The translations under genes and the position numbers were made by a program. From Parcubacteria group bacterium (GTDB taxonomy: Bacteria > Patescibacteriota > Minisyncoccia > Phycocordibacterales > UBA2135): a DNA stretch of 64,000 bases. Positions within the stretch are counted from its first letter, which is position 1. Each line of letters opens with the position of its first letter. The stretch is from contig JACQLQ010000004.1 of the NCBI GenBank assembly GCA_016204045.1, positions 24,981-88,980 on the forward strand. Direction: 5' to 3'. Shown here one piece after another: positions 1 to 64,000 of the stretch. Under the pieces are notes generated by a model. That model did no database searches, was not told the origin of the DNA, and saw only the letters and a list, made by a program, of their open reading frames with translations.

Positions 1-174
1 AAGTTTGGCAATATGATCCATGAACTCTCTGAGAAGACACAGTTCATTATCATTACTCACAACCGAGAAACAATGACGCGAGCGGGGGTTTTATACGGTA
101 TTACCTCGGGCTCCGAAGGAGTATCGCGAGTGCTGTCCGTCAAGCTTGAAGAGGCTGTGGGGATTGCCCAATAA
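1..174 (+). CDS. smc: Chromosome segregation protein SMC, C-terminal fragment (5' end outside window)
   Basis: Frame-1 translation ...QFIIITHNRETMTRAGVLYGITSGSEGVSRVLSVKLEEA* matches the conserved SMC C-terminal ABC signature/D-loop tail. scpA/scpB are present elsewhere in the window. Confidence 0.55.
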   Translation, partial: KFGNMIHELSEKTQFIIITHNRETMTRAGVLYGITSGSEGVSRVLSVKLEEAVGIAQ

Positions 175-181
175 ACAAGCT

Positions 182-796
182 CTAGTGGCGATTTTCTAGG
201 GCGCTTTTTATTGTATCCTCGTCGGAATATTCGAGCTCTGTCCCCGTCGAGAGGCCACGTCCGAGAGTTGAGAAGAATATGTTATTTTTTTGGACAAGGG
301 GGGCGAGGGCTTTTTTGAGCTCAAGCACTGTGTAATCTCCCTCGGGATTGGCTGAAAGTGCAAATACAATCTCCTTAAGGCCTCGCGAGGCCTCTTTTTC
401 GAGGCGAAGACGCAATTCGGGAAGTCGTACTAATGTCTTTCCTTCACCACTCAAGGGTAGCCGTCCGTTGAGTACAAAATATCCGCCATTATATACCCCG
501 CTTTTGTGCACCACCTCAAGGTCAGCGTCTTTTTCGACAACAAGTAAAATCGAGCAGTCTCGACTCTCATCTCCACATAGAACGCAAAGCTGATGTTTGG
601 CATTCTGCATTTCAAAGTACCGAAAGCATACCGAGCACTGGGCAACCTCCTCGCGTGCTCTCTTTATATTTCGCACCAGATCATCTGCAAACGCCTGATC
701 TGCTGAGAGCAGGAAATACACAAACCGCCGCGCTTGCCGCGCCCCTATACCGGGAAACCTGCTGAACTGCTGAGATAACCTATCGATCAAAGACAT
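182..796 (-). CDS. recR: Recombination protein RecR
   Basis: 204 aa. N-terminal helix-hairpin-helix (LSRFPGIGARQARRFVYFLL), C4 zinc finger (CSVCFRY...CVLCGDESRDC) and Toprim region. ATG start confirmed. Confidence 0.9.
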   Translation of the reverse strand: MSLIDRLSQQFSRFPGIGARQARRFVYFLLSADQAFADDLVRNIKRAREEVAQCSVCFRYFEMQNAKHQLCVLCGDESRDCSILLVVEKDADLEVVHKSGVYNGGYFVLNGRLPLSGEGKTLVRLPELRLRLEKEASRGLKEIVFALSANPEGDYTVLELKKALAPLVQKNNIFFSTLGRGLSTGTELEYSDEDTIKSALENRH

Positions 797-801
797 GGTA
801 G

Positions 802-2208
802 TTAGAAGGCATCATCACCAGCGTCGCCTGGCGGAGGTTGGGTTCTTACTGACATACCACCTTCTTTCTCAAGGGATACAAAGGTTGCCCTCTTCTCATC
901 GAAGAAAAGCTCGATTTTGCCAGTTGGTCCATTTCGGTGTTTTTCTATTAAAATCTCGGCTATGTTTGTTTTTTCAGTATCTTCTTTATACTTGTCAGCT
1001 CTGTGAATAAACATCACCACGTCCGAGTCTTGCTCCAATGAGCCTGAGTCACGTAGGTCAGAAAGCCTCGGTTTGTCACGACGTTGTTCGACTGCGCGAG
1101 AAAGCTGCGATAGCGCAAGTATTGGGACATCAAGCTCACGCGCGAGTCCCTTGAGCGAGCGCGAGATCTCCGTCACCTGCTGAACCATTGACTCGTATGG
1201 CCGCGAGGTATGGATAAGCTGTAGGTAGTCGATAACAAGGAGACCCAACCCATGCTCACGGACAAGGCGCCTCGCGACAGAGCGCATTTGAAGCACGGTG
1301 TTGCCCGGAGTGTCATCAATGAAGATGGGGGCGGCAGAGAGACGTCCAAGTGCTTCTTGGATCTTCACAAAATCGTCATCACTTGTAATTTTCCCCGTAC
1401 GCAACTTCCACGCATCAACACGCGATTCTGCTGCAAGCATGCGGTCCACAAGTTGCTGTGAAGACATTTCAAGGGAGAAGATACCGACGGGGGTCCCGTG
1501 CCGACACGCGCTCTGTCGAGCAATATCAAGGGCGAGCGATGTCTTACCCATACTTGGCCGCGCCGCAAGGAGGATGAGATCCGACTTTTGAAGCCCCGCG
1601 AGTAGAGTGTCTAGTTCTCGATAACCAGTCGGGACTCCACGGAGCTTGTTTTCCGATTTGTGAAGTTTATCAAGTCGTTCCCATGCTTCGCTCAAGCTGT
1701 CTTTGAGCATGGTAAATTTCCGGGAACCAGAGAGTCCTGTTATACCAAAAATCTTTTTTTCTGCACGATCAAGTAATTCTTCGGGTTCAGTCGCCTCATC
1801 GTATCCGAGGTCACCTATGAAGTCCGAAGCGCCGATAAGTTCTCGCAGAATAAATTTGCGCTGAACAATATCTGCATAATGTTTGACGTTGGTTGCAGTG
1901 GGAACCACTTCAACGAGTTCTGCTAGATACGTGCGACCGCCCACATGCTCAAGTTGTTTTTTCTCTAAGAGACGAGAGGAGAGTGACAGCAGATCAACGG
2001 GTTCCCGCTTCGCATGGAGATCTAGCATCGCCTGAAAGACAATCCTATGTTTTGTCGAATAGAAGGAGTCGGGGGAGACAACGTCAATCACATCAAAGAG
2101 TGCCTCTGGACGAAGCATAATCGAACCCAAGAGCGCCCGCTCGCTTTCAATGTTTTGCGGAGGAACCCTAACGGATGGGTTTTTTGAGGAGGTAGTTTGT
2201 TCGGCCAT
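802..2208 (-). CDS. dnaB: Replicative DNA helicase DnaB
   Basis: 468 aa. DnaB N-domain, Walker A (ARPSMGKTSLAL), H4 motif and a RecA-like C-domain ending in the typical acidic tail. Confidence 0.92.
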   Translation of the reverse strand: MAEQTTSSKNPSVRVPPQNIESERALLGSIMLRPEALFDVIDVVSPDSFYSTKHRIVFQAMLDLHAKREPVDLLSLSSRLLEKKQLEHVGGRTYLAELVEVVPTATNVKHYADIVQRKFILRELIGASDFIGDLGYDEATEPEELLDRAEKKIFGITGLSGSRKFTMLKDSLSEAWERLDKLHKSENKLRGVPTGYRELDTLLAGLQKSDLILLAARPSMGKTSLALDIARQSACRHGTPVGIFSLEMSSQQLVDRMLAAESRVDAWKLRTGKITSDDDFVKIQEALGRLSAAPIFIDDTPGNTVLQMRSVARRLVREHGLGLLVIDYLQLIHTSRPYESMVQQVTEISRSLKGLARELDVPILALSQLSRAVEQRRDKPRLSDLRDSGSLEQDSDVVMFIHRADKYKEDTEKTNIAEILIEKHRNGPTGKIELFFDEKRATFVSLEKEGGMSVRTQPPPGDAGDDAF

Positions 2209-2513
2209 TGTTAGATTCTAGCACAGTGTCGGAAAGACGACATATCGACAAATGCTAGATTTTTGTGGGAAAGGTGTGCATAACCGCTCCATGACTAGCA
2301 TCATCTGCGGTATCCATCTACCTAGCAACAAGACGATACTAGCCTGTTAAGTTTCAGCAGGTTGATGGGTAAATTTTGCTTCCGCAAAACAGGAGCTTAG
2401 CCAACAAGAGGTGTTTTACCGGGCACTTGAGTATTCTCTTAATTTCCTGTTATCCACAGTTGTGTCGTCAAAACGATATAAGAAAAATATAGTTCTTGCT
2501 AGAATAAAAGCAA

Positions 2514-5500
2514 TTGGTGCCTATGGGAGACGAGCTTCTTTTTGAGGGTAAAAAATATGTGTCGGCAAGACGACTTGCTGAGGGAAGCAAATATTCAAGC
2601 GATCACTTGAGTCGACTTGCTCGTGCTAAAAAAATTGACGGTAGGCTTATCGGCCGCAATTGGTTTATCAACCCAGATTCAATAGAAGTCTACCAGCAAC
2701 AATTAAACGGGGATCATCTTTTCAAGGGCGGTGAAAAAAGTTTTGAAAATGAGCAAAGCCGGGAAGCCGACACTACTCAAACCAATAGCCCTAGCACAAT
2801 AGAGCCTACTCCAAACCCGTCCGAGCATGTACAAGTGGACACTCTGCAAAATCCAGTTATTGGAGAGAACGCCGCAGTTACAATCCCAATTACAACTGGT
2901 GTTGAGTTACTATCAGAAATTCCTGAACCATTAAGGACGGAAAGCGCTATAGAACTGACACCGCCTAGCATTGAAACAGATTCATGGGACAATCTCCTCC
3001 TCGGGTCATTAAAAGAGGAAGAAAACAAAAAAGATGTCGTCACAACAGCATCACCACTACCGACGCCAGCTTCGGTAGAACAACCTCTTACAAAGCGGGT
3101 AGCTGATGTTGAAGTCTCGAAAGAAACCGAAACTCCATCAGCATTCGAAAAGTTTCGGGGAACGGGAATGCAGATACTGCGACATGCCAGCAACCTACCT
3201 GTTCAGGCCTGGCAGGCGAGCATGCCATTTATTGAGCTAGGAAAACTGGCGAAAGGGGTTGTGACAGGGTTCCTCATGGTTTCCGCCTTGGGGGGTGGGG
3301 TATATCTGCTTAGAGATACTCCTTACACGACGTACACGACCCTGTTCTCGAACGTCCTAGTGGCAACTCAAGGTGGGGGAGAAAGAATAGCTTCGGTACT
3401 TGCTTCTGGGATGGAAAACGCGACACATCGCATTACGACAGTGGGCAAGGGAAGTATGGAAATCGCCACCCACCCCAACCACTTCTTTTCACGTACACAG
3501 GAAGTTCTAGCCCAAATCATCGATGTTGTCGGGGCAAGTGCTACATATGCATCTGATAGTATCCTGCGACAATACCACCAAATACACACTCGCATATCTG
3601 ATACGAAACAACTAACCGCCGCTCTGCTTGATATCCCGGGAGGTGTGGCTCGTAACCTGTATGACACGATAACGTCACTTTTTGATGGCAATGATGCCAC
3701 GCCGACGACGCAAGACAAAAAAGGTACGCCTGTTACAATCACCGAGAAAGATATCGAAGAGGCGCGCCGGAAACTTCTTGGAGAAGAATCGGGCTCGACA
3801 CGGGCTAACCCCGCTATTGCGGAACCAACTACAAACACGCCGTTGAGGCAAGTCCAATCTGAAATTACACGGCTACAAAATGAGGTGAACCAACTTAAGC
3901 GTTCCGGGATAACGATTGAGTCACCTGTGGCACCCAAACTCGTGGAACGTATTGTCGAGCGCGTCATACCCGGTGTCACACAAACCAACCTCGATGATCA
4001 ACTGAATATCTTGCGAGGGGATATTGCATCTCTACGAAACTCCACCACACAACAAACAAACACAATATACCGTACAGTGGCTCTTTCTCAGAAAATCGAC
4101 CAACTGAACGATGTCACCCTAACTTCTATTACTGTCTCGGGAGTGTCAGGACTCACCAATGCAGACATCCCCGATGACATCACTGTATCGAACTACCTAC
4201 TCCTCACTGGAGGTACGATAAGTGGAAACTTACAAACGACAGGGACCCTCACTGCTTTTGAAGCGGCAACCATTCCGTCGTTCTCTGCCACATCAACAAC
4301 GAATGCTTCAACCATCAACTATCGTCTAGGTATTGGGACATCTTCTCCGTATGCCGCACTTGCTGTAGTGGGAGAAACAGTTTCCACCTACTTTACCGCA
4401 ACCTCAACTACAGCAACCTCTACTTTCTCTGGCCAAGCAGTCTTTAACAATACTCCTGGAGCTCCCCATACATTTGCTTCGTGGGCGACAGGAGTTGCTG
4501 GTGCACAACCGCTTGTTGCTCCACTTGTTGTGAACCCTGCCTCTGCGGGTTCTGATACCAACCTTATTTCCGCTTCTGTAAACGGTGCTGTACGGTTCTT
4601 GATTGACGCCGAAGGAGATATCTATGCGAACGGTATCTTCTCTACGGGAGGCACCACGCTCTCCACAACAACAGCGTCAACCTTTAGTGTGGAAAACAGT
4701 GCAACCCTTGGTGATGCTACGACGACCGACAGCACCTACTTCAACTCACGTATTGGATCTTCACTTATCCCCACCGTGAACAACCTTCTTGATATCGGAG
4801 ACACCACAAATGGGCTTGCGTGGAGGACGGGTATCTTTGCTACATCGCTCGGTATAGGAACGACCTCACCGTGGGGAGTACTCTCTGTAGACGCACCCTC
4901 TACTGCAAACAACATTACTCCCATCTTTGTCGTGGCTGATAAGGGCACCTCAACACCTTTTATCTACGTGTCTGGGATACAGGGAGATGTGGGAATCCGC
5001 ACTAATACTCCTACGTATGCCTTGGATGTGGCCGGTTCAATCCGCGCCACCTCGGTCATTGACGCTTCCTACTTTAGTGCTACCTCAACGACTGCAACCT
5101 CTACCATCGCAGGCTTCCTCGACATTACAGGGACGAACTCGACGTCTACCATATCGGGAGGACTCGACGTCCTTGGCGCTCTTCGTCTTGGCTCTTCACT
5201 CTCGCTCACGTCGACGACGGCAACCACCACACTCGCAGGAGGTCTCGCTCTAGAGACCACCGGCTTCGTCTATGATTTTTCGTCAAACAACGTAGGTATC
5301 GGTACTGCTGCTCCCGGAGCACAACTCCACCTTAACACCGCCTCAGGACAGAATGCCTTCCGCATTGGTTCAACGACCGATCAGTTCATTGTGAACAATG
5401 TAGGGAATGTGGGGGTTGGGACCACATCACCTGGTTCTCTCTTCTCTGTCGACGGTGGGGGAGCCCTCATCACCAACACCAGCTCAAGCCACTCCTTCTA

Positions 5501-7844
5501 TGTTGAAGATGTTGCGGATGATACGACACCGTTTGTGATTGCAAGTAATGGACAAGTCGGAGTAGGAACGACGACAATGACATCTAATATGGAGCTTGTC
5601 ATCCACGGAGATGGTCAAGACGCGAACATCCAACTAGGAAGAAGCAGCGGTGCCCTGTTTGATATTAGGGCAGGACAAGTGACCGAAGGAGTACTTTTCG
5701 CGCTGACCGGGGGCACGGGCAATATGGACTTTTATCACGGAAGTACGATGAATGTACGGTTTGCCAACAGTGGTAATGTTTTCTTCGGCGATTCTTCAAA
5801 TGCCAACATGACGCAGGGGCTTACGATTAACCAAGCTGGAGCCGATAACCAGGCACTTGCCTTTAAATCTTCTGACGTCTCTCACGGCATAACGTCTCTT
5901 GTCGAGCTAGATACCTATGGCGCTCTTGATAAGGCAAGTGGAGACGACGGGGGTATCGAAATCACCGGTTATTCAGAGGATACAGCCGCCTATGCTATCT
6001 ACCTTACGGGGTATGCAGGTACAGCGAACACTGCAAAATCTACGTCTGCTGTAGCACCCACTGTCGTGTATTCTGGAAAAAGAAGCGGCACCTCTGTTGC
6101 TTCCGTAGGTACTGATGGAAACCTGCTGGTAATTCAGGATGTTGGTAGTACCGAATGGCTCGTTGATGCTGAAGGCGATACTTGGCAGAGCGGGGGAGCC
6201 GGGTTTGCCACCTCAACTGCGTGGGGACTTGTCTCAATCGAAAACACCGGATCCGGACCCTCGTTCGTTGTTTCTGACCAGGCGAATGATACGAGTTCAT
6301 TTGTGATTAATACGGATGGAAAAGTCGGAATTGGAACAAACAACCCGTCGTATCCTCTTCACGCAAGCTCGTCTGCCACTGTCGCTGCGCAATTTAACGT
6401 TACCGACGGTACTACGCCTCAAACGGGGACAATTCTCCTCACAACTACTGAAGCGAGAACCGCTGGCCAAGGGGTCTCTATTTCCTTTAATACGCCGACA
6501 ACGGCACCTTCCTTTGAGGACTCTTCAGCAATAGGCGGCCTTGCAGAGGACTCCGTTACTGGGAATCGAGGGGGTTATCTCTCATTTTGGACAAGACCAA
6601 GTGGCGACACACTTCAAGAGCGGCTTCGTATCACAAGCGCAGGCGACGTTTGTGACGTTGGAGGAGTTGATGCCGACTTTACTGACTGCGCCTCTGATAG
6701 TGCTTTCAAGGAAGATATCGTCGGGTACGAATACGGATTGGAAGAACTCCTTGAGCTACGTCCCGTTGAGTTTAGTTGGAATGCGTTAGCACAAAGCAAG
6801 GGATATAAGGGCGGTGTGCGCGTCAACGGTTTTATCGCTCAGGAAGTGGAGACGGTCTTGCCATCCTGGATTAGCACTAACATAGAAGACGGTGGGTACA
6901 AAAAGATTGACGGTGCGGGGGATCTTCCACTTCTGCTCACCAAATCAGTTCAGGAAATTGCCGCCCGTATTAGTCTCACCTCCGCCCCCACCACAACCCC
7001 CTCCCTCTACATCGACTCGGAAGGTCGCCTCGGGGTGGGCACCACAACCCCCGCCTATACCCTCCATGTCATAGGAGATGTGGCGGCAGAAAGTTTTGTA
7101 AACATTTCAACCAAAGAGGCGAAAAAGGACATTTCGTACCTGGGGCATCTCCAGAAAGAATCGCTCTATGAAAAACTCAAAGACTTGGGGGTTGCAACAT
7201 ACTACTACGAACACGAAGATGCAAGCGATGACCCCGAACGTCTTGGGTTGATTGCTGAAGAAGCGCCTGAAGAGGTACTCGCAAAAGGGGGCAAGGGTGT
7301 AGACCTCTATAAACTTGTTACCGCTCTTCTAGCGGCATTCCAGACGCTTGCAGAGAAGGTGGAGAAGCTTGAAGATGCGGCCGTCACCGGTGTTGCGGCA
7401 GTAACTAATTCCTTTAGCGAATTATTCGCGAGCAAGTTGACCATAACCAACCTCTTGTGCTTGGGAGACACCTGTATCGGCGAATCGGAACTGCAGTCAC
7501 TCCTCACTAATGCGGGGTTAATCGCGACATCAACAACTCCAGTAGTTGAAACCCCAGACGATGAAGAAGCGCCCGATACTGAAGCGCCGACGATAACTAT
7601 TACCGGAGCGAACCCCGCGGAAATTGAGCTTAATGCCGCATATTCCGACAATGGTGCGACAGTCGCAGACAACGTAAACGGCAATCTCGGATATACAACA
7701 TACGTTAATGGCATCCTAATGACGCCAGTCCAACTTGATACAGCAACAACAACCACACATCTTATCGATTACGTGGCTACTGACAGCGCGGGAAACACTG
7801 CCACATCAACACGAACAGTGAATATTGTCGCGCCGCAAAATTAG
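2514..7844 (+). CDS. Giant (1776 aa) membrane-anchored surface protein: tail-fibre-like beta-helical repeats, two tandem intramolecular-chaperone (Peptidase_S74-like) domains and a C-terminal Ig-like DUF5011-like domain
   Basis: Single uninterrupted ORF. N-terminal about 230 aa is cytoplasmic. One TM helix (GVVTGFLMVSALGGGVYLL). At least 7 repeats of (V/I)G(I/V)GTxxPxxxLxV. Two copies of the S74 motif (S-D-S-A-F-K-E-D-I ... GFIAQEVETVLP and S-T-K-E-A-K-K-D-I ... LIAEEAPEEV). C-terminus TITITGANP...YVATDSAGNTATSTRTVNIV resembles DUF5011. Confidence 0.8.
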   Translation: MVPMGDELLFEGKKYVSARRLAEGSKYSSDHLSRLARAKKIDGRLIGRNWFINPDSIEVYQQQLNGDHLFKGGEKSFENEQSREADTTQTNSPSTIEPTPNPSEHVQVDTLQNPVIGENAAVTIPITTGVELLSEIPEPLRTESAIELTPPSIETDSWDNLLLGSLKEEENKKDVVTTASPLPTPASVEQPLTKRVADVEVSKETETPSAFEKFRGTGMQILRHASNLPVQAWQASMPFIELGKLAKGVVTGFLMVSALGGGVYLLRDTPYTTYTTLFSNVLVATQGGGERIASVLASGMENATHRITTVGKGSMEIATHPNHFFSRTQEVLAQIIDVVGASATYASDSILRQYHQIHTRISDTKQLTAALLDIPGGVARNLYDTITSLFDGNDATPTTQDKKGTPVTITEKDIEEARRKLLGEESGSTRANPAIAEPTTNTPLRQVQSEITRLQNEVNQLKRSGITIESPVAPKLVERIVERVIPGVTQTNLDDQLNILRGDIASLRNSTTQQTNTIYRTVALSQKIDQLNDVTLTSITVSGVSGLTNADIPDDITVSNYLLLTGGTISGNLQTTGTLTAFEAATIPSFSATSTTNASTINYRLGIGTSSPYAALAVVGETVSTYFTATSTTATSTFSGQAVFNNTPGAPHTFASWATGVAGAQPLVAPLVVNPASAGSDTNLISASVNGAVRFLIDAEGDIYANGIFSTGGTTLSTTTASTFSVENSATLGDATTTDSTYFNSRIGSSLIPTVNNLLDIGDTTNGLAWRTGIFATSLGIGTTSPWGVLSVDAPSTANNITPIFVVADKGTSTPFIYVSGIQGDVGIRTNTPTYALDVAGSIRATSVIDASYFSATSTTATSTIAGFLDITGTNSTSTISGGLDVLGALRLGSSLSLTSTTATTTLAGGLALETTGFVYDFSSNNVGIGTAAPGAQLHLNTASGQNAFRIGSTTDQFIVNNVGNVGVGTTSPGSLFSVDGGGALITNTSSSHSFYVEDVADDTTPFVIASNGQVGVGTTTMTSNMELVIHGDGQDANIQLGRSSGALFDIRAGQVTEGVLFALTGGTGNMDFYHGSTMNVRFANSGNVFFGDSSNANMTQGLTINQAGADNQALAFKSSDVSHGITSLVELDTYGALDKASGDDGGIEITGYSEDTAAYAIYLTGYAGTANTAKSTSAVAPTVVYSGKRSGTSVASVGTDGNLLVIQDVGSTEWLVDAEGDTWQSGGAGFATSTAWGLVSIENTGSGPSFVVSDQANDTSSFVINTDGKVGIGTNNPSYPLHASSSATVAAQFNVTDGTTPQTGTILLTTTEARTAGQGVSISFNTPTTAPSFEDSSAIGGLAEDSVTGNRGGYLSFWTRPSGDTLQERLRITSAGDVCDVGGVDADFTDCASDSAFKEDIVGYEYGLEELLELRPVEFSWNALAQSKGYKGGVRVNGFIAQEVETVLPSWISTNIEDGGYKKIDGAGDLPLLLTKSVQEIAARISLTSAPTTTPSLYIDSEGRLGVGTTTPAYTLHVIGDVAAESFVNISTKEAKKDISYLGHLQKESLYEKLKDLGVATYYYEHEDASDDPERLGLIAEEAPEEVLAKGGKGVDLYKLVTALLAAFQTLAEKVEKLEDAAVTGVAAVTNSFSELFASKLTITNLLCLGDTCIGESELQSLLTNAGLIATSTTPVVETPDDEEAPDTEAPTITITGANPAEIELNAAYSDNGATVADNVNGNLGYTTYVNGILMTPVQLDTATTTTHLIDYVATDSAGNTATSTRTVNIVAPQN

Positions 7845-7848
7845 GGCG

Positions 7849-9213
7849 TTAGGACTTGAGAATTTTTGGTCCGTTTGGAGTATCGTCTATCCTATAGCCC
7901 ATCTCCTCAACTTCCTTACGGAGCATGTCTGCTTTGGCAAAATCGTTCTGGGCACGTGCTTCTTCGCGCTCTTCTGCAAGATTCTTCACTTCTGATGGAA
8001 TGTCTTCTTTTTTGAGTGTGTCAAAACCTAGTCCAAGAACCCGGTCAAAATCGAGCAGTATCGCCCGCTTTTCTCCGCCACTTAGAGCACGATCACGTAC
8101 AACATCCCAGAGCTCAGCGAGGGCGAGGGGAGTATTCAAATCATCATTGAGCGCCTTGAGAAAATGTTCTTTTGGCTCTTCTCCTGCTTCTGGCCCATCG
8201 TTGGCGAGAGCAAGAAACTGATCGTGCAGTTTGTTGAGTGCGTTTTGCGACGCCTCAAGTGCTTCCCAGGTGAAGTTGATCTGCGTACGGTAATGCGCCT
8301 GGAGAAGGAAGTAGCGATACGCAAGAGGGGAGAAGCCACGCTTCACGACGTCCTCAAGAGTAAAAAAGTTGCCTTTTGACTTTGACATCTTCTCGCTATT
8401 AACCAGGACATGCTCGTTGTGGAGCCAGTAGTGCGCCAAGGGCCTGCCTGTTGCGGCTTCTGACTGCGCGATTTCGTTGTTGTGGTGAACTGTTATGTGG
8501 TCGACGCCTCCGGTGTGAATGTCGAACTCTTCTCCCAAATACTTCATCGACATCGCTGAGCACTCTATATGCCATCCTGGGAAACCCTTGCCCCACGGGC
8601 TTTCCCAACCGAGGTTTTTGTTAAATTTCCACAGAGCAAAGTCTCGCGGGTTCTTCTTTTCGGCATTCATTCCGATGCGCGAGTGGTCCTGGTCCGCCAC
8701 CCCGCCAAGCTTGCCGTAGTCAGGGTATTTCCCTGTATCAAAGTAGACTCCGTCGGAGGTGATATAGGCGAGACCCTTGGCTTCTAAACGTTGGATGAGT
8801 TCGATCTGTTGTGGGACAAACTCACTCGCTCTCGGCAAGGCATCTGGCTTCTTGATATTGAGGGAAGCGGTATCTGCTTCAAAAATACGGATGTAGCGAT
8901 CTGCCAAGGAGTGCATATTCTCAAGCGTTGGAGCCATGCCCTCGCGTTTAAGACCAGCTGTCATCTTGTCTTCTCCTTCATCGGCGTCGGAAGTCAGATG
9001 TCCAACATCGGTGATGTTCATAACCTGCACTACCTTGAAATCGTTGTATTCAAAAACACGACGAGTGATATCTGCAAAGAGAAAGGAGCGCAGGTTCCCA
9101 ATATGCGCCTTGTCGTATACTGTCGGCCCACAGTGGTACATTGAAACCTCCCCCTGTCTAAGTGGCTTAAACTCTTCTGTTTCTCGAGTGAGAGTATTAT
9201 GGAGATGAATCAT
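7849..9213 (-). CDS. cysS: Cysteine--tRNA ligase
   Basis: 454 aa. HIGH-type motif (HIGNLRSF), KMSKS motif (KMSKSKGN) and Cys-binding signature residues. Confidence 0.93.
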   Translation of the reverse strand: MIHLHNTLTRETEEFKPLRQGEVSMYHCGPTVYDKAHIGNLRSFLFADITRRVFEYNDFKVVQVMNITDVGHLTSDADEGEDKMTAGLKREGMAPTLENMHSLADRYIRIFEADTASLNIKKPDALPRASEFVPQQIELIQRLEAKGLAYITSDGVYFDTGKYPDYGKLGGVADQDHSRIGMNAEKKNPRDFALWKFNKNLGWESPWGKGFPGWHIECSAMSMKYLGEEFDIHTGGVDHITVHHNNEIAQSEAATGRPLAHYWLHNEHVLVNSEKMSKSKGNFFTLEDVVKRGFSPLAYRYFLLQAHYRTQINFTWEALEASQNALNKLHDQFLALANDGPEAGEEPKEHFLKALNDDLNTPLALAELWDVVRDRALSGGEKRAILLDFDRVLGLGFDTLKKEDIPSEVKNLAEEREEARAQNDFAKADMLRKEVEEMGYRIDDTPNGPKILKS

Positions 9214-9260
9214 GCAAAAGTCAGATACTGTATACTAAATTAGTATAACGCGGCGTGGAA

Positions 9261-9289
9261 TTGACCACAACAGATGTGTTTGCGATAAT
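9261..9289 (+). promoter_or_regulatory. Sigma70-like promoter for ctpA (TTGACC-17 nt-GATAAT)
   Basis: The -35 TTGACC and -10 GATAAT hexamers sit with 17-nt spacing 9 nt upstream of the 9298 ATG, in the divergent cysS/ctpA intergenic region. Confidence 0.45.
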
Positions 9290-9297
9290 GTAACTAC

Positions 9298-10551
9298 ATG
9301 CAACTCCCCAATAAGACGCTTTCATTTGCCTTTTTCTCACTCCTCATTATAGGAGCTTCGTTTCTTGCTGGGACATATGTCGGCTACGAGAACAGGGCCG
9401 CAATTCTAAAAGTAAGCGGGCTTATTAACAAAGAGACGCCGGTCACAAGCGACGAGATGGTTGTTGACTTTTCTCCGTTTTGGGAAACGTGGAACGCAGT
9501 AAACGAAAAGTATGTCCCGGCAACAAATAGCACGACATCCCCGGGAGAGGTGACGGCACAAGATAAGGTATGGGGGGCTATACAGGGGCTTGTAGGGTCA
9601 CTCAATGACCCATATTCAGTCTTTCTGCCCCCGGCCGATTCAGAGGTCTTTGAGGAGAATATTCAAGGTAATTTTGGTGGTGTGGGGATGGAAATCGGAA
9701 TGCGCGACAACACCCTGACCGTCATCGCCCCGATCAAAGACACGCCTGCGGCACGGGCAGGCATTGAGGCGGGGGATCAAATCTTAAAAATAGGCGACGA
9801 GGTCACTGCGGATATTTCTCTCGAAGAAGCCGTGCGGCTCATTCGCGGAGAGATTGGCACCGAGGTAACCCTCACCATCCTTCGTGAAGGCCGCAAGGGA
9901 TCATTTGAGGTTGCTGTAAAACGGGCAGTCATTACCATTCCCACCATAGATACGGAACTGCGCAAAGACGGCATTTTTGTAATCCAGCTGTATAACTTCT
10001 CGGGGCAATCGCCGAGGGTCTTTCGCGAATCGCTCCGCGAGTTCGTATTGTCGGGGAGTAATAAGCTAATTCTTGATCTGCGAGGAAATCCGGGGGGCTT
10101 CTTGGAGGCGGCCGTTGATATATCAAGCTGGTTTTTGCCCGCGGGCAAAGTCATTGTCACGGAAGATTTTGGTCCGGGCAAGGAAGACTTAGACATCATT
10201 TACCGAAGCAGGGGATACGATGTCTTCAACGACAACCTCAAGATGATTATTCTTGTAGACAAGGGCTCCGCATCCGCTTCAGAAATTGTTGCTGGGGCTT
10301 TGGCAGAACATGAAATCGCTGATTTGGTAGGGAGCCAAACTTTTGGTAAGGGTTCTGTCCAAGAACTTATAAAGATTACGGCTGACACCTCGCTCAAGTT
10401 GACGGTTGCGCACTGGCGAACACCCAAAGGAACGCTTATTTCAAAGGATGGTATCGTGCCTATGTATGTGGTAGAAATGACAGACGAGGACAGAGAAAAG
10501 AAAAAGGACCCGCAACTTAATAAAGCAGTGGATTTACTCCTTTCAAGATAA
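9298..10551 (+). CDS. ctpA: Carboxy-terminal processing (S41 tail-specific) peptidase with PDZ domain
   Basis: 417 aa. N-terminal TM/signal, PDZ (GIEAGDQILKIGD), S41 catalytic region (LDLRGNPGG, catalytic Ser/Lys context). Confidence 0.85.
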   Translation: MQLPNKTLSFAFFSLLIIGASFLAGTYVGYENRAAILKVSGLINKETPVTSDEMVVDFSPFWETWNAVNEKYVPATNSTTSPGEVTAQDKVWGAIQGLVGSLNDPYSVFLPPADSEVFEENIQGNFGGVGMEIGMRDNTLTVIAPIKDTPAARAGIEAGDQILKIGDEVTADISLEEAVRLIRGEIGTEVTLTILREGRKGSFEVAVKRAVITIPTIDTELRKDGIFVIQLYNFSGQSPRVFRESLREFVLSGSNKLILDLRGNPGGFLEAAVDISSWFLPAGKVIVTEDFGPGKEDLDIIYRSRGYDVFNDNLKMIILVDKGSASASEIVAGALAEHEIADLVGSQTFGKGSVQELIKITADTSLKLTVAHWRTPKGTLISKDGIVPMYVVEMTDEDREKKKDPQLNKAVDLLLSR

Positions 10552-10565
10552 CGAAGTTTACTACG

Positions 10566-11012
10566 ATGAAAATAATATTACTGCAGGACGTGCCAAAGGT
10601 CGGTCGGAAATACGAGGTCAAAGACATTGCGGATGGCTTCGCACGCAATTTGCTCATACCTCAAGGGAAGGCAGAGGTGGCAACTCAAGGGGCCCTACTT
10701 CGTGTAAAGAAACATGGAGAAGAGCGCGCACGCAAAGGAAAGGAGTGGGAAGCAACTCTGGCCAAGGCCCTTACCAAAATTGACGGACAGATTGTGACGC
10801 TCGTACTCAAAGCCAATAGTAAGGGAAGTTTATTTGAAGGGATTGACGGAGAACGTGTTCGCCTCGCCTTGCAAGAGAAAACCGGAACAAGTGTTCCGGT
10901 TGAATCTCTAATCTTTGATGCCCCCATTAAGAAAGTAGGGGAGTATGAGATTAAAGTGGAGGGAGGTAAAAAGGAAGCCCGCTTTACGCTCAAGATAGAA
11001 GCGAGTCAGTAG
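10566..11012 (+). CDS. rplI: 50S ribosomal protein L9
   Basis: 148 aa starting MKIILLQDVPKVGRKYEVKDIADGFARNLLIPQGKA, the canonical L9 N-domain. Confidence 0.9.
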   Translation: MKIILLQDVPKVGRKYEVKDIADGFARNLLIPQGKAEVATQGALLRVKKHGEERARKGKEWEATLAKALTKIDGQIVTLVLKANSKGSLFEGIDGERVRLALQEKTGTSVPVESLIFDAPIKKVGEYEIKVEGGKKEARFTLKIEASQ

Positions 11013-11020
11013 GGAGAGTG

Positions 11021-11293
11021 TTAGACAACAGAGACTCGCTTTCGCCTCCACGTCTTTCCTGTGTAATGAGTCTTCCGAATCTCTTCGAACTTGACAATAC
11101 CATCTTTGAGCGCAAAGAGGGTGTGGTCCTTACCAACGCCAATGTTTTTCCCCGGAAGGATTTTGGTACCTCGCTGTCGTACCACGACAAAACCCACTTT
11201 GGTTTTTTGACCATCGTGCACCTTGGTTCCGAGATATTTCGGGTTTGAATCCGTTAGGTTTTTTGCCGAGCCACCTGCTTTCTTATGTGCCAT
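11021..11293 (-). CDS. rpmA: 50S ribosomal protein L27
   Basis: 90 aa: [29 protein letters not shown]...[29 protein letters not shown]. Confidence 0.93.
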
Positions 11294-11368
11294 AAAATAA
11301 CGAGTATTTTAGCGAGTATATTTTATGAGCACCGAGCACATAATGCTTTATGTGCTCCGGTGCCAAAG
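11287..11368. repeat. Inverted-repeat arm A (82 bp), partner of 13954..14032. Includes the rpmA start codon plus 5' leader
   Basis: Direct comparison: reverse complement of 13954..14032 matches 11287..11365 at about 71/79 positions. Both arms begin GTGCCATAAAATAACGAGT and contain the internal tandem CGAGTRTTTTA x2 and the near-palindrome GAGCACCGAGCAYATAA. Confidence 0.7.
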
Positions 11369-11380
11369 TCGTAATCTACT

Positions 11381-11758
11381 ATGCTACCTGATATCCTAGA
11401 AAAAGTCAAAGTAGCGTTCCGCACACTCGATAGGCAAGAGGACTGGTTTATTATTGCCCTAATTATATTGGTTGGTTTCGGGGGATTCGGGCTAGGACGG
11501 CTTTCGACTGACAAAGAAGCTAGGGAGTCTATACAGATCGAGCAGAACACGTCCCTGGGCGCTCTAGGATCCGTCAACGACCTTGGTGGGGCAATCCTGG
11601 GGCAGGTTGTTGCCTCTCGAAACGGCGGAAAATATCATTTCCCATGGTGTTCTGGGGCAGCGCGTATTACTGAAACAAATAAGGTTTGGTTTCAGAACGA
11701 GGAAGATGCGCAAAAAGCGGGATATACTCCAGCAAGTAATTGCCCTGGACTTAAATAA
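11381..11758 (+). CDS. Small membrane-anchored protein with Ada-like metal-binding domain
   Basis: 125 aa, one N-terminal TM helix. C-terminus GKYHFPWCSGAARITETNKVWFQNEEDAQKAGYTPASNCP resembles the Ada N-terminal Zn-binding fold. Confidence 0.4.
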   Translation: MLPDILEKVKVAFRTLDRQEDWFIIALIILVGFGGFGLGRLSTDKEARESIQIEQNTSLGALGSVNDLGGAILGQVVASRNGGKYHFPWCSGAARITETNKVWFQNEEDAQKAGYTPASNCPGLK

Positions 11759-11766
11759 AACACAGT

Positions 11767-12003
11767 ATGGAAAAAAATCTTAAAAAAAGTGCGATAACTG
11801 TCCTGGGCGGAGCATTTATTGTTATTGGCTTAGGGGGGCTGGTCTTGCCTTTTGTCCAAGGTATCCTTTTTATCTTCCTCGGCATCTATTTACTCTCAAT
11901 GGAGTATCAGTGGCTTAAGACAAAACTGAGCCACCTTGAGGCAAAAAACCCAACGCTAGATCGATACGCTAAGCGGTTTCGTGCTTTTTTTGATAAGATA
12001 TAA
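11767..12003 (+). CDS. Small two-TM membrane protein (PGPGW-like)
   Basis: 78 aa, two hydrophobic helices, GGLVLPFVQG motif. Confidence 0.4.
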   Translation: MEKNLKKSAITVLGGAFIVIGLGGLVLPFVQGILFIFLGIYLLSMEYQWLKTKLSHLEAKNPTLDRYAKRFRAFFDKI

Positions 12004-12015
12004 CCATAATTTGGC

Positions 12016-13239
12016 ATGGTGTATTTTACCCACAAACTGAATAGGGGATTCGTTTCGCTTTTTTCCTCACAAGCCATACGGAAGATGGCCTTGTCCCTCC
12101 TCACTGTTTTCTTGCCTATTTTCCTATTCGAGCTTTTTGACGAAAATATTTTCCTGGTCCTGGCCTTCTTTGGTGTAGCATCTTTTATGTACGCTTTTTT
12201 GCTACCACTTGGCATGCAATTCATGAATCGGTTTGGATTCAAGCGCGCCTTAATCCTTGGATCTATTTTTGGGATGCTCTATTTTGCAATCCTGGCGTTT
12301 ACCGACGCGGAGAATGTGCTTCTCCTTATTCCACTCGCACTCGTCGTGACAACGCTCTTCAAACTTTTTTTCTGGATTCCATACCATGTAGACTTTGCTA
12401 AGTTTGCGGATCCGAAAGATCGCGGGAAGGGAGTTTCTGCTATGTATGCCATGGTCTCTATTACAGGTGTTGTGGGACCCATCGTCGCCGGGTATATTTT
12501 GGATCAAACAGGTTTTGGTGTGCTCTTCTCGGTTGTCATTGCATTATATGCTCTCTCGCTCATCCCGCTCTTCAACTTGCCACAAGTAAACGAGTCGTAT
12601 AGCTGGGGATATGGCGAGACGTGGAATAAGCTTCTTTCGCGTGAATACCGACACCCGCTCATCGCTATTACCGCGTTGGGTGTCGAGAACATCATCGCAA
12701 TCGCGGTGTGGCCCCTCTTTGTTTACCTCCTTCTCAAGGGGGACCTCTTTAATGTCGGGGTTGTCTCGACCGTCATCTTCGGAGCTGTCGTCATCCTCCA
12801 GCTTGGGATGGGTAAGTTTCTGGACACTTCGGAGGGAAAACGCTACCAAACGCTCCACATTGGAAGTATCCTCTCCGCCGTCGGCTGGATTGGAAAAATG
12901 TTTGTCGTGACCGCATTTCACATCTTCATTGCCGGTTTTTATCATGGAATTACGAAAATTTTCACCGAGACGCCCTTTGACACGCTTGTATATGAAATTG
13001 CCGCAGACCAAGGGCACTACGTTGACGAGTTCACTGTATTAAAAGAGATGGCCCTCCAAATTGGCCACGTTGTCGGTATCGCAGGAACCATGCTTGCCCT
13101 TTTCTTCTTCTCTATTGAATGGACATTCCTCATTGCCGCCGGAGCAACTTTGCTCTTCAATATTCTCTACTACAGAAAGCGAGACATGCACATGCTCGTA
13201 GGGCGCCACACTGTGCCACACATGGCATTGCATAGGTAG
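12016..13239 (+). CDS. MFS-type transporter
   Basis: 407 aa, about 12 predicted TM helices, MFS-like loop motif (DPKDRGKGVS). Confidence 0.6.
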   Translation: MVYFTHKLNRGFVSLFSSQAIRKMALSLLTVFLPIFLFELFDENIFLVLAFFGVASFMYAFLLPLGMQFMNRFGFKRALILGSIFGMLYFAILAFTDAENVLLLIPLALVVTTLFKLFFWIPYHVDFAKFADPKDRGKGVSAMYAMVSITGVVGPIVAGYILDQTGFGVLFSVVIALYALSLIPLFNLPQVNESYSWGYGETWNKLLSREYRHPLIAITALGVENIIAIAVWPLFVYLLLKGDLFNVGVVSTVIFGAVVILQLGMGKFLDTSEGKRYQTLHIGSILSAVGWIGKMFVVTAFHIFIAGFYHGITKIFTETPFDTLVYEIAADQGHYVDEFTVLKEMALQIGHVVGIAGTMLALFFFSIEWTFLIAAGATLLFNILYYRKRDMHMLVGRHTVPHMALHR

Positions 13240-13241
13240 AA

Positions 13242-13270
13242 AAAGCTGGCTACCCAAGGTAGCCAGCTTT
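13242..13270. terminator. Bidirectional intrinsic terminator between convergent MFS and CDF genes
   Basis: Perfect 13-bp stem AAAGCTGGCTACC/GGTAGCCAGCTTT with a 3-nt loop and flanking A/T tracts. It lies between the stop at 13239 (+) and the stop at 13274 (-). Confidence 0.6.
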
Positions 13271-13273
13271 GAT

Positions 13274-13888
13274 TTAGTGAGAATGCCCGTGCTCGGAGCC
13301 AAACGCGAGCTTTAACGCTTGATAAAAAATCCAAAGTGCAATCACAAGTGAGAGAAGGGGGTCGACGAGGAACCATCCAAATGCCCACATGGTAACGCCA
13401 CCGACAACCACGGCCATACTCAACACCAAATCAGAGAAGATGTGCTGCAATAACGCCTCGTGGTTCTCTGTCGAGGCCTTCAGCATCTTGTGCTGGAAAA
13501 AATTTCCGATGCCACCGATGGAGGCAATGACGACGATGACGACAGGGCTTACGACCGGAACTGGATTTGTGAGACGCTCGAACGTCTCAAAAGCAACGGT
13601 ACCAGCCAAGAGAAACAGTAGCCCGATATTAATCCTCGAAGCTACCTCTCGCGCCTTGTTCTGTTTCCACAAGCGCATAAGCACGAGAGCACCGATCGTC
13701 ACTACAATTCCTGCACTGTCGGTAAACACATGCCCAGCATCGGCCCAAAGAGCCAAGCTTCCTGAATACCATCCGCCGAAAATCTCGAGAATTAAGATCG
13801 CTATGGTGAGCCCAAGTACCAACGAGAGCCGTCTGACCTCACACCAACACGTGGCGGGGCCAGGGCAGTCAGGGTAGTGTCCTGCCAT
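13274..13888 (-). CDS. Cation diffusion facilitator family transporter (membrane domain only, no C-terminal cytoplasmic domain)
   Basis: 204 aa. CDF signature SLALWADAGHVFTD, His-rich C-terminus (SEHGHSH), 5-6 TM helices. Confidence 0.65.
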   Translation of the reverse strand: MAGHYPDCPGPATCWCEVRRLSLVLGLTIAILILEIFGGWYSGSLALWADAGHVFTDSAGIVVTIGALVLMRLWKQNKAREVASRINIGLLFLLAGTVAFETFERLTNPVPVVSPVVIVVIASIGGIGNFFQHKMLKASTENHEALLQHIFSDLVLSMAVVVGGVTMWAFGWFLVDPLLSLVIALWIFYQALKLAFGSEHGHSH

Positions 13889-13953
13889 GGGAAACTTCCG
13901 CCACTTGAAATTCTAAGATTTTTATAGCATACTGCTAGCACATTGTCATTGTA

Positions 13954-14032
13954 TGGCACCAAAGCACATAACGCGTTATATGCTCGGTGCTCATAAAATA
14001 CACTCGTTAAAACACTCGTTATTTTATGGCAC
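13954..14032. repeat. Inverted-repeat arm B (79 bp), partner of 11287..11368. Includes the start codon and leader of the PduO-type gene
   Basis: See arm A. Both flanking genes start ATGGCAC inside the repeat. Confidence 0.7.
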
Positions 14033-14697
14033 TCTACACCGGAAAAGGGGATGCGGGGACAACAAAAGTGATCGACTCAAAGGAGCGTTTTTCAAAGGCC
14101 TCAAGACTCGCTGAGGCGCTGGGGTCATTAGACGAGCTCAACTCGTTTATTGGGCTTTGCAAAATAAAGGCGTCCTCGGGGCAAGCCGCGCGGCATTCGC
14201 CTATGTTTCGTCTTCGCTCGGACGAAATGAGAACACGCTCTCATTTCGCATCTTCGCTCGACGAAATAAAATCAGAAGACATTGACTCTGAATCTGTTCG
14301 TGTAAATGGAAAAGAGGTGAGTGTGTCCTATATACTCCACGAGGTACAAGAAAACCTATTTATCGTGCAAGCTCAAGTGGCGGGGTCTGATAAGAAAATC
14401 GTTAAGAAAAAAGTAACGCAAGCAGAACGATATATAAACACTATAGAGAACATTATTCCGCCTATCAAAGGATTTACTATTGCGGGGGCAACCGAGCTCT
14501 CGGCGCTTCTCGATGTAGTCCGTACCATAGCTCGGAGGACTGAGAGGAGAGTGGTCTTACTGCACGATACAAAAGAGCGGAAACTCACCAAAGATACTTT
14601 GGCGTACATGAACCGTCTTTCATCGCTCCTATTTGCATTGGCGCGCCTTGCCTCGCACCAAGCGGGTGTAAAAGAGAGAACTCCTACATATCGCTAA
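14026..14697 (+). CDS. PduO-type ATP:cob(I)alamin adenosyltransferase family protein (with about 45-aa insertion)
   Basis: 223 aa. N-terminal MALYTGKGDAGTTKV...LDELNSFIGL and C-terminal helices match the PduO/MMAB fold. A low-complexity insert ARHSPMFRLRSDEMRTRSHFASSLDEIK is atypical. Confidence 0.55.
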   Translation: MALYTGKGDAGTTKVIDSKERFSKASRLAEALGSLDELNSFIGLCKIKASSGQAARHSPMFRLRSDEMRTRSHFASSLDEIKSEDIDSESVRVNGKEVSVSYILHEVQENLFIVQAQVAGSDKKIVKKKVTQAERYINTIENIIPPIKGFTIAGATELSALLDVVRTIARRTERRVVLLHDTKERKLTKDTLAYMNRLSSLLFALARLASHQAGVKERTPTYR

Positions 14698-14759
14698 CAT
14701 CTTTTAGGTGAGTTTGACAAAAGTGTAATAGTATTGTATTTTCATTTTAGAGGGTTGCC

Positions 14760-15557
14760 TTGATAGGAGAGGTGATGACAGAGAAGACACGAGACGCGAA
14801 CTGGGCAGGGTCTTTTTTTGGTGGTCCGCGTGATTTCTATGGCACGACGTACACTCGCTTTGGCAGACTGCCGAAAGATCCCGAAAAAGAAATTGATGGC
14901 GTTCTTGCGTTGCTCAAACCAGAACCCGGTAGTCATATTCTCGACTGGTGTGGTGGCTGGGGTAGGCACGCAATCCCGCTTGCCAAGAGGGGCTTTCGGG
15001 TCACTATTCTTGATTTCTCAGCCAAATATCTCGAACGAGCACGCGAACACGCAGAGCGTGAAGGAGTAGAAATAACCACTGTGTGCGCTGATTTTCGAGA
15101 CACACCGCCTCACATTCAAGCGGATTACGCCGTGAACCTGTTTACGGCCGGACTTGGTTACTTTGGTGAAGAGGACGATATCGTGGCACTAAAACGTTTA
15201 TTTGCCGCGCTTAAGCCGGACGCCAAAGTGTTAATAGATACAATAAGTTTGTTCTGGATCGTAAAAAACTTCAGGGGCCATAACTGGGAGGAGACGGCTG
15301 ATGGTAGGGGACGGTTCCTGCATAAAAGGACCTTCGATTTTGGAACTAACACGGAACGAGCGATAAATACACACCAGGATCTCGACAAAGGAACAGAGGA
15401 AACGGCAAATGTTGAACTTAAGCTATATTGTCCTGCTGATTTGGCTAGAATCCTGAAGAGTGCTGGTTTCGTTCCACAAGAGTTGTATGGTGGTTTTGAT
15501 GGTTCGGGGTTCAACTTTGATGCCAAGAGAGTTGTGATGCTGGCTGGAAGACCTTAA
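14760..15557 (+). CDS. Class I SAM-dependent methyltransferase
   Basis: 265 aa. Motif I ILDWCGGWGRHAIPLAKRGFRVTILDFS, motif II/post-I acidic residues. Confidence 0.75.
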   Translation: MIGEVMTEKTRDANWAGSFFGGPRDFYGTTYTRFGRLPKDPEKEIDGVLALLKPEPGSHILDWCGGWGRHAIPLAKRGFRVTILDFSAKYLERAREHAEREGVEITTVCADFRDTPPHIQADYAVNLFTAGLGYFGEEDDIVALKRLFAALKPDAKVLIDTISLFWIVKNFRGHNWEETADGRGRFLHKRTFDFGTNTERAINTHQDLDKGTEETANVELKLYCPADLARILKSAGFVPQELYGGFDGSGFNFDAKRVVMLAGRP

Positions 15558-15569
15558 CTTGATGTACGG

Positions 15570-15591
15570 GCGGCTTGAGAAGCCGCTTTTT
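15570..15591 (+). terminator. Intrinsic terminator of the methyltransferase gene
   Basis: GCGGCTT-GAG-AAGCCGC hairpin followed by TTTTTG, 13 nt after the stop. Confidence 0.6.
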
Positions 15592-15779
15592 GATTTCTGC
15601 TGAATAGTGGGGTCGCCAGACAAAGAAGGGGTAGGCTGGTTCAAGCTTGATGTAGCGTCCTACAATATACATTTTGAGACACTAAAGCCCTCCAAGGGCG
15701 GTTAGTGTCTTAAAATGTGGCGATATTGCGGGACATTACGGGCAATGTCCCGCAATATCTTTTAGGACGTTACTATCAA

Positions 15780-16103
15780 TTAACGAGCTGCTGGCGGCTC
15801 AATTCTTGCCACCTCTTCAAAATTCCCAATTACTTCTATGTCTCCAAATTCTTTGTGTCGGTCTAAGGTGTTCTGAATCTCTGCGCTCTCCGAATGCAAT
15901 TTTTTCATTGCAATATCTCGTGCTTCTTTTGATTCCCATTCTGCAATTGCAATAAGTGTCCCTGGTTCATCAAGATTTCTATATAACACAGTGCCTTTTG
16001 CACCTGCTGATTTTTGAATAGCCGCGCTTCCCTTCCTCCAGGCATCAACATACTCTTGTTCGGTGTGTTCTGTCCTAATTTGCACTCTAAAGATGAATTT
16101 CAT
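15780..16103 (-). CDS. Antibiotic-biosynthesis-monooxygenase (ABM/Dabb) domain protein
   Basis: 107 aa, ferredoxin-like ABM fold pattern (IAIAEWESKEARDIAMKKLH). Confidence 0.55.
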   Translation of the reverse strand: MKFIFRVQIRTEHTEQEYVDAWRKGSAAIQKSAGAKGTVLYRNLDEPGTLIAIAEWESKEARDIAMKKLHSESAEIQNTLDRHKEFGDIEVIGNFEEVARIEPPAAR

Positions 16104-16141
16104 GGGTCCAGAACTTTTCCTATACCTTTGGAATCTCTAGG

Positions 16142-16267
16142 CTACCCCACACATCATCTTTCTCACACCAAAAAACGGTGCGGTCGTATTGTTTGCCATT
16201 ACGCGAGTTTGAGCTGGTGTCTTCCACCTTTGCAACCATTTCTTCGCTACATTTTGGGCATTTCATA
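16142..16267 (-). CDS. Putative small zinc-ribbon protein (41 aa, not in ORF track; coordinates within 2 nt)
   Basis: Minus-strand translation MKCPKCSEEMVAKVEDTSSNSRNGKQYDRTVFWCEKDDVWG* fills the 186-bp gap between two minus-strand genes. It has a CxxC pair and a second Cys. No clear SD. Confidence 0.3.
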
Positions 16268-16289
16268 GAATACTTAAGGGACTATATAC

Positions 16290-16616
16290 TTAATACTGCG
16301 GCTGCGCACCCTGCGGCGCCCCACTCTCAAGATCATTTGGTTCACCACGCTTAATTTTCTCCATATTCTCGACAAAGGATGACCAAATGAGCTTTAAAAA
16401 GATTTCATCCCAAAAATACCTCACGGGCTCGCCCAAATATTCAGCCCAGACAAAGACAACCCAACCCCACACATATTGGAAATTGCTCTGTGACTGCTCC
16501 GACTCGACTATGCTCCTGATATCAATACTGAAATAACTCAACACCAAAATACCGATAATGATCAAAATAACAAACTTTATTAGGCCCCTTTGGTTGTTTG
16601 AGGAGTATCTATACAT
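16290..16616 (-). CDS. Hypothetical small membrane protein
   Basis: 108 aa, one TM (FVILIIIGILVLSYF), Trp-rich segment. No recognisable domain. Confidence 0.4.
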   Translation of the reverse strand: MYRYSSNNQRGLIKFVILIIIGILVLSYFSIDIRSIVESEQSQSNFQYVWGWVVFVWAEYLGEPVRYFWDEIFLKLIWSSFVENMEKIKRGEPNDLESGAPQGAQPQY

Positions 16617-16650
16617 TGCTTGTACTATACCACAGCAGAAAACCCATTGT

Positions 16651-17967
16651 CTAACGTATTCCCGGTAAGTACGACAGCGGGTTTAAATACCCATTTCTTG
16701 GCGAAAGTGGGAGCTTGAGGTAGGTCCCGCATACCTTACTTCGGTATTCGTCGGTGACCCGCACCGCGGAGGCGGCATAGACTGTAAAGTGCAGGTGCGG
16801 CCCCGTTGAATACCCCGTATTACCACTGTAGCCAATGACATCCCCAATCTTAACTTCTTGCCCAGGTTCGGCCCGAATGAGTGAGAGGTGCGCGTACAGC
16901 GTTGAGAGATTGTTGTAGTGCCGTATAAGCACCCATTTGCCGTATGAAGCCCCGTCGCAAGCCCTGTCTGTGTCTCCGGTGTCAGTGACCACTCCGTTGG
17001 CCGCCGCGCGTATAATAGTGCCGTTAGGAGCCCTGAGATCAATGCCGTTATGCCCACCACCGTTGTACACTTGCGGGTTCTGACTTGCGAACGGGGTGTT
17101 TCCGAAGTATTGCGTTATAGAAACGTTGTCCACCGGCCAGCGGAGAAGCGCGCCTATCTGCGGCAAGGAGTTAGGGTCAATCTCGAGCTGAATCTGAGAT
17201 TCAAAATCTCGAATTTCTCTTTCGAGCGCCTCTTTAAGCGCCTGCTTTTCTGAGAGTATCTTCTTGTAGTTGGACTCTTGGTTCTTGGTCTCTTTCAGCA
17301 ACGCGAGTTTCGATTTGCGGTTTGCTGTTTCCAATTCTTTTTGATCGACAAGACGCTCAGCCAAAGAAACATGCTCCTCTTTTTCTTTTGTCCGCAATGT
17401 TCGTTTCTCTTCGAGCGAAACCTTGAGTGTTTGTAGCTCTTTTACAGTTTTGTGCACGTTGGCCTGGAGTTGGCCGAGACTCTCAACGGTATCCCAAAAC
17501 ACAGAAAAACTATCTTCCCTAAGCAATATTTCGACCAAGGTCTCGGACTCAAGTTCATGAACACGGCGGACAATCTCGCTGATGGCGGCGCTGTTCTTCT
17601 CGATGCCGGCATTCTTGTCCTCGATCTCCCCCGTTAGGGTCGTAATGTTTCGAGATGCCGCCGCTATACGCTGCTCCGTCAAACGGATATCCGTTTGTAA
17701 TTTTTTTTCCGTCAACTCTATTTGGCCCACCGTATTCTGAAGTGTCTTGGCCTCTTTATCAAGTGCATTCAAACGCGACTCGTATCCCTTGATTTCCTTT
17801 TCGAGTTCGAGAATAAGAGAGTTCCGTTTTTCTATTTCGGAACGTAACGTCTCTGTCGTTTGGCCAAAGACAGTGCCACTCAAAGAAATTACCCCGCCGA
17901 CGAGAAGCAAGAGAAATGCGGCTCGTTGTAAAAACACGGATATCTTCATATTGATTGCCCTCATCAC
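16651..17967 (-). CDS. M23 family metallopeptidase with N-terminal coiled coil (EnvC/murein hydrolase-activator-like)
   Basis: 438 aa. Signal/TM, about 230 aa heptad-repeat region, C-terminal LytM motifs (HNGIDL..., YAHLS, GYSGNTGYSTGPHLHF). Confidence 0.8.
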   Translation of the reverse strand: MMRAINMKISVFLQRAAFLLLLVGGVISLSGTVFGQTTETLRSEIEKRNSLILELEKEIKGYESRLNALDKEAKTLQNTVGQIELTEKKLQTDIRLTEQRIAAASRNITTLTGEIEDKNAGIEKNSAAISEIVRRVHELESETLVEILLREDSFSVFWDTVESLGQLQANVHKTVKELQTLKVSLEEKRTLRTKEKEEHVSLAERLVDQKELETANRKSKLALLKETKNQESNYKKILSEKQALKEALEREIRDFESQIQLEIDPNSLPQIGALLRWPVDNVSITQYFGNTPFASQNPQVYNGGGHNGIDLRAPNGTIIRAAANGVVTDTGDTDRACDGASYGKWVLIRHYNNLSTLYAHLSLIRAEPGQEVKIGDVIGYSGNTGYSTGPHLHFTVYAASAVRVTDEYRSKVCGTYLKLPLSPRNGYLNPLSYLPGIR

Positions 17968-19316
17968 GACCTGAGCATTACAAGTGCGGTATTAAGTCGT
18001 TTGAGCGTTTCGTCTTTTCCAAATACATGCGCGAGCACAAATGGGTCTGGTGATTTGGCGAGCCCAGAGAGAGCATAGCGCATGGGCCACAAAACAGAAC
18101 CTCTACCCTTTTCTGTTGCATAATCCCACACATTCCCCTTCACATACTCTGCATTCCAGCTTGCTGGCGGTATTTCTGTAAGGATGTTGACAATATCTTT
18201 TAGATATTGTGTTGTGTTTTCTTGTGTCTCTCCTTTCCAAAACAAAACTTCTTTATTTGGGTATTCTGGAGCCTCAAAGAAATACCGGAGCTCTCCCCCG
18301 CTTACAAGTGTTTCGATGTCCCCAAACTTGAAGATGCGCTCCCGTAACACTGGCGCCATTTTTTGCAGACGATCATCGCTATATTGAGGAAGTGAGGTAA
18401 TTTCTTTTGGGAAAAACGCTTGTGCATAATCCCAAAATGCCACGTCAGAAAGTTTTCGTATGTGCTCGGCGTTTATCCAATCGAGTTTCTGAACATCAAA
18501 AACAGCTCCACTTTTATGAATTCGTTCGAGCGAAAATTGCTCTACGAGTTGTTCGAGAGTAAACACTTCTTGCCCTTCCTTCTCTGGAGACCAGCCGAGG
18601 AGTGCTAGAAAGTTGAGGAGCGCTTCTGGTAAATACCCAAGTTTCCCGTATTCACTAACGGGCATAGCACCATGACGTTTAGAGAGCTTACTTCGATCGG
18701 GCGCAAGGACGAGAGGTATGTGAACATAGATAGGTCGCGGGGCGCCGAGTGCTTCTTGGATCAAGATTTGTCGCGGAGTATTTGAGATGTGGTCCTCTCC
18801 GCGTATCACGTGCGTTACACCTGACTCAAAGTCATCGATGACCACGGCGAGATGGTAAAGCGGTTCTGTGCTACTCCGAGCAATGACAAAGTCGCCAAGC
18901 TCTGTGGTATCAAATGATATCTCGCCACGAACAAGGTCGGTGAACGTTACCTGTGTGCCCGGATTTCGAAATCGAATGACTTTCCCGCTCCCCTTTTCTT
19001 TTTCTTCTTCTGACTCATACGCCGCTCCGCTTACCAATAGCTTCTCCACGTGCTTTTTATATATATCCCCACGCTCACTCTGCCGGTACATCTCATCATG
19101 CGAAAGATTGAGCCACTTGAGACCGTCCAAAATATCCTCTTCAAACGCTTTGGTCGAACGCTCCCGATCAGTATCTTCAATGCGCAAAATCATCTTCCCA
19201 CCATACTTCCGCGCAGCAAGATAATTAAAGAGGGCCGTCCGGGCACTGCCGACATGTAAAGAGCCCGTCGGTGACGGAGCAAATCGGGTAATCATTTTTG
19301 GAGCATCTGATGCCAT
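17964..19316 (-). CDS. gltX: Glutamate--tRNA ligase
   Basis: 450 aa. HIGH-type motif (PSPTGSLHVGSAR), KMSKS-type motif (KLSKRHG). 4-bp overlap with the downstream M23 gene. Confidence 0.92.
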   Translation of the reverse strand: MASDAPKMITRFAPSPTGSLHVGSARTALFNYLAARKYGGKMILRIEDTDRERSTKAFEEDILDGLKWLNLSHDEMYRQSERGDIYKKHVEKLLVSGAAYESEEEKEKGSGKVIRFRNPGTQVTFTDLVRGEISFDTTELGDFVIARSSTEPLYHLAVVIDDFESGVTHVIRGEDHISNTPRQILIQEALGAPRPIYVHIPLVLAPDRSKLSKRHGAMPVSEYGKLGYLPEALLNFLALLGWSPEKEGQEVFTLEQLVEQFSLERIHKSGAVFDVQKLDWINAEHIRKLSDVAFWDYAQAFFPKEITSLPQYSDDRLQKMAPVLRERIFKFGDIETLVSGGELRYFFEAPEYPNKEVLFWKGETQENTTQYLKDIVNILTEIPPASWNAEYVKGNVWDYATEKGRGSVLWPMRYALSGLAKSPDPFVLAHVFGKDETLKRLNTALVMLRS

Positions 19317-19330
19317 GCTTTACACTACCA

Positions 19331-20455
19331 TTACTCATGCGAAAGGGCGATCCGGATCGCTTCGCGCGCTATCTTCTCCTCTGCCCCCGCCAGGAAAAAG
19401 GCCTTTGCCGCATCCCCCATCCTCTTCCGTTCGACTTCGTTTTGCATGAGTCGCTTAATCTCTGATACGAGGACGTGCGGCGTAAGGTTTTTCTCCTCAA
19501 TAACAACGCAAGCGCCAGAACGTGCATAGTTAAAGGCATTCCGTCGTTGGTGGTCGCCGTTTGACTCCGTTATGGGAATAATGATGCTGGGCAATCCCCA
19601 GGCTGCAATCTCAAAGAGACCTGAACCCGCTCGCGAAATGACGAGGGATGCCGCCCCAGCACTCATGCGAAGCGCCAGAGTATTTAAATACCCAAATGGT
19701 TTGTACCGCACTCGAAGTGTGTCGTCTTTTACAATTACATTTGCAAGATTTTTAACTTCCTCAAAATTGGCATCTCCCACTTGGTGAATGATCTGATACT
19801 CTGCCAAAATTTCAGGGAGTGTATCTAGAATGGTTTTATTGATGATTTGCGCCCCCTGTGAGCCCCCCCAAATGAGAACAACCGGTCTCCCCTCTTCCAA
19901 ATGCAAATACTCGTGAGCTCCCTCTTTTGCTGGGGTTTGAATTGCACGGCGCACGGGTTGGCCTGTGAGAGCAACATTATCTCCCTTGAAGTACTGGGCC
20001 GCCTCTGGCCAGGAAATAGCAATGCGATCTGCAAATGTGCCTGTCCAAAGATTGGTTCTGCCCGGCACAGAATCCGACTCATGGACAATGACGGGGATGC
20101 GCAAAATGCGTGCGGCCAAGACCGGGGGAAAGCTTACATACCCACCCTTTGAAATAACAACATCTGGGTAGATAAGGAACATCTTCCAAATCGCAACAAG
20201 AATACCCAATGCTGTTTTAAAAAGGTCAGTGATATTCAAAAGCGAAAAATAAGTCCTCAATTTACCTGCGGAGATACGCTTAAATGCAATACTGTTATCA
20301 AACAAGAGCGCCTCGTCAAAGGGGTTGTTTGACATGTAATACAGCCGGGGTGGGACCAGCTTCTCTTCTTTTGCAATAGTGTTGAGCGATTCTGCGACCG
20401 CAATAAGCGGATAAAAATGCCCTGCGGTGCCACCACCTGTAAAAACGATCTTCAT
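19331..20455 (-). CDS. murG: Undecaprenyldiphospho-muramoylpentapeptide beta-N-acetylglucosaminyltransferase MurG
   Basis: 374 aa. N-terminal GGGTAGH motif. GT28 C-domain (GGSQGAQ). Confidence 0.9.
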   Translation of the reverse strand: MKIVFTGGGTAGHFYPLIAVAESLNTIAKEEKLVPPRLYYMSNNPFDEALLFDNSIAFKRISAGKLRTYFSLLNITDLFKTALGILVAIWKMFLIYPDVVISKGGYVSFPPVLAARILRIPVIVHESDSVPGRTNLWTGTFADRIAISWPEAAQYFKGDNVALTGQPVRRAIQTPAKEGAHEYLHLEEGRPVVLIWGGSQGAQIINKTILDTLPEILAEYQIIHQVGDANFEEVKNLANVIVKDDTLRVRYKPFGYLNTLALRMSAGAASLVISRAGSGLFEIAAWGLPSIIIPITESNGDHQRRNAFNYARSGACVVIEEKNLTPHVLVSEIKRLMQNEVERKRMGDAAKAFFLAGAEEKIAREAIRIALSHE

Positions 20456-20466
20456 GTGTGTATGTA

Positions 20467-21558
20467 TTATGTCTTACTGTACCGTGAGATATTGAGGACG
20501 ATACCCACACCGGCAAGCACGACAATCAATGCCGACCCCCCATGAGAAACAAACGGGAGTGGCAAGCCAGAGAGTGGCAGTATTGCGAGCATTGCGCCGA
20601 TATTTGCAAAGGCCTGCCACCCTATGAGTATAACAATTCCGACAACCGTTAGTCGAGAAAAATAATCGGGGGCGTGTTTTGCAATAGAAAGGCCCCGAAA
20701 TACAAAGAGCATAAACAACGCTACCAAAACAACTCCCCCGATAAAACCAAACTCTTCGGCAAAGACGGCAAAAATGGAGTCTGCGATCGGCTCCGGCAAG
20801 AAACCAAACTTCTGGACGCTCTCGCCAAAACCCCGTCCCAATACACCACCGGAGCCGATGGCTATGAGCGATTGCTGAATTTGATACCCAATACCGAGAG
20901 GGTCGTGCGCTGGATTAAAAAAAGTGATAAGCCGCTCTTTAACGTACGGCTTAAAATACGCGAGAGCGAGGAGGCCACCTAGCGCCACCCCCCCGAGCGC
21001 AAAGATGTCTCGCCAACGGGCCCCACTGGCGACAAGGAGGGCGATCCCAGAACCAAAGATTAGTCCAAAAGTTCCCGTATCCGGCTGGAGGAGCAACAGC
21101 ACTCCCACGAGAGAAATAAGAACTAAAAAGGGTAGGATACTAAACGTAAAGGAATATACCCTTTCGCGCATAGCCGCAAGCCACGTCGCGAAATACAAAA
21201 TGAATCCAAGCTTTAGGATTTCTGATGGCTGGAACGAAAAAGGTCCGAGGGAGAGCCATCGAGAAGCACCGCCGTGTGAAAAACCGATTTCAGGAACAAA
21301 GACGAGCGCTGTCGTAATGAGTGACAGGATGAAAAACGGGAGCGCGTACCGTTTTATAAAACGGTAGTGAATCCTCGAAAACACAAACATCAAAAAGAGG
21401 CCGATACAAACCCCAACCGCCTGATTTGTGACCACGCTCTTGAACAGGGCGCCATCTCGAGCGAGAAGACTCAAGGCCGCAGAGAAAAATATAAAAAAGC
21501 CCCCAAAGAGAAGCGTGAGAACAATCCCTAGAAACCATTTATCAACGGGTTTGCGCAT
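20467..21558 (-). CDS. ftsW: SEDS family peptidoglycan polymerase FtsW/RodA
   Basis: 363 aa, 10 TM helices. C-terminal motif LPLSGLPLPFVSHGGSALIV. Confidence 0.88.
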   Translation of the reverse strand: MRKPVDKWFLGIVLTLLFGGFFIFFSAALSLLARDGALFKSVVTNQAVGVCIGLFLMFVFSRIHYRFIKRYALPFFILSLITTALVFVPEIGFSHGGASRWLSLGPFSFQPSEILKLGFILYFATWLAAMRERVYSFTFSILPFLVLISLVGVLLLLQPDTGTFGLIFGSGIALLVASGARWRDIFALGGVALGGLLALAYFKPYVKERLITFFNPAHDPLGIGYQIQQSLIAIGSGGVLGRGFGESVQKFGFLPEPIADSIFAVFAEEFGFIGGVVLVALFMLFVFRGLSIAKHAPDYFSRLTVVGIVILIGWQAFANIGAMLAILPLSGLPLPFVSHGGSALIVVLAGVGIVLNISRYSKT

Positions 21559-21583
21559 AGAACCAACAACTCACAACCTGCAA

Positions 21584-22645
21584 CTAACCAACGAGTGCGA
21601 GTATCACACCCAAAAGGGCGAAGATCGCTCCCAAGACCCAAAAACGCATTACCACCTTATACGGGGGCCATCCAAGCGCTTCAAAATGATGATGGATGGG
21701 GGCCACGCGAAAGATTTTCTTGCCGAAATATTTTTTCGAAATGAGCTGGAGAATATTTGAGCCGGAGGCGAGAAAGAGCGGAAACGCAATGAGAAAGAGC
21801 GGCAACACTGCATCTGTTAAAAACGCGATGACGGTGAGCGTGGTCGTCAGTCCGAGCATTCCCGTTTCTGACATATAGAAGCGCGCTGGCGGAATATTGA
21901 ACCAGAGAAATGCGAGGAGGCCTCCCGCAACAACAGTTGAGAACGCAGCAATATCGATTTGGTTTTGGAAAAAGGCGATCCCTGCAAAAGCTGCAAACAT
22001 GATTGCAAGCACTCCCCCAGCAAGGCCATCAATGCCGTCAATGATGCTCCCCGAGAAAAGTGCGAGCATTACTATCATAAAGAGCGGTATGAAAAGAAGT
22101 CCTAAATACACCTCGCCCAGAAAAGGCACCGCGAGACTTGCAACTCCGAGTTTTGCGAAAAACCACCAACCGCCCAAGGCACCGAGAGTCAGGACAACGG
22201 CAATACGTGTGCGAAGTGGCAATCCCCCACCCATGTGCTTCCCCTTACCTGTCACGACGAGAATGTCATCAACTAAACCAACGAGTGAAGCCGCAATCAA
22301 AGTAAAAAAGGGCAGCCATGTCTGATTACGAGAAAGGAAGTTTAACTTCTCCGCCTCTTCACTAGGAAACACTTCTTTGAGAGACCAGAAGAGAAGTGTG
22401 GTTATAGCGACAGATGCCCAAATCACGATACCCCCCATGCGTGGCACTTTTGTTTCCTGTTGCTGACTCGGGAGTGTGGGTATAATGCGCGCATCTTCCC
22501 CGCTTATAGTCTTGGTCTTTTGATCTTTCCGCCACAGCTTATATTTGTAGAGATAATGTGTAAGGAGTGGTGTTGCGGCAATACCTATAAAAAAAGCCAC
22601 CGCTCCGGGGACCATGACTTTGACAACGTCGAGAGCCTCTATCAT
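21584..22645 (-). CDS. mraY: Phospho-N-acetylmuramoyl-pentapeptide transferase MraY
   Basis: 353 aa. MraY motifs (DDILVVTGKGKHMGGGL, NAxNxxDGxDGL-like SIIDGIDGLAGG, HHHFE). Confidence 0.92.
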   Translation of the reverse strand: MIEALDVVKVMVPGAVAFFIGIAATPLLTHYLYKYKLWRKDQKTKTISGEDARIIPTLPSQQQETKVPRMGGIVIWASVAITTLLFWSLKEVFPSEEAEKLNFLSRNQTWLPFFTLIAASLVGLVDDILVVTGKGKHMGGGLPLRTRIAVVLTLGALGGWWFFAKLGVASLAVPFLGEVYLGLLFIPLFMIVMLALFSGSIIDGIDGLAGGVLAIMFAAFAGIAFFQNQIDIAAFSTVVAGGLLAFLWFNIPPARFYMSETGMLGLTTTLTVIAFLTDAVLPLFLIAFPLFLASGSNILQLISKKYFGKKIFRVAPIHHHFEALGWPPYKVVMRFWVLGAIFALLGVILALVG

Positions 22646-22671
22646 TCACAAACTATAGCATTGACCGTATA

Positions 22672-22727
22672 AACAAAAAAGAGCCCCCGCAGCCTCCGTG
22701 TCGAAGCTTTCGCTCGACACGGAGGCT
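22672..22727 (-). terminator. Intrinsic terminator of the GC-rich 558-aa gene (minus strand)
   Basis: Perfect 14-bp stem AGCCTCCGTGTCGA/TCGACACGGAGGCT, loop AGCTTTCGC. On the minus strand it is followed by GCGGGGGCTCTTTTTTGTTTAT. It sits between the 558-aa gene stop and the mraY start. Confidence 0.7.
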
Positions 22728-22795
22728 TTGGGAAGCCCTGCGCACCAGGTTAAGGTGCCAATCTACGCGGTTACTAAAGTGCTACTAGGGTGCGG

Positions 22796-24472
22796 TTAGG
22801 CGCTGGCGGAGCGAGTCTGCTCGCCGACGTCGTCACCTTCGGTCTCGGTCGCCGCGGCCGCCGCCTGCTGCTGCTTCTCGGTCGCTCCGAGGTTGCAGCG
22901 GAGGAAGAAGCGCGCGGGGTTGTTCACCCCCGAGTACCGCTTGCCGGTCTTGTCGTCCGGATCAAGCTCGTAGAAGGACGACCCGGCGGGGATCTCCGCG
23001 AGGAGCACGGCGTGACACGCTGCCACACCGTGGATGATGATGCGAGGCTTGTTGTCCTCGCCCACCACACGTTCCACCGCCATCGGGACCGTACCCAGCT
23101 TGGCGACCGTGGTCTTCGTCCGCGTACCGTCGCGAACGATCTCACCGTCCTTGTAGACGGGAAGCGTCGGCTCGAACTCCGAGACGACGAGGACCGCGAC
23201 GCCAGTGGCACCACCGTGGAAGTCGGCTGCGGAGATGAGCTTCTTGCCCTTCCCTGCGGCCTTCTTCGCGATGGTGGTCACCTCGGTCAGGGCATGCTCG
23301 GCGGCTTCCCGCTCCGCATTGGCGCGCTCGATCAGGACGCGCTCGTGCTTGAAGGCCCGAGACGCGATCATGAACGCGGCGAACGCCGTGCCCTTGTACG
23401 TGGTGCTCGCCTGCTTCGGCGTCAAGCCGAGGTCGGCGATCGCGACGGTGATGCCCGCTTCCGCGATCTGCGTGATCTTGTTGCGGAAGTAGGAGTTGCC
23501 GTGGCCGGCGACGAAGGTGACCTTGCCGTCGGCTGCGGTGACACGCACCTTGCCGCCGTCGTATTGATCGTCACCAGGGTCGGTGACGACGAGGTCACCT
23601 TCCCCACCCTTGTCCGCGACGCCGATGGCGTTGAGGTTCGGGGTGAGACCCTCGTTCAGGGCATCCAGGCTATCGCGCCAACGCTGGCTCGCTTCGCGAG
23701 CAAGCGCCGAGGCGAGATCGCCCAAGACCTCGAACGGGTTCTTGTACGCCGGCACCGCGACACCCTTGACGACGAGGTCCTTGGGCCACGTCGTCCGCAT
23801 GTCGGCTGCCGTCGCCTTGAACTCCGGCGACATCTCGATCCAGCGGTCGCGCCCGACCTTGACGACACCAACCTTGCGGGTGTTGCCGTCGGTGACCGGA
23901 CGCGCGACGCCGAGCGCAATGGCACGATCGGCGACGTGGCCGAGGTCGAACCAGTTGCTGGGGCACAGGAGGGCGATCGCCGTCACGTACGCGAACTTCG
24001 CGTGCCGCGAGATGACCGGCGCCTCATCGGGAGTGAACTGCCCGAAGGAGGCGTTGAAGCGCCGCTGGAGCGCCGAGTCGGCGTCGAGCTTGTCGCGACG
24101 AGCGCGCAGCATGTCCTTCTCCGTCGCCGTGCCACGAGTCGCGAGCTGGCTCGCGATCGCGAGACGGTCCGAACGCTGGCTCCAGACGATCTGGGCAACG
24201 CTGCCCGGAAGGGCATAGAGGACGGAGTTGAACGTGCTGCTCCGCTCGTCCATCTGCTGACGGCGCGCTTCCTCCGCACCGGTGTCCGGTGCGTCGGTAT
24301 GCGTGCCGCCGAGGTCGGCGTCGAGATCGAACACGAGCTTGTCGGTCGCCGCGGGGGCGCCGGCCTTCTTGGTCTGCTTCACGGACTGCTCCTTGGTGGG
24401 GTTGGTCTTGGCATGCTCCAACGCCTCCGCAAAGGAGGTCGTCGATTGACGGCGAGGAGTGCTCTTACCCAT
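22796..24472 (-). CDS. Hypothetical 558-aa protein, GC-rich (about 68% GC, extreme GC3); no recognisable domain
   Basis: The minus-strand ORF has diverse composition. The overlapping 601-aa plus-strand ORF is R/L/G/V-rich with no stop (antisense shadow typical of high GC3). Plausible RBS GAAGGAAACCCAAG upstream of the ATG. K/T/A-rich N-terminus, segments GHGNSYF and IIIHGVAACHAV. Confidence 0.65.
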   Translation of the reverse strand: MGKSTPRRQSTTSFAEALEHAKTNPTKEQSVKQTKKAGAPAATDKLVFDLDADLGGTHTDAPDTGAEEARRQQMDERSSTFNSVLYALPGSVAQIVWSQRSDRLAIASQLATRGTATEKDMLRARRDKLDADSALQRRFNASFGQFTPDEAPVISRHAKFAYVTAIALLCPSNWFDLGHVADRAIALGVARPVTDGNTRKVGVVKVGRDRWIEMSPEFKATAADMRTTWPKDLVVKGVAVPAYKNPFEVLGDLASALAREASQRWRDSLDALNEGLTPNLNAIGVADKGGEGDLVVTDPGDDQYDGGKVRVTAADGKVTFVAGHGNSYFRNKITQIAEAGITVAIADLGLTPKQASTTYKGTAFAAFMIASRAFKHERVLIERANAEREAAEHALTEVTTIAKKAAGKGKKLISAADFHGGATGVAVLVVSEFEPTLPVYKDGEIVRDGTRTKTTVAKLGTVPMAVERVVGEDNKPRIIIHGVAACHAVLLAEIPAGSSFYELDPDDKTGKRYSGVNNPARFFLRCNLGATEKQQQAAAAATETEGDDVGEQTRSASA

Positions 24473-24600
24473 CTTGGGTTTCCTTCTTCAGTGCTCCTTC
24501 GGAACATCCCACAATGGGATGTCTCGTGGAGCGATAAACATACTCAAGGTTACACGAGACCCTGCCTTCTTAGGGGCAAGGTATCTGTAGTATAGTATAG

Positions 24601-24642
24601 CAAATTAAAAGAGCCCTGTCAAGTGCTACCTTGACAGGGCTC
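24601..24642 (-). terminator. Intrinsic terminator of the beta-CASP gene (minus strand)
   Basis: Perfect 13-bp stem GAGCCCTGTCAAG/CTTGACAGGGCTC, loop TGCTAC. On the minus strand it is followed by TTTTAATTTG. Confidence 0.7.
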
Positions 24643-24749
24643 GGGGGGTGCCGATATGGCCTTATTTCGTCAAGCGAGGACGGCAAGTGGAGACGCTTTA
24701 GGCGGCTCCACTTGCTCCGAGCGAAGACGAAATATAAGACGAAGTGCTT

Positions 24750-26210
24750 TTACACCCCAAGGATAAATAAAGAACCGTTTCGATCCCGCGTGGGTGGGAA
24801 ATGTATTTTTGTCTTCCCATCCGCCGCAAATGACGAGGCATCGGCACCCGAAATATAGCGTTGCACACCACGCTTGTCACCATGGACAAAGACCAAATGT
24901 TGCGGGTTCATGCCCCGCGCAAACTGCTCCAGTTGGTCCGTCTCAGCGTGACCAGACATGCGTTCATCGATAACAGTGGCGTTGATCGGATACCACTGCT
25001 TCCGACGGCTTTTTCTGCCATCGGGTAGCTGGATCGCCTTACTCTCGAGGAATCTGTCCGCCATGGCTTCGCGGAGCAAACCTGCTGGTGTGTCCTCACA
25101 GGCGTAGCCTGACAAGAAAACACCATGTCCCCTTATGGGCAAGAGTAGCTTCATCCACTCAACCGCGGCCCCTTGCCCCATGCCGCCAGTTGCGATGACA
25201 ACACCCGACCAACCGGACTTGAGCAGCTTTTCGCGGTCCGCTTGACCTTGTACACCTTGCACGGTGTGCAGATGCGCGCTGGGGAGGAACCCCCTCGTCA
25301 TCTCGGCGACCTTGATGCCGACTCCGTCCAGGAGGATCTTCTCGGGTGGCATTCCGTTTCTCACCAAATCTTCCACAAACCACTGAACGCGATCGCGGAA
25401 TGAAAGGATGAGCGCTATGCCACCATGGTCGACGATGTTTTCTACTCCGGAGAAAAACTCCTCTTTTGCCTCCTCGCGGCTTTTCCGCGATTTGGCATTA
25501 AGATTTGTCGCCTCAGAGATGAGCATCGTTGTCCGACGCATCTGCAAGAAGAGTGCTGGAGACAAGTGCGGGTTCGGGGTAAATGAAATGTCCCCGGTGT
25601 GGAAGATCGTCTCACCCCAGGCTTCGATGCCCGGCGAAACAGATCCCAATGTGTGCCCGGCGTCTGCCGGCAGCAACTTGATGCCTTCCGCGAGTTGGAT
25701 TTCCCGACGCGGCTTAATGAAATTGATACCGCTTTTGATGCGGGCGATGTGCGCACGGGTGAAGCGTGGCGTATGGTCTGCCCACCCCCTCCCCTGCATA
25801 TCTCGCGCATCTTCTTCCCATAGCATCGCCGCAAATGCGGCTGTTTCTCGTGTCATCAAGATGCGAATGGGCAATCCCGGAAATTCCTGCTCCACTCCGA
25901 GCACAATGAGGATCAGTGCACCGCTGTGGTCAAAGTGTTCGTGTGTGAGCACAATGACAAGTTCAGTCACACCTGAACGCAAGAGCTCATAGAGCCCCTG
26001 CATGTCGGGCAAACTCTTGTCATAGTGCTCGGGGTCACGCGACGTTCGAGGGTCGCGCCCCGCATCAATCATGACGGCTATCTTTTGCCGTCCACTTTGG
26101 AGCAAAATCACGTGGCAGCTTGCGCCAATTTTCTGCGCGCCACCAAGGAAAGCAACACTAATACTTCGAGACATCCGTAATGCCTTTCGTCGCTTCGTGT
26201 GAAAGACCAA
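24750..26210 (-). CDS. Metallo-beta-lactamase fold hydrolase of the beta-CASP (RNase J/CPSF-like) family
   Basis: 486 aa. MBL motif 2 VLTHEHFDHSGA, downstream His/Asp motifs, and beta-CASP-like motifs B/C (ERMSGHAETDQ..., HLVFVHGD). Confidence 0.65.
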   Translation of the reverse strand: MVFHTKRRKALRMSRSISVAFLGGAQKIGASCHVILLQSGRQKIAVMIDAGRDPRTSRDPEHYDKSLPDMQGLYELLRSGVTELVIVLTHEHFDHSGALILIVLGVEQEFPGLPIRILMTRETAAFAAMLWEEDARDMQGRGWADHTPRFTRAHIARIKSGINFIKPRREIQLAEGIKLLPADAGHTLGSVSPGIEAWGETIFHTGDISFTPNPHLSPALFLQMRRTTMLISEATNLNAKSRKSREEAKEEFFSGVENIVDHGGIALILSFRDRVQWFVEDLVRNGMPPEKILLDGVGIKVAEMTRGFLPSAHLHTVQGVQGQADREKLLKSGWSGVVIATGGMGQGAAVEWMKLLLPIRGHGVFLSGYACEDTPAGLLREAMADRFLESKAIQLPDGRKSRRKQWYPINATVIDERMSGHAETDQLEQFARGMNPQHLVFVHGDKRGVQRYISGADASSFAADGKTKIHFPPTRDRNGSLFILGV

Positions 26211-26281
26211 GAGTCTTACTCAAGTATACTACTATAAAATAAAGAAAAAGTCAAATCGACTACGTTTTGGGCTGTATATGC

Positions 26282-26319
26282 AAAAACCCTCCGCTGCGCG
26301 TGGAACGCACAGCAGAGGG
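26282..26319 (-). terminator. Intrinsic terminator of the 202-aa gene (minus strand)
   Basis: 14-bp stem (CCCTCCGCTGCGCG/CGCACAGCAGAGGG, two positions G-U in the minus-strand RNA), loop TGGAA. On the minus strand it is followed by TTTTTGCATATAC. Confidence 0.6.
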
Positions 26320-26334
26320 TGTGGCACAAAGTGC

Positions 26335-26943
26335 CTAGACAGAAGTTGGGGCCTGACAGGCCGTGAGGAAAGGGCCATCCGTAAGGACGATCGTGTGACG
26401 CGGCGGCTTCTTCTTTGCCGCATCGCTGTAGCCGCGCGTGTCGATGAGCTCGACGGTGTCAGCGCGCGGCGGCGGGTTGTCATACACGTGGCAGAACTGC
26501 CAGGTGCTTGCCGCCCGCTCAGCGAAGCTTCGCTTTGCGAGCTCAATGTTGGCGAGCATCTCCGCATGCTCCTTCGGTGTCGCCTGAGCCAACCTGTGGT
26601 CGAGCGCGGCTTGCCGCTCGAATGCGAAGTTGGCGACGTACTGCGTGCCCGACGCACGGTCGAGCGACAGACCATGGACACCTGCCAGCACGAAGTCGAG
26701 GGACGCCAGTTGGCCGAGGATCTCCGGCGACACGGCGACAGACGGCAGGTTGTCGATGACCTTCACCCCCGGACGAACACCCTGCTGCGCTTGGCGCGCT
26801 TGCATGGCACCGTTCAGAGGACGCTCGACCAACGGCGCCCCAACGGGTATGACCGACGCGTTCGGGCTGTTGAACTTGAACAGGATGACCCGCGAAACGG
26901 ACCCCCCACTAAGCTCGACTCCACCAATGGTCTTTGTGGCCAT
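26335..26943 (-). CDS. Hypothetical 202-aa protein, GC-rich; start trimmed to ATG with strong SD
   Basis: The ORF-track start (alternative start codon) adds MFYGRRNP. The internal ATG (MATKTIGG...) is preceded by GGAAGGAGAAACCCG (AAGGAG SD, 9-nt spacing). A full-length antisense plus-strand ORF indicates high GC3. Confidence 0.55.
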   Translation of the reverse strand: MATKTIGGVELSGGSVSRVILFKFNSPNASVIPVGAPLVERPLNGAMQARQAQQGVRPGVKVIDNLPSVAVSPEILGQLASLDFVLAGVHGLSLDRASGTQYVANFAFERQAALDHRLAQATPKEHAEMLANIELAKRSFAERAASTWQFCHVYDNPPPRADTVELIDTRGYSDAAKKKPPRHTIVLTDGPFLTACQAPTSV

Positions 26944-26984
26944 CGGGTTTCTCCTTCCGTAAAACAAGGTTCAGATACAAGTGA

Positions 26985-27012
26985 ATTTTATCATATTATA
27001 GACAAAAGTCAA
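26985..27012 (-). promoter_or_regulatory. Promoter-like site for the 202-aa gene: TTGACT-16 nt-TAAAAT (minus strand)
   Basis: Minus-strand sequence TTGACTTTTGTCTATAATATGATAAAAT lies about 40 nt upstream of the SD/ATG. It is near-identical over about 28 nt to the promoter of the native 194-aa gene at 36984..37011. Confidence 0.45.
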
Positions 27013-27041
27013 GCCCCCGGTCGCACGAAGCGGCCGGGGGC
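27013..27041 (-). terminator. Terminator-like hairpin after the NYN gene (minus strand)
   Basis: 12-bp stem GCCCCCGGTCGC/GCGGCCGGGGGC (one mismatch), loop ACGAA. On the minus strand it is followed by TTGACTTTTGTC (a moderately T-rich run that is also the -35 of the next promoter). Confidence 0.45.
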
Positions 27042-27067
27042 ATAATTATGAAAATATAATCAGTTTT

Positions 27068-28321
27068 CTACAGTGTCTGTGCGAGCTGTCCCGAAGAATC
27101 TGTCGGGGAACTCCCAAATATCTGCATGCGTTTCTTCGCCTCGTACGTCACGACGGGGAGGCCGTCGAGGAATGTCACTTCCGAGTGTTTCTTCCATTGG
27201 GCACTAAGTGCAGTTTCCCAGGAGAGAATCCATGGACGTACTCGGATGTTGATCAACCCAGCGAGTTCCTTTACGCGGTTAATTGCGTGAAGAAAATCAA
27301 TATCACCGGTGATGAGTGCGAGTATAAGCTCTTCGCCCTCCACCATCTCACCCATCTGTCTTACGGAGTGGTATACAATGTCCGCGGCCATCAAGGGGTC
27401 GGTGTCAGACTTTTCGTGGAAAATGATCTGGAAACTCCCCCGCGCGGCACTACCCCGCATATTCTTCTGCGCCGCAAAATTCTTCACGAGGCGCGGACTC
27501 GAATATACATACGCCCAACCACCAGCAAGAGAGAGCGGCTCATTCCCCGAAGGTCCGAGACAAACACGATGCATGAGCCCCGCCCAATCTACATCACGCA
27601 ATTCAACAAGGCGCTCTTTGGCGGCCGGGCCCGTAATTGGTTCGACGCGCTCACCGCTAAACTTGCGATTCTTTGCGATAAGCGCCTCGCTTTCTCCGCC
27701 CCTTCTCCGACCAGTCAGATTTGCCGCGTCGACAAAGACGAGTACGCGAGGACGCATCTTCCTCACTGGCGGAGTTTTGTCAGCTGGCGACACTCCCGCG
27801 CCGTGAGCGACAATCTTGCCCCACTCTGCCGCATGCTTCGCGCGCGCGGTAGCCGGTACGACTGCTGCCGGTGCCGATTTGGTTGCACGAGGCAGAAGCG
27901 GTGTTGCTGGCGAACTTGCCCCAGTCTCACTCTCGCCACCCTCTTTCGGAAGCGGTTTCCCATCCCTGCGAAAGATTCGAAACTTCCGCTCCGCTCTGAC
28001 TCCTGCACCACTTGGTGGCGTGGGGGTAGGAGGAGAAGCTACGGCGGTAAGCGGAGTTACGATCTCCTCTGGCCGCTTGATGAAGTGTATTGACTCAATC
28101 GACTTCCCTCTGCCACGGAATTCGAATACGGGCTTTAGCCACTGACATGCGGCTGCCTTATCAATATAGTGACGCCAATTGTTGGGCACATGAAGATATG
28201 CCCGGAAGAGCGTACGACCATCCCCAGCGGCCGTCGCTTTCTCATAAAGATGGCGGTAGACGATCGCGAGATTCTCTTCTGCGGCGCCTGCTCCCCGCTT
28301 CAAAACGGGCCTTGCTGACAT
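27068..28321 (-). CDS. NYN-domain (LabA/MARF1-like PIN-fold nuclease) protein with N-terminal domain and Pro/Ala-rich linker
   Basis: 417 aa. The C-terminal half has NYN signatures: VLVFVDAANL near the domain start and LILALITGDIDFLHAINRVKELAGLINIRV (GD.DF...G, the equivalent of the SgDsDF motif). Residues about 95-190 are low-complexity P/A/T-rich. Confidence 0.6.
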   Translation of the reverse strand: MSARPVLKRGAGAAEENLAIVYRHLYEKATAAGDGRTLFRAYLHVPNNWRHYIDKAAACQWLKPVFEFRGRGKSIESIHFIKRPEEIVTPLTAVASPPTPTPPSGAGVRAERKFRIFRRDGKPLPKEGGESETGASSPATPLLPRATKSAPAAVVPATARAKHAAEWGKIVAHGAGVSPADKTPPVRKMRPRVLVFVDAANLTGRRRGGESEALIAKNRKFSGERVEPITGPAAKERLVELRDVDWAGLMHRVCLGPSGNEPLSLAGGWAYVYSSPRLVKNFAAQKNMRGSAARGSFQIIFHEKSDTDPLMAADIVYHSVRQMGEMVEGEELILALITGDIDFLHAINRVKELAGLINIRVRPWILSWETALSAQWKKHSEVTFLDGLPVVTYEAKKRMQIFGSSPTDSSGQLAQTL

Positions 28322-28368
28322 TGGGCGGCCTCACTTTCTTGTTTAGGTTCGGCTAGGGTTCTTTCGCG

Positions 28369-28396
28369 ATTATGACAGATTTAGCTTATTAGTCAA
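28369..28396 (-). promoter_or_regulatory. Promoter-like site for the NYN gene: TTGACT-16 nt-CATAAT (minus strand)
   Basis: Minus-strand TTGACTAATAAGCTAAATCTGTCATAAT lies 45 nt upstream of the ATG at 28321 and immediately after the dacA-like stop at 28416. Confidence 0.4.
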
Positions 28397-28415
28397 CCTC
28401 GTTATTTGATGCCCC

Positions 28416-29345
28416 TTATTGAGCGCTGATTTCTTCTAGTGTCGCCCAGACGAGTTTCTCCACATCAGAAAAGCGTCCCTCTTCGGTCCCCCCTAAGACA
28501 ACGACGGCGATTGGACGCGTTGGCCCCGCCTCAAACACCACAGCAAGATTACCTCCCGCAAGATCGGTGAACCCTGTTTTGGATGCAATGATCGCGGGGA
28601 GTGTTTCTATCGTCTTGTGGGTATTTTCCACATTATGCACTTTGTTATCGAGCGAGATGAATGTCCGTCTCGCGTACGGAGTCGCTTCGAAAATACTTGG
28701 GTGCTCCCGAAGTGCATACGAAAGGAGGAGCGCGAAGTCGCGCGCAGAGCCATACGCGCCGCTCAACCCCGCCGATACATCAAGTCCGGAAGGATTTATG
28801 AAAAATGTTTGCGTCATACGGAGCGCTCGCGCCTTTTCATTCATAAGGGTACGCATACTGCCCCCTTCTCCTTCTAATTCTCCTGGCGGAAGAGCCCCGA
28901 AGGTCGCCGCGGCCCCGAGTGCAGCCGCCCCATCATTGGAAGAAGTTACAAGCGTGAGGCCGATCAAATCTTTTGCCCGCCAACGCTCGCCTACCAGAAG
29001 CCCGCTATCGCCTTCTTCCGCCACGGCGTCTTTGCCAACAACAATCTCTGCATCTTTCTGCAGAGCCTCTTCTGCCAAGAGCGCCGTCATCACCTTTGTG
29101 AGCGATGCAAGCGACAACTGTGCTTCGGGATTCTTTTCGAAAAGTGGTTTCTCTAGAGCAATGTCCCACACCATAGCTGACCGAGCAGAGAGTTGAAGTC
29201 CTTCGTATGGAGAACCAAGGACGTCCGTCTCTGTACCTTTGCTCACTTCTCGAGGAGCTCCCAAAAACAACGCAGACACGAGAAAGACGAATAGCAGAGC
29301 CGCTGCTACCCATACTAGGTTGTGAATTGTGTATCGAGCTTCCAT
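28416..29345 (-). CDS. dacA: D-alanyl-D-alanine carboxypeptidase (S11 family, PBP5/6-like)
   Basis: 309 aa. Signal/TM, SxxK (SLASLTKVMT), SxN (SSND), KTG (KTGFT). Confidence 0.8.
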   Translation of the reverse strand: MEARYTIHNLVWVAAALLFVFLVSALFLGAPREVSKGTETDVLGSPYEGLQLSARSAMVWDIALEKPLFEKNPEAQLSLASLTKVMTALLAEEALQKDAEIVVGKDAVAEEGDSGLLVGERWRAKDLIGLTLVTSSNDGAAALGAAATFGALPPGELEGEGGSMRTLMNEKARALRMTQTFFINPSGLDVSAGLSGAYGSARDFALLLSYALREHPSIFEATPYARRTFISLDNKVHNVENTHKTIETLPAIIASKTGFTDLAGGNLAVVFEAGPTRPIAVVVLGGTEEGRFSDVEKLVWATLEEISAQ

Positions 29346-29350
29346 ACTAG

Positions 29351-29926
29351 TTAGGATTCTTTTTCTGCTACTTCCCCCTCTCTCGAGCCCGCCTGTGTTC
29401 CTTGTACTTTTTCAAACGCCTCCATTTCTGCCCGCACCGTCGCGTACTCTGAAAGCTCGCTTACGTGGGTAACTCCGAGGTGCGCAAGCAAATCAAACGT
29501 TGGTCGATACAGGAAACTGCGTGTATCTTCGGGATTGGAAACCCGCTCGATCAATCCCCTCACTAGCAAATTTCTTAGGATAAAACTCGAATTAACGCCT
29601 CGTATGTAGTCGATATTACTCCGAGAAAGCGGTCCGCGATAGAGAATAATAGTGAGCGTTTCGAGTGAAGCCTTACCCAGGTCTTTTGACAGTTCTTCCT
29701 TGTTAATTTTTTCGATTAAGGCGCTCACCTCCGGGGCGGTCCCGAGCATAACCTCATCATCTTTCCTTAGAAGAGCAACACCCCGGTCCTTGAGGGCTAC
29801 CCCGAGCGTCACGAGCGCCTCTTCGACCTCCTTTTCGCTTGCACCCAAAAGTCGCCCGAGCTCTTTACCGGTAAGCGGCTCTGCTTTGTGAAAAAGTATG
29901 GATTCAATTTGTTTGTCTAATGACAT
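29351..29926 (-). CDS. scpB: Segregation and condensation protein B
   Basis: Winged-helix repeats. N-terminus from MSLDKQIESILFHKAEPLTGKEL, typical ScpB. Start trimmed from the ORF-track GTG at 29965 to the ATG at 29926, which also removes the overlap with scpA. Confidence 0.85.
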   Translation of the reverse strand: MSLDKQIESILFHKAEPLTGKELGRLLGASEKEVEEALVTLGVALKDRGVALLRKDDEVMLGTAPEVSALIEKINKEELSKDLGKASLETLTIILYRGPLSRSNIDYIRGVNSSFILRNLLVRGLIERVSNPEDTRSFLYRPTFDLLAHLGVTHVSELSEYATVRAEMEAFEKVQGTQAGSREGEVAEKES

Positions 29927-29933
29927 GAGTCTT

Positions 29934-30686
29934 TCAGAGGTATTTGGGAGTTGCCACATCTCCACTTTCCATTGCTATATCTTCAAAATGCTTATCCTGT
30001 CGCACTGTAATAATACCACGCTTCACAAGCTCTAACATTGCGAGAAAGCTCACGACGATACCAATTGTATCTTTTTTATCACGCGCGAACTCCTTGAAAC
30101 TGATAGCAAGCGCTCCTCGAATGCGCCCCGCCAAATCGTCCATCATCTCCTCGAGCGAAATGACCTTGCGTACCATGATTTGGGGAATATCACTAATCTT
30201 TGGCAATCGCTTAAGTACATTCATTACGGTGGACAACAGGTTCGGCGCCGTAAGTTCGCCCGTTGGCGCAAAGACCGGAATTATATCCTTCGAGGGTTCA
30301 CGATAATAGACGATTGCCGCACCATATCGTTCGCGCACTATGGGGACAAGGTCACGCATTCGCTTGAGAAGGCGTAGGCGTTCTTCAAGGTTCTCGATGT
30401 TCTCCTCCTCTTCTTCTGTGAGAGTAAGCGCCGGAAGCAGTGCCCGCGACTTGATGAGAACCAGCGTCGAGGCGACAAGAATGAAATCGGCCGCTTCTCG
30501 TGTTGGAAATTCGGGAAGTGATTCAATGTACGAGATATAGTCGTCGGTAATCTCGGCAAGCGACACATCGCTTATGTGGAGTTTCCGCTCTTGGATAAGT
30601 GTCAAAAGAAGGTCCAGTGGGCCTTCAAATGTACGCGTCTTTACCTTGTATCCTTGCCCTTCCTGACTACTCATGGAATCAATCAC
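29934..30686 (-). CDS. scpA: Segregation and condensation protein A
   Basis: 250 aa kleisin. N-terminal FEGPLDLLLTLIQERKLHISDVSLAEITDDY. Confidence 0.85.
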   Translation of the reverse strand: MIDSMSSQEGQGYKVKTRTFEGPLDLLLTLIQERKLHISDVSLAEITDDYISYIESLPEFPTREAADFILVASTLVLIKSRALLPALTLTEEEEENIENLEERLRLLKRMRDLVPIVRERYGAAIVYYREPSKDIIPVFAPTGELTAPNLLSTVMNVLKRLPKISDIPQIMVRKVISLEEMMDDLAGRIRGALAISFKEFARDKKDTIGIVVSFLAMLELVKRGIITVRQDKHFEDIAMESGDVATPKYL

Positions 30687-32077
30687 TTCTTCTTTTTAAT
30701 GGAGATACCAAGCTCATCTAACTGCTTTTGAGCAACGTCGGAAGGGGCGCTCATCATAAGATCCCTCCCCTCTCCTGTCTTCGGGAATGCGATTACTTCG
30801 CGAATGTTGGGTTCGTTTTGGAGCACCATAATAAAGCGATCGATACCTGGGGCTATGCCACCATGGGGCGGCACTCCACGCCGAAATGCCTCGAGCATGT
30901 GCGCAAACTCTTTTTGTTGTCGTTCGTCAAAGCCAATGAGCTTAAAGATCTTTTGCTGAAGATCGGAATTGTGAATGCGGATACTGCCACCCCCGACTTC
31001 GTAGCCGTTCAGAACCATGTCGTGTTGGTAAGAGCGCACAGAGCCCGGGTCCGTATCGAGTTTTCCTAAGTCTTCCTCCTTTGGGGCTGTGAACATGTGA
31101 TGGCTTGGCGCAAAGTGACCATTCTCAAGGGTGGGCTCGAAAAGCGGAAAATCAAGTACCCACACAAAAGCCAGAAGATCGGGGTCTTCTTTGTTCTCGC
31201 GAATATCCGGTCGGTCGGTTCCGTACTTCTTCATTGCCTCCTCATAGCTCATGCGCGGCCACGGGGTTTGCTGCATGCGTTTCTTCGGGTAGAGCTCCTG
31301 CACAATTGAGGTGTAAAGCTCCTCTGTTAGATTCAAAATCTCCTCCTGTGTTGGAAATGCCATCTCAATATCAAGCTGGGTGAATTCGGCTTGCCTGTCG
31401 CCACGCATGTCTTCATCGCGAAATACGCGGGCAACCTGAAAGTACCGCTCAAAGCCGGAGGCCATGAGAAGTTGTTTGTATTGCTGGGGTGATTGCGGCA
31501 AGGCGTAGAACTTACCTTGGTCCAACCGCGAGGGCACGATGTAGTCTCTCGCTCCTTCGGGGGTCGACTTCGTCAAAATAGGAGTCTCAATCTCCACAAA
31601 ACCTCGTTGCCCTAAAAAGGCGCGCATGTACTGTATGACCTTGTCACGCATGCGCATGTTTTTCTGGAGACGCGCTCGGCGCAAATCGAGATAACGATAT
31701 TTGAGACGAGTCTCTTCGCTCACCTCATACCCTGGAGTTCCAAGGTCAAAGAGTGGTGTTTCGGCGCTGTTCAATACCTCGAGGGCTGTGAACTCGAGCT
31801 CTATGTCGCCGTTGTCTTGCTCGGCGTTCACCATCTTTTCGGGGCGTTTGTTGACCATCGCCTTTCCTTTGATGACCCATTCCTGCCGTAGTGTGTCTGC
31901 TATGTGGTGCGCGGTTTCGTGTGTGGGTTTCGCAACGGTTTGCACCAGTCCTGTCTCATCACGAAGATCGAGGAAGATGAGCTTCCCGTGGTCGCGGCGA
32001 CCTGAAATCCACCCCGCAACAGTAACCTCTTTGCCGACGTGTGAGTGTAAATCCTTAATGTAAGTACGAGATACCAT
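30683..32077 (-). CDS. aspS: Aspartate--tRNA ligase, short form lacking the GAD insertion domain
   Basis: 464 aa. OB-fold N-domain. Class II motifs incl. QSPQQYKQLLMASGFERYFQVARVFRDED and GGGSIRIH. Length about 125 aa shorter than typical bacterial AspRS. Confidence 0.9.
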   Translation of the reverse strand: MVSRTYIKDLHSHVGKEVTVAGWISGRRDHGKLIFLDLRDETGLVQTVAKPTHETAHHIADTLRQEWVIKGKAMVNKRPEKMVNAEQDNGDIELEFTALEVLNSAETPLFDLGTPGYEVSEETRLKYRYLDLRRARLQKNMRMRDKVIQYMRAFLGQRGFVEIETPILTKSTPEGARDYIVPSRLDQGKFYALPQSPQQYKQLLMASGFERYFQVARVFRDEDMRGDRQAEFTQLDIEMAFPTQEEILNLTEELYTSIVQELYPKKRMQQTPWPRMSYEEAMKKYGTDRPDIRENKEDPDLLAFVWVLDFPLFEPTLENGHFAPSHHMFTAPKEEDLGKLDTDPGSVRSYQHDMVLNGYEVGGGSIRIHNSDLQQKIFKLIGFDERQQKEFAHMLEAFRRGVPPHGGIAPGIDRFIMVLQNEPNIREVIAFPKTGEGRDLMMSAPSDVAQKQLDELGISIKKKK

Positions 32078-32085
32078 ATGTTTGT

Positions 32086-33036
32086 TTATCGAACGCCAAC
32101 TTTAGCACGAACATCGCGCATCTTGGTAGACGCAATCGCTCTCGCCCTCTCCCCTCCTTCTCGCAGAAGCGCGTCAACATCGTACTCTTTCTCGAGCTTC
32201 TCGCGCTTTTCTCGCATCGGCGCAATAAATGCATCCAAATCTTCGACAAGCGCCTCCTTGAGCGCTTTGTAATTCCCCACATGTGCGTCGTACAAGGGCT
32301 CCAATACTTGGGCATCTCGAAGGAGTCGGTGGATTGCAAATACATTTTCTGGACGGCCTCCTTTAGAATCCGTGACAATGGCCATGACCTTTTCTACGAT
32401 GACTTCGCGTGATGCAAAAAGTGGAATGTAGTTATTGTAACTCTTTGACATCTTGCGCCCATCAAGCCCTGGCACCGTCGCAACTTCCTTCATAATGCGC
32501 TCTTCTGGAAGTTTGAAGGTCTCACCAAAAAGTCGATTGAATTTCTCTGCCGTATCTCGCGCAAACTCGACATGCTGTTTTTGATCTTGCCCGACAGGAA
32601 CAACGTCCGTATCATAGAGCAAAATGTCCGCCGCCATAAGCATTGGGTAATCAAAAGTACCGACAGACACCTCCTCACCCTTAGCTTCTGCATCCTTGTA
32701 CGCGTGTCCACGCGAGAGATAGGAGACGGTCGTGATGCAGTTAAAAATCCAAGCAAGTTCAGTGTGTTCGGGAACGTCGGATTGGCGAAAAAGAAGTACT
32801 TTCTTGGGATCGAGCCCGACCGAGAGATAGCCGAGAATAACTTCTCTGACAAAACTCTTAAGTAGTTTTGGATCGTGGAGTGTCGTCAGCGCGTGATAGT
32901 CTGGGATGAAAAAAGTGCTCTCGTATTCACTCTGAAGCTCCACTGACTGCTTCATCATGCCGAAATAGTTGCCGATATGGAGAAGCCCCGTCGGCTTGAT
33001 GCCGGAGAGCATTTTCTTCCTCTCTTTCATCCCCAT
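32086..33036 (-). CDS. trpS: Tryptophan--tRNA ligase
   Basis: 316 aa. Class I motifs GIKPTGLLHIGNYFG and KMSKS (RKMSKSYNN). Confidence 0.9.
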   Translation of the reverse strand: MGMKERKKMLSGIKPTGLLHIGNYFGMMKQSVELQSEYESTFFIPDYHALTTLHDPKLLKSFVREVILGYLSVGLDPKKVLLFRQSDVPEHTELAWIFNCITTVSYLSRGHAYKDAEAKGEEVSVGTFDYPMLMAADILLYDTDVVPVGQDQKQHVEFARDTAEKFNRLFGETFKLPEERIMKEVATVPGLDGRKMSKSYNNYIPLFASREVIVEKVMAIVTDSKGGRPENVFAIHRLLRDAQVLEPLYDAHVGNYKALKEALVEDLDAFIAPMREKREKLEKEYDVDALLREGGERARAIASTKMRDVRAKVGVR

Positions 33037-33176
33037 ATCCTAACAGCAAAAAACGGAACAAGCAACGTAAACATTGGTTATATTGCCGGCCGAGACATGC
33101 GAATACGGGAATGATTTACAACCGCCATGGAAGTGTAGTATTGTGAGCCTAGTGTCCTTGACGTAGGAGCAAAGTT

Positions 33177-33701
33177 GTGACACACACAGGGACTTCAGTT
33201 CCGCCGCTCGTGACCCGATTGGCTCGAGAGCTCGGACTTTCTCTCGCGTTCGTAGAAGCTGCGCAGAGACGTGAGGATGAGCAAAGTGAGTGGGGCACTT
33301 TGTGGGCAATTGCCAGAAACGAAGATACTCCCGTCACTGTGTTAAGCAAGCTCGCAACACACGACGGTGCTGATGTGCGCCTTGCTATCGTAATGAATCG
33401 TAAGACGCCCGAGGAGCTTCTGGTCCGTTTTGTGAACGACGAGGGTCCAATTATCCGGCGCGAGACAGCGACGAGGTTGTCGACCCAGACCGAAGCATTG
33501 CGCACTCTGGCAAAAGACGCAGACTCGAGCGTGCGGGTAGCTGTTGGGGCAAATCAAAACACACCCATTGATGTCCTTGAGGAGATGACTTCAGACTCTG
33601 AGGAGAGCGTACGTCTTGCCGTAGCGACGAACAAAGCTTCGCCTGACCACGTTAAGACAAAAGCGCGCGCACCAAGAGTGGTGTCAAAACCAAAAGCCTA
33701 G
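33177..33701 (+). CDS. Leucine-rich-repeat-variant (LRV)/HEAT-like repeat protein
   Basis: 174 aa with about 5 repeats of the pattern xxVRxAVAxNxxTPxxVLxxLAxDxD. Confidence 0.5.
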   Translation: MTHTGTSVPPLVTRLARELGLSLAFVEAAQRREDEQSEWGTLWAIARNEDTPVTVLSKLATHDGADVRLAIVMNRKTPEELLVRFVNDEGPIIRRETATRLSTQTEALRTLAKDADSSVRVAVGANQNTPIDVLEEMTSDSEESVRLAVATNKASPDHVKTKARAPRVVSKPKA

Positions 33702-33717
33702 GCTTTTGGTTTTTTTG
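33689..33717. terminator. Bidirectional intrinsic terminator between convergent LRV and histidine-kinase genes
   Basis: ACCAAAAGCC-TA-GGCTTTTGGT hairpin with an A-tract upstream and TTTTTTTG downstream. It overlaps the LRV stop codon. Confidence 0.6.
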
Positions 33718-33738
33718 TTTTATCGAGCGAAGAAACCT

Positions 33739-35388
33739 CTATTTCCCCGTCGGCAACTCAATATAGAACGTCGATCCCTTACCCTTACCCTCTGATTCAA
33801 CCCAAATCCTTCCATGATGCGCATCGACTATCTGTTTTGCGATATAGAGTCCGAGCCCAGTACCTCCTGTATTTACCTTAAAGGCGCCGTCAGCTCGAGA
33901 AAACTTCTGGAAGAGTTTTTCGGCATCCTCCTTCCCAACACCAACGCCCGTGTCAGCAACCGCAAGTCGCACAAGGTTCTTGCCGGGAACAAGTGCGGTC
34001 GAAATAGTAATCCCCCCTTCTTTGGTATATTTGACGGCATTATCAATAATGTTTTCGATAACTTGGCTTAGCTTACCGGAGTCGCCGATGATACTGCATG
34101 CGTCTTCTTCTCCGACACGCATTTTGAGAACAAGCCCCTTCTTCTCTATCGTCGGACGAAACTCCTTCACAATATCGCGCACACGCTCGCAAAGGTCTAT
34201 TGTCTGAAATTCATATTTGAGCCGGTTCTGCTCGATACGGGAAATGGTGAGGAAGTCTTCCACCACCTTGACGAGCCGATCGCTGGAGACAAACACTCGG
34301 TCCAGGGCCTCTCGCGCCTTGGGGGGGAATTCTCCAAACGATCCCTCGATAAGCATGGAAACGTAGCCCTTGATAGCGGTGAGGGGGCTCCGAAGCTGAT
34401 GCGAAGCAAGCGAGAGAAACTCGGACTTCCGCTGGTCAAGCTCTTTCAACTTCTCGTTAGCCGCGGCAAGCTCTCCCGCCAGACGCTCAACCTCCTCGCG
34501 CGCCTTCACCTCCTGGAGCACGCTTCGAATGAGGAGGATGCCGAAAACAATAGTAACAAGGAGAAGGACGACGTTGATGATGCGATCCCCTGTGTCACTC
34601 GAGGCAATCGTCCGGGCAAGCAAAATAACCCAAATACCCACGGTAAGCACCTCCGCGAAGATAACCTTGAGGTTAAAGAAGTTGTATCTCATGAGGTTGT
34701 AGAGCCCAATGCCGGTGAGAGCGGTCGTGACCAAAATAGGATTGATATAGAACAAAGAAAAGTTCCCGAAGAGTGGGAAGACGAGGTTAAAAACAATACC
34801 AAGTGTGCCTGCGGCAAAATTTGCGAGAAGTGCAAAGCGTATTTGTTGCCTCGCACTTACGAGAGCCTTCTCTGGCGAACGGAGTTTTGCCCAAAAAACA
34901 GCGATACCCGCCAAGAACACTGCTGTTAGCATTGCGATAAAAGCAATGTACCCAGGCAGATTAAAAATGATCCGGTCACCTACACTTTCTCCTCCAAGAA
35001 TTGCTTTGAGCACTAAGTCGGTGGTCGGTATAGAAAGAAGAAGCCCAATGGTGACGACAGAAACCAGAGATGGGATAAAGAACGGAACCCGTGATGGAAC
35101 TGGGTAATACAGCGCAAACCAAAAGAAGGAGAGATAGGCGATGTAGCCGAAGATGTAATGGAGGTTTGCCGCCGCCGCAAAGACTTCGAAGGGGAAGACA
35201 TCGACGAGCGTGAGCAGGGTCGCAATCGACCACAAGCTTGCAAAGACTGATATGAGCACATAAAAGAGGACGCTTCTTGTGCGCGTACTATGAAAATACA
35301 CCAAGCCAGCAAAGGCGAGGTTAATAACGGCGAAGATGATGAGAAATACTCCTAAGACGTTGCCGTAGAGCATAGTGTGATCTTTCAA
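33739..35388 (-). CDS. Sensor histidine kinase with polytopic N-terminal membrane domain (no adjacent response regulator)
   Basis: 549 aa. About 8 TM helices, coiled coil, H-box (SHQLRSPLTAIKGY), N/G1/G2 boxes (GGTGLGLYIAK). Confidence 0.85.
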   Translation of the reverse strand: MKDHTMLYGNVLGVFLIIFAVINLAFAGLVYFHSTRTRSVLFYVLISVFASLWSIATLLTLVDVFPFEVFAAAANLHYIFGYIAYLSFFWFALYYPVPSRVPFFIPSLVSVVTIGLLLSIPTTDLVLKAILGGESVGDRIIFNLPGYIAFIAMLTAVFLAGIAVFWAKLRSPEKALVSARQQIRFALLANFAAGTLGIVFNLVFPLFGNFSLFYINPILVTTALTGIGLYNLMRYNFFNLKVIFAEVLTVGIWVILLARTIASSDTGDRIINVVLLLVTIVFGILLIRSVLQEVKAREEVERLAGELAAANEKLKELDQRKSEFLSLASHQLRSPLTAIKGYVSMLIEGSFGEFPPKAREALDRVFVSSDRLVKVVEDFLTISRIEQNRLKYEFQTIDLCERVRDIVKEFRPTIEKKGLVLKMRVGEEDACSIIGDSGKLSQVIENIIDNAVKYTKEGGITISTALVPGKNLVRLAVADTGVGVGKEDAEKLFQKFSRADGAFKVNTGGTGLGLYIAKQIVDAHHGRIWVESEGKGKGSTFYIELPTGK

Positions 35389-35435
35389 TCTTTATACTAC
35401 CACAGGGCAATATACCTATGTGGAGAGAAACATAT

Positions 35436-35456
35436 AAAAAGCCGCTCGAGAGCGGC
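35436..35456 (-). terminator. Terminator-like hairpin after the 35466..36224 gene (minus strand)
   Basis: GCCGCTC/GAGCGGC palindrome. On the minus strand it is followed by TTTTTATATG. Confidence 0.5.
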
Positions 35457-35465
35457 TCAAAAACA

Positions 35466-36224
35466 TTACGTAATATCTAGCGCATCAACACGTGCCCGCT
35501 CGAGTACCTCTTCGGCCGCTTGGCTAAAAAGCAACTCGACTGCCTTAGTCTCACGCTTCATGTCTTCTGCAACGACGATAGAATCCTCAGACGGATGCAC
35601 TGCGCGAGCCAGATCTTCATCGATCTCGAGGTGTGATGGCCCATCGTGGTGCGCAATGTGCAACTCCCCCCAGGCAAACTGACCGTCGAGCTGTTCCGTG
35701 AATGGACGCGAACCACAGAGAAAGGCGGAGAGCTCTTCCGCGATGTATTCGGTTGCGGCAAGCGCACAGAAGAACTTGAAAGGATCGTCTGTATACGCCT
35801 TATCGATAAGCGCCTGAATGCAATGCACTCTCTCTCGAGCCACCCCGAGTGTGGTCAGATTGAGCCCCATCTTGGAAGCATCGTCATGCCATGTGCGAGC
35901 GTGCTCACCCTCTTCTTCGTGCATCTGACGAAGGACGTGAGCGGCGGAAACAAAGTACTGTTGTGCAATCTCGGTGCTAAAGCGGCCCTTGAGAAGCCTA
36001 CGGAGGGGCAGCCTCTTCGACTGCGCATCAATTGCTTTCTCAAATTCGTACACAAACGGCCAGAAGCCAACGAGGAGCGCCCGCATGGCTGTCGGGCTGC
36101 CTCTGCCACAATTCGCGATGAGTGTCGAACCCTCGACAAGACCGCGAGCAAAGCCACGAAGAAATCCTCGATCAACAATAGGATTGGGATAGAGCAACCA
36201 ATGCTTTCCCGCCGGTTTCGTCAT
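35466..36224 (-). CDS. Heme-oxygenase-like fold (TenA/PqqC/CADD-like) iron-containing redox enzyme family protein
   Basis: Start set at the ATG (MTKPAGKHW...) preceded by GGAGGAACTCTG (strong SD). The ORF-track start is a TTG 43 codons upstream. The helical protein carries conserved E/H residues (EYIAEELSAF, ELHIAHHDG). The family assignment is tentative. Confidence 0.45.
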   Translation of the reverse strand: MTKPAGKHWLLYPNPIVDRGFLRGFARGLVEGSTLIANCGRGSPTAMRALLVGFWPFVYEFEKAIDAQSKRLPLRRLLKGRFSTEIAQQYFVSAAHVLRQMHEEEGEHARTWHDDASKMGLNLTTLGVARERVHCIQALIDKAYTDDPFKFFCALAATEYIAEELSAFLCGSRPFTEQLDGQFAWGELHIAHHDGPSHLEIDEDLARAVHPSEDSIVVAEDMKRETKAVELLFSQAAEEVLERARVDALDIT

Positions 36225-36315
36225 CAGAGTTCCTCCACGTACCAGAACTGATCCTAGAGTAATATATGAAAAGGTCTGTGTCAAACTCAAAGGTTGGTCT
36301 GTACAATTAAAAAAT

Positions 36316-36341
36316 GAAGCCGCCGGTTTCCCAGCGGCTTC
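36316..36341 (-). terminator. Intrinsic terminator after the 194-aa gene (minus strand)
   Basis: 8-bp stem GAAGCCGC/GCGGCTTC. On the minus strand it is followed by ATTTTTTAATTG. Confidence 0.6.
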
Positions 36342-36364
36342 GATACAACGCAACGTCTCGACTG

Positions 36365-36949
36365 TCAGCTTGCCGCCGAGGTGGTCTGCCCCTTGAATGC
36401 GGCGGCCTCGTCCTGGACTTGCATCTGCTCATACTCGCTCGCAAGCCCGCCAGCACCGAGGTCGTGCACAACGCGGTTGACGATCCGCTCCCAGTTCGAG
36501 TCGAGCGGAATGTCGTACAACCATGCGCGATACTGCCGCACCTCATTGCCTTGGAGACCAGTGACCACGCTCGGATCAAGGTAACTCGCCTCACCCTTCC
36601 TGAAGAGCTTCAATTCCCCCAACTCGGGAATCGTCGCCTCGATGGTGTTGCCGTCTAAGAAGGGTTGACCTTCGAAGAAGGTGATCACAATCGGATCTGG
36701 GGTCTGTCGAACCCATTCGCTCTGCGGGGTCTTTTTCTCCGCCACCCAGATGACTTCGATGATGTTCTCCCTGCCCTCGCGACGAACCCCCTTCACAGGT
36801 CCACGGAGGACACTGCCGTCCCTACGCATGACTTGGACGTCACCGAATTTCATCTGGGGGTTATTCCCACGCGAGACGACGTCAAACCACGTTATTTGTG
36901 CCCTCATCCTGTTCCTCCAACAAGGTACTTTTCTGCGGCAGGATGCCAC
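36365..36949 (-). CDS. Hypothetical protein (194 aa by ORF track, GTG start; ATG at codon 15 is the likely start)
   Basis: No recognisable domain. Strong upstream promoter TTGACT-16-TATAAT. Confidence 0.45.
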   Translation of the reverse strand: MASCRRKVPCWRNRMRAQITWFDVVSRGNNPQMKFGDVQVMRRDGSVLRGPVKGVRREGRENIIEVIWVAEKKTPQSEWVRQTPDPIVITFFEGQPFLDGNTIEATIPELGELKLFRKGEASYLDPSVVTGLQGNEVRQYRAWLYDIPLDSNWERIVNRVVHDLGAGGLASEYEQMQVQDEAAAFKGQTTSAAS

Positions 36950-36983
36950 AGAAGGTATCGGCCCTTAAGCCGATTATGACTGG

Positions 36984-37011
36984 ATTATATCATAAATAGA
37001 CAAAAAGTCAA
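36984..37011 (-). promoter_or_regulatory. Promoter TTGACT-16 nt-TATAAT for the 194-aa gene (minus strand)
   Basis: Minus-strand TTGACTTTTTGTCTATTTATGATATAAT lies about 35 nt upstream of the ORF start. It closely resembles the island promoter at 26985..27012. Confidence 0.5.
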
Positions 37012-37017
37012 TAATTA

Positions 37018-37043
37018 ACACAGCCGCCCTTAGGCGGCTGTGT
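37018..37043 (-). terminator. Intrinsic terminator of dnaJ (minus strand)
   Basis: 11-bp stem ACACAGCCGCC/GGCGGCTGTGT, loop CTTA. On the minus strand it is followed by TAATTATTGACTTTTTG. Confidence 0.65.
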
Positions 37044-37077
37044 TGGAAACAACAATATTAAAAATTTGGAAGTTGCT

Positions 37078-38169
37078 TTAGATCCCCTCTTTTCTAAGCT
37101 TCTCGATGAGCTCTTTGGTGCGCTCGGAAAGATTTGACGGGAGATTGACGTTTAACTTTACAAGGAGGTCACCCTTGCGCCCCCCTTCCAAAGGCACACC
37201 CTTTCCTTTTACTCGAAGTTTTTCGTTTAAGCCGACTCCGGCAGGAATCTTTACCTTGAGTACAGAGCCATCAAGCGCGTGCACTGGGTATGTGGCGCCG
37301 AGGAGCGCGTCAGTTAACTTGATGTTCAAATTCATAACGAGGTCATTGCCATCTCTACGGAAATACGGATGCCGCGCAACATGAACCCGAACATACAAGT
37401 CGCCTGGTGTCCCTTTGAGCACAGCTTCACCTGTTCCGGGTTCGCGAATCACGCTACCGTCCTCAATACCAGCAGGAATACGGATAGTGATTTCTTCTTG
37501 TCTTCGGAGTACGCCCATACCGCGACACTCGTGACATGTTTCGTTAGGTACTTTGCCTTCTCCTTTGCATTCATCACATTCCCGAACGCTCGTAATGGTG
37601 CCGAGCACCGTCGAGCGTGTTTCGTGGAACCGTCCTTGTCCGTTACATGGTACGCAAGTCTTGGTTCCCGTACCCGGTTCCCCACCAGTGCCACTGCATA
37701 CGGTGCACTTTGTCGTCTTGGCGAGCAATACTGTGCGCTCTACACCATACGCTCCTTCGGCAAAAGAGACGTCGATATCTATTGAAATGTCTCTCCCTCG
37801 AGGTGTCCCGCTTCGAAAACCGCCTCGCCAGTTTCCGGATCCGGCAACACCGCCAAAAAAATCTTCGAAGATATCTCCCAAGTCGAATCCCGCGCTACCG
37901 AATCCTCCCGAACCAAAGGGGAATCCGCCTCGGTTGGCGCCCCCCCCTTGGGCTCCACTGAAAACACTTCCGTACGCGTCGTACTCCGCGCGGCGCTTGT
38001 CATCCGAAAGTGTGTAATATGCTTCGCTAATTTCTTTGAACTTACTTTCATCCCCTGTCTCTTTGTTGTCAGGATGAAACTTGCGCGCAAGTTGGTGGTA
38101 CGCTTTTTTGATATTCTCCTTTGTGGCGCCCTTCGAAACACCGAGAACTTGGTAATAGTCTTTTGGCAT
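37078..38169 (-). CDS. dnaJ: Molecular chaperone DnaJ
   Basis: 363 aa. J-domain with HPD, G/F-rich linker, four CxxCxGxG zinc-finger repeats. Confidence 0.92.
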
Positions 38170-38234
38170 AGAGGTAGTATAGTATCACTTTTGATTGTAG
38201 CAAGCCTCTAAAAGAGTGCAACGGGTTTGACACA

Positions 38235-40151
38235 TTACTCTTTTTTGTTCGTGTCGCCCCCTTCACTGCCACCTTCACCTCCTTCGCCAGCGTCGTACTC
38301 TGCGTCGCGAGTGCCATCTTCGGGAGCAGCCTGGGGACCCTTGGTAGAGCCATTACCCGCCATAGATTCGCCGATTTTCTGGAGTGAGGTGTTCAGATCT
38401 TCGACGGCCTTCTTGAGCGTCTCGGTGTTGTCCCCTTCAAGGGCCTTTTTCACGTCACCGATCTTGCTCTCGACATCCGTCTTAACCTCCGCTGGAACTT
38501 TGTCGCCATAATCCCTGATTGCTTTTTCGGCAGTGTATACCAATGTTTCCGCGGCATTTCGCACTTCTGCAAGCAAGCGCTTCTTCTCATCTTCAGAAGC
38601 ATGAGCCTCCGCCTCTTTCTTCATCCGCTCCACATCTTCATCTTTAATATTGGCGCTCGCCTCAATACGAATCGATTGTTCCTTGCCGCTTGCTTTGTCG
38701 CGGGCCTTCACCGTCAAAATCCCGTTCGCATTGATATCAAAGATTACCTCGACTTGGGGGATACCGCGCGGAGATGGCGGAATGCCGTCCAGAATAAACT
38801 TACCGAGGGTCTTGTTATCAGCAGCCATCGGACGCTCACCCTGCACCACATGCACCTCTACTGATGTCTGGTTGTCAGCGGCTGTTGAGAATGTTTGCTT
38901 CCGCTCCGTTGGAATAGTGGTGTTGCGCTCTATAACCTTAGTTGCAACACCTCCAAGCGTCTCAATCCCAAGTGAGAGCGGGGTCACATCCAAAAGCAGG
39001 ATGTCTTTTACGTCGCCCTGGAGAATGCCAGCCTGAATTGCGGCACCGGCGGCAACCACTTCGTCCGGGTTAATGCTCTTGTTTGGCTCTTTTCCAAATA
39101 ACTCCTTAACCGCACGAACAATCGCCGGCATGCGGGTTTGACCACCCACCAAAATCACTTCCTCGATTTCGGCGTACGTAAACTTTGATACCTCCATGGC
39201 ACGCTTCGTTATCTCAATAGACTTTGAGATGTAGGATTCGGCAAGCGCTTCGAGCTTGGCCCGTGATAGCTTGGTCACGAGGTGCTTAGGTCCATTCTGG
39301 TCCGAGGTGATAAACGGAAGGTTGATCTCAGCTTCCATCACTTCTGAAAGCTCGTGTTTCGCCTTCTCTGCCGCTTCTTTAAGGCGCTGGAGTGCCAATG
39401 GGTCCTTTGAGATATCAATACCGTTTTCCTTTTTAAACTCCCCTGCGAGATGGCGTACTATCTCACGGTCAATATCTTCTCCACCCATGTGACTATCCCC
39501 ATCAGTCGCCTTAACCTCTATGACTTCGTCCCCCACCTCAAGGACGGTAATATCAAAGGTTCCTCCACCAAAATCATACACTGCGATCTTTTCGTTTTTC
39601 TTTTTTTGAAAACCATAAGCAAGGGCCGCCGCTGTTGGCTCGTTTAAGATACGCCGCACATTGAAACCAGCGATCTCTCCGGCAACTTTAGTCGCCTTGC
39701 GCTGTGAGTCATCGAAATAGGCGGGCACGGTGATGACCACCTCGGTTATCTTCTCGCCGAGTTTTGCTTCCGCGTCACGCTTAAGCTTCTGCAAGATGAC
39801 CGCAGAGATTTCTTCCGGGGTGTGACGCTTGTCACCCATTGTAACTTTGACGCCTTCCGCATCCCCTTTGATTACCTCAAAGGAGACTTCCCCTTTTTCT
39901 TTTTGGATAGTAGGGTCTAGGAAGCGGTGCCCCATAAACCGCTTAATACCCGTAACTGTGTTTTGCGGGTTTGTTACTGATTGCCTTTTTGCGACAAGGC
40001 CGACAAGCCGCTCACCGTTCTTTGCGACAGCAACAACAGACGGGGTTGTCCGCCCGCCTTCAGCATTCTCTATAATTTTTGGTGTACCACCCTCGACGAT
40101 AGCCATCGCTGAGTTTGTGGTACCGAGATCAATTCCGAGTATTTTTGGCAT
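38235..40151 (-). CDS. dnaK: Molecular chaperone DnaK (Hsp70)
   Basis: 638 aa. [27 protein letters not shown], acidic C-terminus. Confidence 0.95.
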
Positions 40152-40171
40152 ATAGATTAGAATTTTGAAAT

Positions 40172-40735
40172 TTAGCTTGCTTTGTATTTTGCTACCTTGA
40201 CCCGTGCGGGGCGGAGGACGCGACCATGGAGTGTATACCCTCTTTGCGTCACTTCCACTATCTTTCCATCATCCTCTTCGTTGTTGGTTTGAACGGTCTC
40301 AATCGACTCGTGTCTCGTGGGATCAAAGTGTGCACCTTCGGGATGTATCTCTAGTATACTATTACTCTTCAAAACACCGATGAGTTGCGTATAAATGTAT
40401 TCGACGCCCGCTCGCCAGCCCTTATCTGCCTTTTCCCAAGCCTCTTTGTTCCGAAAAGCAAGTTCAAAACTGTCTACAACTGGGAGTATTTGCGAGAGGA
40501 TGTCTTCTTTTACAAACTCCCGGAGTGTCTTGCGCGATTCCTCTTCAGCTTTGCGTGCATTGATGAAGTCGGCTTTTGCCCTCTGCCAGCCGTCGAGGTA
40601 CTCTTGTCGTTCCTTTTCGCACTCGAGAAGCTTTTCACGAAGCTTCTTTTCTTTATCACGAAAAGAACTCTCACCTTCGTCGTTGGTTTCTTCAAGCTGG
40701 ATATCATCGGCGTTTGTGTCTCTGTTGTCAGGCAT
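40172..40735 (-). CDS. grpE: Nucleotide exchange factor GrpE
   Basis: GrpE coiled coil plus beta-domain. Start set to the ATG (MPDNRDTN). The ORF-track GTG start at 40768 would run into the upstream inverted-repeat element. Confidence 0.85.
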
Positions 40736-40742
40736 AGATGAG

Positions 40743-40862
40743 TCCCGTACGAAATAGGACACGGACACGTGCTGACTTCAATCCACAATTGTTATCTCTA
40801 TTAACAATAGATGGCGATGCCGTGTCGGTGTTTTTTGAAAGTGTCCGTGATTTCGTACGGGA
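40743..40862. repeat. Inverted-repeat element copy 1 (outer arms TCCCGTACGAAAT/ATTTCGTACGGGA, inner arms AGGACACGGACAC/GTGTCCGTG, about 73-nt spacer)
   Basis: Read from the sequence. The spacer contains the palindrome TTGTTA-N7-TAACAA. It lies 8 nt upstream of the grpE ATG. Confidence 0.6.
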
Positions 40863-40986
40863 TGAGAATATTATATGATAAGTTTAAAAAACGTCAAACC
40901 CCGATACCAAAAACCCCCGCGGGGGTTTTGAGAAATGAGGGTTGGTGTGCCACTTCCGATTACGGCGGACTGTTTCAAGACATTGA

Positions 40987-41421
40987 TTAGGTTACGTCTT
41001 CCTCTTTCCCGTCTTTTTCCACAATTCTCACCTTAGCGGGTCCCCCTCCCTCCGCGTCGTCTAATTCAAATCTAAGTTTTGTGCCGTCACTTGTGGTAAT
41101 TTTCATACTACCGAAAATATCGACAGCGGTAATTGTTTGACCCACCAGCGGAGACAGTTTTTTCTCAATTTGATCACCTTGCGTCAACAGCTCTGCTTGT
41201 CCGCCTTTTTCTGCAAACTGCATCCCAGTCCCATATTCGATGTCATTGAGGTCAATTTTGAATTTTCTGCCATCGCCTGTAGTAATGACTAGCTCATCTC
41301 CTAGTCCTTCAAGTTTGATATCTGAAATCGTTTGGCCCACAAACAGGTCTAATTTGTTTTCTGGGCTTTCGTGTGCGTCTGATCCCTCTTCCTCTCCCGG
41401 CGAAGCTGATTCAAATGACAT
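40987..41421 (-). CDS. Hypothetical acidic protein with two internal about 40-aa repeats
   Basis: 144 aa. Repeats LFVGQTISDIKLEG...ITTGDGRKFKIDLNDIE and PLVGQTITAVDIFG...ITTSDGTKLRFELDDAE. Confidence 0.4.
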   Translation of the reverse strand: MSFESASPGEEEGSDAHESPENKLDLFVGQTISDIKLEGLGDELVITTGDGRKFKIDLNDIEYGTGMQFAEKGGQAELLTQGDQIEKKLSPLVGQTITAVDIFGSMKITTSDGTKLRFELDDAEGGGPAKVRIVEKDGKEEDVT

Positions 41422-41477
41422 ATTTTTGCTTCTACAATTTAATAAGCGGAGTTGACTTATCTAGTGCTCATAAATGA

Positions 41478-41930
41478 TTAACGCTTGCTCCACTGCGGCG
41501 CCTTTCTTGCTTTCTTCAAACCAAACTTCCTGCGCTCTTTCTCGCGCTGATCGCGAGAAAGGAATTTTGACTTCTTGAGCTTGCCGCGCCATTCGCTGTC
41601 ATATTCCACAAGAGCGCGAGATAATCCGTGACGAAGCGCTTCCGCCTGGGCATGAATACCACCGCCCGAAACGTGAGCGCTGACATCAAATTTGCCTACT
41701 ACCTTAACCTTCTGAAATGCTTCGTTGATGATCTGCTGCATTTCTTCTGTCTGAAAGTAAGCAACAGCGTCTTTGTTATTAACACTGAAAACGCGCTTTG
41801 CGCCAACACCTTCAAAGATACGCACACGAGCAGTGGCAGTCTTGCGACGGCCTACTGTCTCAATGTATCGCCCCTTAGGCAATTTTGGGATCGAGGCGAC
41901 TTCGGTATTCTGTTGTTCGGTCGTAACCAT
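41478..41930 (-). CDS. rpsI: 30S ribosomal protein S9
   Basis: GRRKTATARVRI..., C-terminal GLKKARKAPQWSKR. Confidence 0.9.
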   Translation of the reverse strand: MVTTEQQNTEVASIPKLPKGRYIETVGRRKTATARVRIFEGVGAKRVFSVNNKDAVAYFQTEEMQQIINEAFQKVKVVGKFDVSAHVSGGGIHAQAEALRHGLSRALVEYDSEWRGKLKKSKFLSRDQREKERRKFGLKKARKAPQWSKR

Positions 41931-41969
41931 AATATAAATGTGATTCCAAATAGTGTACTTCTTTTGGGA

Positions 41970-42314
41970 TTATTCTACCACCTTGAGCCTTTTCATCCGT
42001 TCGTTGCGAAGACGGTTTGCTGGCAACATACCATATACCGCGTGCCTAATCGGCTCTTCGATACCATGACGCTCAATGACCTTCTCAAGCGGCCGTTCCT
42101 TCAAGCCTCCGTGGTAACCCGTGTAGTGTTTATAGATTTTTCCTTTCTGCTTTGTAAGAGGGATAAAGAGGGCATTTGCATTGATGATCTCAACTTCCAC
42201 ATCAAGAACGCGGTTTTTGACAAAGTCGACTCGCGACTTCCCAATGAGCAAAGCCGCTGCCGCCGAAGCGACACGACCGATTTTCTTTCCTTTTGCATCT
42301 ATGGTGTATTTCAT
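41970..42314 (-). CDS. rplM: 50S ribosomal protein L13
   Basis: Start trimmed to MKYTIDAKGKKIGRVAS... Strongly L13-like (HYTGYHGG, MLPANRL). Confidence 0.9.
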   Translation of the reverse strand: MKYTIDAKGKKIGRVASAAAALLIGKSRVDFVKNRVLDVEVEIINANALFIPLTKQKGKIYKHYTGYHGGLKERPLEKVIERHGIEEPIRHAVYGMLPANRLRNERMKRLKVVE

Positions 42315-42339
42315 AGCGTTTAGGGTATACAAGTACCGC

Positions 42340-42693
42340 TTAGATGAACTCAATTACCGCCATTGCACTCCCGTCTCCGAGACGACGAGGCAGTTTGGTA
42401 ATCCTTGTGTAACCACCTTTGCGATCAGTGTATTTGGGGGCAATTTCTTTAAAAAGCTTCCCACCGCTCACCTTGTCGCCTCCAAGGCGTGAAATGATGA
42501 GGCGGCTTTGAGCGAGCGTACCATGTTTCCCTTGCGTAACCAACTTCTCTACAAAAGGCCTTAATTCTTTTGCGCGCGCTTCAGTTGTGCGAATCTTGCC
42601 CTTTTTGATAAGGGAAGAAGCGAGCGAGCGCAAAAGAGCGCGCCTTTGGTTTCTTTCTCTTCCGAATTTTCTGTTTTTGTTGTGGTGTCTCAC
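42340..42693 (-). CDS. rplQ: 50S ribosomal protein L17
   Basis: 117 aa. MRHHNKNRKFGRERNQRRALLRSLASSLI... Confidence 0.9.
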   Translation of the reverse strand: MRHHNKNRKFGRERNQRRALLRSLASSLIKKGKIRTTEARAKELRPFVEKLVTQGKHGTLAQSRLIISRLGGDKVSGGKLFKEIAPKYTDRKGGYTRITKLPRRLGDGSAMAVIEFI

Positions 42694-42712
42694 GGTTACA
42701 ATCGCTTCTCGA

Positions 42713-43678
42713 CTATTTTAAAGTAATTCCAAAATTAGACAAGGTTCGCTTCACTTCTTGCACCCCCTTCTCACCAAGCCCATCGAGTTCCAGGAGATCC
42801 TTTTCGGTCTTTCTCGCGAGACCTCCCACTGTGCGAATATTTGCCTTAGTGAGTGCGTTTACCGTCCGAGTACCGAAACCAAGCGTGTCGATGCGTGTTT
42901 TCAAAAACTCTTTTTCCTCCTCCGCCCGCTTCACCTCAACCCCCCCCTCGCCTTCCTCGCCATCTTCTTTTGCCACCTCCGCCTTGGACTCTTCTTCCTG
43001 GAAACCGACGATGGCCTTCAACTGCTTAATCATGATGGAAATCGATGCCTCTAAGGCCTCGCGCGGAGAAATACTCCCGTCTGTTTCAATCGAAATACGA
43101 AGACGATTATAGTCTGTTCGTTCACCGACACGCATGTTTTCTACTTCATAGTTAACGCGACGTATCGGAGAGAACACGGCATCAAGTGCGATAGTGCCGC
43201 GCTCTACTTTTTCTTTTTGATGTACTTCTTTGGGAACGTAGCCCAATCCTTTTTCGAGGCGGATAGTAACTTCAAGTGTAGTGCTCTTGTTGGTAATCTC
43301 GGCAATATACGCTTCTGGGTTTAGAACCTCTACCTGGCCGGGCGCCTCAATATCGGCGGCAGTTACCACCTTAGCGCCCTTCACCTTAATCCGCACCTCT
43401 TGCGATTCATCGGTCGCCATTCTGAAGTTCACTTTGCGTATGTTTAAGAGTAGCGCAATGACGTCCTCCTTTACTCCTGATATCGTTGAAAACTCGTGCG
43501 CAACACCCTCAATCTTCAGAGAAGTAATTGCTGTGCCGACGAGTGACGACAATACTATGCGACGGAGTGAGTTCCCGAGGGTGTGCCCATAACCAGGGTA
43601 AAGCCCCTCAATCTCATAAACACCGTGCGCGCCCTCTTCTTTCACTACCTTTGGTTTTGTTGGGAGGATGATCTCCAT
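42713..43678 (-). CDS. rpoA: DNA-directed RNA polymerase subunit alpha
   Basis: 321 aa. N-terminal dimerisation domain (GHTLGNSLRRIVLSSL), C-terminal domain with HhH (LGLSTRTVNALTKANIRTVGGL). Confidence 0.93.
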   Translation of the reverse strand: MEIILPTKPKVVKEEGAHGVYEIEGLYPGYGHTLGNSLRRIVLSSLVGTAITSLKIEGVAHEFSTISGVKEDVIALLLNIRKVNFRMATDESQEVRIKVKGAKVVTAADIEAPGQVEVLNPEAYIAEITNKSTTLEVTIRLEKGLGYVPKEVHQKEKVERGTIALDAVFSPIRRVNYEVENMRVGERTDYNRLRISIETDGSISPREALEASISIMIKQLKAIVGFQEEESKAEVAKEDGEEGEGGVEVKRAEEEKEFLKTRIDTLGFGTRTVNALTKANIRTVGGLARKTEKDLLELDGLGEKGVQEVKRTLSNFGITLK

Positions 43679-43758
43679 AAGCGTTTAGCGTTAAGCGTTT
43701 AGCTCTTAGGACCTGTTGTTCATGCCTAATTGCTAGACGCTAACCGCTTAAATTAAAA

Positions 43759-44364
43759 TTAACGACTATAAAATTCGATAATCGAAGTTATATTAAATAC
43801 CATTTCTTGCTGTTTGTCAATTGCTGGTGCTCCCTTAACGACCGCCCCGAATGTTTCTGTACGGGAAAGCCATTGAGGTGGGGTGTGATCCTTGATTCGT
43901 TCAGCAAGGGTCAAAAAGAGGCTCTTGTCACGACTTTGAAGCCGGATAGCAATCCTGTCTCCCGGCCGCACGCTGTACGAAGGGATCGAAACCTTTCGAT
44001 CGTTAACCATAATGTGCCCATGCGACACAAGCTGTCGCCCAAGAGCACGACTCTGTGCAAATCCGAGTCGGAAGACCGTATTATCCAAACGGCTTTCGAG
44101 CAAGCGATACAATTCTTGCGCTGGGTTTGACCCTTTCTTGGCTGACGCCTTCTTTACATAATTCCCAAACTGTCGCTCTCGAACACCATAATAATAGCGC
44201 GCCTTTTGTTTTTCCAAAAGTTGCGTACCAAACTCTGTGAGCGGCTGGGTGCGGTGCTTCCTGGTCCTCATCTTTGGAGTAATAACAAACTTCGGATTTT
44301 CCGTTTTTGGGAAGACGCGAGCACCGAGCCTCCTTGCGATTTTGAATTGTTTGAGTTTAGGCAT
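43759..44364 (-). CDS. rpsD: 30S ribosomal protein S4
   Basis: 201 aa. S4 domain RLDNTVFRLGFAQSRALGRQLVSHGHIMVNDRKVSIPSY. Confidence 0.92.
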   Translation of the reverse strand: MPKLKQFKIARRLGARVFPKTENPKFVITPKMRTRKHRTQPLTEFGTQLLEKQKARYYYGVRERQFGNYVKKASAKKGSNPAQELYRLLESRLDNTVFRLGFAQSRALGRQLVSHGHIMVNDRKVSIPSYSVRPGDRIAIRLQSRDKSLFLTLAERIKDHTPPQWLSRTETFGAVVKGAPAIDKQQEMVFNITSIIEFYSR

Positions 44365-44375
44365 GATGTAAATGA

Positions 44376-44810
44376 CTATACCCTTCTTGGTTTAGGTGCA
44401 CGAGGGCCATTAAAGGGCCGCGGTGTTTCGTCGCGAATTGAGTGGAGTTCAATGCCCTTACCCGAAAAGGCGCGCAACGCCGCTTCGCGGCCGGCACCAA
44501 CACCGCGCACAACCACATCCGCGCTTTGCATACCCAACAATTGCGCTTGCTCCCCGACGAGCTCACCAACCTTTGCCGCGGCGTAGGGTGTCCCCTTCCT
44601 GGTTCCACCGAAGCCAAGGCTTCCACTCGATGACCACAGAACAGCGCGCCCGTCCTTGTCTGTAACAAGAAGCTTCGTGTTGTTATACGTTGCCTGAATA
44701 TGGAGGATGCCGTGCGGAACCTTCCGTTTGCTCCCCCTAGCAAGAGAACGGGCCCGCATCTCTGCGTTGTATCCCGCTCCGCCTTTTTGTGCTGTACGCT
44801 TTTTTCCCAT
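44376..44810 (-). CDS. rpsK: 30S ribosomal protein S11
   Basis: The ORF-track 226-aa ORF has an about 82-codon spurious N-extension with a GTG start. The core from MGKKRTAQKGG... to the C-terminus is canonical S11. Confidence 0.9.
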   Translation of the reverse strand: MGKKRTAQKGGAGYNAEMRARSLARGSKRKVPHGILHIQATYNNTKLLVTDKDGRAVLWSSSGSLGFGGTRKGTPYAAAKVGELVGEQAQLLGMQSADVVVRGVGAGREAALRAFSGKGIELHSIRDETPRPFNGPRAPKPRRV

Positions 44811-45076
44811 GCCAAAAATTAAGGAATGAATGTTGTAATGAATGACTAAAATTTTTGAGCACCCAGCACTTATTTTGCCTCCAACTATCCCGCGCGGTGC
44901 GGCTGCCGAATAGGCAGACCCCTCTTTGCGCGAAGCGCTGCGCCCCTTGAGGGATGCGGCTGTCCGCCGCTCGCGCTTCGCACAATGGTTCGGTGCAAAA
45001 TAAGTGCTGGGTAAAGGTTTGGCAGTCGCCATTTCTACCTCCCAAAAGAGGGGCACAAATGGCGAGCCAATTCGCT

Positions 45077-45457
45077 TTATTTCTTCTCCAACTTGCGCTT
45101 ACCAGAGCTCATGGTCTTGCGGACGTTCCCGCGCACAGTTCTCGAGTTCACTTTGGTACGTTGACCGTGGACAGGAAGGCGGCGCATGTGACGTATACCT
45201 CGGTAACTCTTGATATCCTTGAGCCGTTTTATATTTGCACCAACGAGACGCCGAAGTTCACCTTCGACGGTCATTCCTTCGATCAGCTGACGGATTTTGT
45301 TCTCCTGGTCCGCTGTTAACTCTGTTGGCTTCGCGTTTAGGGAAACTTTTGCCTCACCCAAAATGCGCCTTGCTTGAGCACGCCCAACTCCATAGACGGC
45401 GGTGAGTCCGATCTCAAGTTGTTTTTTTTCTGGGATGTTGATTCCTGCGATACGCAT
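45077..45457 (-). CDS. rpsM: 30S ribosomal protein S13
   Basis: 126 aa. MRIAGINIPEKKQLEIGLTAVYGVGRAQAR... Confidence 0.92.
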   Translation of the reverse strand: MRIAGINIPEKKQLEIGLTAVYGVGRAQARRILGEAKVSLNAKPTELTADQENKIRQLIEGMTVEGELRRLVGANIKRLKDIKSYRGIRHMRRLPVHGQRTKVNSRTVRGNVRKTMSSGKRKLEKK

Positions 45458-45509
45458 AGCTCAGTACTTCGATTATAAATGGATGCAATTGTATGCTGTA
45501 TAAAAAATA

Positions 45510-45623
45510 TTACCCTTGACGCTGTTTATGCTTCGGATTCTTGCAAATAACATACAGCCGGCGTTTCCGACGTACAATCTTGCAGTTTGAACAAATCGTT
45601 TTGATTGATGCTTTAACTTTCAT
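45510..45623 (-). CDS. rpmJ: 50S ribosomal protein L36 (37 aa, absent from ORF track because under 60 aa)
   Basis: Manual minus-strand translation [37 protein letters not shown]. It sits between infA and rpsM as in the canonical operon. Confidence 0.8.
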
Positions 45624-45636
45624 TTTGTTTTCGGAA

Positions 45637-45659
45637 GTGTCCGTGATTTCGCACGGGAT
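45637..45659. repeat. Inverted-repeat element copy 2 (right half only: GTGTCCGTGATTTCGCACGGGAT)
   Basis: Nearly identical (about 30/32 nt with flanks) to the right half of copy 1. It lies 14 nt upstream of the rpmJ ATG. A degenerate left-arm-like stretch falls inside the rpmJ coding sequence. Confidence 0.45.
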
Positions 45660-45668
45660 TCATGCGGT

Positions 45669-45908
45669 CTACAGCCGTCTCGTAATCCGTCCCTTCCCCC
45701 CGTATGGGTCGAGCTCTAACTCAACTCGGTCGCCAACAAGGACTTTAATCCGATACATTCGCATTTTGCCGGCAAGATACGCGAGTATTTCTCCGCCTTC
45801 TCCTCCTGGTGTGGCACCTGGTGAAGCATCCAAAGCAACGCGAAAAAACGCATTAGGAAGGGCTTCTGTGATTACCCCCATCGCCTTTGGGACATTCTTA
45901 GCTTTCAT
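45669..45908 (-). CDS. infA: Translation initiation factor IF-1 (with short Gly/Pro-rich insertion)
   Basis: 79 aa. S1-like OB fold (GVITEALPNAFFRV...GKMRMYRIKVLVGDRVELELDPY). Confidence 0.85.
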   Translation of the reverse strand: MKAKNVPKAMGVITEALPNAFFRVALDASPGATPGGEGGEILAYLAGKMRMYRIKVLVGDRVELELDPYGGKGRITRRL

Positions 45909-45974
45909 TTAATACGTACTACCCCACCCGGAGGGTAGGGTTTGTGCGACGTTTTATAATAACAAAGGGGGGGG

Positions 45975-47471
45975 CTAATAGTCAAGCGTGCTTTTAACAT
46001 CTATGTCTTGGGGGTTTTCTGGAAACTCCCCCTTCCAGAAGGGCCTGACCATAACTTCGGCCTTTATAACGCCCGAAAACTGACCCATGGCGTTTTTCAG
46101 GCTGTCTTTTGAACGGCCAGTAAGCGCTTCCTTAATCTTCTCGCTATCGAATTTCCAGACAAATTCTGGTTCACCCTTAAGCGAGAACGTAAGATGTGTG
46201 TCTTCCGCAGGATTGAAAGTATCTTTGTTTGCTATGGCAAACGCAAGTGTCGCTACGTTCGCAATTTCAATATCCTCCTCTTCCGTTAATTGCGGGAGTA
46301 GTTTACCGCCGAGGTAGGAGAAAAATGCCTCCCGAGGGAAAAGGATGCCGTAGAGTTTTCCTTCTTCGCGCACAACAACAGTGCGTTCGCTTACTTCAGA
46401 TTCTGCGCTCTTTAACGAGGGAGAAAATTTGATCAGTACTCCTTCGTCAAAAAGAATAAAGTCCGCGGGTTTCTCGGCAATCGCTTTTTCTACTAATTGC
46501 TTTTTGAGCGCACTGCGAAGCTCTTCTCGTATCTTTGTTTCTTCATCCTCCGCAATCGTCTTTACCGCGCCACTAAAGCCACCCTCAAGCGCAGTCGATG
46601 ATCGCGCATAAAATGCGGTATACCTAGGCGTCCCCTTAAAGCCGGGAACGGTAAACTCGGTTTTCTCAATATTGTATCGTTCCCCCGGCAAATCCGCGTG
46701 CACTGTTACTTCCACGCTACCTGGCACCAATGTTCCATCGACCTTGCTTTGACCTGGCACGACGACGGATTCGTAAATCCGATACACAAGCCCGCCCGCG
46801 GCTTCAAAACGGGTGTTGCGTATCAGTCGCTGTTCAGCACTGCTGTAGTTGTTGAAAATGGTGATTTTCCCCGACGCGCGGCGCTCGATGTTTTTCATTT
46901 CTGTTGCATTGACCTGTCGTTCGAGTGCCAAAGAGAGCTGCATCACCTCAAACGCAAGCGCGCCTTTTTCTCCTGGCTTAAGACCGCGCTCTGCGGCAAA
47001 GACGGCATTGAGTGCCATACTCTTTGTGCGTGGGGTGATGATGACCGTTGCGCTCTCAAAAAGCGTCGCAACAGAAAGAATGAGAAAGAGGACCGAGAGA
47101 GATGCCGCCCCCCACAACACGCCTCTTGAGTACCGACGTGGCGCGCCAGGTACTTTCATGGAAAACCCGGGGTGGAGTCCCGCTTCCGCTACTTTTGGAG
47201 TTTCCTTTCGCGCCTCCGGAGCTTTTACCTCCGCAGAAGCTCGATGCTCTTCAGACTTTCCCAATACGGTAGTCGATTTCAGTTCCCCCTCTGTCGTGTT
47301 TTTGGGTGAACGTTCAAATCTTGCGAATAATTTTGACTTCTTTTTGGTTAGAAAGCTATCTCGGGCGGGTAGGCTCCCGGATGGTTCTTTGATGCGGATG
47401 TCATTTATCTTTTTTCGCGGCATACGTGAGGATAGAGATATCCTAAGTATACCATATTTTTCGTGTGTCAA
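45975..47471 (-). CDS. Hypothetical membrane-anchored protein (ORF-track start is TTG; ATG at MPRKKIND about 47423 is the likely start)
   Basis: One TM (LWGAASLSVLFLILSVATLF), then a large extracytoplasmic domain with no recognisable motifs. Confidence 0.45.
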   Translation of the reverse strand: MTHEKYGILRISLSSRMPRKKINDIRIKEPSGSLPARDSFLTKKKSKLFARFERSPKNTTEGELKSTTVLGKSEEHRASAEVKAPEARKETPKVAEAGLHPGFSMKVPGAPRRYSRGVLWGAASLSVLFLILSVATLFESATVIITPRTKSMALNAVFAAERGLKPGEKGALAFEVMQLSLALERQVNATEMKNIERRASGKITIFNNYSSAEQRLIRNTRFEAAGGLVYRIYESVVVPGQSKVDGTLVPGSVEVTVHADLPGERYNIEKTEFTVPGFKGTPRYTAFYARSSTALEGGFSGAVKTIAEDEETKIREELRSALKKQLVEKAIAEKPADFILFDEGVLIKFSPSLKSAESEVSERTVVVREEGKLYGILFPREAFFSYLGGKLLPQLTEEEDIEIANVATLAFAIANKDTFNPAEDTHLTFSLKGEPEFVWKFDSEKIKEALTGRSKDSLKNAMGQFSGVIKAEVMVRPFWKGEFPENPQDIDVKSTLDY

Positions 47472-47588
47472 TCCCGTACGAAGTCGCGAACGCCCCCGTT
47501 CAAGTCAATGAAGTCCGCGGGTTTTTGTTAGGAACGCACCCCTTTTGCCAAGTATCTGCCTCCGTTCGCGTTCTACTTCGTACGGGAT
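47471..47588. repeat. Inverted-repeat element copy 3 (outer arms ATCCCGTACGAAGT/ACTTCGTACGGGAT, inner arms CGCGAACG/CGTTCGCG, about 70-nt spacer)
   Basis: Read from the sequence. It lies between the 398-aa gene stop and the 498-aa gene start. Confidence 0.6.
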
Positions 47589-47604
47589 CAACCCCCGCTC
47601 TCAA

Positions 47605-48801
47605 TTACACGAGGAAGACGGCTCGATCTGCAAAGATGGTTTCGGTGGTTAGGAAGGTGTCATCTTCACGGGGATTAGTAAGTTCAATGTGTGGTGCAAG
47701 TACTTCCCCGGAAAGAACATGGACAGGTACGCCACTATCAGCAAACACCGTCCCCAAAAGTGCCTCCTTAGCCAAGATTGTCTTGAGCCATCCAGCAAAT
47801 GCTGGATCCGCAGAGACAAATATCCCCTGCAGGAGAAAGGGTACGGGTGAAATAGAGGCAAGCGCCTTCCGTATCGCACGTAACAGCACGTCCTCTCGGT
47901 TTTTGACCAACGTTAAGATCCCAGAAGAAACATCTCGAGAGCTTTTACCGGTGAGTACGAGGGAAAGCAGTGATCTTGCCTCAGTCGCAGAGATGTTCTT
48001 TGCTTTCATGACGTCGCGCACAAAGATATTGGTGCCCATCGGAAATGAAAGCACGTCACGGAGCGCCCCGTCTGCGACGAGTCCGATCTCCACCACCTCA
48101 CCGCTCATGCGTACAAGGAGAGAATCGTCCACTTGGGGCCACAAATCGCGCACTCCCGCAAAGAGGGCAAACAGGTGGGAATGAAACGTTATCGGGGCGT
48201 TATGAAAAACGTGCGCGTACCCTTCGCGGATAATGCGGACGACATACTCTGGAGCGAGAGAAAGGTAGAGTGAGAGCGAAAGTTCTGTCCCGCGCTTTCC
48301 TTTTGGTGATACAACGGGATATCCGTTGACGGCTGCGCGCATAACATGTTTCTCGAGCAGCGTGACACTTTCCTTCCCAAAAGCTTTTTCACGAAAGCTC
48401 TCTGCCTCTTTGTCGAGAGATTGCTCCATTATTTCATCAGTAACAGTAAAGGGCTGGTCACGTTTTATCGTAATCGTCTTGGTGGCGATCGCATGCCAGG
48501 GCGCTCCGAGAACACAAACCACCTCGTCGGGTATGGTCCGCGCATATTCTCTGGGCACACGGAGCATCCCCTGTGTGGCAGTATCCTGCAGTACGGCCGT
48601 AAGCGTTGTCCCCATCCCGGCAAAAAATTTCTCAAAGTGGAGCGTGCTCTGAAACGGCATCTCCTTTCTTTTTGTGTAAAAGATGGTTGGTTTCCCGTCT
48701 TTGCGCAAGAGTGCAAGCGCGACTCCGATAGAAGCGCTCCCCACATCTATAATGACAGCGAGTCTTTCTGTCTTGCTACCCCAGGAGGAGAAGATTCCCA
48801 T
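47605..48801 (-). CDS. Actin-like ATPase superfamily protein (FtsA/PilM-like)
   Basis: 398 aa. N-terminal phosphate-1-like AVIIDVGSASIGVAL, later VRMSGEVVEIGLVADGAL. The assignment is weak. Confidence 0.4.
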   Translation of the reverse strand: MGIFSSWGSKTERLAVIIDVGSASIGVALALLRKDGKPTIFYTKRKEMPFQSTLHFEKFFAGMGTTLTAVLQDTATQGMLRVPREYARTIPDEVVCVLGAPWHAIATKTITIKRDQPFTVTDEIMEQSLDKEAESFREKAFGKESVTLLEKHVMRAAVNGYPVVSPKGKRGTELSLSLYLSLAPEYVVRIIREGYAHVFHNAPITFHSHLFALFAGVRDLWPQVDDSLLVRMSGEVVEIGLVADGALRDVLSFPMGTNIFVRDVMKAKNISATEARSLLSLVLTGKSSRDVSSGILTLVKNREDVLLRAIRKALASISPVPFLLQGIFVSADPAFAGWLKTILAKEALLGTVFADSGVPVHVLSGEVLAPHIELTNPREDDTFLTTETIFADRAVFLV

Positions 48802-48853
48802 GTTGGTATTGTAGCATGGACAGACCTTGTTCGCGTTTTATATTTGTGGAAAA

Positions 48854-48882
48854 TTGACTGGTTATTGAGGAGGTGCTATAGA
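48854..48882 (+). promoter_or_regulatory. Promoter TTGACT-17 nt-TATAGA for the 48891 gene
   Basis: Hexamers with 17-nt spacing ending 9 nt before the ATG. Confidence 0.4.
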
Positions 48883-48890
48883 GACTGGAG

Positions 48891-49337
48891 ATGTGTGCTG
48901 CGGGGTTTCGCACGATGTCTGAAATCGAAGCGTATGATGGCGACGTATTTGAAGTCGGCGTACCGCCCCATGAAAAGACTGAGACCATCATTATTTACCT
49001 CGGAATGCTCTCGCGATTCAAAAAGCTTAAGCGGGTGCAGTCGTTGCCCCGAAGCGCAATAATGCGGGCAGCCGCAGAGTTCAGGAAGAAACTGCCGCTT
49101 GATAGCCAATTTTCAGAGGAGGCACTTCATCAAATGGGTTCGGAGGTGATGGGGACTGCCCTAGAGCTTTTGAGCCATGAAGACGACATCAAACCGGAAG
49201 AGGCGGTTGAGGCTAAGCCGGATCCCACCTATCTCATCAGGCTACTCGACAATGAAGAGGCTATCGCAGATGTGCTTCTCGCAGCCGTAGAGATGACTCA
49301 AGTAACTAAGATTAAAACGGAGAAGGGAGCAGAGTAG
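48891..49337 (+). CDS. Hypothetical acidic protein (only plus-strand gene in this region)
   Basis: 148 aa, no recognisable domain. Flanked by its own promoter and a bidirectional terminator. Confidence 0.4.
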   Translation: MCAAGFRTMSEIEAYDGDVFEVGVPPHEKTETIIIYLGMLSRFKKLKRVQSLPRSAIMRAAAEFRKKLPLDSQFSEEALHQMGSEVMGTALELLSHEDDIKPEEAVEAKPDPTYLIRLLDNEEAIADVLLAAVEMTQVTKIKTEKGAE

Positions 49338-49366
49338 ACAAAAACCGCCATGACAGCGGTTTTTTT
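49338..49366. terminator. Bidirectional intrinsic terminator (convergent 148-aa gene and prfA)
   Basis: AAAAACCGC-CATGACA-GCGGTTTTTTT. The T-tract abuts and overlaps the prfA stop codon. Confidence 0.7.
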
Positions 49367-50321
49367 AGAGTTCGTTTGTAGCCTCTTTCCCAAACGCATT
49401 CACAATGTCATCAATCTCACCCGCCATAATCCGCTCAATCCCGTGCCAGGACTCTTTGATGCGGTGGTCAGTGACACGATCCTGGGGGAAGTTGTACGTC
49501 CTGATCTTTTCCGAACGATCTGCGCGGCCGATCTGTTCTTTTCGAGTTTGTGCCATCGCTGTTGCCGCCTTTTCCTCTTCAGCTTCCGCTATTTTCGCCG
49601 CAAGAACACTCATGGCACGCTCACGGTTCTTCTGTTGGCTCCGCTCTGCGGTTGCGCGTACAACAACGCCGGAGGGTTTGTGGAGGACACGGACTGCGGT
49701 TTCTACCTTGTTCACATTCTGCCCCCCAGGGCCACCCGCCCGCGAAAAAGTCACCTCAATATCGGCTGGATTGATTTGAACATCGGACGTCTTTCGAATC
49801 GGGAGAACAGCAACCGAAGCAGTCGAGGTGTGGATACGCCCCTGTTTCTCGGTGTCCGGAATACGCTGTACGCGGTGTACGCCTGTCTCAAATTTAAGTG
49901 CGTCATATACTCCTAGCCCCTTTATTTCAAAAGACGCCTCTTTGTAACCCCCGAGTTCAGACTGTGATTCATCAATTTTCGTGAAGCTCCAACCTTTCTT
50001 CGTGGCATATCGTCCGTACATCTCTGCAAGCTCAAACGCAAAGAGCGACGCCTCGTCGCCTCCTGCGCCAGCACGCACTTCCAAAATGACCTCCCTTGGG
50101 GATGCCTCTTCTTCTTTGTCTGATGCGAGTATCTCTTCCATTTGCTTTGAGAGAGCGCTCTTCTGTCCGGCAATTCGTGTGCGTTCATCTTCGGCCAATT
50201 CCTTCATGGACGGATCGTCTTCCGCCATGTGGACGAGGTTTGCCTCTTCCTCATCGAGCTTTTCGTACATCTCTGCGAGATATCGGGTTTTTTGGTTTTT
50301 CTTGTATCCTTCAAGATCCAT
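49365..50321 (-). CDS. prfA: Peptide chain release factor 1 (short form)
   Basis: 318 aa. GGQ motif ([16 protein letters not shown]). The tripeptide region [14 protein letters not shown] is PxT-type rather than SPF. No in-frame TGA or frameshift context. Confidence 0.75.
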
Positions 50322-50323
50322 AA

Positions 50324-51283
50324 TTAATAAGTAGATAGTATCTCCATTACTTCGTCAAACTCCTTACCGACACTTTGCGAATCAAGCTCCCCCTTTCTCG
50401 CGTGCGTCCAAAGTCCCCAGATGAGGTTCGAGACGGCGCGCTCTTTCATGCGCTCCCCAACAAGCGTCTCAAACTCTTCGCGCGGCATTTTTATTGGATA
50501 TGCCTCAAGCATTTTTCCTTTTATGACTTCGAAATCGTTCCTACTCTTAATCGACGTGAGGAACACAGCGAGCATAAAAGCGGGGTCGCCGTATGAGACC
50601 TGCTCCCAATTAAGAAAACGGAAACCGTCAGAGGTTTTCAGGAGGTGTCCAATATGCGCGCTTTCAAAGATAAACGTCTCTCCATAATTGTTTATTGTTT
50701 TCTCCAGGCGTGGTTCAAACGCATCAAGCATTCTCTCTGCTTGCGGCAACAATTCATCCGCAATACGTGTACTCCACACCGCTGCCCGCGATTCCTCTGC
50801 GGCGACGAGAAGTCGCGCTTTCCACGTTTTGCGATTTCTCTCGTAGCTCTTCATCGGTTCCTCAAAAAATGCGGCGCCCTTTTTAACTGGGATGCGGGCA
50901 ATGTTCGAGAAGAACCGCGCGATTGATGCCGCATCGTCATAGATATTGCCGATACTTTCCCCTTTCACATACTCCTCGAGAAGCGCGCTTTCTCCAAAGA
51001 AGTCACCGGTCGAGTAGAGCGGCCGAGGAGCGACGGTGTACGGCTCGACATACGTGAGCACTTCATATTCAGTCCTAGTACCACGTTTCTGGTCACCCCA
51101 TTCCGGACCCTTGAAACGGAGCACCATCCGCTCCACCCCCACTTCAAGCAAAAAGTTGAAGTGTCCCGAATAGGGCTTGGGGTCGATGTCCGTAATACGA
51201 AACTCACCTTTTGCAAATGAACCCAGAGGGTCGTTTGAGCGGAGCCATTTGGATATCTCTTCAATACTAGGGGCCTTCTGCAT
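50324..51283 (-). CDS. Phosphotransferase (APH/choline-kinase-like protein-kinase fold) family protein
   Basis: 319 aa. Catalytic loop-like [20 protein letters not shown] and [10 protein letters not shown] (Brenner/D-x-x-x-x-N-like motifs). Confidence 0.5.
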
Positions 51284-51298
51284 TCTCTGATTGTACCA

Positions 51299-51372
51299 AT
51301 CCCGTTAGAAGTAGGGAATCATGAACATCTTAATTGCAACCAACTTTTGATTCCCGCGACTTCTAATGGGAT
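51299..51372. repeat. Inverted-repeat element copy 4 (outer arms ATCCCGTTAGAAGT/ACTTCTAATGGGAT, inner arms AGGGAATCA/TGATTCCC, 26-nt spacer)
   Basis: Read from the sequence. It lies 15 nt upstream of the 51283 ATG, directly after the rpmE terminator. Confidence 0.55.
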
Positions 51373-51403
51373 AACAAAAACCGCGAGGGTTGGTCCTACG
51401 CGG
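51373..51403 (-). terminator. Terminator-like hairpin of rpmE (overlaps its stop codon)
   Basis: CCGCG...CGCGG stem (5 bp, 13-nt loop) with an A-tract on the plus strand, hence a U-tract in the minus-strand RNA. The structure is weak. Confidence 0.4.
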
Positions 51404-51650
51404 CTTTTGTCTTCTTTGCTTTTGGTTTGGTTGTCTGCTTCTTTTCCTCTGCAGAGCGTCTCTTTGCCCTGAACTTTTCTACACGGCCGGCGGTGTCGAG
51501 AATCTTCTCTTGGCCGGTATAAAACGGGTGACATTCCGAGCAAATTTCGACATCAATCTTTTCCTTGGTTGAGCCCACTGCGAAAGAGTTACCGCAAACG
51601 CAGGTTGCTTTGGCACCAGGATAATATTGGGGGTGAATTTCCTTCTTCAT
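51396..51650 (-). CDS. rpmE: 50S ribosomal protein L31
   Basis: 84 aa. [10 protein letters not shown]...CVCGNSF...[10 protein letters not shown] zinc-ribbon L31 type A. Confidence 0.9.
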
Positions 51651-51687
51651 AGTAGATATTATGATATACCAGATGCTAGTTATTTTT

Positions 51688-53019
51688 TCAAGACCCCGCC
51701 AAAATATCTATTTGTTTTTGGTACTTCGTCGCGAGGCCCATAACGTCATCACCGTAAAACGCATAAGCGGCTTTCTTGGCGTTGTTCCATCCGGCAAAGT
51801 AGCGGAGTGCTGCCAATCGCTCTGCGTCATATGTCCCCTTTCCGGCACCGTTGTCCTTTAAGAGAAGAGCGGCAGCAAGGAATGCGTGTTTCGGATCCCA
51901 CGGATTTGCGATTTCGACACCGGCAATAGAGGCAACTTGTTTTTCCACAAGGACCCATGTCGAAGGAATGAATTGCGCCGGACCCATTGCCCCGCCCCAT
52001 CCATACCAGGGCTTCGCGGATACGGGCATCCTGTCTGGGTCAAAGCCAAGACGTCGAGTTATCTCCTCGAAGATCGGTCTGTCACGAGTCGGGTGCATAT
52101 CGGTCTTCCAGTTTCCCGTGCCAACGTTTTCACCAAGATTAGACTCTTCGGCGATGACACCGAGAATGAGTGCTGTGCGAATGCCCGTCTTTTGAGATGC
52201 GAAGTTGGCAAGTTCGAGTGCCCGTTCAAAGGGAATTGCGTCCGAACCACGGAGTTGGAAGAGTTCGCTTCGGATTACGGCCGCATCCCTCTCTGTTGCC
52301 GCGACAACGCGGGCATATATCTCCTCATGCCCTTTAGTTATGTCGAGAAGGCGCTTCTTCTCCGCCTTACCCTCAACGATACGACGCTTCTGCAGTTCCT
52401 GGATTTGCCGGAGCTCTTGCTCTTCGGTGCGCTTTTCGGCGAGGGTATCGCGTTCGCGCTTGGTTGTTTGTTTGGTAGATTCTATTTCCTGAAAGGAGGC
52501 GTGGAGGGAGCGATTAATCGAAGCAAACGCGTCAAGGTCATGGAAAAAATCGGAAACATTTTGGTTTGCAAAGACCACTTCAACCACGGTCACCGAATCG
52601 AGTTCGTGAGTCTTCCTGATAAGTTCGGCGAGCGAGTCCTTTTCGCGTTCTAACTTGGCAGACAAATCCCCTATCGTTGCTTCCTTGCCATTGATGTCGC
52701 TCGAGAGACGGCGAATTACGAGATCTCGTTGCCGTATGGAAAGCTCGGCGGCCTCAATCTGCGCATCCAAAATGGCAACATCTCGTTCGAGAGAAACGGT
52801 CTTGCGTTGTTGTTCTCGCAAGATCTCGCGCTGGCGCTCAATCTCTGCTTCGAGCTTCACGAGCTCGCTCTCTAGTTCCGCTCTGCGCTCGAGGACGTCC
52901 GCCCCTGTTGCTTGCCCCAATACGGGCAAAGCCCACCCTGCGGTGAGCACAACAATAAATGACGAGACTATAAGTTTGGAGAAAGGAGACAATGTTACCA
53001 TTGTACCACACCGTAACAC
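51688..53019 (-). CDS. Coiled-coil protein with C-terminal lytic transglycosylase (MltB/Slt-like) domain
   Basis: 443 aa. TM/signal, about 250 aa heptad repeats, C-terminal [16 protein letters not shown] and ...DNGAGKG... motifs. Confidence 0.6.
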
Positions 53020-53024
53020 TGCTA

Positions 53025-53705
53025 TTATTTCTTCTCTTGCTTCTTTTCTTTAGGAGCTTCTTCGCCGGGGATTTCCTCCTCTTCTTTCTTGCCCTTCTCT
53101 TCTACTTCAATCTTCGATGCGTCGAACTCTGCCGGTGCTACCTCTTCTTCTTTCGCCACGGCAATTGCGGCAATAATCTCTTCAGGGCCTGTCACAAGCT
53201 CAATACCGGCCGGCAATGCGATATCTCTTGCGGCAATACGGCTTTCAAGTGTTGCGAGTGGAGCAATGTCGACGACAATTTCTTGCGGAAGATCTTTTGG
53301 AAGACCGCGAACTTCGAGTTCGTAGAGCACTTTAACAAGTGTGCCTCCCAACTCTTTAACGGCTACCGATTCTCCCGTAAATTCGATCGGGACCTTCACT
53401 TCAACAGCGCGGTCTGCCTCAATAGCATAAAAATCAACGTGCGTCGGCTGGCCACGTACAGGGTCGCGTGAAATATCTTGAATGAGAACATCCTTATTCC
53501 CTCCGTCATTGAATACGAGGCGGATAATCGAAGACTCGCCGTCCATGTTCAACACGCGCCCAAAGTCGGTTGCTTCTATAAAGACAGGGGTGGACTTCTC
53601 TTTGCGTCCGTAAAAAACAGCCGGGATTTTACCCGTTTTTCGAAGTTTATTGACCTTTCTGCCGAGAATATCGCGCTTTTCGGCCTTGAGTTCTAGCGTT
53701 TGCAT
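53025..53705 (-). CDS. rplY: 50S ribosomal protein L25 / general stress protein Ctc
   Basis: 226 aa. The N-terminal L25 beta-barrel (LELKAEKRDILGRKVNKLRKTGKIPAVFYG) plus an acidic C-terminal extension. Confidence 0.88.
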   Translation of the reverse strand: MQTLELKAEKRDILGRKVNKLRKTGKIPAVFYGRKEKSTPVFIEATDFGRVLNMDGESSIIRLVFNDGGNKDVLIQDISRDPVRGQPTHVDFYAIEADRAVEVKVPIEFTGESVAVKELGGTLVKVLYELEVRGLPKDLPQEIVVDIAPLATLESRIAARDIALPAGIELVTGPEEIIAAIAVAKEEEVAPAEFDASKIEVEEKGKKEEEEIPGEEAPKEKKQEKK

Positions 53706-53763
53706 GTTCTCTACTATACCTCCCTTCCGATAAAAAGCAACCCCTACAAGCTATTCTGTTCCC

Positions 53764-54735
53764 CTACCCCTTAATGGCGGTGGGTGCTTCTCCTCCTTCG
53801 AGTACCGCGATAATGTTCTTTGCGGCAAGTTCTGCCATTGCTGCGCGAGTTTCTTCCGTACCCGAAGCAATGTGCGGTGTGATGATGACATTGGCAAGCC
53901 CCGCGAGACCGGGTGCAAGCGCGGGTTCGTTCTCAAAGACATCGAGAGCGGCGCCACGAATGGTCTTGTTACGAAGCGCTTCGACGAGCGCTACCTCGTC
54001 CACAACTGGCCCGCGTGAGGTGTTCACGAGATATGCAGTGGACTTCATTTGCGAGAAACGCTCTGTGTTAATGAGATGTCGTGTGGATGGAAGAAGCGGC
54101 ACATGAATGGAGACAAAATCCGCCTCTGCCAAAAGATCTTCGAGTTTCTCCCTGTACTCCGCCCCCGCCTCTTTCTCGATATCTGCGTTTGGTTTTACAT
54201 CGGTATAGATGATTTTCATGTCAAAACCGCGTGCGCCATGATACGCAACCCGCGCGCCAATGCGCCCCGCACCGACAATACCCAATGTCTTTCCGAAGAG
54301 ATCGTTCCCAAGGAGTAATTCCGGAGCCCACTCTTTGTATTTCCCCTCCCTGGTAAAGCCATCTGCCTCGACAATGCGGTGAGCAATGGCGAGCATGAGT
54401 GCGAAGGTGTGTTCCGCAACAGTATTCGTCAAAACACCCGGTGTGTTTGAGACGATAACGCTACGCTCCTTTACTGCGGCAAGGTCAATGTTATCAAAAC
54501 CAACAGCATAGTTCGCAAAAATCTTTACCGTTGGTGCCGCGTCAAGCGCTTCTCCGTCTATACGGTCGAGCAGTGTGCATAGCACCGCATCATACTCTTT
54601 ACCTCGGAGGACACCCAAAAACTCCTCTCTTGTGAGAGCGCCATTTTTGGGAGATACATCCACTTCATAGCCCTTTTCCTGAAGCATTCGCACCCCAGCG
54701 CCTGGAATTTTCCTTGTTATATAGATACGCGGCAT
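53764..54735 (-). CDS. D-isomer-specific 2-hydroxyacid dehydrogenase (glyoxylate/hydroxypyruvate reductase-like)
   Basis: Start trimmed to MPRIYITRKIPG. NAD-binding GIVGAGRIGARVA, catalytic R/E/H triad context. Confidence 0.75.
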   Translation of the reverse strand: MPRIYITRKIPGAGVRMLQEKGYEVDVSPKNGALTREEFLGVLRGKEYDAVLCTLLDRIDGEALDAAPTVKIFANYAVGFDNIDLAAVKERSVIVSNTPGVLTNTVAEHTFALMLAIAHRIVEADGFTREGKYKEWAPELLLGNDLFGKTLGIVGAGRIGARVAYHGARGFDMKIIYTDVKPNADIEKEAGAEYREKLEDLLAEADFVSIHVPLLPSTRHLINTERFSQMKSTAYLVNTSRGPVVDEVALVEALRNKTIRGAALDVFENEPALAPGLAGLANVIITPHIASGTEETRAAMAELAAKNIIAVLEGGEAPTAIKG

Positions 54736-54816
54736 AGAGAAGTCACAATTCTGATAATCGTAATACACGTATTCTATCACATGCGGATGCGCCTGTGATA
54801 CAATGGAGGGACACAT

Positions 54817-55812
54817 ATGGCAAAAGAATTTGATTTCGTCGCAATTGGCGACATAACGACCGACGCATTTATCCGCCTCTCCGGAGATGACGCGACGGTC
54901 GAGACAAAAGACGGGAAGATGAAGAGGATTTGCCTTATCTTTGGTGACAAAATTGAATATGATGATCTCGTTGAAGTCGCAGCAGTTGGGAACAGTCCCA
55001 ATGCGGCTGTCTCTGCAAAGAGGCTAGGTCTCTCTTCTGCAATCGCCACGAACATGGGCGACGACTACCATGGCGAAACCCAACTTGCTCAACTAAAAAA
55101 GGAGGGGGTTGCAACAGATTTTGTGCGGATACACAAAGGAACGGAGAGCAATTACCATTTCGTGCTCTGGTACGGAGCAGAGCGCACTATCTTGGTAAAG
55201 CACCACCAGTATCCTTATCTGCTACCAGACATCGGAACTCCACAATGGGTGTACCTCTCTTCCTTGGGAGAACACTCCCTCCCCTTTCACGAAGCAATCG
55301 CCGCATACATTAAGGACCACCCATCAACAAAACTCACCTTCCAGCCCGGCACATTCCAGATTCGCTTGGGCTACGAAGCGCTCAAAAATATTTACGCCGT
55401 TACCGAACTTTTTTTCTGCAATCTGGAAGAGTCGCAGCGTATTTTGAAGACGGAAGAGAAGGACATTAAGAAACTCCTCTCCAGGGTACGTGAACTTGGA
55501 CCAAGGATCGTCGTCATAACCGACGGACCGAACGGTGCCTACACATACGACGGCGAAGAGGTGTGGTATATCCCGATGTACCCTGATCCAAAACCCCCGG
55601 TAAACAGAACTGGCGCTGGTGACGCATTCGCTTCTACCTTTACCTCCCTTCTCGCGCTCGGCAAATCTGTGCCCGACGCGCTCAAACTCGCTCCCATCAA
55701 CTCAATGTCGGTCGTGCAATTCATCGGCGCGCAAAAAGGCCTCCTCTCCTTAGACGAGCTTGAAGCATGGTTTGCAAAAGCACCGGAAGGATACGCGCCA
55801 ACTAAACTTTAG
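54817..55812 (+). CDS. PfkB-family carbohydrate kinase (ribokinase-like)
   Basis: 331 aa. N-terminal GG-like motif (VAIGDITTDAF), C-terminal NRTGAGDAFASTF signature. Confidence 0.75.
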   Translation: MAKEFDFVAIGDITTDAFIRLSGDDATVETKDGKMKRICLIFGDKIEYDDLVEVAAVGNSPNAAVSAKRLGLSSAIATNMGDDYHGETQLAQLKKEGVATDFVRIHKGTESNYHFVLWYGAERTILVKHHQYPYLLPDIGTPQWVYLSSLGEHSLPFHEAIAAYIKDHPSTKLTFQPGTFQIRLGYEALKNIYAVTELFFCNLEESQRILKTEEKDIKKLLSRVRELGPRIVVITDGPNGAYTYDGEEVWYIPMYPDPKPPVNRTGAGDAFASTFTSLLALGKSVPDALKLAPINSMSVVQFIGAQKGLLSLDELEAWFAKAPEGYAPTKL

Positions 55813-55823
55813 GATTGAGTTGG

Positions 55824-55858
55824 AAAAACCCGCTCCGACTATTGCCGGAGCGGGTTTT
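55824..55858. terminator. Bidirectional intrinsic terminator (convergent pfkB-family and Sel1-repeat genes)
   Basis: 9-bp stem CCCGCTCCG/CGGAGCGGG, loop ACTATTGC, flanked by AAAAA and TTTTG. Confidence 0.65.
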
Positions 55859-55870
55859 GTAGTAACCCAT

Positions 55871-56371
55871 TCACACTTGTTGGACACACGCGAGAAGACG
55901 CAAATTGTCGCCAGCGGCCTGAAGTCCCTGGTCTGCCGCGAGTTGAAAATAGTGCGCCGCCTTATTGCAGTCTTTGGGAACACTCTCCCCACGGGCGTAC
56001 ATGACACCCAAGCTGTTTTGCGCACCGGCGTAGCCCTTATCTGCGGACTGTTTATACAATCGAAAGGCCTCTTCCAGACGGTTTGCCTGCTTATACGCAC
56101 GCCCCAATTGAAACTGAAACCGTAATTCATTCGGGTAGAGTCGTACTGCTTCCTCGCATGCACGAATGGCTGGTTCGGTTCGCAATAATGCAGTGGCAAC
56201 ACCAACACCAACCTTTTGCGGATCAATCGGGTTACCAGCGAGCGTATCGCACGCATGAATCGGAGCTTTGGGGCTCGCCACAACCTGTCCTTGGGCTTGT
56301 GAAGCAACTGAGCAAAAACACATAATTGCTGTCGTGAACAACACAACGAAAAGGTGTCGTATCGGTCTCAT
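55871..56371 (-). CDS. Secreted Sel1-like/TPR repeat protein
   Basis: 166 aa. Signal peptide, Sel1 repeats (AQNSLGVMYARGESVPKDCNKAAHYFQLAADQG). Confidence 0.6.
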   Translation of the reverse strand: MRPIRHLFVVLFTTAIMCFCSVASQAQGQVVASPKAPIHACDTLAGNPIDPQKVGVGVATALLRTEPAIRACEEAVRLYPNELRFQFQLGRAYKQANRLEEAFRLYKQSADKGYAGAQNSLGVMYARGESVPKDCNKAAHYFQLAADQGLQAAGDNLRLLACVQQV

Positions 56372-56452
56372 CGGCTTCCTCTTAAAGCCCTGCAGCTAAA
56401 AATAGTGTACGCCAGTATGGCCCCACTGCCAATAGAGGCCACCCGTTAGTTG

Positions 56453-57778
56453 TTATCGCCTCCCCCACTCATCTTCTTGTCGAACGAGAAGCTCGCGAGC
56501 ACGATTCGGTTCGGCCATAATGAGCTTCACTGCCCTTTCAAGGCGAATTCCACTCTGCGAACCCTTCACCAAAATAACATCCCCCTCCCTGAGAAACCCT
56601 CGCAGAAATTCCCCTGCTTCTGTCGCATTCCCAAAATGAAAGATGTCAGCCTTCTTCATTTTTTTCGCACGAGCCCCTTCCTCAAACCATGATGAGCGAA
56701 CACCCACCGTGACTAAGACATTGCAGATTTCCTTTGCAAGCGCGCCTATCTTTTTATGCTCTGCCGCACTTTCCTTGCCGAGTTCAAGCATATCTCCCAA
56801 AAGCGCGATCTTTCTTCCTCCGCTAGCAGGATCCGTCTCACTTGTCTTTATTCCAATCTCCTGCAGTGTCTCAAGCGCCTCGCGTGCCGCCCCGGGCGAG
56901 GAGTTGTATGAGTCGTCGATGATGAGGGAACCCTGAACTCCCCTAATCGTCCTCATCCGCCCGGGGGCCGTAGAGAGAGATGCGGATGCCTTCGCAATGT
57001 TTTTGAGTGGAATACCCAAAGCAATCCCCACCGCGGAGGCGGCGAGTACAGAATACAAAACAGGACGACCCAAAACGTTTTTTATGCTTACTTCTTCCTT
57101 GCTTCCCCCCTGCTGTATTTCAACCGTCATGCCGTTTGGCATGCCAGTTTGGTCGTAAGCAAGACGCTCTGATGTCCCCCTGATGTCGGCACTTTCCCCA
57201 AAGCCAAAAGAAAACGACGTCCCTTGATGTCCTTGGCGAAGCGCTTGCACTTCTGCATCGTCAGCATTAACGATCAAAACTCCGTCTGCTTTGAGTGCAC
57301 GCGCAAGTATTTTTTTCTCACCCACGAGGGCCTCGCGTGACGGAAAAAATTCGAGATGGACCGGGACTTCGCTAAAACGTGTGAGGACTACCACATCCGG
57401 GACGAGCCATTGTGTGACCCGACGCATGTCTCCTGGATGATCCACTCCAACTTCGAGTATAAGCCAGTCTGGGTAATGGTTCTTGAGAAGGATGAGCAGC
57501 AGCCCTTCGAAAAAAACTTTAAGCCACAAGAAAGGGCTTCCCCATGCATTTTCTGCTCCTAAGATTGTGAGCGGAACACCAATCTCTGAGTTGTAACTTT
57601 TTTTAGACCCTCGAATAAAAAAGCTTTGCTCAAGCACCGCGCGAATCGCATCTTTGGTTCCCGTCTTGCCGACGCTCCCGGTCACCGCGATAATCTTAGG
57701 CTTGTATTTCCCGAGCACCAAACGAGCCTCGAGGGTGAGGATAGAGACTACTGCTTTTTTAAGAATTTGCTTAAACAT
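56453..57778 (-). CDS. murF: UDP-N-acetylmuramoyl-tripeptide--D-alanyl-D-alanine ligase MurF
   Basis: 441 aa. Mur ligase P-loop IAVTGSVGKTGTKD, NSEIGVPLTIL, C-terminal domain. Confidence 0.8.
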   Translation of the reverse strand: MFKQILKKAVVSILTLEARLVLGKYKPKIIAVTGSVGKTGTKDAIRAVLEQSFFIRGSKKSYNSEIGVPLTILGAENAWGSPFLWLKVFFEGLLLILLKNHYPDWLILEVGVDHPGDMRRVTQWLVPDVVVLTRFSEVPVHLEFFPSREALVGEKKILARALKADGVLIVNADDAEVQALRQGHQGTSFSFGFGESADIRGTSERLAYDQTGMPNGMTVEIQQGGSKEEVSIKNVLGRPVLYSVLAASAVGIALGIPLKNIAKASASLSTAPGRMRTIRGVQGSLIIDDSYNSSPGAAREALETLQEIGIKTSETDPASGGRKIALLGDMLELGKESAAEHKKIGALAKEICNVLVTVGVRSSWFEEGARAKKMKKADIFHFGNATEAGEFLRGFLREGDVILVKGSQSGIRLERAVKLIMAEPNRARELLVRQEDEWGRR

Positions 57779-57817
57779 TTTGAGTGCTGGACCCTAAACC
57801 CTGGTGGCCAATGACTG

Positions 57818-59566
57818 TTAGCGGTCGGGGGGTATTTCGTAGTACTGTATCAGGAATTTAGCTGTTTCCAAAAACGGATGCGTTAATGTTTCGGAGGCAT
57901 AGCGCACTCCTTTGGGGTTCACGATGTAGTAAAAAACAAGAAACTGGGGATCAAAGGCGGGAAAGTAGCCGAAAAAAGAGTGAAGGAAACGATCTTCATA
58001 ATACCCCCCACTTGTTGCTTCCGCCATCTGTGCCGTTCCTGTTTTTGCGGCAATACTCCAGTGAGGAAGAAACACTTTCCCCCCCGCGAGCGCCTCGTCC
58101 ACAACGCGAACAAGCATGCGGGTAATCTCTTCAGAGGTCTCTTCGCTAAGCACCCGCTCTTCCCCACCATAAGAAATGTTGTACGTCCCGAATTTGTGAT
58201 TAATGCGTGAGGCCACATGAGGAGTTACCAGAACGCCTCCATTCGCAAGAGCAGAGAGCGCCCGCACCATAGCGACCGGCGAGATGGCGATACCTTGTCC
58301 GAACGATGCTGTGGCGTGTTCAATATCACGGGGACTATCTAGGTTATCGACAAGGCCATGTGTTTCATTGGGAAGATCAATGCCTGTCTCCTCCCCTAGC
58401 CCAAAAGACTTCATATACGTACTAAATCGTTCTCTGCCGAGCTGTTGCATTACATACACGGCACCAGTGTTAAGAGACTGGTTCAATACTTCTTGCATGG
58501 AGACCTCTCCGTGCGCCTTGCCATCGTGATTTTCGATACGGGCCTGGTTCATAACGACGTAGCCCTTGTCATTATATGTCTCCTTTGAAGAAACGACACC
58601 GGCATCAATGCCAGCCGCCATGGTAAGCGGCTTCATAATAGAACCGAGTTCGTAAACGTCCTCGACTAATGGATTTGAGAACACTGTGTACGAAGACACC
58701 TCACTGAAATTATTGGGGTCAAATGTCGGTCGGGCCGCCATGGCATATATTTCTCCATTTTTCGGATTGATAACGAGCGCACCACCCGAGTCAGCGTGCC
58801 ATTCGTCCACGAGGGTACTGAGTGAGTGTTCGAGAAAACGTTCGACTTCTGGTTCGAGGGTGAGCACCAAATCTCCTTCGCGCGGAGCACTCTCATAGAA
58901 AAGAGTCTCCCTTAGTCCGGCAAAGGCGTCAGCAAAAAAGTTGATACGGACTTCCTCCTCTATCCTTGAGAGCGTATCTTCGTAGTATCGTTCGACGCCA
59001 TATCTTCCGCGCAATCTCTCTCCCTCATATCCGACAAAGCCCAAGACGTGCGCCCCGAGTCCCGCGCTGGGGTAGAAGCGCCACTTTTCCTCGTACACAC
59101 CCACGCCGGTGAGTTTAAGCTCACGCACACGTAGCGCCAACTCCTCCGATATGCGCGTCTTAATTTCTTCGTACGGGTCATTTTTCTTGGCGGCTTTGAC
59201 GAGAAACACATCGAGATTAAGTCCGGGAATGACGGAGGAGAGTTCTTGGAATACCTGTACGGGTTCGCCTAACTCTTTGGGATTTATCGCGAGAGTGAAT
59301 CCGCGCGCAAGGGTGGCCGCCGAGAACAGTGTGCCGTCTTTTCTTGTGAAGTAGATGGATCCGCGCGCAAAAGCATCGGCAACAGGAGAGACATATTGCG
59401 CATGGGCACGTTCAGTATATTCCTCGCCATAGATAATTTGAATTAAAAAAAGCTTCCCCAAAAGTAGGAATGCGAGCAGACAAGCAAAGATATAAATGAG
59501 ATTAATTCGGGTCGCGGGTGCTGTTATCATATGAATCACCTTCCAAAACGACAAGAGTACACCCAC
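57818..59566 (-). CDS. ftsI: Peptidoglycan D,D-transpeptidase FtsI/PBP2 (class B PBP)
   Basis: 582 aa. N-terminal TM, dimerisation domain, SxxK (GSIMKP), SxN (SLNTG), KTG (KTGTAQ). Confidence 0.85.
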   Translation of the reverse strand: MGVLLSFWKVIHMITAPATRINLIYIFACLLAFLLLGKLFLIQIIYGEEYTERAHAQYVSPVADAFARGSIYFTRKDGTLFSAATLARGFTLAINPKELGEPVQVFQELSSVIPGLNLDVFLVKAAKKNDPYEEIKTRISEELALRVRELKLTGVGVYEEKWRFYPSAGLGAHVLGFVGYEGERLRGRYGVERYYEDTLSRIEEEVRINFFADAFAGLRETLFYESAPREGDLVLTLEPEVERFLEHSLSTLVDEWHADSGGALVINPKNGEIYAMAARPTFDPNNFSEVSSYTVFSNPLVEDVYELGSIMKPLTMAAGIDAGVVSSKETYNDKGYVVMNQARIENHDGKAHGEVSMQEVLNQSLNTGAVYVMQQLGRERFSTYMKSFGLGEETGIDLPNETHGLVDNLDSPRDIEHATASFGQGIAISPVAMVRALSALANGGVLVTPHVASRINHKFGTYNISYGGEERVLSEETSEEITRMLVRVVDEALAGGKVFLPHWSIAAKTGTAQMAEATSGGYYEDRFLHSFFGYFPAFDPQFLVFYYIVNPKGVRYASETLTHPFLETAKFLIQYYEIPPDR

Positions 59567-59578
59567 CCTAGGAAGCTA

Positions 59579-59893
59579 CTATTCCCCTCCCAAAGTAAGA
59601 CCCACAAGCTGTCGTTCGGTGACGAAGACTTTAGTAGTTGGTTCTACGAAGCCGAGCGTGCGCGCTGTATCCTGATGTAAGGTATTTTTGAGCGTATTAT
59701 ACTCCTTTTCGAGCCCCGCCAACAGGGCTTGACGCTCATCAATCGTATCTTTGACTACCTTGTATTCCACCAGCGCAAACGTGCGCGCGTTGACCAAAAA
59801 TGCATACGACACGACGACGAGTGCGCATGAAAAGAGAAGCACCCAGAAGAGCCGTTTCTCAAATGTATTTACTTGTCGTGTGAAATTAAGCAT
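59579..59893 (-). CDS. ftsL: FtsL-like cell division protein
   Basis: Start trimmed to MLNFTRQV..., which removes the overlap with rsmH. One TM plus coiled coil. Its position between rsmH and ftsI is canonical. Confidence 0.5.
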   Translation of the reverse strand: MLNFTRQVNTFEKRLFWVLLFSCALVVVSYAFLVNARTFALVEYKVVKDTIDERQALLAGLEKEYNTLKNTLHQDTARTLGFVEPTTKVFVTERQLVGLTLGGE

Positions 59894-60782
59894 TGATCTT
59901 TTGTATAATCCGCAACTTTGCGCTTCGCGCACGCGGGTTCTTTCGCACCTCCTCAGGGGTCCCCTCAATCGGTTTTTTGGTTATGATTTGAAACTCTGAT
60001 GTCGGTAAATCACGGAAAATGTGTTTAACGATTCGGTCTTCACCGCTGTGGAAACTGATAACGGCAATGCGTCCTCCGGGGGTGAGCATGCGAAGAGCCT
60101 TTTGAAGCCCCTCCTCAATCGCTCCAAACTCGTCGTTAACCGCAATGCGGAGCGCCTGGAAGGTCTTGGTCGCCGGGTGTATCTTCCCCTTCCGAAAGTG
60201 CGCGGGGATGCTGTCTTCGATGATCGAGACGAGCTCGTATGTGCCGAGGATATGCTTTTCTCTTCGACGCTCGACGATTCGACGTGCGATTCTCTTAGCA
60301 AATTTTTCGTCACCATATTCGGCAAGGATGTACGCAATCTCTTCTTCTGCCCATGTATTCACTATCGCGGCGGCTGTTTCCGCCTCTCTCGGCGGGTCTG
60401 CGTCATAGGTCATGAGGAGCGGCTCATCTTTCATGAAGGAAAATCCTCTGCCTGATTCTGTGAACTCTTCGAGGCGTATCCCGAGGTCGAAGAGAACCTT
60501 GTCGATTGCGCTCAAGCCAAGTTCACGGAGCACGGAGTCGAGATTTCTGTAGTTTGATTTCCTTAAGATGACCTTCGTCTTGGTGCGAGCAAGATGCTTC
60601 TCCGCTTCTCGGAGTGCCGCCTCATCAAGATCAAGTCCGACGAGTGTCCCTTCGCTTCCGATCCGCGCACATATCTCTCGAGCGTGGCCACCATTGCCGA
60701 CAGTCGCGTCTAGGACAACGTCGCCAACCTTGAGGGCAAGACCTTCTAAACTTTCTTGTAAAAGAACAGGAACGTGTGCCAT
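59886..60782 (-). CDS. rsmH: 16S rRNA (cytosine1402-N4)-methyltransferase RsmH (MraW)
   Basis: 298 aa. MAHVPVLLQESLEGL..., SAM motif LDATVGNGGHA, FQALRIAVNDE. Confidence 0.9.
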   Translation of the reverse strand: MAHVPVLLQESLEGLALKVGDVVLDATVGNGGHAREICARIGSEGTLVGLDLDEAALREAEKHLARTKTKVILRKSNYRNLDSVLRELGLSAIDKVLFDLGIRLEEFTESGRGFSFMKDEPLLMTYDADPPREAETAAAIVNTWAEEEIAYILAEYGDEKFAKRIARRIVERRREKHILGTYELVSIIEDSIPAHFRKGKIHPATKTFQALRIAVNDEFGAIEEGLQKALRMLTPGGRIAVISFHSGEDRIVKHIFRDLPTSEFQIITKKPIEGTPEEVRKNPRARSAKLRIIQKINA

Positions 60783-60786
60783 AGGT

Positions 60787-61230
60787 CTAAATGGCCCCTA
60801 TCTCACCCAACTTCTCTGCCAATTCGTCGGCTTTCTTCTCAATGCCCTTGCGGTAGGTATCCCACGTCTTTTCGTCCCAGATTTCAACGTGGTCGTTCAC
60901 GCCCACCAAAACAACCTTACTCTGAAGCCGCGCAAATTCTTTCAGGAAATCGGGAACCAGAACGCGTCCAAGTGTATCCACTTCAACATCTACCGCGCCA
61001 CCTAACATAAATCGGTTCACTCCCCGTTGATCCCTCTGCCCCATCGAAAGTGTGCGAAGCTTGTTGAGCACTCCCTGCCATTCTTTTTCCGGATATACAT
61101 AGAGGCATGCGTCAAAGCCGCGAGTGACGATGATTTTTTTTCCCAGTTCCTTGCGAAACTTTACCGGCACGGATAACCGTTTTTTTGCGTCTATTGAGTG
61201 TCGGTATTCGCCAATAAGCATATTTTCCAC
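60787..61230 (-). CDS. mraZ: Transcriptional regulator MraZ
   Basis: 147 aa. Two DxxxR-containing MraZ repeats (IDAKKRLSVP, VDTLGRVLVP). Confidence 0.9.
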   Translation of the reverse strand: MENMLIGEYRHSIDAKKRLSVPVKFRKELGKKIIVTRGFDACLYVYPEKEWQGVLNKLRTLSMGQRDQRGVNRFMLGGAVDVEVDTLGRVLVPDFLKEFARLQSKVVLVGVNDHVEIWDEKTWDTYRKGIEKKADELAEKLGEIGAI

Positions 61231-61352
61231 TTCATACCACTTATCTCACATTTTATACCATTTCATCCCACTCTCCAAAACCCGTTATCCACACCCTTCG
61301 TACTCAAGACTAAAAACCCAAGGGATACAGCCCCTAAGCATCCTTACAGAGC

Positions 61353-61382
61353 TAACAAAAACGACCGATTATTTCGGTCGTT
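61353..61382 (-). terminator. Intrinsic terminator overlapping the stop of the 61369..62079 gene
   Basis: AACGACCGA-TTATT-TCGGTCGTT hairpin with the stop codon in the loop. On the minus strand it is followed by TTTTGTTAGC. Confidence 0.55.
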
Positions 61383-62079
61383 CTGCGGTTGCAATAAAGG
61401 GTTTTCTCCTTCCGCTCACCTCCGGGAGAACAAAGCGAATTCCCGAACTCCGGTCCACTAAATAGCTTGCTCTACGAAGGTTATTATTGATGATTCGAGC
61501 CGTATTCCAGCGAGAATCGAGGGTAACAGGGACTGCTCTTTCAAATGCCCTCTTGAATGAGCGGAGAAGCCGATCCGGAATCGGATTAGAAAGGGGTTCG
61601 GACTTCCCGCACACTCGCTCATTAAATCGCTCGAGGGCGTGCTTGCTAATAAAAACAACACCGCACGTTACATTCCACGCACTTAGTGCGGGTAAATCCG
61701 AAGGAGCTTCAGACGCCCTGGCTACGGGCTCACTTGTGTCTTCTATTGCTGTGTCCGTCTCAATTTCTTTGAAATGGGAACTTGAGCGGAGTGCTTCTTT
61801 AAACCGCGGCAGGAAGACGAGAATTTTTTCATAAACCTCTGTCCACTCGTGGTCCCCAAATATTCTAAAAAAGAGAAAGGACAGGACGCCAGTGAGAGTC
61901 TTTTCTCCCACGCGATTCTCAAAATACGCTCTTACTTGTTTCTTGTGCAGGGTGCGACGAATGGGAAAGAGAAAACTTTGTTCACTACACACCCAACGAT
62001 GAATTGTTAGGAGCTCAGCATCGGTCAGCGCTTCAATTAATTTCTTCCTTGCTTCTTCTGAAGCCTCGACCCGGTCCAC
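61369..62079 (-). CDS. Hypothetical protein
   Basis: 236 aa, no recognisable domain. Confidence 0.4.
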   Translation of the reverse strand: MDRVEASEEARKKLIEALTDAELLTIHRWVCSEQSFLFPIRRTLHKKQVRAYFENRVGEKTLTGVLSFLFFRIFGDHEWTEVYEKILVFLPRFKEALRSSSHFKEIETDTAIEDTSEPVARASEAPSDLPALSAWNVTCGVVFISKHALERFNERVCGKSEPLSNPIPDRLLRSFKRAFERAVPVTLDSRWNTARIINNNLRRASYLVDRSSGIRFVLPEVSGRRKPFIATAERPK

Positions 62080-62107
62080 AGCCCTCTCCTTTCTTTTTGT
62101 CTTTAAA

Positions 62108-62124
62108 ACCGGGACATGCCCGGT
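62108..62124 (-). terminator. Terminator-like hairpin after lysS
   Basis: ACCGGG-ACATG-CCCGGT hairpin. On the minus strand it is followed by an A/T-rich run, TTTAAAGACAAAAAG. Confidence 0.4.
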
Positions 62125-62176
62125 CTATGCAAAGCTAGGGTTGATTTTAAGATACAAAGAACCCTTCGTCAAGGTA

Positions 62177-63640
62177 TTATTTTTTGGGCCTCATTGTCGG
62201 GAAGAGAATCGTTTCTTTGATGTTTGTCGTATTAGTCAAAAACATAACGAGCCGATCAATGCCGATTCCCACACCACCCGCGGGCGGCATGCCGTACTCC
62301 ATCGCTTCAATAAAGTCGAGGTCGAGTGGTTGGGCCTCTTCGTCTCCCTCTTTCCTGAATTCCTCTTGCGCCCTAAGGCGCTGATCTTGATCCAAGGGAT
62401 CGTTCAGTTCAGAAAACGCCTTTACCAACTCAATACCACCTCCATACAGCTGAAATGCATCGACTTTTGTTTCGTCTTTTGGATTCCTTTTTGCAAGCGG
62501 CAAGTTCTCTGCCGGATAGTCCGTTACAAAGGTCGGCTCAATGAGTTTTGGGCGACACGAACGTTTAAAAATCTTATCGAGGATTTTCGCCTTGTTGTCG
62601 CCCTCCTCAATATTCGCCCCAAGCGCCCTACCTTTCTCTTTAAGGTCTTCGAGGGAGCGTTTGAAGACATTGGTAATGAGAGCATGGCGCGCCAACACAT
62701 CTGCGTATGTCTCGCGTTTAAACTTTTTTGAAAAGTCTATGGATGCTTCTCCGAATGGCAGTGTCGTCCCCCCGGTTACTTTCTTTACCAGCATCTTTAA
62801 AAGCTTCTCGGTAAATGCCATTTGCTTTTTTGCATCCGAGTACGCTTCATAAAACTCGAGCATGGTGAACTCGGGATAGTGCGTTACGTCAATTCCCTCG
62901 TTCCGAAAGTTCTTGCTGACTTCGTATACCTTAGGGAAGCCTCCGATGAGAAGACGCTTGAGATAGAGTTCGTCCGAGATACGGAGATACAGGTCAACAT
63001 CAAGCGCGTCGTGATGTGTTATAAACGGCTCCGCGGAAGCACCTCCGTAGAGTGTTTGCAAAATCGGCGTTTCGACTTCCAAATACCCGCTCTTGTCTAA
63101 AAATGACCGAATGGCGCTGACGACCCTTGTCCTCGCCTTGAAGCGTGCGCCGGATTCTTCGTTTGCTACGAGATCGAGATACCGCCGCCTAAAGCGCTCT
63201 TCACTGTCTTTGAGGCCGTGCCACTTCTCCGGCAAGGGGCGCAGACTTTTTGCGAGCATCTTCCACTCCCGTACAAAGAGCGTCTTCTCGCCACGCATTG
63301 TCTTCGACAGCAGGCCTCGAATTTCAATGAAGTCACCAACGTCTACGGTGTCAGTAAAAAGTGAAAAGGGCGCTTCGCCAACTTCATCTTTTTTTATTGC
63401 GCCCTGGAAGCGGCCCGTGCCGTCATCAAAATGCAAAAAGAGGAGTCCGCCTTGCCCGCGTATGGAGTAAACGCGCCCGGCCATGACGACCTCTTTTCCC
63501 CCCGTCAAACGGTCAAAATCGCTCGTCGCCTTTTCGACAGAAAGATTCCTTCGCGTAGATATCGGGTATGGATTGAACCCGCGCTCTTTGAGAAGATGCA
63601 ATTTCTTAAGACGCTCGTTTCGTATGTCGTCTAGGGGCAT
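62177..63640 (-). CDS. lysS: Lysine--tRNA ligase (class II)
   Basis: 487 aa. OB anticodon-binding domain. Class II motifs FRNEGIDVTHYPEFTMLEFY and GGVGIGIDRLVMFLT. Confidence 0.93.
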   Translation of the reverse strand: MPLDDIRNERLKKLHLLKERGFNPYPISTRRNLSVEKATSDFDRLTGGKEVVMAGRVYSIRGQGGLLFLHFDDGTGRFQGAIKKDEVGEAPFSLFTDTVDVGDFIEIRGLLSKTMRGEKTLFVREWKMLAKSLRPLPEKWHGLKDSEERFRRRYLDLVANEESGARFKARTRVVSAIRSFLDKSGYLEVETPILQTLYGGASAEPFITHHDALDVDLYLRISDELYLKRLLIGGFPKVYEVSKNFRNEGIDVTHYPEFTMLEFYEAYSDAKKQMAFTEKLLKMLVKKVTGGTTLPFGEASIDFSKKFKRETYADVLARHALITNVFKRSLEDLKEKGRALGANIEEGDNKAKILDKIFKRSCRPKLIEPTFVTDYPAENLPLAKRNPKDETKVDAFQLYGGGIELVKAFSELNDPLDQDQRLRAQEEFRKEGDEEAQPLDLDFIEAMEYGMPPAGGVGIGIDRLVMFLTNTTNIKETILFPTMRPKK

Positions 63641-63641
63641 A

Positions 63642-64000
63642 TTACTTCACGCTCAACACCACACACTCCATTGTCCCGCTCGGCGCCTCGTACACTACAA
63701 CATCGCCCTTTTTCTTTCCTAACAATGCATCGCCCAAGGGGGAACGGTTGGAAATCTTGCCTTCTCGTATATTTGCTTCTTCTGCACCAACAAGTGTAAA
63801 GGTTTGCTCACTGCCGTTCTTTCTGATGGAAATCGTACTTCCAATGCCAATGGTGTCTCCCGCGTGGGTCGAAACAATTTCTGCGGACTTAAGGAGATTC
63901 TCAAGAACCGCGATTCGTTCTTCGGTCGCATTTTGCGATTCACGTGCTTCCTGATATTCAGAGTTCTCCGAAAGATCACCGAGTGACTTTGCGTATTCAA
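63642..64000 (-). CDS. greA: Transcription elongation factor GreA, C-terminal part (5' end outside window; not in ORF track)
   Basis: Manual frame-3 minus translation ...EYAKSLGDLSENSEYQEARESQ...GSTISIRKNGSEQTFTLVGAEEANIREGKISNRSPLGDALLGKKKGDVVVYEAPSGTMECVVLSVK* is a GreA/GreB FKBP-like C-domain. The listed 93-aa ORF at 63719..64000 is in a different frame. Confidence 0.8.
   Translation of the reverse strand, partial: EYAKSLGDLSENSEYQEARESQNATEERIAVLENLLKSAEIVSTHAGDTIGIGSTISIRKNGSEQTFTLVGAEEANIREGKISNRSPLGDALLGKKKGDVVVYEAPSGTMECVVLSVK

What the first reader, a model, noticed from the sequence alone, without database searches (positions are those of the whole stretch)
2514..7844. 1776-aa single-pass surface giant with phage-tail-fibre-like architecture
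The N-terminal about 230 aa is cytoplasmic and of unknown type, followed by one TM helix. The extracellular region is about 1500 aa and rich in Thr/Ser/Gly. It carries at least seven (V/I)G(I/V)GTxxP..L.V repeats of the kind found in beta-helical tail fibres or spikes. It ends with phage-type intramolecular-chaperone domains and an Ig-like DUF5011-like domain. Such giant adhesin-like proteins are candidate host- or partner-attachment organelles in small-genome, possibly epibiotic, bacteria. The cytoplasmic N-domain suggests transmembrane signalling or anchoring.
Basis: partly seen in the sequence, partly recalled or inferred. Interest (0 to 1): 0.6.

Follow-up and report, generated by a model that had tools for sequence, protein, structure and literature searches.

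The report
Membrane-anchored phage-like fibre of a CPR bacterium
An ultra-small groundwater-type bacterium (Parcubacteria) encodes, among housekeeping genes, a 1773-residue membrane protein whose outer part is built like a phage tail fibre and whose inner end carries a DNA-binding-type domain, which makes it a concrete, testable candidate for how such bacteria grip other cells.

Summary
The ORF is real and intact (2523-7844, 1773 aa; 1776 aa from the TTG at 2514).
- One transmembrane helix (residues 239-263).
- A Thr/Ser/Gly-rich ectodomain of about 1500 aa.
- Eight VG(I/V)GTxxP...L motifs, against about 0.07 expected by chance.
- Two Peptidase_S74 intramolecular-chaperone domains.
- A C-terminal Ig-like PF16403 domain.

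New results:
- A profile of the repeats matches only the Bdellovibrio "mosaic adhesive trimer" (MAT) fibre crystal structures in the PDB. There the motif forms capping loops on a trimeric beta-helix.
- The "unknown" N-terminus is a confidently predicted excisionase/MerR-type winged helix-turn-helix, followed by a disordered acidic linker.
- This domain heads thousands of metagenomic proteins. All 45 genome loci recovered were Patescibacteria.
- The gene sits in a conserved recR-dnaB / cysS locus, so it is not in a prophage.
- Against its syntenic orthologue, a tip plus first-chaperone cassette (about 1141-1483) is replaced (17-37% identity). Its flanks are 63-89% identical.

Best reading: a chromosomal, N-in membrane-anchored, self-processing trimeric adhesive fibre. 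This is a new variant of the phage tail-fibre/MAT kind. Trimerisation, cleavage, adhesion and DNA binding are all inferred, not shown.

The parts
2523..7844 (+). Whole gene. 1773 codons plus stop; an alternative TTG start lies at 2514.
   Evidence: The N-terminus is conserved in orthologues P0002 and P0003. The NCBI call P0001 starts 104 codons later and loses the first domain.
2523..2720 (+). Residues 1-66: cytoplasmic winged helix-turn-helix of the excisionase/MerR (HTH_17) type.
   Evidence: AF2 with a 77-sequence alignment gives pLDDT 93-98 and topology b-b-a-a-b-b-a. Foldseek matches Pukovnik Xis (rmsd 1.8 A over 47 columns, prob 0.97), TraN (prob 0.89), BldC and RacA. Pfam HTH_17 scores 17.5 bits here and up to 27.7 bits (cut-off 27) in family members. 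A profile of the domain hits AM32/TraN at E 0.002.
2721..3236 (+). Residues 67-238: acidic, Pro/Glu/Thr-rich, predicted disordered cytoplasmic linker.
   Evidence: pLDDT is about 42. Net charge is -15. Identity to P0002 is only 35%.
3237..3311 (+). Residues 239-263: the single transmembrane helix, N-in orientation.
   Evidence: It is the hydropathy maximum. AF2 predicts a helix at 239-263. K240 and K243 lie on the N side.
3312..3812 (+). Residues 264-430: helical juxtamembrane region of unknown type.
   Evidence: AF2 predicts helices at 268-387 with pLDDT 50-67. There is no Pfam match. The region is poorly conserved.
3813..4202 (+). Residues 431-560: conserved stalk, two heptad-patterned helices (441-460 and 487-526) around the motif VERIVERVIPG.
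   Evidence: AF2 pLDDT is 80-93. The stalk is found in 58 of the 152 best representatives; 44 of those also carry the wHTH. There is a weak TolA_bind_tri hit at E 0.017.
4203..5942 (+). Residues 561-1140: fibre shaft with six capping-loop motifs.
   Evidence: Identity to P0002 is 63-83%, apart from a 147-aa insertion after residue 960 and a divergent stretch at 871-900.
4326..4361 (+). Capping-loop motif 1 (residue 602, LGIGTSSPYAAL).
4848..4883 (+). Capping-loop motif 2 (residue 776, LGIGTTSPWGVL).
4989..5024 (+). Capping-loop motif 3 (residue 823, VGIRTNTPTYAL).
5292..5333 (+). Capping-loop motif 4 (residue 924, VGIGTAAPGAQLHL).
5409..5441 (+). Capping-loop motif 5 (residue 963, VGVGTTSPGSL).
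5556..5597 (+). Capping-loop motif 6 (residue 1012, VGVGTTTMTSNMEL; P replaced by M).
5943..6692 (+). Residues 1141-1390: variable distal tip, the proposed receptor-binding part. It contains motif 7 (residue 1268, nt 6324-6359) and the Cys pair C1377/C1389.
   Evidence: PHROG tail-fibre families phrog_18345 (1239-1376, E 1.7e-13) and phrog_9942 (1195-1452) match here. Identity to the syntenic orthologue is 17-37%, while the flanks are 63-89%. IMG/VR phage fibres are 30-46% identical.
6693..6971 (+). Residues 1391-1483: first Peptidase_S74 intramolecular chaperone, with S1391-D-S-A-F-K1396.
   Evidence: Pfam scores 45.1 bits, and S1391 aligns to profile position 1. The motif was read directly from the sequence. 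SDxxxK is the catalytic motif according to PMC10769870.
6972..7106 (+). Residues 1484-1528: short second fibre segment with capping-loop motif 8 (residue 1503, nt 7029-7064).
   Evidence: phmmer against the PDB hits Bd3182 (8ojn), E 3.8e-5, aligned over 1484-1538. Identity to P0002 is 78%.
7107..7397 (+). Residues 1529-1625: second S74-type chaperone, with S1529-T-K-E-A-K1534.
   Evidence: Pfam scores 20.6 bits, below the cut-off of 22; profile position 3 aligns to residue 1531, so position 1 falls on S1529. phrog_5555 matches at E 1.8e-7. tblastn to the chaperone-bearing tail fibres of Bacillus and Geobacillus phages gives 34-37% identity at E 5e-7. Identity to P0002 is 89%.
7398..7592 (+). 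Residues 1626-1690: linker with the Cys pair C1646/C1651 and an acidic Pro/Thr stretch.
   Evidence: Identity to P0002 is 80%.
7593..7826 (+). Residues 1691-1768: Ig-like domain, PF16403 (Bact_surface_Ig-like, formerly DUF5011).
   Evidence: Pfam scores 34.8 bits against a cut-off of 27. The same C-terminal domain is found in the CPR giants P0002, L003, L005 and L036.

Best explanation
This is a chromosomal gene of a Parcubacteria (CPR/Patescibacteria) bacterium. It encodes a type II (N-in) single-pass membrane protein that most likely assembles into a long trimeric fibre on the cell surface.

Proposed anatomy, from inside to outside:
- A cytoplasmic excisionase/MerR-type winged HTH (1-66) on a disordered acidic tether of about 170 aa.
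- One transmembrane helix (239-263).
- A helical juxtamembrane region, then a conserved heptad-patterned stalk (431-560). The stalk would nucleate trimerisation and span the wall.
- A beta-helical shaft of about 830 aa (561-1390). It is of the kind solved for the Bdellovibrio MAT fibres and punctuated by capping loops.
- A variable tip (about 1141-1390).

Proposed working (every step is inferred):
1. The S74 chaperone domains fold the trimer from the C-terminal side.
2. They then cut themselves off at S1391 (general base K1396) and S1529 (K1534).
3. This leaves a membrane-anchored fibre of about 1390 aa with the variable tip exposed, and releases fragments 1391-1528 and 1529-1773. The second fragment carries the Ig-like domain.
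4. The tip binds a surface ligand of a partner or host cell.
5. The wHTH ties the fibre base to DNA or to a cytoplasmic partner.

Shown here: the domain identities, membrane topology signals, repeat homology, genomic context, mosaic divergence and family distribution. Not shown: trimerisation, cleavage, adhesion and DNA binding.
For: Fibre-type ectodomain:
- A profile built from the eight repeats hits only Bdellovibrio MAT fibre structures in the whole PDB: Bd2133 at 2.4e-15, Bd3182 at 5.8e-12, Bd1334 at 1.9e-8 and Bd2439 at 0.005.
- The full protein hits Bd3182 at 3.8e-5.
- In those crystal structures the motif V-G-G/N-pi-x-x-P-x-x-x-L forms capping loops on a trimeric beta-helix. MATs are displayed on the predator's surface (PMC10769870).
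- Two S74 domains both keep Ser and Lys(+5). PHROG tail-fibre profiles match, as do phage chaperone-bearing tail fibres.

Chromosomal, not phage:
- The order recR-dnaB-[gene]-cysS-S41 protease-rplI is conserved in L001, L002 and L043, with DnaB 57-89% identical.

Membrane anchor:
- There is one TM helix with Lys residues on the N side.
- All four Cys lie in the ectodomain, in two close pairs.

Mosaicism typical of receptor-binding proteins:
- Against P0002, the wHTH is 89% identical, the shaft 83%, S74-2 89% and the Ig domain 73%.
- Residues about 1141-1483 are only 17-37% identical.
- The nearest relatives of that cassette are small S74 'tail fiber domain' proteins and IMG/VR phage fibres.

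N-terminal domain:
- The wHTH fold is predicted with high confidence and matches Xis, TraN, BldC and RacA, with sequence support.

A real family:
- Residues 1-560 find 2425 representative proteins.
- 44 of the top 152 combine wHTH, TM, stalk and fibre motifs.
- All 45 genome loci recovered are Patescibacteria.
Against: - No trimer could be modelled; only monomer AF2 was available, and the single-sequence model of 1231-1773 failed at pLDDT 34.
- In characterised phage and MAT fibres the S74 domain is the extreme C-terminus. Here both copies are internal, with 383 and 245 residues from the predicted cleavage sites S1391 and S1529 to the C-terminus. So either cleavage discards a conserved Ig-like module or the domains do not cleave.
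- The second S74 copy scores below Pfam's cut-off and has Thr in place of Asp.
- The wHTH of this particular protein scores below the HTH_17 cut-off, and the Foldseek E-values are not significant for the 560-residue query.
- The L002 orthologue is split into at least three ORFs, so the protein may be dispensable or the assemblies may be error-prone.
- The organism's host and lifestyle are unknown, and there are no expression or localisation data.
Confidence: 0.6

Rival explanations
1. Contact sensor or nucleoid tether. The fibre is chiefly the extracellular input of a one-protein transmembrane device. Engagement of the fibre would change what the cytoplasmic wHTH does on DNA, as in ToxR/CadC-type membrane-bound regulators. 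Alternatively, the wHTH would tie the chromosome to the attachment site, as RacA does at the Bacillus pole. This is compatible with adhesion but shifts the main function to DNA.
For: - The N-terminal domain has the fold of the DNA-binding proteins Xis, TraN, BldC and RacA.
- R34 is invariant, and basic residues are enriched at positions 16, 17, 37 and 41 across 48 family members.
- The topology (DNA-binding domain, one TM helix, large outside domain) is that of ToxR-like regulators (established knowledge).
- The domain always sits at the extreme N-terminus, ahead of a TM helix, in hundreds of CPR proteins.
Against: - A disordered acidic linker of about 170 aa between the wHTH and the membrane is a poor conduit for a conformational signal.
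- The wHTH is not of the OmpR/ToxR type; no Trans_reg_C match was found.
- No operator, target gene or DNA repeat was looked for or found.
- HTH folds can also be protein-binding modules, for example the RodZ HTH binding MreB (established knowledge).
Confidence: 0.15
2. Structural surface coat. The protein would be a bulk envelope component (a fibrillar layer, spacer or glycocalyx scaffold) with no specific partner recognition. The phage-like modules would be used only as a robust way to build a rigid trimer.
For: - The composition is very Thr/Ser/Gly-rich and acidic (net -46 over the shaft), typical of heavily exposed, possibly glycosylated envelope proteins.
- The gene lies among housekeeping genes, about 9 kb from the M23 peptidase gene and about 11-14 kb from murG, ftsW and mraY.
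- Related giants reach 3400-5200 aa with 21-44 repeats, more like spacers than tips.
Against: - The localised replacement of the tip plus chaperone cassette between close orthologues is the signature of a ligand-binding end, not of a uniform coat.
- The solved relatives (MATs, phage fibres) are adhesins.
Confidence: 0.15
3. Phage-derived element. The gene would be a tail fibre of a prophage, a tailocin or a recent phage insertion rather than a cellular surface protein.
For: PHROG tail-fibre matches, S74 similarity to Bacillus phage fibres, and the NCBI name 'tail fiber domain-containing protein'.
Against: - Both neighbours are housekeeping genes, and the locus is syntenic in three other genomes.
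- No other phage gene lies within about 10 kb on either side.
- No tRNA was found in the window.
- GC content over the gene (0.47-0.51) matches the local background.
- The wHTH-TM-stalk N-terminus is absent from the IMG/VR phage fibres that share the ectodomain modules.
Confidence: 0.03

Closest known systems
Bdellovibrio bacteriovorus MAT (mosaic adhesive trimer) fibres, e.g. Bd3182, Bd2133, Bd1334, Bd2439 (Caulton et al. 2024, PMC10769870)
   Same: - A cellular, non-phage fibre of a bacterium that lives on other bacteria.
- The same capping-loop repeat; these are the only PDB matches of the repeat profile.
- An S74 chaperone with the SDxxxK motif.
- A mosaic, exchangeable tip.
   Different: - MATs have a signal peptide and a conserved beta-rich N-terminal domain of about 130 aa, are about 1000 aa long, and carry a terminal S74 or adhesive tip.
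- This protein instead has a cytoplasmic wHTH, a TM helix and a helical stalk as its base.
- It is 1773 aa long and has two internal S74 copies followed by an Ig-like domain.
- CPR is absent from the paper's list of MAT-like proteins in other lineages.
Phage tail fibres and tailspikes with a C-terminal intramolecular chaperone (K1F endosialidase 3GW6, T5 L-shaped fibre pb1 4UW8, Bacillus phage Flapjack-type fibres)
   Same: The S74 chaperone domain with its Ser-Lys dyad, the trimeric beta-helical shaft logic, PHROG tail-fibre profile matches, and 34-37% identity to Bacillus phage chaperone domains.
   Different: It is not in a phage genome and has no virion-attachment N-terminus. It is membrane-anchored. 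Its chaperone domains are internal and duplicated.
MYRF (myelin regulatory factor) family
   Same: One polypeptide combines a DNA-binding domain, a membrane span and an S74-type self-cleaving trimerisation domain. The same capping-loop motif is reported in MyRF.
   Different: In MYRF the S74 domain lies between the DNA-binding domain and the membrane, on the cytoplasmic side, so cleavage frees the transcription factor (established knowledge). Here the S74 domains are outside the cell, more than 1100 residues beyond the TM helix, and cannot release the wHTH.
Excisionase/MerR-like winged-HTH proteins (mycobacteriophage Pukovnik Xis 4J2N, TraN/AM32 4P0Y/6G1T, BldC 6AMK, RacA 5I44)
   Same: The fold of residues 1-66 and a sequence-profile match to AM32. 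The tandem copies in the short CPR paralogues recall the internal dimer of TraN.
   Different: Those are soluble DNA-binding proteins. Here the domain is fused through a long linker to a TM helix and a giant ectodomain, and carries a family-specific signature: Y24, D27, Y28, L32, R34, W47.
ToxR/CadC/TcpP-type membrane-bound one-component regulators
   Same: The same topology: an N-terminal cytoplasmic DNA-binding domain, a single TM helix, and an extracytoplasmic domain.
   Different: Those use an OmpR-type wHTH with a short linker and a small sensor domain (established knowledge). No Trans_reg_C match was found here, and the outside part is a 1500-aa fibre.

Membership tests
Peptidase_S74 / intramolecular chaperone auto-processing domain proteins | Match to Pfam PF13884 above the gathering score | tested here: met
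   Whole protein 56.4 bits. First copy alone 45.1 bits; second copy alone 20.6 bits, below the cut-off of 22.
Peptidase_S74 / intramolecular chaperone auto-processing domain proteins | Catalytic SDxxxK motif (Ser nucleophile, Lys five residues later) | tested here: met
   S1391-D-S-A-F-K1396 aligns to profile position 1. The second copy reads S1529-T-K-E-A-K1534: Ser and Lys are kept and Asp is replaced by Thr. Motif definition from PMC10769870.
Peptidase_S74 / intramolecular chaperone auto-processing domain proteins | The domain forms the extreme C-terminus and is shed after trimer folding | tested here: not met
   From the predicted cleavage sites, 383 residues (S1391, first copy) and 245 residues (S1529, second copy) run to the C-terminus, including a conserved Ig-like domain.
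Peptidase_S74 / intramolecular chaperone auto-processing domain proteins | Autoproteolysis and trimer dependence | not testable with these tools
   Needs recombinant expression with S1391A/S1529A mutants, or multimer modelling.
Bdellovibrio MAT fibres | Beta-helix shaft with repeated capping loops V-G-G/N-pi-x-x-P-x-x-x-L | tested here: met
   Eight copies. The repeat profile hits only Bd2133, Bd3182, Bd1334 and Bd2439 in the PDB, at E 2.4e-15 to 0.005.
Bdellovibrio MAT fibres | Signal peptide followed by the conserved beta-rich N-terminal domain of about 130 aa | tested here: not met
   The N-terminus is a wHTH, a disordered linker and a TM helix at 239-263. There is no signal peptide at the N-terminus.
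Bdellovibrio MAT fibres | Trimeric fibre displayed on the cell surface and involved in prey handling | not testable with these tools
   Inferred only from homology and topology.
Phage tail fibre / receptor-binding protein | Encoded in a phage or prophage next to tail or baseplate genes | tested here: not met
   The gene is flanked by recR-dnaB and by cysS, an S41 protease and rplI. The locus is syntenic in L001, L002 and L043.
Phage tail fibre / receptor-binding protein | Sequence match to tail-fibre profiles | tested here: met
   phrog_18345 at E 1.7e-13, phrog_9942 at 7.3e-13, phrog_5555 at 1.8e-7. IMG/VR fibres are 30-46% identical to the tip.
HTH_17 / excisionase-MerR-like winged HTH | Match to Pfam PF12728 above the gathering score | tested here: inconclusive
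   This protein scores 17.5 bits against a cut-off of 27. Family members score 27.7, 25.3 and 25.2 bits.
HTH_17 / excisionase-MerR-like winged HTH | Fold: HTH plus a beta-hairpin wing, superposable on Xis/BldC/RacA/TraN | tested here: met
   AF2 pLDDT 93-98 for residues 1-60. Foldseek gives Xis at rmsd 1.8 A over 47 columns (TM-target 0.66, prob 0.97), TraN at prob 0.89, BldC at TM-target 0.69 and RacA at 0.52. E-values of 0.2-1.3 are not significant for the long query.
HTH_17 / excisionase-MerR-like winged HTH | DNA binding | not testable with these tools
   Needs EMSA or DAP-seq.
ToxR/CadC-type membrane-bound regulators | OmpR-type winged HTH (Trans_reg_C) at the N-terminus | tested here: not met
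   No such Pfam match even at E up to 10; the domain is of the HTH_17 type.
Bact_surface_Ig-like (PF16403, formerly DUF5011) | Pfam match above the gathering score | tested here: met
   34.8 bits against a cut-off of 27, residues 1691-1768, covering the full profile 1-71.

The most novel reading that the evidence does not exclude
The wHTH-TM-stalk module would be a Patescibacteria-wide, so far undescribed base. It would wire phage-like receptor-binding fibres directly to a cytoplasmic DNA-binding domain. Each fibre would then be a one-protein contact sensor or chromosome tether that marks and organises the host-attachment site. The conserved gene pair 'short tandem-wHTH membrane protein + giant wHTH fibre' would be its core apparatus.
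Probability: 0.15. Interest if true: 0.85.

Novelty: new variant of a known kind. Interest (0 to 1): 0.6.

Why it matters
How CPR/Patescibacteria attach to and choose their hosts is largely unknown; type IV pili and unnamed 'adhesins' are the usual suggestions (PMC11665869).

- This gene gives a concrete candidate with solved structural relatives.
- It predicts two exact self-cleavage sites (S1391 and S1529).
- It points to an exchangeable tip cassette that could set host range.
- It shows that the fibre logic of phages and of the predator Bdellovibrio also occurs in CPR, on a different, lineage-specific membrane anchor.
- The wHTH anchor family is large (2425 representative proteins). I found no paper describing it in the searchable library.

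Tried and rejected
- Single-sequence AF2 of residues 1231-1773 was useless (mean pLDDT 34).
- NCBIfam gave no match. Rfam and ARAGORN found no RNA genes in the window.
- tblastn of the four modules against the window found no paralogue in the 64 kb.
- The look-up of encoding contigs did not have P0001 on record.
- The promoter/terminator scan of 2150-2600 gave one sigma-70-like site (2465-2493), which is no more than chance.
- Searching 5.8 billion proteins with the variable tip cassette found no close donor (best 44% identity over 22% of the query). A recent transfer therefore cannot be shown; only that the cassette differs from the orthologue's.
- Phage genomes match only the second S74 copy.
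- Literature searches found nothing linking CPR with S74, tail fibres, giant proteins or HTH_17, and neither did the two CPR papers I checked.
- A MYRF-like release of the DNA-binding domain was considered and rejected, because the S74 domains lie on the other side of the membrane.
- A prophage origin was rejected on synteny.
Full report
**Observation**

The + strand carries one uninterrupted ORF from 2514 (TTG) to 7844. The ATG at 2523 gives 1773 residues, and all numbering below counts from it. It coincides with the start of the orthologues (MGDELLF.. / MSSELSF..).
- NCBI's own call of this gene (P0001, 1669 aa) starts 104 codons later and loses a conserved domain.
- The only strongly hydrophobic stretch is 239-263.
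- The ectodomain is Thr/Gly/Ser-rich.
- The motif [VIL]G[IV][GR]T occurs eight times. 2000 composition-preserving shuffles gave a mean of 0.07 and a maximum of 2.
- Pfam finds Peptidase_S74 twice, and PF16403 (the former DUF5011) at the C-terminus.

**Organism and context**

The identical protein is recorded as 'MAG: tail fiber domain-containing protein [Parcubacteria group bacterium]' on a 268.6-kb contig.
- Upstream, on the other strand, lie dnaB and recR.
- Downstream lie cysS, an S41/PDZ protease, rplI, an MFS transporter, a cation-efflux protein, a PduO-type adenosyltransferase, a methyltransferase and an M23 peptidase.
- Further on are gltX, murG, ftsW and mraY.
- There are no tRNA or Rfam matches, and GC content over the gene matches the background.
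- The order recR-dnaB-[fibre gene]-cysS recurs in three other Patescibacteria MAGs, with DnaB 89, 75 and 57% identical.

This is a stable chromosomal locus, not a prophage.

**Ectodomain**

I built a profile from the eight repeats and searched all PDB sequences. It returned only the crystal structures of the Bdellovibrio 'mosaic adhesive trimer' fibres:

| Protein | PDB entry | E-value |
|---|---|---|
| Bd2133 | 8OND | 2.4e-15 |
| Bd3182 | 8OJN | 5.8e-12 |
| Bd1334 | 8OML | 1.9e-8 |
| Bd1334 | 8ON4 | 2.4e-5 |
| Bd2439 | 8OL4 | 0.005 |

- The whole protein also hits Bd3182.
- Caulton et al. (PMC10769870) show that these proteins are meandering trimeric beta-helices displayed on the predator's surface.
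- In them the motif V-G-G/N-pi-x-x-P-x-x-x-L forms capping loops on the helix edges. The same motif occurs in phage-type S74 proteins and in MyRF.
- PHROG tail-fibre families cover residues 1195-1452 and 1520-1618.

**Chaperone domains**

- The first S74 copy (1391-1483, 45.1 bits) starts with S1391-D-S-A-F-K1396, the SDxxxK catalytic motif.
- The second copy (1529-1625) scores 20.6 bits, just under Pfam's cut-off. It is supported by phrog_5555 (E 1.8e-7) and by 34-37% identity to the chaperone-bearing tail fibres of Bacillus and Geobacillus phages. It reads S1529-T-K-E-A-K1534.
- Between the two copies lies a 45-residue fibre segment with the eighth capping loop.
- After the second copy come a Cys-containing linker and the Ig-like domain.
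- In characterised phage and MAT fibres the chaperone is terminal. Here it is internal and duplicated.
- An S74 domain followed by a C-terminal Ig-like domain recurs in other CPR giants: P0002, L003 and L036.
- If the domains cleave as their motifs predict, the cell keeps a fibre of about 1390 residues ending just after the Cys pair C1377/C1389. It sheds fragments 1391-1528 and 1529-1773. This is an inference.

**Mosaicism**

Compared with the syntenic orthologue P0002 (L001), identity varies sharply along the protein:

| Region | Identity to P0002 |
|---|---|
| wHTH | 89% |
| Shaft 561-860 | 83% |
| Second chaperone | 89% |
| Ig domain | 73% |
| About 1141-1483 (tip plus first chaperone) | 17-37% |

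- P0002 also has a 147-residue insertion after residue 960, and residues 871-900 are unrelated.
- The nearest relatives of the divergent cassette are small (250-600 aa) S74 'tail fiber domain' proteins and IMG/VR phage fibres, at 24-46% identity.
- No close donor exists in the databases searched.
- Replacement of a tip together with its cognate chaperone is what is seen in phage receptor-binding proteins and in MATs. It is my main reason to place ligand binding at 1141-1390.

**N-terminal part**

I ran AF2 on residues 1-560 with a 77-sequence alignment.
- Residues 1-60 come out at pLDDT 93-98 with the order strand-strand-helix-helix-strand-strand-helix.
- Residues 67-237 are disordered (net charge -15).
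- The TM helix is at 239-263, followed by low-confidence helices to residue 387.
- Two confident helices at 441-460 and 487-526 show a 3-4 hydrophobic spacing.
- Foldseek's best superpositions are mycobacteriophage Xis, TraN, BldC and RacA.
- A sequence profile of the domain hits AM32/TraN (E 0.002).
- Pfam HTH_17 reaches its cut-off in relatives but not in this protein.

So the 'unknown' cytoplasmic domain is an excisionase/MerR-type winged HTH.

**Family**

- Residues 1-560 find 2425 representatives in 1.84 billion proteins.
- Among the best 152, 44 have wHTH plus stalk (up to 2401 aa) and 94 are short wHTH proteins (median 320 aa) with a TM helix.
- Fourteen have the stalk without a detected wHTH. 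A few of those have a signal-peptide-like hydrophobic N-terminus instead, one is NCBI's truncated call of this same gene, and several look like fragments.
- Of the 138 that carry the wHTH, 92 have it in tandem.
- A pattern scan of 185,579 species genomes returned 45 loci, all Patescibacteria.
- In 31 of 31 loci that hold a short wHTH protein, the next ORF on the same strand is a large wHTH protein. One example is a 4407-aa protein with 33 capping loops, an S74 domain and a weak Hint match.
- The window's gene is a 'solo' member of this family.

**Mechanism and rivals**

The best-supported reading (0.6) is a membrane-anchored, chaperone-folded, self-trimming trimeric adhesive fibre. Its exchangeable tip binds a partner cell, and the wHTH fixes the base to DNA or to a partner protein. 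The rivals are:
- A device whose main output is on DNA, either a ToxR-like sensor or a RacA-like tether (0.15). The DNA-binding fold favours it; the long floppy linker counts against it.
- A non-specific structural coat (0.15). The composition favours it; the tip cassette replacement counts against it.
- A phage-derived element (0.03). Synteny and the membrane anchor count against it.

**Novelty**

- The tail-fibre and DUF5011 domains are already recognised by automatic annotation.
- The fibre kind itself is known from phages and from Bdellovibrio.
- What I could not find described is its occurrence in CPR and the wHTH-TM-stalk base.
- Also undescribed are the internal tandem chaperones with a trailing Ig module, and the short/giant gene pair.
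- I therefore rate this a new variant of a known kind.

**Limits**

- No multimer modelling was possible.
- All functional steps are inferred.
- The L002 orthologue is split into at least three ORFs, which may reflect assembly errors or decay.

Noticed in passing
Loci L006-L029, L031-L034, L037, L040, L044 (e.g. L023:9950-10792 and L023:11404-24627): There is a conserved CPR gene pair. In 31 of 31 loci that hold a short (about 250-320 aa) wHTH-TM protein, the next ORF 270-720 bp downstream on the same strand also begins with the wHTH. That ORF is large, 198 to 4407 aa, and many copies are cut off by the locus end. L014 and L016 have three such genes in a row.
   Followed up: partly
L023:11404-24627: A 4407-aa wHTH-anchored giant with 33 capping-loop motifs and an S74 domain at 4200-4256, followed by a weak Intein_splicing/Hint match at 4334-4397. 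L038 holds an open frame of more than 5200 codons with 44 motifs, cut at both ends.
   Followed up: partly
Representatives P0009-P0152: 92 of the 138 wHTH-bearing representatives carry the domain in tandem. This recalls the internal-dimer DNA-binding protein TraN/AM32, which is also the only PDB sequence hit of the domain profile.
   Followed up: partly
L002:8387-14792: The syntenic orthologue in this MAG is split into at least three ORFs: 1373 aa; 388 aa ending inside the start of an S74 domain; and 247 aa with the Cys linker and two Ig-like repeats. This could be an assembly error, gene decay or phase variation.
   Followed up: no
window 2523-2834: The NCBI gene model for this protein (P0001, 1669 aa) starts 104 codons downstream of the conserved start and omits the whole winged-HTH domain.
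   Followed up: yes
window 22000-28000: A block with GC 0.57-0.60 against about 0.49 elsewhere. Overlapping long ORFs lie on both strands (22790-24595 + and 22796-24472 -). ORFs 26278-27045 and 27068-28321 have no Pfam match. An RNase J-like metallo-beta-lactamase lies at 24750-26210. It may be a foreign or fast-evolving region.
   Followed up: no
window 17964-22645 and 28416-29345: gltX, murG, ftsW, mraY and an S11 D-Ala-D-Ala carboxypeptidase are present, plus an M23 peptidase at 16651-17967. The organism therefore makes peptidoglycan that the fibre stalk would have to cross.
   Followed up: no
window 6651-6689 and 7458-7475: The protein has only four cysteines, in two close pairs. C1377/C1389 lie immediately before the predicted cleavage site S1391, and C1646/C1651 lie in the linker before the Ig domain. 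They may form extracellular disulfides.
   Followed up: no
L046-L053 (IMG/VR contigs): Viral contigs encode ordinary tail fibres (405-2222 aa). Six of the eight carry the capping-loop motif, and L049, L050 and L051 have an SDxxxK motif within 100 residues of the C-terminus. None has a wHTH or a TM start.
   Followed up: partly

What the first reader, a model, noticed from the sequence alone, without database searches (positions are those of the whole stretch)
6670..7400. Two tandem S74-type intramolecular chaperone (auto-cleaving) modules inside the giant protein
Two consecutive segments carry the hallmark of endosialidase or tail-spike C-terminal chaperone domains. The first is S-D-S-A-F-K-E-D-I followed by GFIAQEVETVLPSWIS. 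The second is S-T-K-E-A-K-K-D-I followed by GLIAEEAPEEVLAKGG ... LVTALLAAFQTLAEKVEKLE. In phages this domain drives trimerisation and then self-cleaves at the conserved Ser. Two in tandem, followed by a further Ig-like domain, would predict sequential auto-processing and release of C-terminal fragments, which is unusual.
Basis: partly seen in the sequence, partly recalled or inferred. Interest (0 to 1): 0.5.

Follow-up and report, generated by a model that had tools for sequence, protein, structure and literature searches.

The report
Two self-cleaving chaperone domains in tandem
A giant surface-fibre protein of an ultrasmall groundwater bacterium (Parcubacteria) ends in two back-to-back copies of the self-cutting folding domain that phage tail fibres normally carry once at their very end; this layout is conserved in at least 158 related species but I found no description of it.

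Summary
ORF 2514-7844 (+, 1776 aa) carries two Peptidase_S74-type intramolecular chaperone domains (ICDs), then a Bact_surface_Ig-like domain.

- Both keep the Ser-x4-Lys catalytic dyad.
- The gene is cellular, not phage. It lies between dnaB and cysS in a Parcubacteria MAG (NCBI MBI4118393.1), syntenic with an ortholog.
- The protein has an N-terminal membrane anchor and Bdellovibrio-MAT-like capping-loop repeats.
- The arrangement "ICD1, ~25-45 aa mini-stalk, ICD2, coiled coil, Ig" recurs across Patescibacteria.
- ICD2 and everything after it form a constant cassette under purifying selection. The fibre tip plus ICD1 form a hypervariable, apparently swapped cassette (~20% identity between orthologs).
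- Multi-ICD proteins make up roughly 0.1-0.2% of S74-bearing clusters, and nearly all keep the dyad.

Most likely reading: a trimeric adhesin fibre matures by cutting at S1394 and S1532. Cleavage is inferred, not shown. This is a new variant of a known kind. Interest is moderate.

The parts
2514..7844 (+). Giant ORF of 1776 aa, counted from TTG 2514. The likely true start is ATG 2523 (MGDELLF...). It equals NCBI MBI4118393.1, 'tail fiber domain-containing protein [Parcubacteria group bacterium]'.
   Evidence: It is 100% identical to P0123 = MBI4118393.1 over aa 600-1776. The ortholog L001 aligns from MGDELLF.
2523..2723 (+). Conserved N-terminal HTH-like (excisionase/HTH_17-like) domain, presumably cytoplasmic.
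   Evidence: 89% identical to the ortholog. The same motif heads many homologs. Pfam HTH_17 scores only 14.2 bits, E 0.054, which is not significant.
3255..3311 (+). The single predicted transmembrane helix (aa 248-266), acting as a signal anchor.
   Evidence: It is the only 19-aa window with Kyte-Doolittle mean above 1.6. Homologs have a TM helix at a similar position.
4191..5873 (+). Thr/Gly/Ser-rich fibre shaft carrying the first six of the eight 'VGIGTTsPxxxL' capping-loop repeats (aa 605, 779, 826, 927, 966, 1015); the other two lie at aa 1271 (tip) and aa 1506 (mini-stalk). Largely conserved with the ortholog.
   Evidence: Eight motif copies in the whole protein. The motif corresponds to the MAT-fibre capping-loop consensus V-G-G/N-pi-x-x-P-x-x-x-L (PMC10769870). 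75-95% identity to L001 over most of aa 600-1120.
5874..6692 (+). Hypervariable distal tip of the fibre (aa 1121-1393). It would become the C-terminal end of the mature fibre after cleavage at Ser1394.
   Evidence: 20-45% identity to the syntenic ortholog, and no blastn match for window 5834-6992. pN 0.49. PHROG tail-fibre hits over aa 1198-1455 and aa 1242-1379.
6693..6971 (+). ICD1, a canonical Peptidase_S74 intramolecular chaperone domain (aa 1394-1486). Putative nucleophile Ser1394 is nt 6693-6695 and base Lys1399 is nt 6708-6710. The predicted cut is A1393|S1394.
   Evidence: Pfam 44.7 bits, E 1.7e-11. AF2 pLDDT about 90. Ser and Lys are invariant in the merged alignment. Only 17% identical to the ortholog's ICD1.
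6972..7106 (+). Mini-stalk or spacer (aa 1487-1531): one beta-helix rung plus a capping loop (LGVGTTTPAYTLHVIGDVAA) ending in FVNI just before Ser1532.
   Evidence: Hits PDB 8OJN, the Bdellovibrio Bd3182 fibre beta-helix, E 3.3e-7. Foldseek 8ONC: 63% identity over 27 aa at 0.8 A. The gap between the two matched ICD domains is 24-42 aa in 17 tandem homologs. 82% identical to the ortholog.
7107..7436 (+). ICD2, a divergent compact S74-type ICD with a 44-residue C-terminal helix (aa 1532-1641). Putative nucleophile Ser1532 is nt 7107-7109 and base Lys1537 is nt 7122-7124. The predicted cut is I1531|S1532.
7437..7592 (+). Linker (aa 1642-1693) with a predicted beta-hairpin containing two Cys, a short helix, and an acidic Thr/Pro-rich tether.
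   Evidence: AF2 secondary structure E285-288, E291-294, H295-304, then low pLDDT. 73% identical to the ortholog.
7593..7826 (+). C-terminal Bact_surface_Ig-like (DUF5011) domain, aa 1694-1771.
   Evidence: PF16403, 34.8 bits, E 1.7e-8. AF2 pLDDT 93-98. Foldseek hits to bacterial Ig-like adhesin domains. pN 0.159 against saturated pS, which indicates purifying selection.

Best explanation
The gene encodes a membrane-anchored, trimeric surface fibre of a Parcubacteria (Patescibacteria/CPR) cell, presumably an adhesin. It is built on the same principles as phage tail fibres and Bdellovibrio MAT fibres.

Domain order:
- a cytoplasmic HTH-like head and one TM helix;
- a long beta-helical shaft with capping loops and a hypervariable distal tip;
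- ICD1, a canonical S74 chaperone that travels and diverges with the tip;
- a one-rung mini-stalk;
- ICD2, a compact, highly conserved S74 chaperone whose long C-terminal helix should form the trimeric coiled coil;
- a tether and an Ig-like domain.

Proposed mechanism (inferred). After export, the constant C-terminal cassette (mini-stalk, ICD2, coiled coil) trimerises and sets the register of the three chains. ICD1 then nucleates and checks folding of the variable tip. Each ICD, once trimeric, uses its Ser/Lys dyad to cut the chain just before its Ser, at A1393|S1394 and I1531|S1532. That leaves a mature fibre of about 145 kDa per chain whose free end is the hypervariable tip. It releases a 14.8-kDa ICD1/mini-stalk piece and a 25.9-kDa ICD2/coiled-coil/Ig piece.

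The conserved mini-stalk and ICD2 also act as the downstream homology arm that lets [tip + ICD1] cassettes be exchanged.

Shown here: domain identities, dyad conservation, cellular context, and the conservation/variability pattern. Inferred: trimerisation, both cleavages, their order, and the role of the Ig piece.

The confidence of 0.6 is for the whole statement, including both cleavages. Confidence in the domain identities and the cellular fibre context alone is about 0.95.
For: Domain identity:

Catalytic dyad:
- In a merged alignment of both ICD types, the only invariant columns are Ser, Lys(+5), one Gly and one Pro.
- ICD2 keeps the Ser and Lys in 56 of 56 aligned homologs and the full F[VI]N.S....K motif in 81 of 81 ORFs from genome loci.
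- ICD1 keeps S-x4-K in all evaluable copies although it is otherwise very divergent.
- Elsewhere, some internal ICD copies have lost the Lys (P0155 K->M in three copies, P0102 K->Q). Retention here therefore looks selected.
- S->A or K->A abolishes cleavage in MyRF and Bd3182 (PMC8326128; PMC10769870).

Fibre nature:
- Eight capping-loop motifs, a PDB hit to the Bd3182 beta-helix, and PHROG tail-fibre hits.

Cellular context:
- RecR-DnaB-gene-CysS synteny with L001, flanks 77-89% identical.
- The TM anchor is conserved.

Cassette structure:
- aa 1121-1486 are ~20-40% identical to the ortholog, against 68-95% on both sides.
- The query's ICD1 is closer (37-40%) to ICD1s of other species than to its own ortholog's.
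- The constant cassette has pN 0.07-0.16 with saturated pS.
- A hypervariable tip that becomes the free end only if ICD1 cuts fits the S74 precedent, where cleavage exposes the binding site.
- The long ICD2 helix fits the finding that the C-terminal coiled coil drives ICA trimerisation.
Against: - No experimental evidence of cleavage or trimerisation exists for any member of this family.
- ICD2 alone is marginally below Pfam's cut-off (21.1 against 22). It has Thr (77 of 81) rather than the usual Asp after the Ser.
- If ICD1 cuts, ICD2's own cut looks redundant for maturing the fibre.
- The discarded piece would contain an Ig-like domain that is under purifying selection. This argues that the piece has a function I cannot name, or that ICD2 does not cut.
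- 37 of 81 ICD2-bearing ORFs showed no canonical ICD1. Most carry a different, unidentified domain upstream, so ICD1 is not obligatory for the family.
- The AF2 models are monomers, so dyad geometry could not be checked.
Confidence: 0.6

Rival explanations
1. Only ICD1 cuts. ICD2 is a non-cleaving trimerisation hub, and the ICD2/coiled-coil/Ig unit either leaves as one piece with ICD1 or has its own role. The mirror case is also possible: ICD2 cuts and ICD1 is a structural node.
For: Internal ICDs that have lost the catalytic Lys exist in other multi-ICD proteins (P0155, P0102), so non-cleaving ICD nodes do occur. ICD2 has Thr instead of Asp at +1 and sits below the Pfam cut-off. One cut is enough to free the tip.
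Against: Ser and Lys of ICD2 are invariant in every sequence examined (56 aligned homologs; 81 genome ORFs). In MyRF, S587A and K592A abolish cleavage, and the S587A protein still crystallised as a trimer, so their strict retention is best explained by catalysis. The Bacillus-phage relatives of ICD2 carry the same S-x4-K-K-D-I motif at a true C-terminus, where one is annotated as an intramolecular chaperone.
Confidence: 0.22
2. Neither ICD cuts. Both serve as in-line trimerisation and registration knots, and three tethered Ig-like domains are the real distal adhesive tip.
For: The Ig-like domain is conserved and under purifying selection. PF16403-type domains occur in surface adhesins. A terminal binding domain on a fibre is a common design; non-S74 MAT fibres end in beta-sandwich tips.
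Against: The most variable part of the protein is the segment before ICD1, not the Ig domain. Distal receptor-binding parts are normally the variable ones. The dyad is retained in both ICDs across hundreds of divergent sequences, while it decays in some other proteins. Every S74 domain tested so far self-cleaves: endoNF, T5, MyRF and Bd3182.
Confidence: 0.1
3. The gene is a phage or prophage tail-fibre gene sitting in the MAG, so the domains act in virion assembly.
For: PGAP names it 'tail fiber domain-containing protein'. PHROG tail-fibre hits. ICD2's nearest annotated relatives are Bacillus phage tail fibres.
Against: The immediate neighbours are recR, dnaB, cysS, a Ctp protease and rplI. 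The rest of the 64-kb window is housekeeping (murG, ftsW, mraY, dnaK, rpoA, PBPs, tRNA synthetases), with no phage genes found. The locus is syntenic in another Parcubacteria genome. The protein has an N-terminal HTH-like domain plus a TM anchor shared by homologs. Only 24 phage records match, and only ICD2, at 33-37% identity.
Confidence: 0.03

Closest known systems
Phage C-terminal intramolecular chaperone domain (Peptidase S74 / PF13884): K1F endosialidase endoNF (3GW6), T5 L-shaped tail fibre pb1 (4UW8), GA-1 neck appendage (3GUD), and the Bacillus phage tail fibres Flapjack gp94 and Stahl gp55
   Same: Both copies share the fold and sequence family. Both have the S-x4-K dyad at the N-terminal edge of the domain. 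Both sit directly after a trimeric beta-helix with a capping loop. ICD2 is 33-37% identical to the Bacillus phage ICDs, including the S-x4-K-K-D-I motif and the long terminal helix.
   Different: In the two Bacillus phage fibres inspected the domain is at the extreme C-terminus, 7-23 aa from the stop, and the phage literature read here describes it as a C-terminal domain. Here there are two in series, both internal, followed by 135 more residues including an Ig-like domain. The protein is a chromosomal, membrane-anchored cellular protein.
Bdellovibrio bacteriovorus MAT (mosaic adhesive trimer) fibres of the S74 group, e.g. Bd3182 (8OJN/8ONB/8ONC; PMC10769870)
   Same: A cellular (non-phage) surface fibre of a bacterium that lives on other bacteria. 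It has repeated capping loops (V-G-G/N-pi-x-x-P-x-x-x-L), and the spacer before ICD2 matches the Bd3182 beta-helix (E 3.3e-7). It has an S74 domain with an S-x4-K dyad close to the SDxxxK motif. For Bd3182, self-cleavage at S782 was shown and is blocked by S782A.
   Different: MAT proteins start with a signal peptide and a conserved ~130-aa beta-rich domain, and they terminate in one S74 domain or in a non-S74 tip. This protein starts with an HTH-like domain plus a TM anchor, has two ICDs in tandem, and has an Ig-like domain after them.
MyRF / MrfA ICA domain (7DC3; PMC8326128, PMC3828593)
   Different: MyRF is eukaryotic. It has a single ICA domain, located on the cytoplasmic side between the DNA-binding domain and the TM helix, so cleavage frees a transcription factor. 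Here the TM helix lies about 1100 residues before the ICDs, so the N-terminal HTH-like domain would not be released.

Membership tests
Peptidase S74 / intramolecular chaperone (PF13884): copy 1 (aa 1394-1486) | Significant match to the family profile above the curated cut-off | tested here: met
   44.7 bits, E 1.7e-11, against a cut-off of 22; profile positions 1-56 of 58.
Peptidase S74 / intramolecular chaperone (PF13884): copy 1 (aa 1394-1486) | Ser-Lys catalytic dyad in an S-D-x-x-x-K context at the start of the domain | tested here: met
   S1394-D-S-A-F-K1399. Ser and Lys are invariant in alignment A3. The dyad is present in all evaluable ICD1 copies of homologs.
Peptidase S74 / intramolecular chaperone (PF13884): copy 2 (aa 1532-1641) | Significant match to the family profile above the curated cut-off | tested here: inconclusive
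   Alone it scores 21.1 bits, E 3.8e-4, against a cut-off of 22. It counts as the second stretch of a 56.4-bit whole-protein hit. Many homologs carrying only this copy have no precomputed PF13884 hit. Homology is nonetheless supported by hhalign at 97.2%, E 3.9e-11.
Peptidase S74 / intramolecular chaperone (PF13884): copy 2 (aa 1532-1641) | Ser-Lys dyad in an S-D-x-x-x-K context | tested here: met
   S1532-T-K-E-A-K1537. Ser and Lys are invariant in 56 aligned homologs and in 81 of 81 genome ORFs. The +1 residue is Thr (77) or Ser (4) rather than Asp, so the strict 'SD' is not kept. The Bacillus phage ICDs of the same subtype also lack Asp (SSESYK, SLRELK).
Peptidase S74 / intramolecular chaperone (PF13884): copy 2 (aa 1532-1641) | ICD fold as in 3GW6, 4UW8, 3GUD and 7DC3 | tested here: met
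Peptidase S74 / intramolecular chaperone (both copies) | Sits directly C-terminal to a trimeric beta-helix or fibre segment | tested here: met
   ICD2 is preceded by one capping-loop rung that matches the Bd3182 beta-helix. ICD1 is preceded by the fibre tip, with its last capping loop at aa 1271. Trimeric state itself was not tested.
Peptidase S74 / intramolecular chaperone (both copies) | Trimerisation-dependent self-cleavage immediately before the Ser, abolished by Ser->Ala or Lys->Ala | not testable with these tools
   This needs expression plus SDS-PAGE/MS or metaproteomics. The precedents are endoNF, MyRF and Bd3182.
Peptidase S74 as described for phages and MAT fibres | Single copy at the extreme C-terminus, released as the only by-product | tested here: not met
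   There are two copies. ICD1 ends 290 aa and ICD2 ends 135 aa before the stop, and an Ig-like domain follows. Phage relatives end 7-23 aa after the match.
Bdellovibrio MAT fibre family | Signal peptide followed by the conserved ~130-aa beta-rich N-terminal domain (PMC10769870) | tested here: not met
   The N-terminus is an HTH-like domain, then about 180 aa of low-complexity linker, then a TM helix at aa 248-266. The only PDB match is to the capping-loop beta-helix.
Bdellovibrio MAT fibre family | Trimeric beta-helical fibre with repeated capping loops V-G-G/N-pi-x-x-P-x-x-x-L | tested here: met
   Eight [VLIF]G[IV][GR]T...P...L motifs. 8OJN hit at E 3.3e-7. 8ONC: 63% identity over 27 aa at 0.8 A.
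MyRF-type membrane-tethered factor | The ICA domain lies between the DNA-binding domain and the TM helix, so that cleavage frees the DNA-binding part | tested here: not met
   The order here is HTH-like, TM (aa 248-266), fibre, then ICDs (aa 1394 onward). Cleavage cannot release the N-terminal domain.

The most novel reading that the evidence does not exclude
S74 domains are used here as programmed internal cutters that turn one giant precursor into several separate trimeric products. These are a membrane-anchored fibre with a swappable tip, and a released (or non-covalently retained) ICD2/coiled-coil/Ig trimer with its own conserved function. More generally, multi-ICD giants such as P0099 would be self-processing 'poly-fibre' polyproteins. 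P0099 is 5473 aa, with four canonical ICDs about 1000 aa apart plus ICD2, all with intact dyads. This would be a bacterial extracellular counterpart of viral polyproteins and of MyRF.
Probability: 0.3. Interest if true: 0.75.

Novelty: new variant of a known kind. Interest (0 to 1): 0.55.

Why it matters
Patescibacteria (CPR) make up a large share of bacterial diversity. All cultivated members are obligate episymbionts living on other microbes (PMC12206443 abstract). How they recognise and hold on to hosts is largely unknown beyond type IV pili.

This family of giant fibres is present in at least 158 species representatives. It has a hypervariable, exchangeable tip and phage-style self-cleaving chaperones. 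That makes it a concrete candidate for host recognition, parallel to the Bdellovibrio MAT fibres.

For protein science, the family offers a natural system with two different S74 domains in one chain: a variable 'tentacle-type' domain and a constant compact domain. It can be used to ask several questions:
- How are very long trimeric fibres registered?
- Can internal S74 domains cut?
- What is the conserved Ig-bearing fragment for?

The constant mini-stalk plus ICD2 cassette could also serve as a portable trimerisation and self-removal tag.

Tried and rejected
1. Phage or prophage origin. Rejected: the neighbours are housekeeping genes, the locus is syntenic, and no phage genes were found among the window ORFs scanned.

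3. MyRF-like release of the N-terminal HTH-like domain. Rejected on topology, because the TM helix lies between the HTH-like domain and the ICDs.

4. Identity of the domain that replaces ICD1 in 'ICD2-only' homologs (DLAENYPT...GRVPVKV...). From memory I suspected a phi29-type Peptidase_G2 autocleaving chaperone. This is not supported:
- Pfam gives only Phage_cement_2 at 19.6 bits, below its cut-off.
- PHROGs gives nothing significant for that domain.
- There is no PDB relative.
- tblastn finds only unannotated or virion-structural proteins of jumbo phages such as PA5oct and Phosso.

5. Searches that returned nothing:
- an exact 40-mer scan of GTDB representative genomes;
- The look-up of encoding contigs for P0123;
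- a word-index homolog search with the N-terminal 86 aa;
- NCBIfam;
- tRNA and Rfam scans of the window.

6. Literature searches found no paper on these proteins. I searched for tandem S74, for CPR with S74 or intramolecular chaperone, and in the giant-gene preprint.

7. Foldseek with the 414-aa multi-domain model was dominated by Ig-like hits, so ICD2 was refolded alone.


Full report
**1.

The region lies in one ORF, 2514..7844 on the + strand, 1776 aa. The coordinates run from nt 6693 to nt 7373.
- Pfam gives Peptidase_S74 (PF13884) with two stretches on the whole protein: 56.4 bits, E 3.7e-15, cut-off 22. It also gives Bact_surface_Ig-like (PF16403) at aa 1694-1771.
- Scanned separately, copy 1 (ICD1) scores 44.7 bits, E 1.7e-11.
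- Copy 2 (ICD2) scores 21.1 bits, E 3.8e-4, a hair under the cut-off.
- My own HMMs find no other ICD anywhere in the window.

**2. Copy 2 is a real S74-type chaperone domain**

- A profile of 32 ICD1-type sequences aligned to a profile of 56 ICD2-type sequences gives 97.2% probability, E 3.9e-11, over 94 columns. The Ser aligns with the Ser and the Lys with the Lys.
- Foldseek agrees. It also matches the preceding loop to Bdellovibrio fibre capping loops.
- tblastn against 50,697 phage records finds ICD2 only in tail-fibre genes of Bacillus and Geobacillus phages, at 33-37% identity. One is annotated 'intramolecular chaperone-containing tail fiber protein'.
- In those phage genes the domain carries the same S-x4-K-K-D-I motif. 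It ends 7-23 residues before the stop codon.

**3. The gene is cellular**

- Its neighbours are recR and dnaB upstream and cysS, a Ctp protease and rplI downstream.
- The rest of the window holds murG, ftsW, mraY, dnaK, rpoA, PBPs, a Mur ligase and several tRNA synthetases.
- The protein is identical to NCBI MBI4118393.1, 'MAG: tail fiber domain-containing protein [Parcubacteria group bacterium]', on a 268,591-bp contig.
- A second Parcubacteria genome (L001, JACQLS010000027) has the same RecR-DnaB-giant gene-CysS order, with flanking proteins 77-89% identical.

**4. Anatomy of the protein**

- aa 1-70: a conserved HTH-like domain. It is 89% identical to the ortholog, but Pfam HTH_17 scores only 14 bits, so its nature is unproven.
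- aa 71-247: low-complexity linker.
- aa 248-266: the only predicted TM helix.
- aa ~560-1393: a Thr/Gly/Ser-rich region containing seven of the protein's eight 'VGIGTTsPxxxL' motifs; the eighth is in the spacer at aa 1506.
- These motifs correspond to the capping-loop consensus of Bdellovibrio MAT fibres (PMC10769870). The copy just before ICD2 hits the Bd3182 beta-helix structure 8OJN at E 3.3e-7.
- aa 1394-1486: ICD1. aa 1487-1531: a 45-aa spacer of one rung plus a capping loop. aa 1532-1641: ICD2, including a 44-residue helix.
- Then a short hairpin/helix, an acidic tether and the Ig-like domain.
- Several N-terminally complete homologs share the HTH-like head and TM anchor.

**5. The tandem layout is a family trait**

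- A search with aa 1363-1776 returned 98 homologs. Nearly all named ones are Patescibacteria MAGs.
- Seventeen proteins, including the query, have ICD1 and ICD2 separated by 24-42 aa.
- A scan of one genome per GTDB species found 158 species encoding an ICD2 relative. All listed titles are Patescibacteria or unclassified MAGs.
- In the 80 loci kept there are 81 ICD2-bearing ORFs. About 44 have a recognisable ICD1 just upstream.
- Most of the remaining 37 have a different conserved domain there, which I could not identify. A few, including the ortholog L001, have a very divergent ICD1-like domain that still shows S-x4-K.
- ICD2 is followed by 150-360 more residues in nearly all. Many members exceed 3000 aa.

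**6. The catalytic dyad**

- S->A or K->A abolishes cleavage in MyRF, where S587/K592 are equivalent to endoNF S911/K916 (PMC8326128). S782A blocks cleavage in Bd3182.
- Here ICD1 has S1394...K1399 and ICD2 has S1532...K1537.
- In a merged alignment of 31 ICD1 and ICD2 sequences, the only invariant columns are that Ser, that Lys, the Gly of GxIAxE and one Pro.
- ICD2's Ser and Lys are invariant in 56 aligned homologs and in 81 of 81 genome ORFs.
- ICD1 keeps S-x4-K in all evaluable copies. The four regex 'misses' are one truncated domain and three that do have the dyad.
- A profile of both types was run against 1.84 billion representative proteins. It found 248,686 hits at E <= 1e-3, but only 289 at E <= 1e-30, and all of the best 150 have 2-5 ICD stretches.
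- Multi-copy S74 proteins are therefore rare, of the order of 0.1-0.2% of S74-bearing clusters. This is a rough lower bound. They are nevertheless recurrent.
- They also occur outside CPR, for example in a Dysgonamonadaceae MAG and in Tara marine contigs.
- Among 136 such representatives, the dyad is kept in 148 of 152 evaluable internal copies. A few proteins have lost the Lys in internal copies: P0155 has K->M three times with the last copy intact, and P0102 has K->Q.
- Because the dyad can decay where cleavage is presumably not needed, its strict retention in both copies of this family argues that both cut.

**7. The two ICDs are not equivalent**

- Against the syntenic ortholog, identity is 75-95% over most of the shaft and 68-93% from the spacer to the C-terminus. 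It is only ~20-40% over aa 1121-1486, the tip plus ICD1.
- There is no nucleotide similarity at all for window 5834-6992.
- The query's ICD1 is 37-40% identical to ICD1s of other species, yet BLAST cannot detect it in its own ortholog.
- With synonymous sites saturated (pS 0.69-0.92), pN is 0.07 for ICD2, 0.14 for the linker and 0.16 for the Ig domain. It is 0.49 for the tip and 0.61 for ICD1.
- The protein therefore consists of a conserved anchor and shaft, a hypervariable and apparently exchanged [tip + ICD1] cassette, and a constant [mini-stalk + ICD2 + coiled coil + Ig] cassette.
- In alignment A3, ICD1 has the longer beta3-beta4 region and ICD2 is compact. ICD2's best structural match is MyRF, whose short 'cable-cutter' ICA acts independently of upstream sequence. 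In endoNF a long tentacle and an upstream Arg tie cleavage to correct folding of the beta-helix.
- I infer that ICD1 is the tip-specific chaperone and ICD2 an autonomous trimerising cutter.

**8. Mechanism proposed (inferred)**

- The constant cassette trimerises through its long helix and sets the chain register.
- ICD1 nucleates the variable tip.
- Both ICDs then cut before their Ser.
- The products would be the anchored fibre (aa 4-1393, 144.7 kDa), a 14.8-kDa piece (aa 1394-1531) and a 25.9-kDa piece (aa 1532-1776).
- The hypervariable segment becomes the free distal end only if ICD1 cuts. This matches the S74 precedent in which cleavage exposes the binding cleft.
- Unexplained: why a second cut is needed, and what the conserved Ig-bearing fragment does. 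This is the main weakness of the model. It keeps alive the rival readings in which only one ICD cuts, or in which ICD2 is a hub presenting Ig tips.

**9. Comparison and novelty**

- Each domain belongs to a known family, with the caveat that ICD2 is sub-threshold for Pfam and lacks the Asp of 'SD'.
- The architecture is not the one described. Phage and MAT S74 domains are single and terminal. MyRF's is internal, but single and cytoplasmic.
- The protein fails the N-terminal criterion of the MAT family, and its topology does not fit MyRF.
- Literature searches found no description of tandem S74 domains or of these CPR proteins. That reflects only what this library holds.
- I rate it a new variant of a known kind, of moderate interest.

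Noticed in passing
window 2523-2723 and 3255-3311: The giant protein starts with a strongly conserved HTH-like (excisionase/HTH_17-like) domain followed by a TM helix. The domain is 89% identical to the ortholog. The same head ('GKKYIS..RA.....Y..DYIGQL.R..KI....IGR.WFV.E.S...Y') opens most of the N-terminally complete homologs inspected (seen in L001, both L024 ORFs, L017, L021, L041, L049 and L066). Pfam support is insignificant (14.2 bits). It is unclear what a DNA-binding-type fold does on the cytoplasmic end of a surface fibre.
   Followed up: partly
window 2514-2834 (public record MBI4118393.1): The public annotation of this protein is 1669 aa, starting 107 residues downstream of the ORF start used here. 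That would remove the N-terminal domain that is 82-90% conserved in the ortholog, so the annotated start is probably too far downstream.
   Followed up: partly
window 5834-6992 vs L001 6087-7149: A 1.16-kb stretch (fibre tip plus ICD1) has no detectable nucleotide similarity to the syntenic ortholog, while both flanks align at 70-72%. The downstream boundary falls at the conserved mini-stalk. This looks like cassette replacement by recombination.
   Followed up: yes
L013, L019, L029, L059, L011, L055 and about 25 other loci, the ~170 aa upstream of ICD2: In most of the 'ICD2-only' homologs that lack a recognisable ICD1, its place is taken by a different conserved domain (...D[LV]AE[NS]YPT.D..L.AGE.V.LD...GV.ST.PG.LLGG...P.ALSGRVPVKV..EGG.I..GD.I..S...GVG.KA...G..VG.ALE...). 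It has no Pfam, PHROG or PDB identity. Its only relatives found are unannotated or virion-structural proteins of jumbo phages (PA5oct group, Sinorhizobium phage Phosso). My guess of a Peptidase_G2-type autocleaving chaperone was not supported.
   Followed up: partly
P0099 (5473 aa, NCBI, 47.8-kb contig); P0155; P0102: P0099 has four canonical S74 domains about 1000 aa apart plus an ICD2 and an Ig-bearing tail, all with intact SDxRLK, which is a polyprotein-like layout. In contrast P0155 has four ICDs, of which the first three have Lys->Met. P0102 (three tandem ICDs, Tara marine) has Lys->Gln in one internal copy.
   Followed up: partly
L070 7611-9143 (N-terminal part); homologs P0017, P0027, P0068: An intein-like sequence (...VYDIEVEDTHNFVGNDIFAHNT) interrupts a family member just upstream of its mini-stalk/ICD2. 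Three homologs carry precomputed PF14890 (Intein_splicing) hits. These fibres may therefore combine two kinds of protein self-processing.
   Followed up: no
L002 7962-7964: A single in-frame stop codon splits a close homolog inside ICD1 (ORFs 6798-7961 and 7965-9104 share one frame). It could be a sequencing error, a pseudogene or recoding. This was not resolved.
   Followed up: no
window 6651-6689 (aa 1380 and 1392): Two Cys residues (C1380, C1392) sit just before the predicted ICD1 cut site. A Cys 2-4 residues before the catalytic Ser is common in the ICD1s of this family (e.g. ...TACNPSS, ...GTCVSD, ...SSCTVSS). Its role is unknown.
   Followed up: no
window 22790-24595 (+) / 22796-24472 (-); also 27068-28321 (-), 35466-36353 (-), 45975-47471 (-), 47605-48801 (-): There are several long ORFs with no Pfam match. 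They include a pair of about 560-600 aa that overlap almost completely on opposite strands, so it is unclear which strand is coding.
   Followed up: no

Follow-up and report, generated by a model that had tools for sequence, protein, structure and literature searches.

Small hairpin-forming insertions on two start codons as the probable source of an inverted repeat in a Parcubacteria genome

In a 64-kb stretch of a Parcubacteria genome (the window, 64,000 nt in all), four genes between rpmA and a PduO-type gene are enclosed by the arms of an inverted repeat, and we propose, with a probability of about 0.7, that these arms are two copies of a small non-coding hairpin insertion, termed family A, each placed on a start codon. 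As rpmA and the PduO-type gene diverge, two copies with the same orientation relative to their genes form an inverted repeat by geometry alone. After the split from the nearest sequenced relatives, one copy would have landed on the rpmA start and another on the PduO-type start, each made of a 66-nt AT-rich core and a 6-7-nt duplicated target, (A)TGGCAC. Because the duplicated ATGGCAC rebuilds a start codon directly after the element, both genes would have survived the insertion.

A repeat search of the window found two 79-nt arms, 90% complementary and separated by 2588 nt, and a recount confirmed complementarity at 71 of 79 positions (11287-11365 and 13954-14032), far above chance expectation and in agreement with the earlier note, which had described an ~80-bp, 90% identical inverted repeat. 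With up to three mismatches allowed, the 64-kb window contained just two occurrences of each of two 19-mers from the arm (0.01 expected), and the longest perfect match between the arms was 20 nt. The repeat is no assembly artefact, since two independent Logan assemblies (SRR12113383 and SRR12113384) were 100% identical to the window over both arms. As had been noted before, an ATGGCAC gene start stands at the end of both arms, that of rpmA (11021-11293, minus strand; Pfam Ribosomal_L27, 6.6e-31) and that of the rightward PduO-type gene (14026-14697, plus strand; Cob_adeno_trans, 3.9e-40); the arms likewise contain the near-palindrome of the leader, here a 16-pair hairpin, and also the leader's tandem CGAGTRTTTTA / CGAGTRTATTTTA unit. 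The tandem units have an identical T/C state inside one copy and a different one between the arm copies. The motif (A/T)TGGCAC bounds each arm at its 5′ and 3′ ends with a spacing of exactly 73 nt.

Comparison with relatives revealed that each arm is a 73-nt lineage-specific insertion, consisting of the AT-rich 66-nt core and a duplicated ATGGCAC, located exactly on a start codon, and that both insertions share their orientation relative to their gene. In copy 1, at rpmA (11287..11366, minus strand), the proximal ATGGCAC (11287-11293) is the rpmA start and is followed by the core (11294-11359) and a distal TTGGCAC (11360-11366). In copy 2, at the PduO-type gene (13953..14032, plus strand), the distal ATGGCAC (13953-13959) is the old start, and the core (13960-14025) separates it from the proximal ATGGCAC (14026-14032), the present start. 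Copy 1 is absent from both the closest relative, L007, and a deeper outgroup, L024, and copy 2 is absent from L007. In the BLAST alignment, positions 4665-4671 of L007 matched both 13951-13957 and 14024-14030, one 7-nt junction matched twice at a distance of 73 nt, so a 73-nt insertion with a duplicated junction occurred here. The direct repeats read ATGGCAC/ATGGCAC in copy 2 and TTGGCAC/ATGGCAC in copy 1, corresponding to a single-copy site in L007 and L024, although TGGCA(C) at the 3′ end may instead be a part of the element and no true target-site duplication. The rpmA start in both relatives is ATGGCACAT, and the best local score of the element at the L024 locus was 23, equal to background; its lack in L024 makes absence the ancestral state at the rpmA site, and polarity on the PduO-type side is read from a single relative, L007. 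Six of the eight differences between the arms are non-synonymous in the upstream open reading frame (ORF) and the peptide is not conserved, indicating that family A is non-coding.

The enclosed segment (11381..13888, mixed strands) lies outside the element and comprises a 125-aa gene (11381-11758, plus), a PGPGW gene (11767-12003, plus), an MFS gene (12016-13239, plus) and a CDF gene (13274-13888, minus). The earlier labels PGPGW, MFS_1 and Cation_efflux (CDF) held up, and the label 'Ada-like' corresponds to a sub-threshold match only (E=0.012, 16 bits against a cutoff of 23). L007 contains the same four genes in identical order between rpmA and the PduO-type gene, with spacers of 35 and 63 nt and with no inverted repeat at the locus, and in L024 the minus-strand rpmA still adjoins the plus-strand 125-aa and MFS genes. 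By this gene order, the four enclosed genes are ancestral and not mobile. The earlier note had asked whether relatives have rpmA adjoining the PduO-type gene without the cassette; L007 has the cassette without the repeat. In more distant relatives, the PduO-type gene adjoins rplS.

A third, diverged copy of 222 nt (44811..45032, minus strand) lies at rpsK, the gene for S11; it is preceded by an SD plus ATG (45032) and followed by the rpsK start (44810). The rpsK spacer measures 266 nt here versus 42-51 nt in relatives, and deleting the 222 nt gives back GGGAGGTAGAA-ATGGGAAAAAAG; the junctions are ambiguous, with either ATGG or TGGC as the duplicate, because the relatives are too distant. Local alignment of this copy with the short copies scored 46-48, compared with a background of 20 ± 3.5 and a maximum of 32, and nhmmer returned E=0.012 when its profile comprised just the two arms; a second value, 1.9e-12, is circular, as that profile already contained the third copy. 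The insert is in frame and stop-free (fold z=-7.3) and carries a nested GC-rich module of ~128 nt inside hairpin 1, for which no significant match was found in other intergenic regions or in the second hairpin family described below. Hairpin 2 and the GGTGC:GCAC pairing were retained despite the divergence, with three pairs altered on both sides.

Both short copies fold into two hairpins. Hairpin 1 of copy 1 (11328..11364, minus strand), GGCACCG-G-AGCACATAA / AGCA / TTATGTGCT-CGGTGCT, has a predicted RNA fold of -29.1 kcal/mol (z=-4.3) and a DNA fold of z=-7.4, and hairpin 1 of copy 2 (13955..13991, plus strand) is weaker in the sense direction, with A.C and C.A mismatches, but intact in antisense with G.U pairs. 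Hairpin 2 of copy 1 (11291..11327, minus strand; CATAAAATA ... TATTTTATG) contains the rpmA ATG in its 3′ arm and the tandem ACTCGYTAWWW repeat as its loop. Its counterpart in copy 2 (13992..14028, plus strand) contains the PduO-type ATG in its 3′ arm and can be extended by pairing GGTGC (13987-13991) with GCAC (14029-14032). The AGCAC palindrome has a half-site arrangement that appears unlike that of CIRCE, and a CIRCE/HrcA operator was rejected.

Promoter-like sites are located just inside the 2.6-kb segment and outside both insertions. The rpmA site (11381..11409, minus strand; TTGACT-17-TAGCAT) is followed after 14 nt by the distal TTGGCAC and matches in geometry and sequence a site at 26212-26255, belonging to the gene at 24750-26210 (TTGACT-17-TAGTAT, 15 nt, TTG start), while the PduO-type site (13905..13933, plus strand; TTGAAA-17-CATACT) lies upstream of the old start and is nearly identical in L007. 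First genes in this genome usually start 6-15 nt past an extended -10 box. Inside the element, no promoter was found at the scanner threshold and no TGnTAnnnT box by eye. Since the arms lie between promoter-like site and ATG, they are probably transcribed as near-identical leaders, and since the copies are downstream of native promoter-like sites, a very short leader has probably become an ~80-nt structured leader with an upstream ORF; this transcription and any effect on translation are inferred. The new leader would comprise the strong 16-pair hairpin, a second hairpin holding the AUG, and an upstream ORF from the old start codon. From copy 1 this ORF (11283..11366, minus strand) runs for 27 codons from the TTG at the old start, and its TAA stop overlaps the rpmA start (ATGGCACATAA), which could permit termination-reinitiation; from copy 2 it (13953..14114, plus strand) runs out of frame for 53 codons from the old ATG, reaching 88 nt into the PduO-type gene. 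The earlier suggestion of a duplicated promoter/leader module is half right: the arms do lie in the leader position, but they are recent insertions and no conserved regulatory device.

Family A is not alone in this region. Family B, a second hairpin family unrelated to family A, shows the same flanking-repeat signature, and at least two copies are present in the window, one a 102-nt in-frame insert inside the PduO-type gene (14169/14270) and the other at 24662-24747. Contig breaks at 14205 and 14233 hint at heterogeneity or additional copies of family B. The presence of this second family shows that the genome accumulates elements of this kind.

Further copies were sought. Exact scans with the arm 19-mers yielded four matches each in GTDB genomes and JGI metagenomes, all of 19-21 nt in unrelated contexts and at about chance level, and no family-A copy was found in either collection; the hairpin-1 pattern had no match in IMG/VR, blastn had none in phage or plasmid collections, and nhmmer profiles of two or three copies detected nothing at the loci of the relatives or in 3.6 kb of sequence past the edge of the window. 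The three known copies all lie within one 64-kb window, and with no copies in the public collections searched, mobility is deduced from three insertion sites. Other genes of the window had a start-codon k-mer duplicated upstream at a chance-level count, with no further structured case. Among ~60 ORFs of the window, no Pfam match to a transposase, recombinase or invertase was detected, and the window contains no tRNA or tmRNA gene. Against Rfam 15, the window gave no match at gathering score, and at E<=10 the region 10900-14400 gave two chance-level matches outside the element.

Family A is best placed among the MITE/REP/RPE-like small repeats. Correia elements (CREE) of Neisseria and prokaryotic MITEs are shorter than 500 bp, non-coding, AT-rich and flanked by direct repeats; their transcripts form stable stem-loops, and they often lie directly upstream of genes, join the mRNA and change expression (PMC10969869). 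Family A is likewise small (73 nt, or 222 nt at S11, against the <500 bp of PMC10969869), non-coding, AT-rich, stem-loop-forming and upstream of genes, and it is flanked by direct repeats as in PMC10969869, of which the 3′ one may be part of the element. However, terminal inverted repeats (~4-30 bp; PMC10969869) are the defining feature of CREE and MITEs, and family A has none: when its first 35 nt were compared with the reverse-complemented last 35 nt, the best match scored 6-8 and was gapped and non-terminal. CREE and MITEs also occur in tens to hundreds of copies, often with promoters or IHF sites, whereas family A has three copies and no promoter match. MITEs have multiple dispersed copies and a related autonomous IS or transposase; for family A, the 64 kb of the window contained three copies, the 3.6 kb past its edge contained none, and the window encodes no transposase. 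The term 'MITE-like', applied earlier to the whole 2.7-kb unit, fits each 73-nt arm singly instead.

Rickettsia palindromic elements (RPE) are small hairpin-forming repeats of a reduced genome that insert into genes while preserving the frame (PMC10969869), as do the 102-nt family-B insert in the PduO-type gene and the in-frame, stop-free 222-nt copy at S11. By contrast, RPE are ~100-150 bp, encode a conserved peptide and lie inside ORFs, whereas the 73-nt family A is not a multiple of three, precedes the ORF and duplicates its start. A further resemblance is to IS200/IS605 elements and their hairpin-only derivatives (REP/RAYT, PATE-like), which, like family A, lack terminal inverted repeats, have subterminal hairpins at both ends (in family A, hairpin 1 lies 5′ and hairpin 2 lies 3′) and insert in a specific orientation next to a specific short sequence. 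In IS608, recognition of the target and cleavage sites relies on a guide sequence, located 5′ of the hairpin foot, that base-pairs with them (PMC3201880), which is reminiscent of the GGTGC box 5′ of hairpin 2 in family A, which is complementary to both flanking TGGCAC sequences, and all copies lie 3′ of (A/T)TGG(CAC) with the same sequence repeated at the 3′ end. Yet IS608 inserts with no gain or loss of sequence and has differing left and right cleavage sites (TTAC, TCAA), unlike the same 6-7 nt at both ends of family A; the window encodes no TnpA (Y1/HUH) transposase, and family-A copies occur on either strand, without any intervening switch in GC skew. REP/REPIN sequences are 20-40-bp palindromes, high-copy, extragenic and associated with a RAYT, while family A is low-copy and located at start codons, with no RAYT in the window. 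Like ribosomal-protein leaders and riboswitches, family A would form a structured 5′ leader before ribosomal-protein genes with the start codon in a helix, but it has no covariance-model match in Rfam 15, is not conserved in relatives and also precedes a non-ribosomal gene.

Several other explanations of the arms need to be weighed against insertion. The arms may be kept as a shared cis-regulatory module that would coordinate rpmA, rpsK, the PduO-type gene and perhaps also the divergent genes of the cassette. Such a module could be an RNA leader, for instance with a structural or protein-binding switch that acts at the AUG, or else a palindromic DNA operator (GAGCACATAA-N4-TTATGTGCTC); a mobile origin is compatible with this reading, which we consider unlikely. 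Such a role would agree with the same orientation and position relative to the start codon in three of three copies, with ribosomal proteins as the products of two of the three genes, with the neighbourhood of rplS and the PduO-type gene in more distant relatives, with the uniform T/C state of the tandem units within but not between copies, and with a central GGTGC able to pair with upstream or downstream GCAC, which makes two alternative structures possible. However, the closest relative and the outgroup both manage without the element, hairpin 1 of copy 2 is mismatched on the sense strand, the element has no Rfam match even at E<=10, and the sequences are too few for covariation. A more doubtful scenario is that the 73-nt unit arose once and was copied over 2.7 kb by microhomology-mediated template switching or ectopic conversion through the inverted ATGGCAC heptamer. 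The two sites are near each other, inverted and share this heptamer ancestrally, which together with the lack of terminal inverted repeats, of a transposase in the window and of more than a very few copies would suit a local event. Against it, a flanking direct repeat is present at both sites and not at the recipient alone, 8 of the 79 positions are unlike between the arms, rpsK, at a distance of 31 kb, has a third and diverged copy, and the unrelated family B has the same flanking-repeat signature.

The two readings that treat the 2.6-kb segment as a unit, both raised by the earlier note, fare far worse. A phase-variable inversion of the segment, swapping the rpmA and PduO-type promoters, is very improbable: the layout would be appropriate, as the inverted repeat is 79 nt long and 90% identical and a promoter-like site lies directly inward of each arm, but invertons are recognized by both orientations and a nearby invertase, and here the interior has a single orientation in three assemblies (the MAG and the two independent ones) as well as in the repeat-less relatives, with no invertase or recombinase domain in the ORFs of the window. 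In addition, perfect identity extends to only 20 nt and eight fixed differences argue against frequent exchange. We give even less credence to a transposase-less mobile cassette in which the four membrane and transporter genes are bordered by the arms as terminal inverted repeats; the geometry speaks for it and nothing else. The genes of a mobile cassette or composite transposon should move with the repeats and leave an empty site in relatives, but the same four genes are syntenic in the repeat-less L007, and the rpmA/125-aa/MFS linkage persists in L024; moreover, the arms hold the start codons of outside genes and are each flanked by a separate set of direct repeats.

Beyond the insertion of two family-A copies itself, we entertain, as a speculative extension, that family A is an undescribed mobile element of the CPR that homes to start sites, its GGTGC box pairing with TGGCA(C) (typically Met-Ala, ATG-GCA) for a single-strand, IS200/IS605-like insertion in one orientation that rebuilds the start and thereby acts as a mobile translational control module. 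Landing on and regenerating a start codon has, to our knowledge, been described for no Correia element or MITE. If homing took place, near-leaderless genes, including ribosomal-protein genes, would gain a structured leader and an upstream ORF. If the association with start sites reflects targeting and not survivorship, it would represent a new route by which a selfish element persists in a genome dense with genes, as well as a natural experiment that turns leaderless into leadered genes.

Hardly any small repeat elements have been described from CPR/Patescibacteria, and a full-text literature search for MITEs in the 'Candidate Phyla Radiation' gave nothing relevant. This one window of a streamlined Parcubacteria genome holds at least two families of hairpin-forming insertions, in places normally thought untouchable: on the rpmA and PduO-type start codons, at the rpsK start and, in frame, within an enzyme gene. 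An inverted repeat that flanks genes need not signal a mobile or invertible unit, and such insertions yield false upstream ORFs and false N-terminal extensions in annotation.

The window derives from a Parcubacteria (CPR) MAG. Its inverted repeat consists of two 79-nt arms, 11287-11365 and 13954-14032, which a repeat search found to be 90% complementary with 2588 nt in between, and direct alignment gave 71/79, the count of the earlier note. Each of two arm 19-mers is confined to both arms in the 64-kb window at ≤3 mismatches (0.01 expected). The arms are 100% identical to the window in two independent Logan assemblies (SRR12113383 and SRR12113384), which rules out an assembly artefact. The two outward-facing genes, rpmA (L27; 11021-11293, minus strand) and a PduO-type adenosyltransferase homologue (14026-14697), do start with ATGGCAC as described. 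Pfam searches also bore out three of the four assignments made for the enclosed genes, namely PGPGW for the 78-aa protein, MFS_1 for the 407-aa protein and Cation_efflux (CDF) for the 204-aa protein, but the Ada-like label of the 125-aa protein corresponds only to a sub-threshold Ada_Zn_binding match (E=0.012). Elsewhere in the window, a 1776-aa ORF (2514-7844, plus strand), probably encoding a giant surface protein, combines a domain of the Peptidase_S74 (endosialidase chaperone) type with an Ig-like surface domain at its C-terminus.

The origin of the arms emerged from comparison with the closest database relative, L007 (GCA_016204005.1), whose PduO-type and MFS proteins are 70% and 80% identical to those of the window. 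Flanking sequence of the two loci aligns well on the PduO side, including a near-identical promoter-like TTGAAA-17-CATACT, and L007 positions 4665-4671 match the window twice, at 13951-13957 and 14024-14030, so that the window carries 73 extra nucleotides, comprising a 66-nt core (13960-14025) and a second ATGGCAC, while the distal ATGGCAC (13953) occupies the position of the L007 start codon. The rpmA side mirrors this arrangement, with a distal TTGGCAC (11360-11366), a 66-nt core and a proximal ATGGCAC that is the rpmA start. In L007 and in the deeper outgroup L024 (GCA_016180525.1), rpmA begins with ATGGCACAT and no trace of the core was found at its start; in L024 the best local score for the element, 23, equals background and nhmmer gave no match. 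Absence is therefore ancestral at the rpmA site and the element was gained in the window lineage, while polarity on the PduO side is based on L007 alone. Judged from these alignments, both arms are insertions of 73 nt, each placed on a start codon and formed by the core and a duplicated ATGGCAC. As the target genes are divergent and each carries the element in the same relative orientation, the inverted repeat arises automatically. The rsmH/MraW gene (59886-60782, minus strand) also starts with ATGGCAC and lacks the element, and thus represents an unoccupied potential target site.

This small element, family A, has a core G+C content of 36% vs 50% for the window and is organized as two hairpins. 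Hairpin 1 has 16 pairs (GGCACCG-G-AGCACATAA / TTATGTGCT-CGGTGCT), and hairpin 2 (CATAAAATA ... TATTTTATG) has a tandem ACTCGYTAWWW unit in its loop and the ATG within its 3′ arm. The GCAC of either flanking repeat is complementary to a central GGTGC box, so this box can close hairpin 1 or, alternatively, an extended hairpin 2. Copies 1 (rpmA) and 2 (PduO-type) gave z-scores of −4.3 and −2.3 when folded as sense-strand RNA and −7.4 and −2.6 when folded as DNA. Six of the 8 differences between the copies would be non-synonymous in the upstream ORF, which marks the element as non-coding.

Most transcription units in the window begin with a gene that has an extended −10 box (TGnTAnnnT) 6-15 nt ahead of its start codon and no Shine-Dalgarno (SD) sequence, pointing to mRNAs that are leaderless or have very short leaders; GGAGG-like SD sequences are present at internal operon genes. 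At rpmA, the promoter-like TTGACT-17-TAGCAT is followed 14 nt on by the distal TTGGCAC; the site preceding the gene at 24750-26210 matches this one in geometry and almost completely in sequence. Judged by this match, the distal repeat copies would mark where the genes formerly started, and the element, now placed between promoter and ORF, would form a structured leader about 80 nt long. An upstream ORF begins at each old start. At rpmA it has 27 codons, and its TAA overlaps ATGGCACATAA, which could permit termination-reinitiation; at the PduO-type gene it has 53 codons, is out of frame and runs into the gene. Of the duplicated promoter/leader module proposed in the earlier note, the leader part thus stands in part, through the inferred position of the arms, but a scan found no sigma-70-like promoter inside the arm; a riboswitch or known leader was likewise not recovered, as the arms had no match in Rfam.

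The earlier interpretation was therefore only partly supported, although the inverted repeat itself was confirmed. Were the arms the ends of a mobile or MITE-like cassette, the enclosed genes should have arrived with them; the gene order of repeat-less L007, however, is exactly that of the window (S41 peptidase, L9, L27(−), 126-aa, PGPGW, MFS, CDF(−), PduO(+)), with gene spacers of 35 and 63 nt where the window has 87 and 137 nt, and no inverted repeat at the locus. L024 (MFS 52% identical) retains S41, L9, L27(−)/125-aa and MFS(+), so the linkage to rpmA is older than the repeat, which refutes the cassette. An invertible segment is contradicted by the identical orientation in three assemblies and in the repeat-less relatives; no recombinase was found in any window ORF, and the longest perfect identity between the arms is 20 nt. 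Nor is the repeat a widespread element or generic promoter: GTDB genomes, JGI metagenomes, IMG/VR, phages and plasmids returned only chance 19-21-mers or nothing. The rpmA/126-aa spacer of L007 (2039-2073) is largely a TTTAAAC-type tandem repeat (GTTTAAACCTTTAAACTTTTAAACC) and is not alignable with that of the window. In four more distant Parcubacteria loci (L010-L013), the PduO-type gene lies directly 3′ of rplS (L19); it thus accompanies ribosomal-protein genes in this clade, even though cobalamin synthesis is, to our knowledge, not expected of CPR genomes.

A profile of the two arms also gave a weak match upstream of rpsK (S11), where local alignment of the element scored 46-48 (background from 286 random windows, 20 ± 3.5, maximum 32); the E=1.9e-12 of a three-copy profile is circular, as that profile includes the S11 copy, and is not evidence. 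The S13-S11 spacer measures 266 nt in the window (44811-45076, minus strand) vs 42-51 nt in relatives, whose 144-aa S11 begins ATGGGAAAAAA, and deleting 222 nt (ATGG 45032 to ATGG 44810) yields a normal SD-ATG, GGGAGGTAGAA-ATGGGAAAAAAG, and a spacer of 44 nt. This third copy retains the AGCAC...GTGCT stem, into which a GC-rich module of about 128 nt is nested, as well as the GGTGCTCA box, a tandem repeat and an AT-rich hairpin 2, three pairs of which are changed on both sides, and ends 3′ in TGGCA adjoining the ATG. Folding of the spacer is extreme (z=−7.3 against dinucleotide and −14.7 against mononucleotide shuffles). Since the 222 nt from the SD-preceded ATG (45032) to the S11 ATG (44810) are in frame and stop-free, as were 4.4% of shuffles, S11 may carry a 74-aa N-terminal extension.

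A second, unrelated family B accounts for a 34-aa insert in the PduO-type protein that is missing from 7/7 aligned homologues. The insert (102 nt; 14169-14270, plus strand) is in frame, AAATAAA-flanked and strongly folded, and a sequence related to it occupies a convergent intergenic region (24662-24747, minus strand; score 71 vs background 23.6 ± 4.6). The outer stem TTTCGTC...GACGAAA is conserved between the copies, and the inner stem differs yet still pairs. Both Logan contigs stop inside the insert (14205 and 14233), which suggests either that more near-identical copies exist in other places or that the population is mixed for the presence of the insert. Small hairpin elements from at least two families thus accumulate in this genome.

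Prokaryotic MITEs such as Correia elements are small, AT-rich, direct-repeat-flanked and stem-loop-forming, and lie just upstream of genes (PMC10969869). Family A shares all these features, including its position immediately 5′ of genes, but has no terminal inverted repeats and so fails the defining test. Like IS608-type single-strand elements (PMC3201880), it lacks such repeats, carries a subterminal hairpin at each end and contains an internal box with complementarity to the flank; as its flank is duplicated, no TnpA is visible and its copies occur on both strands without a GC-skew switch, this is an analogy only. Family B and the S11 copy are reminiscent of Rickettsia palindromic elements, in which genic insertion is tolerated by staying in frame. 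Family A, every known copy of which lies on or at a start codon and regenerates it, is best described as a new variety of small non-autonomous repeat elements.

Other repeats and structured regions were also seen. A third short motif, ATCCCGTRCGAAATCACGGACACTT in minus-strand reading, occurs at 40832-40863, 45628-45659 and 47462-47484/47575-47597, immediately 5′ of rpmJ (L36) and also upstream of grpE, with a related inverted pair upstream of a 498-aa ORF, and could be a shared regulatory hairpin. The intergenic region 15558-15779 (predicted structure z=−10.9), with a perfect 16-bp palindrome at 15722-15759, looks like back-to-back terminators, and very strong structure is likewise predicted for 22646-22789 (z=−6.3), 24596-24749 (z=−7.4) and 43679-43758 (z=−6.8).
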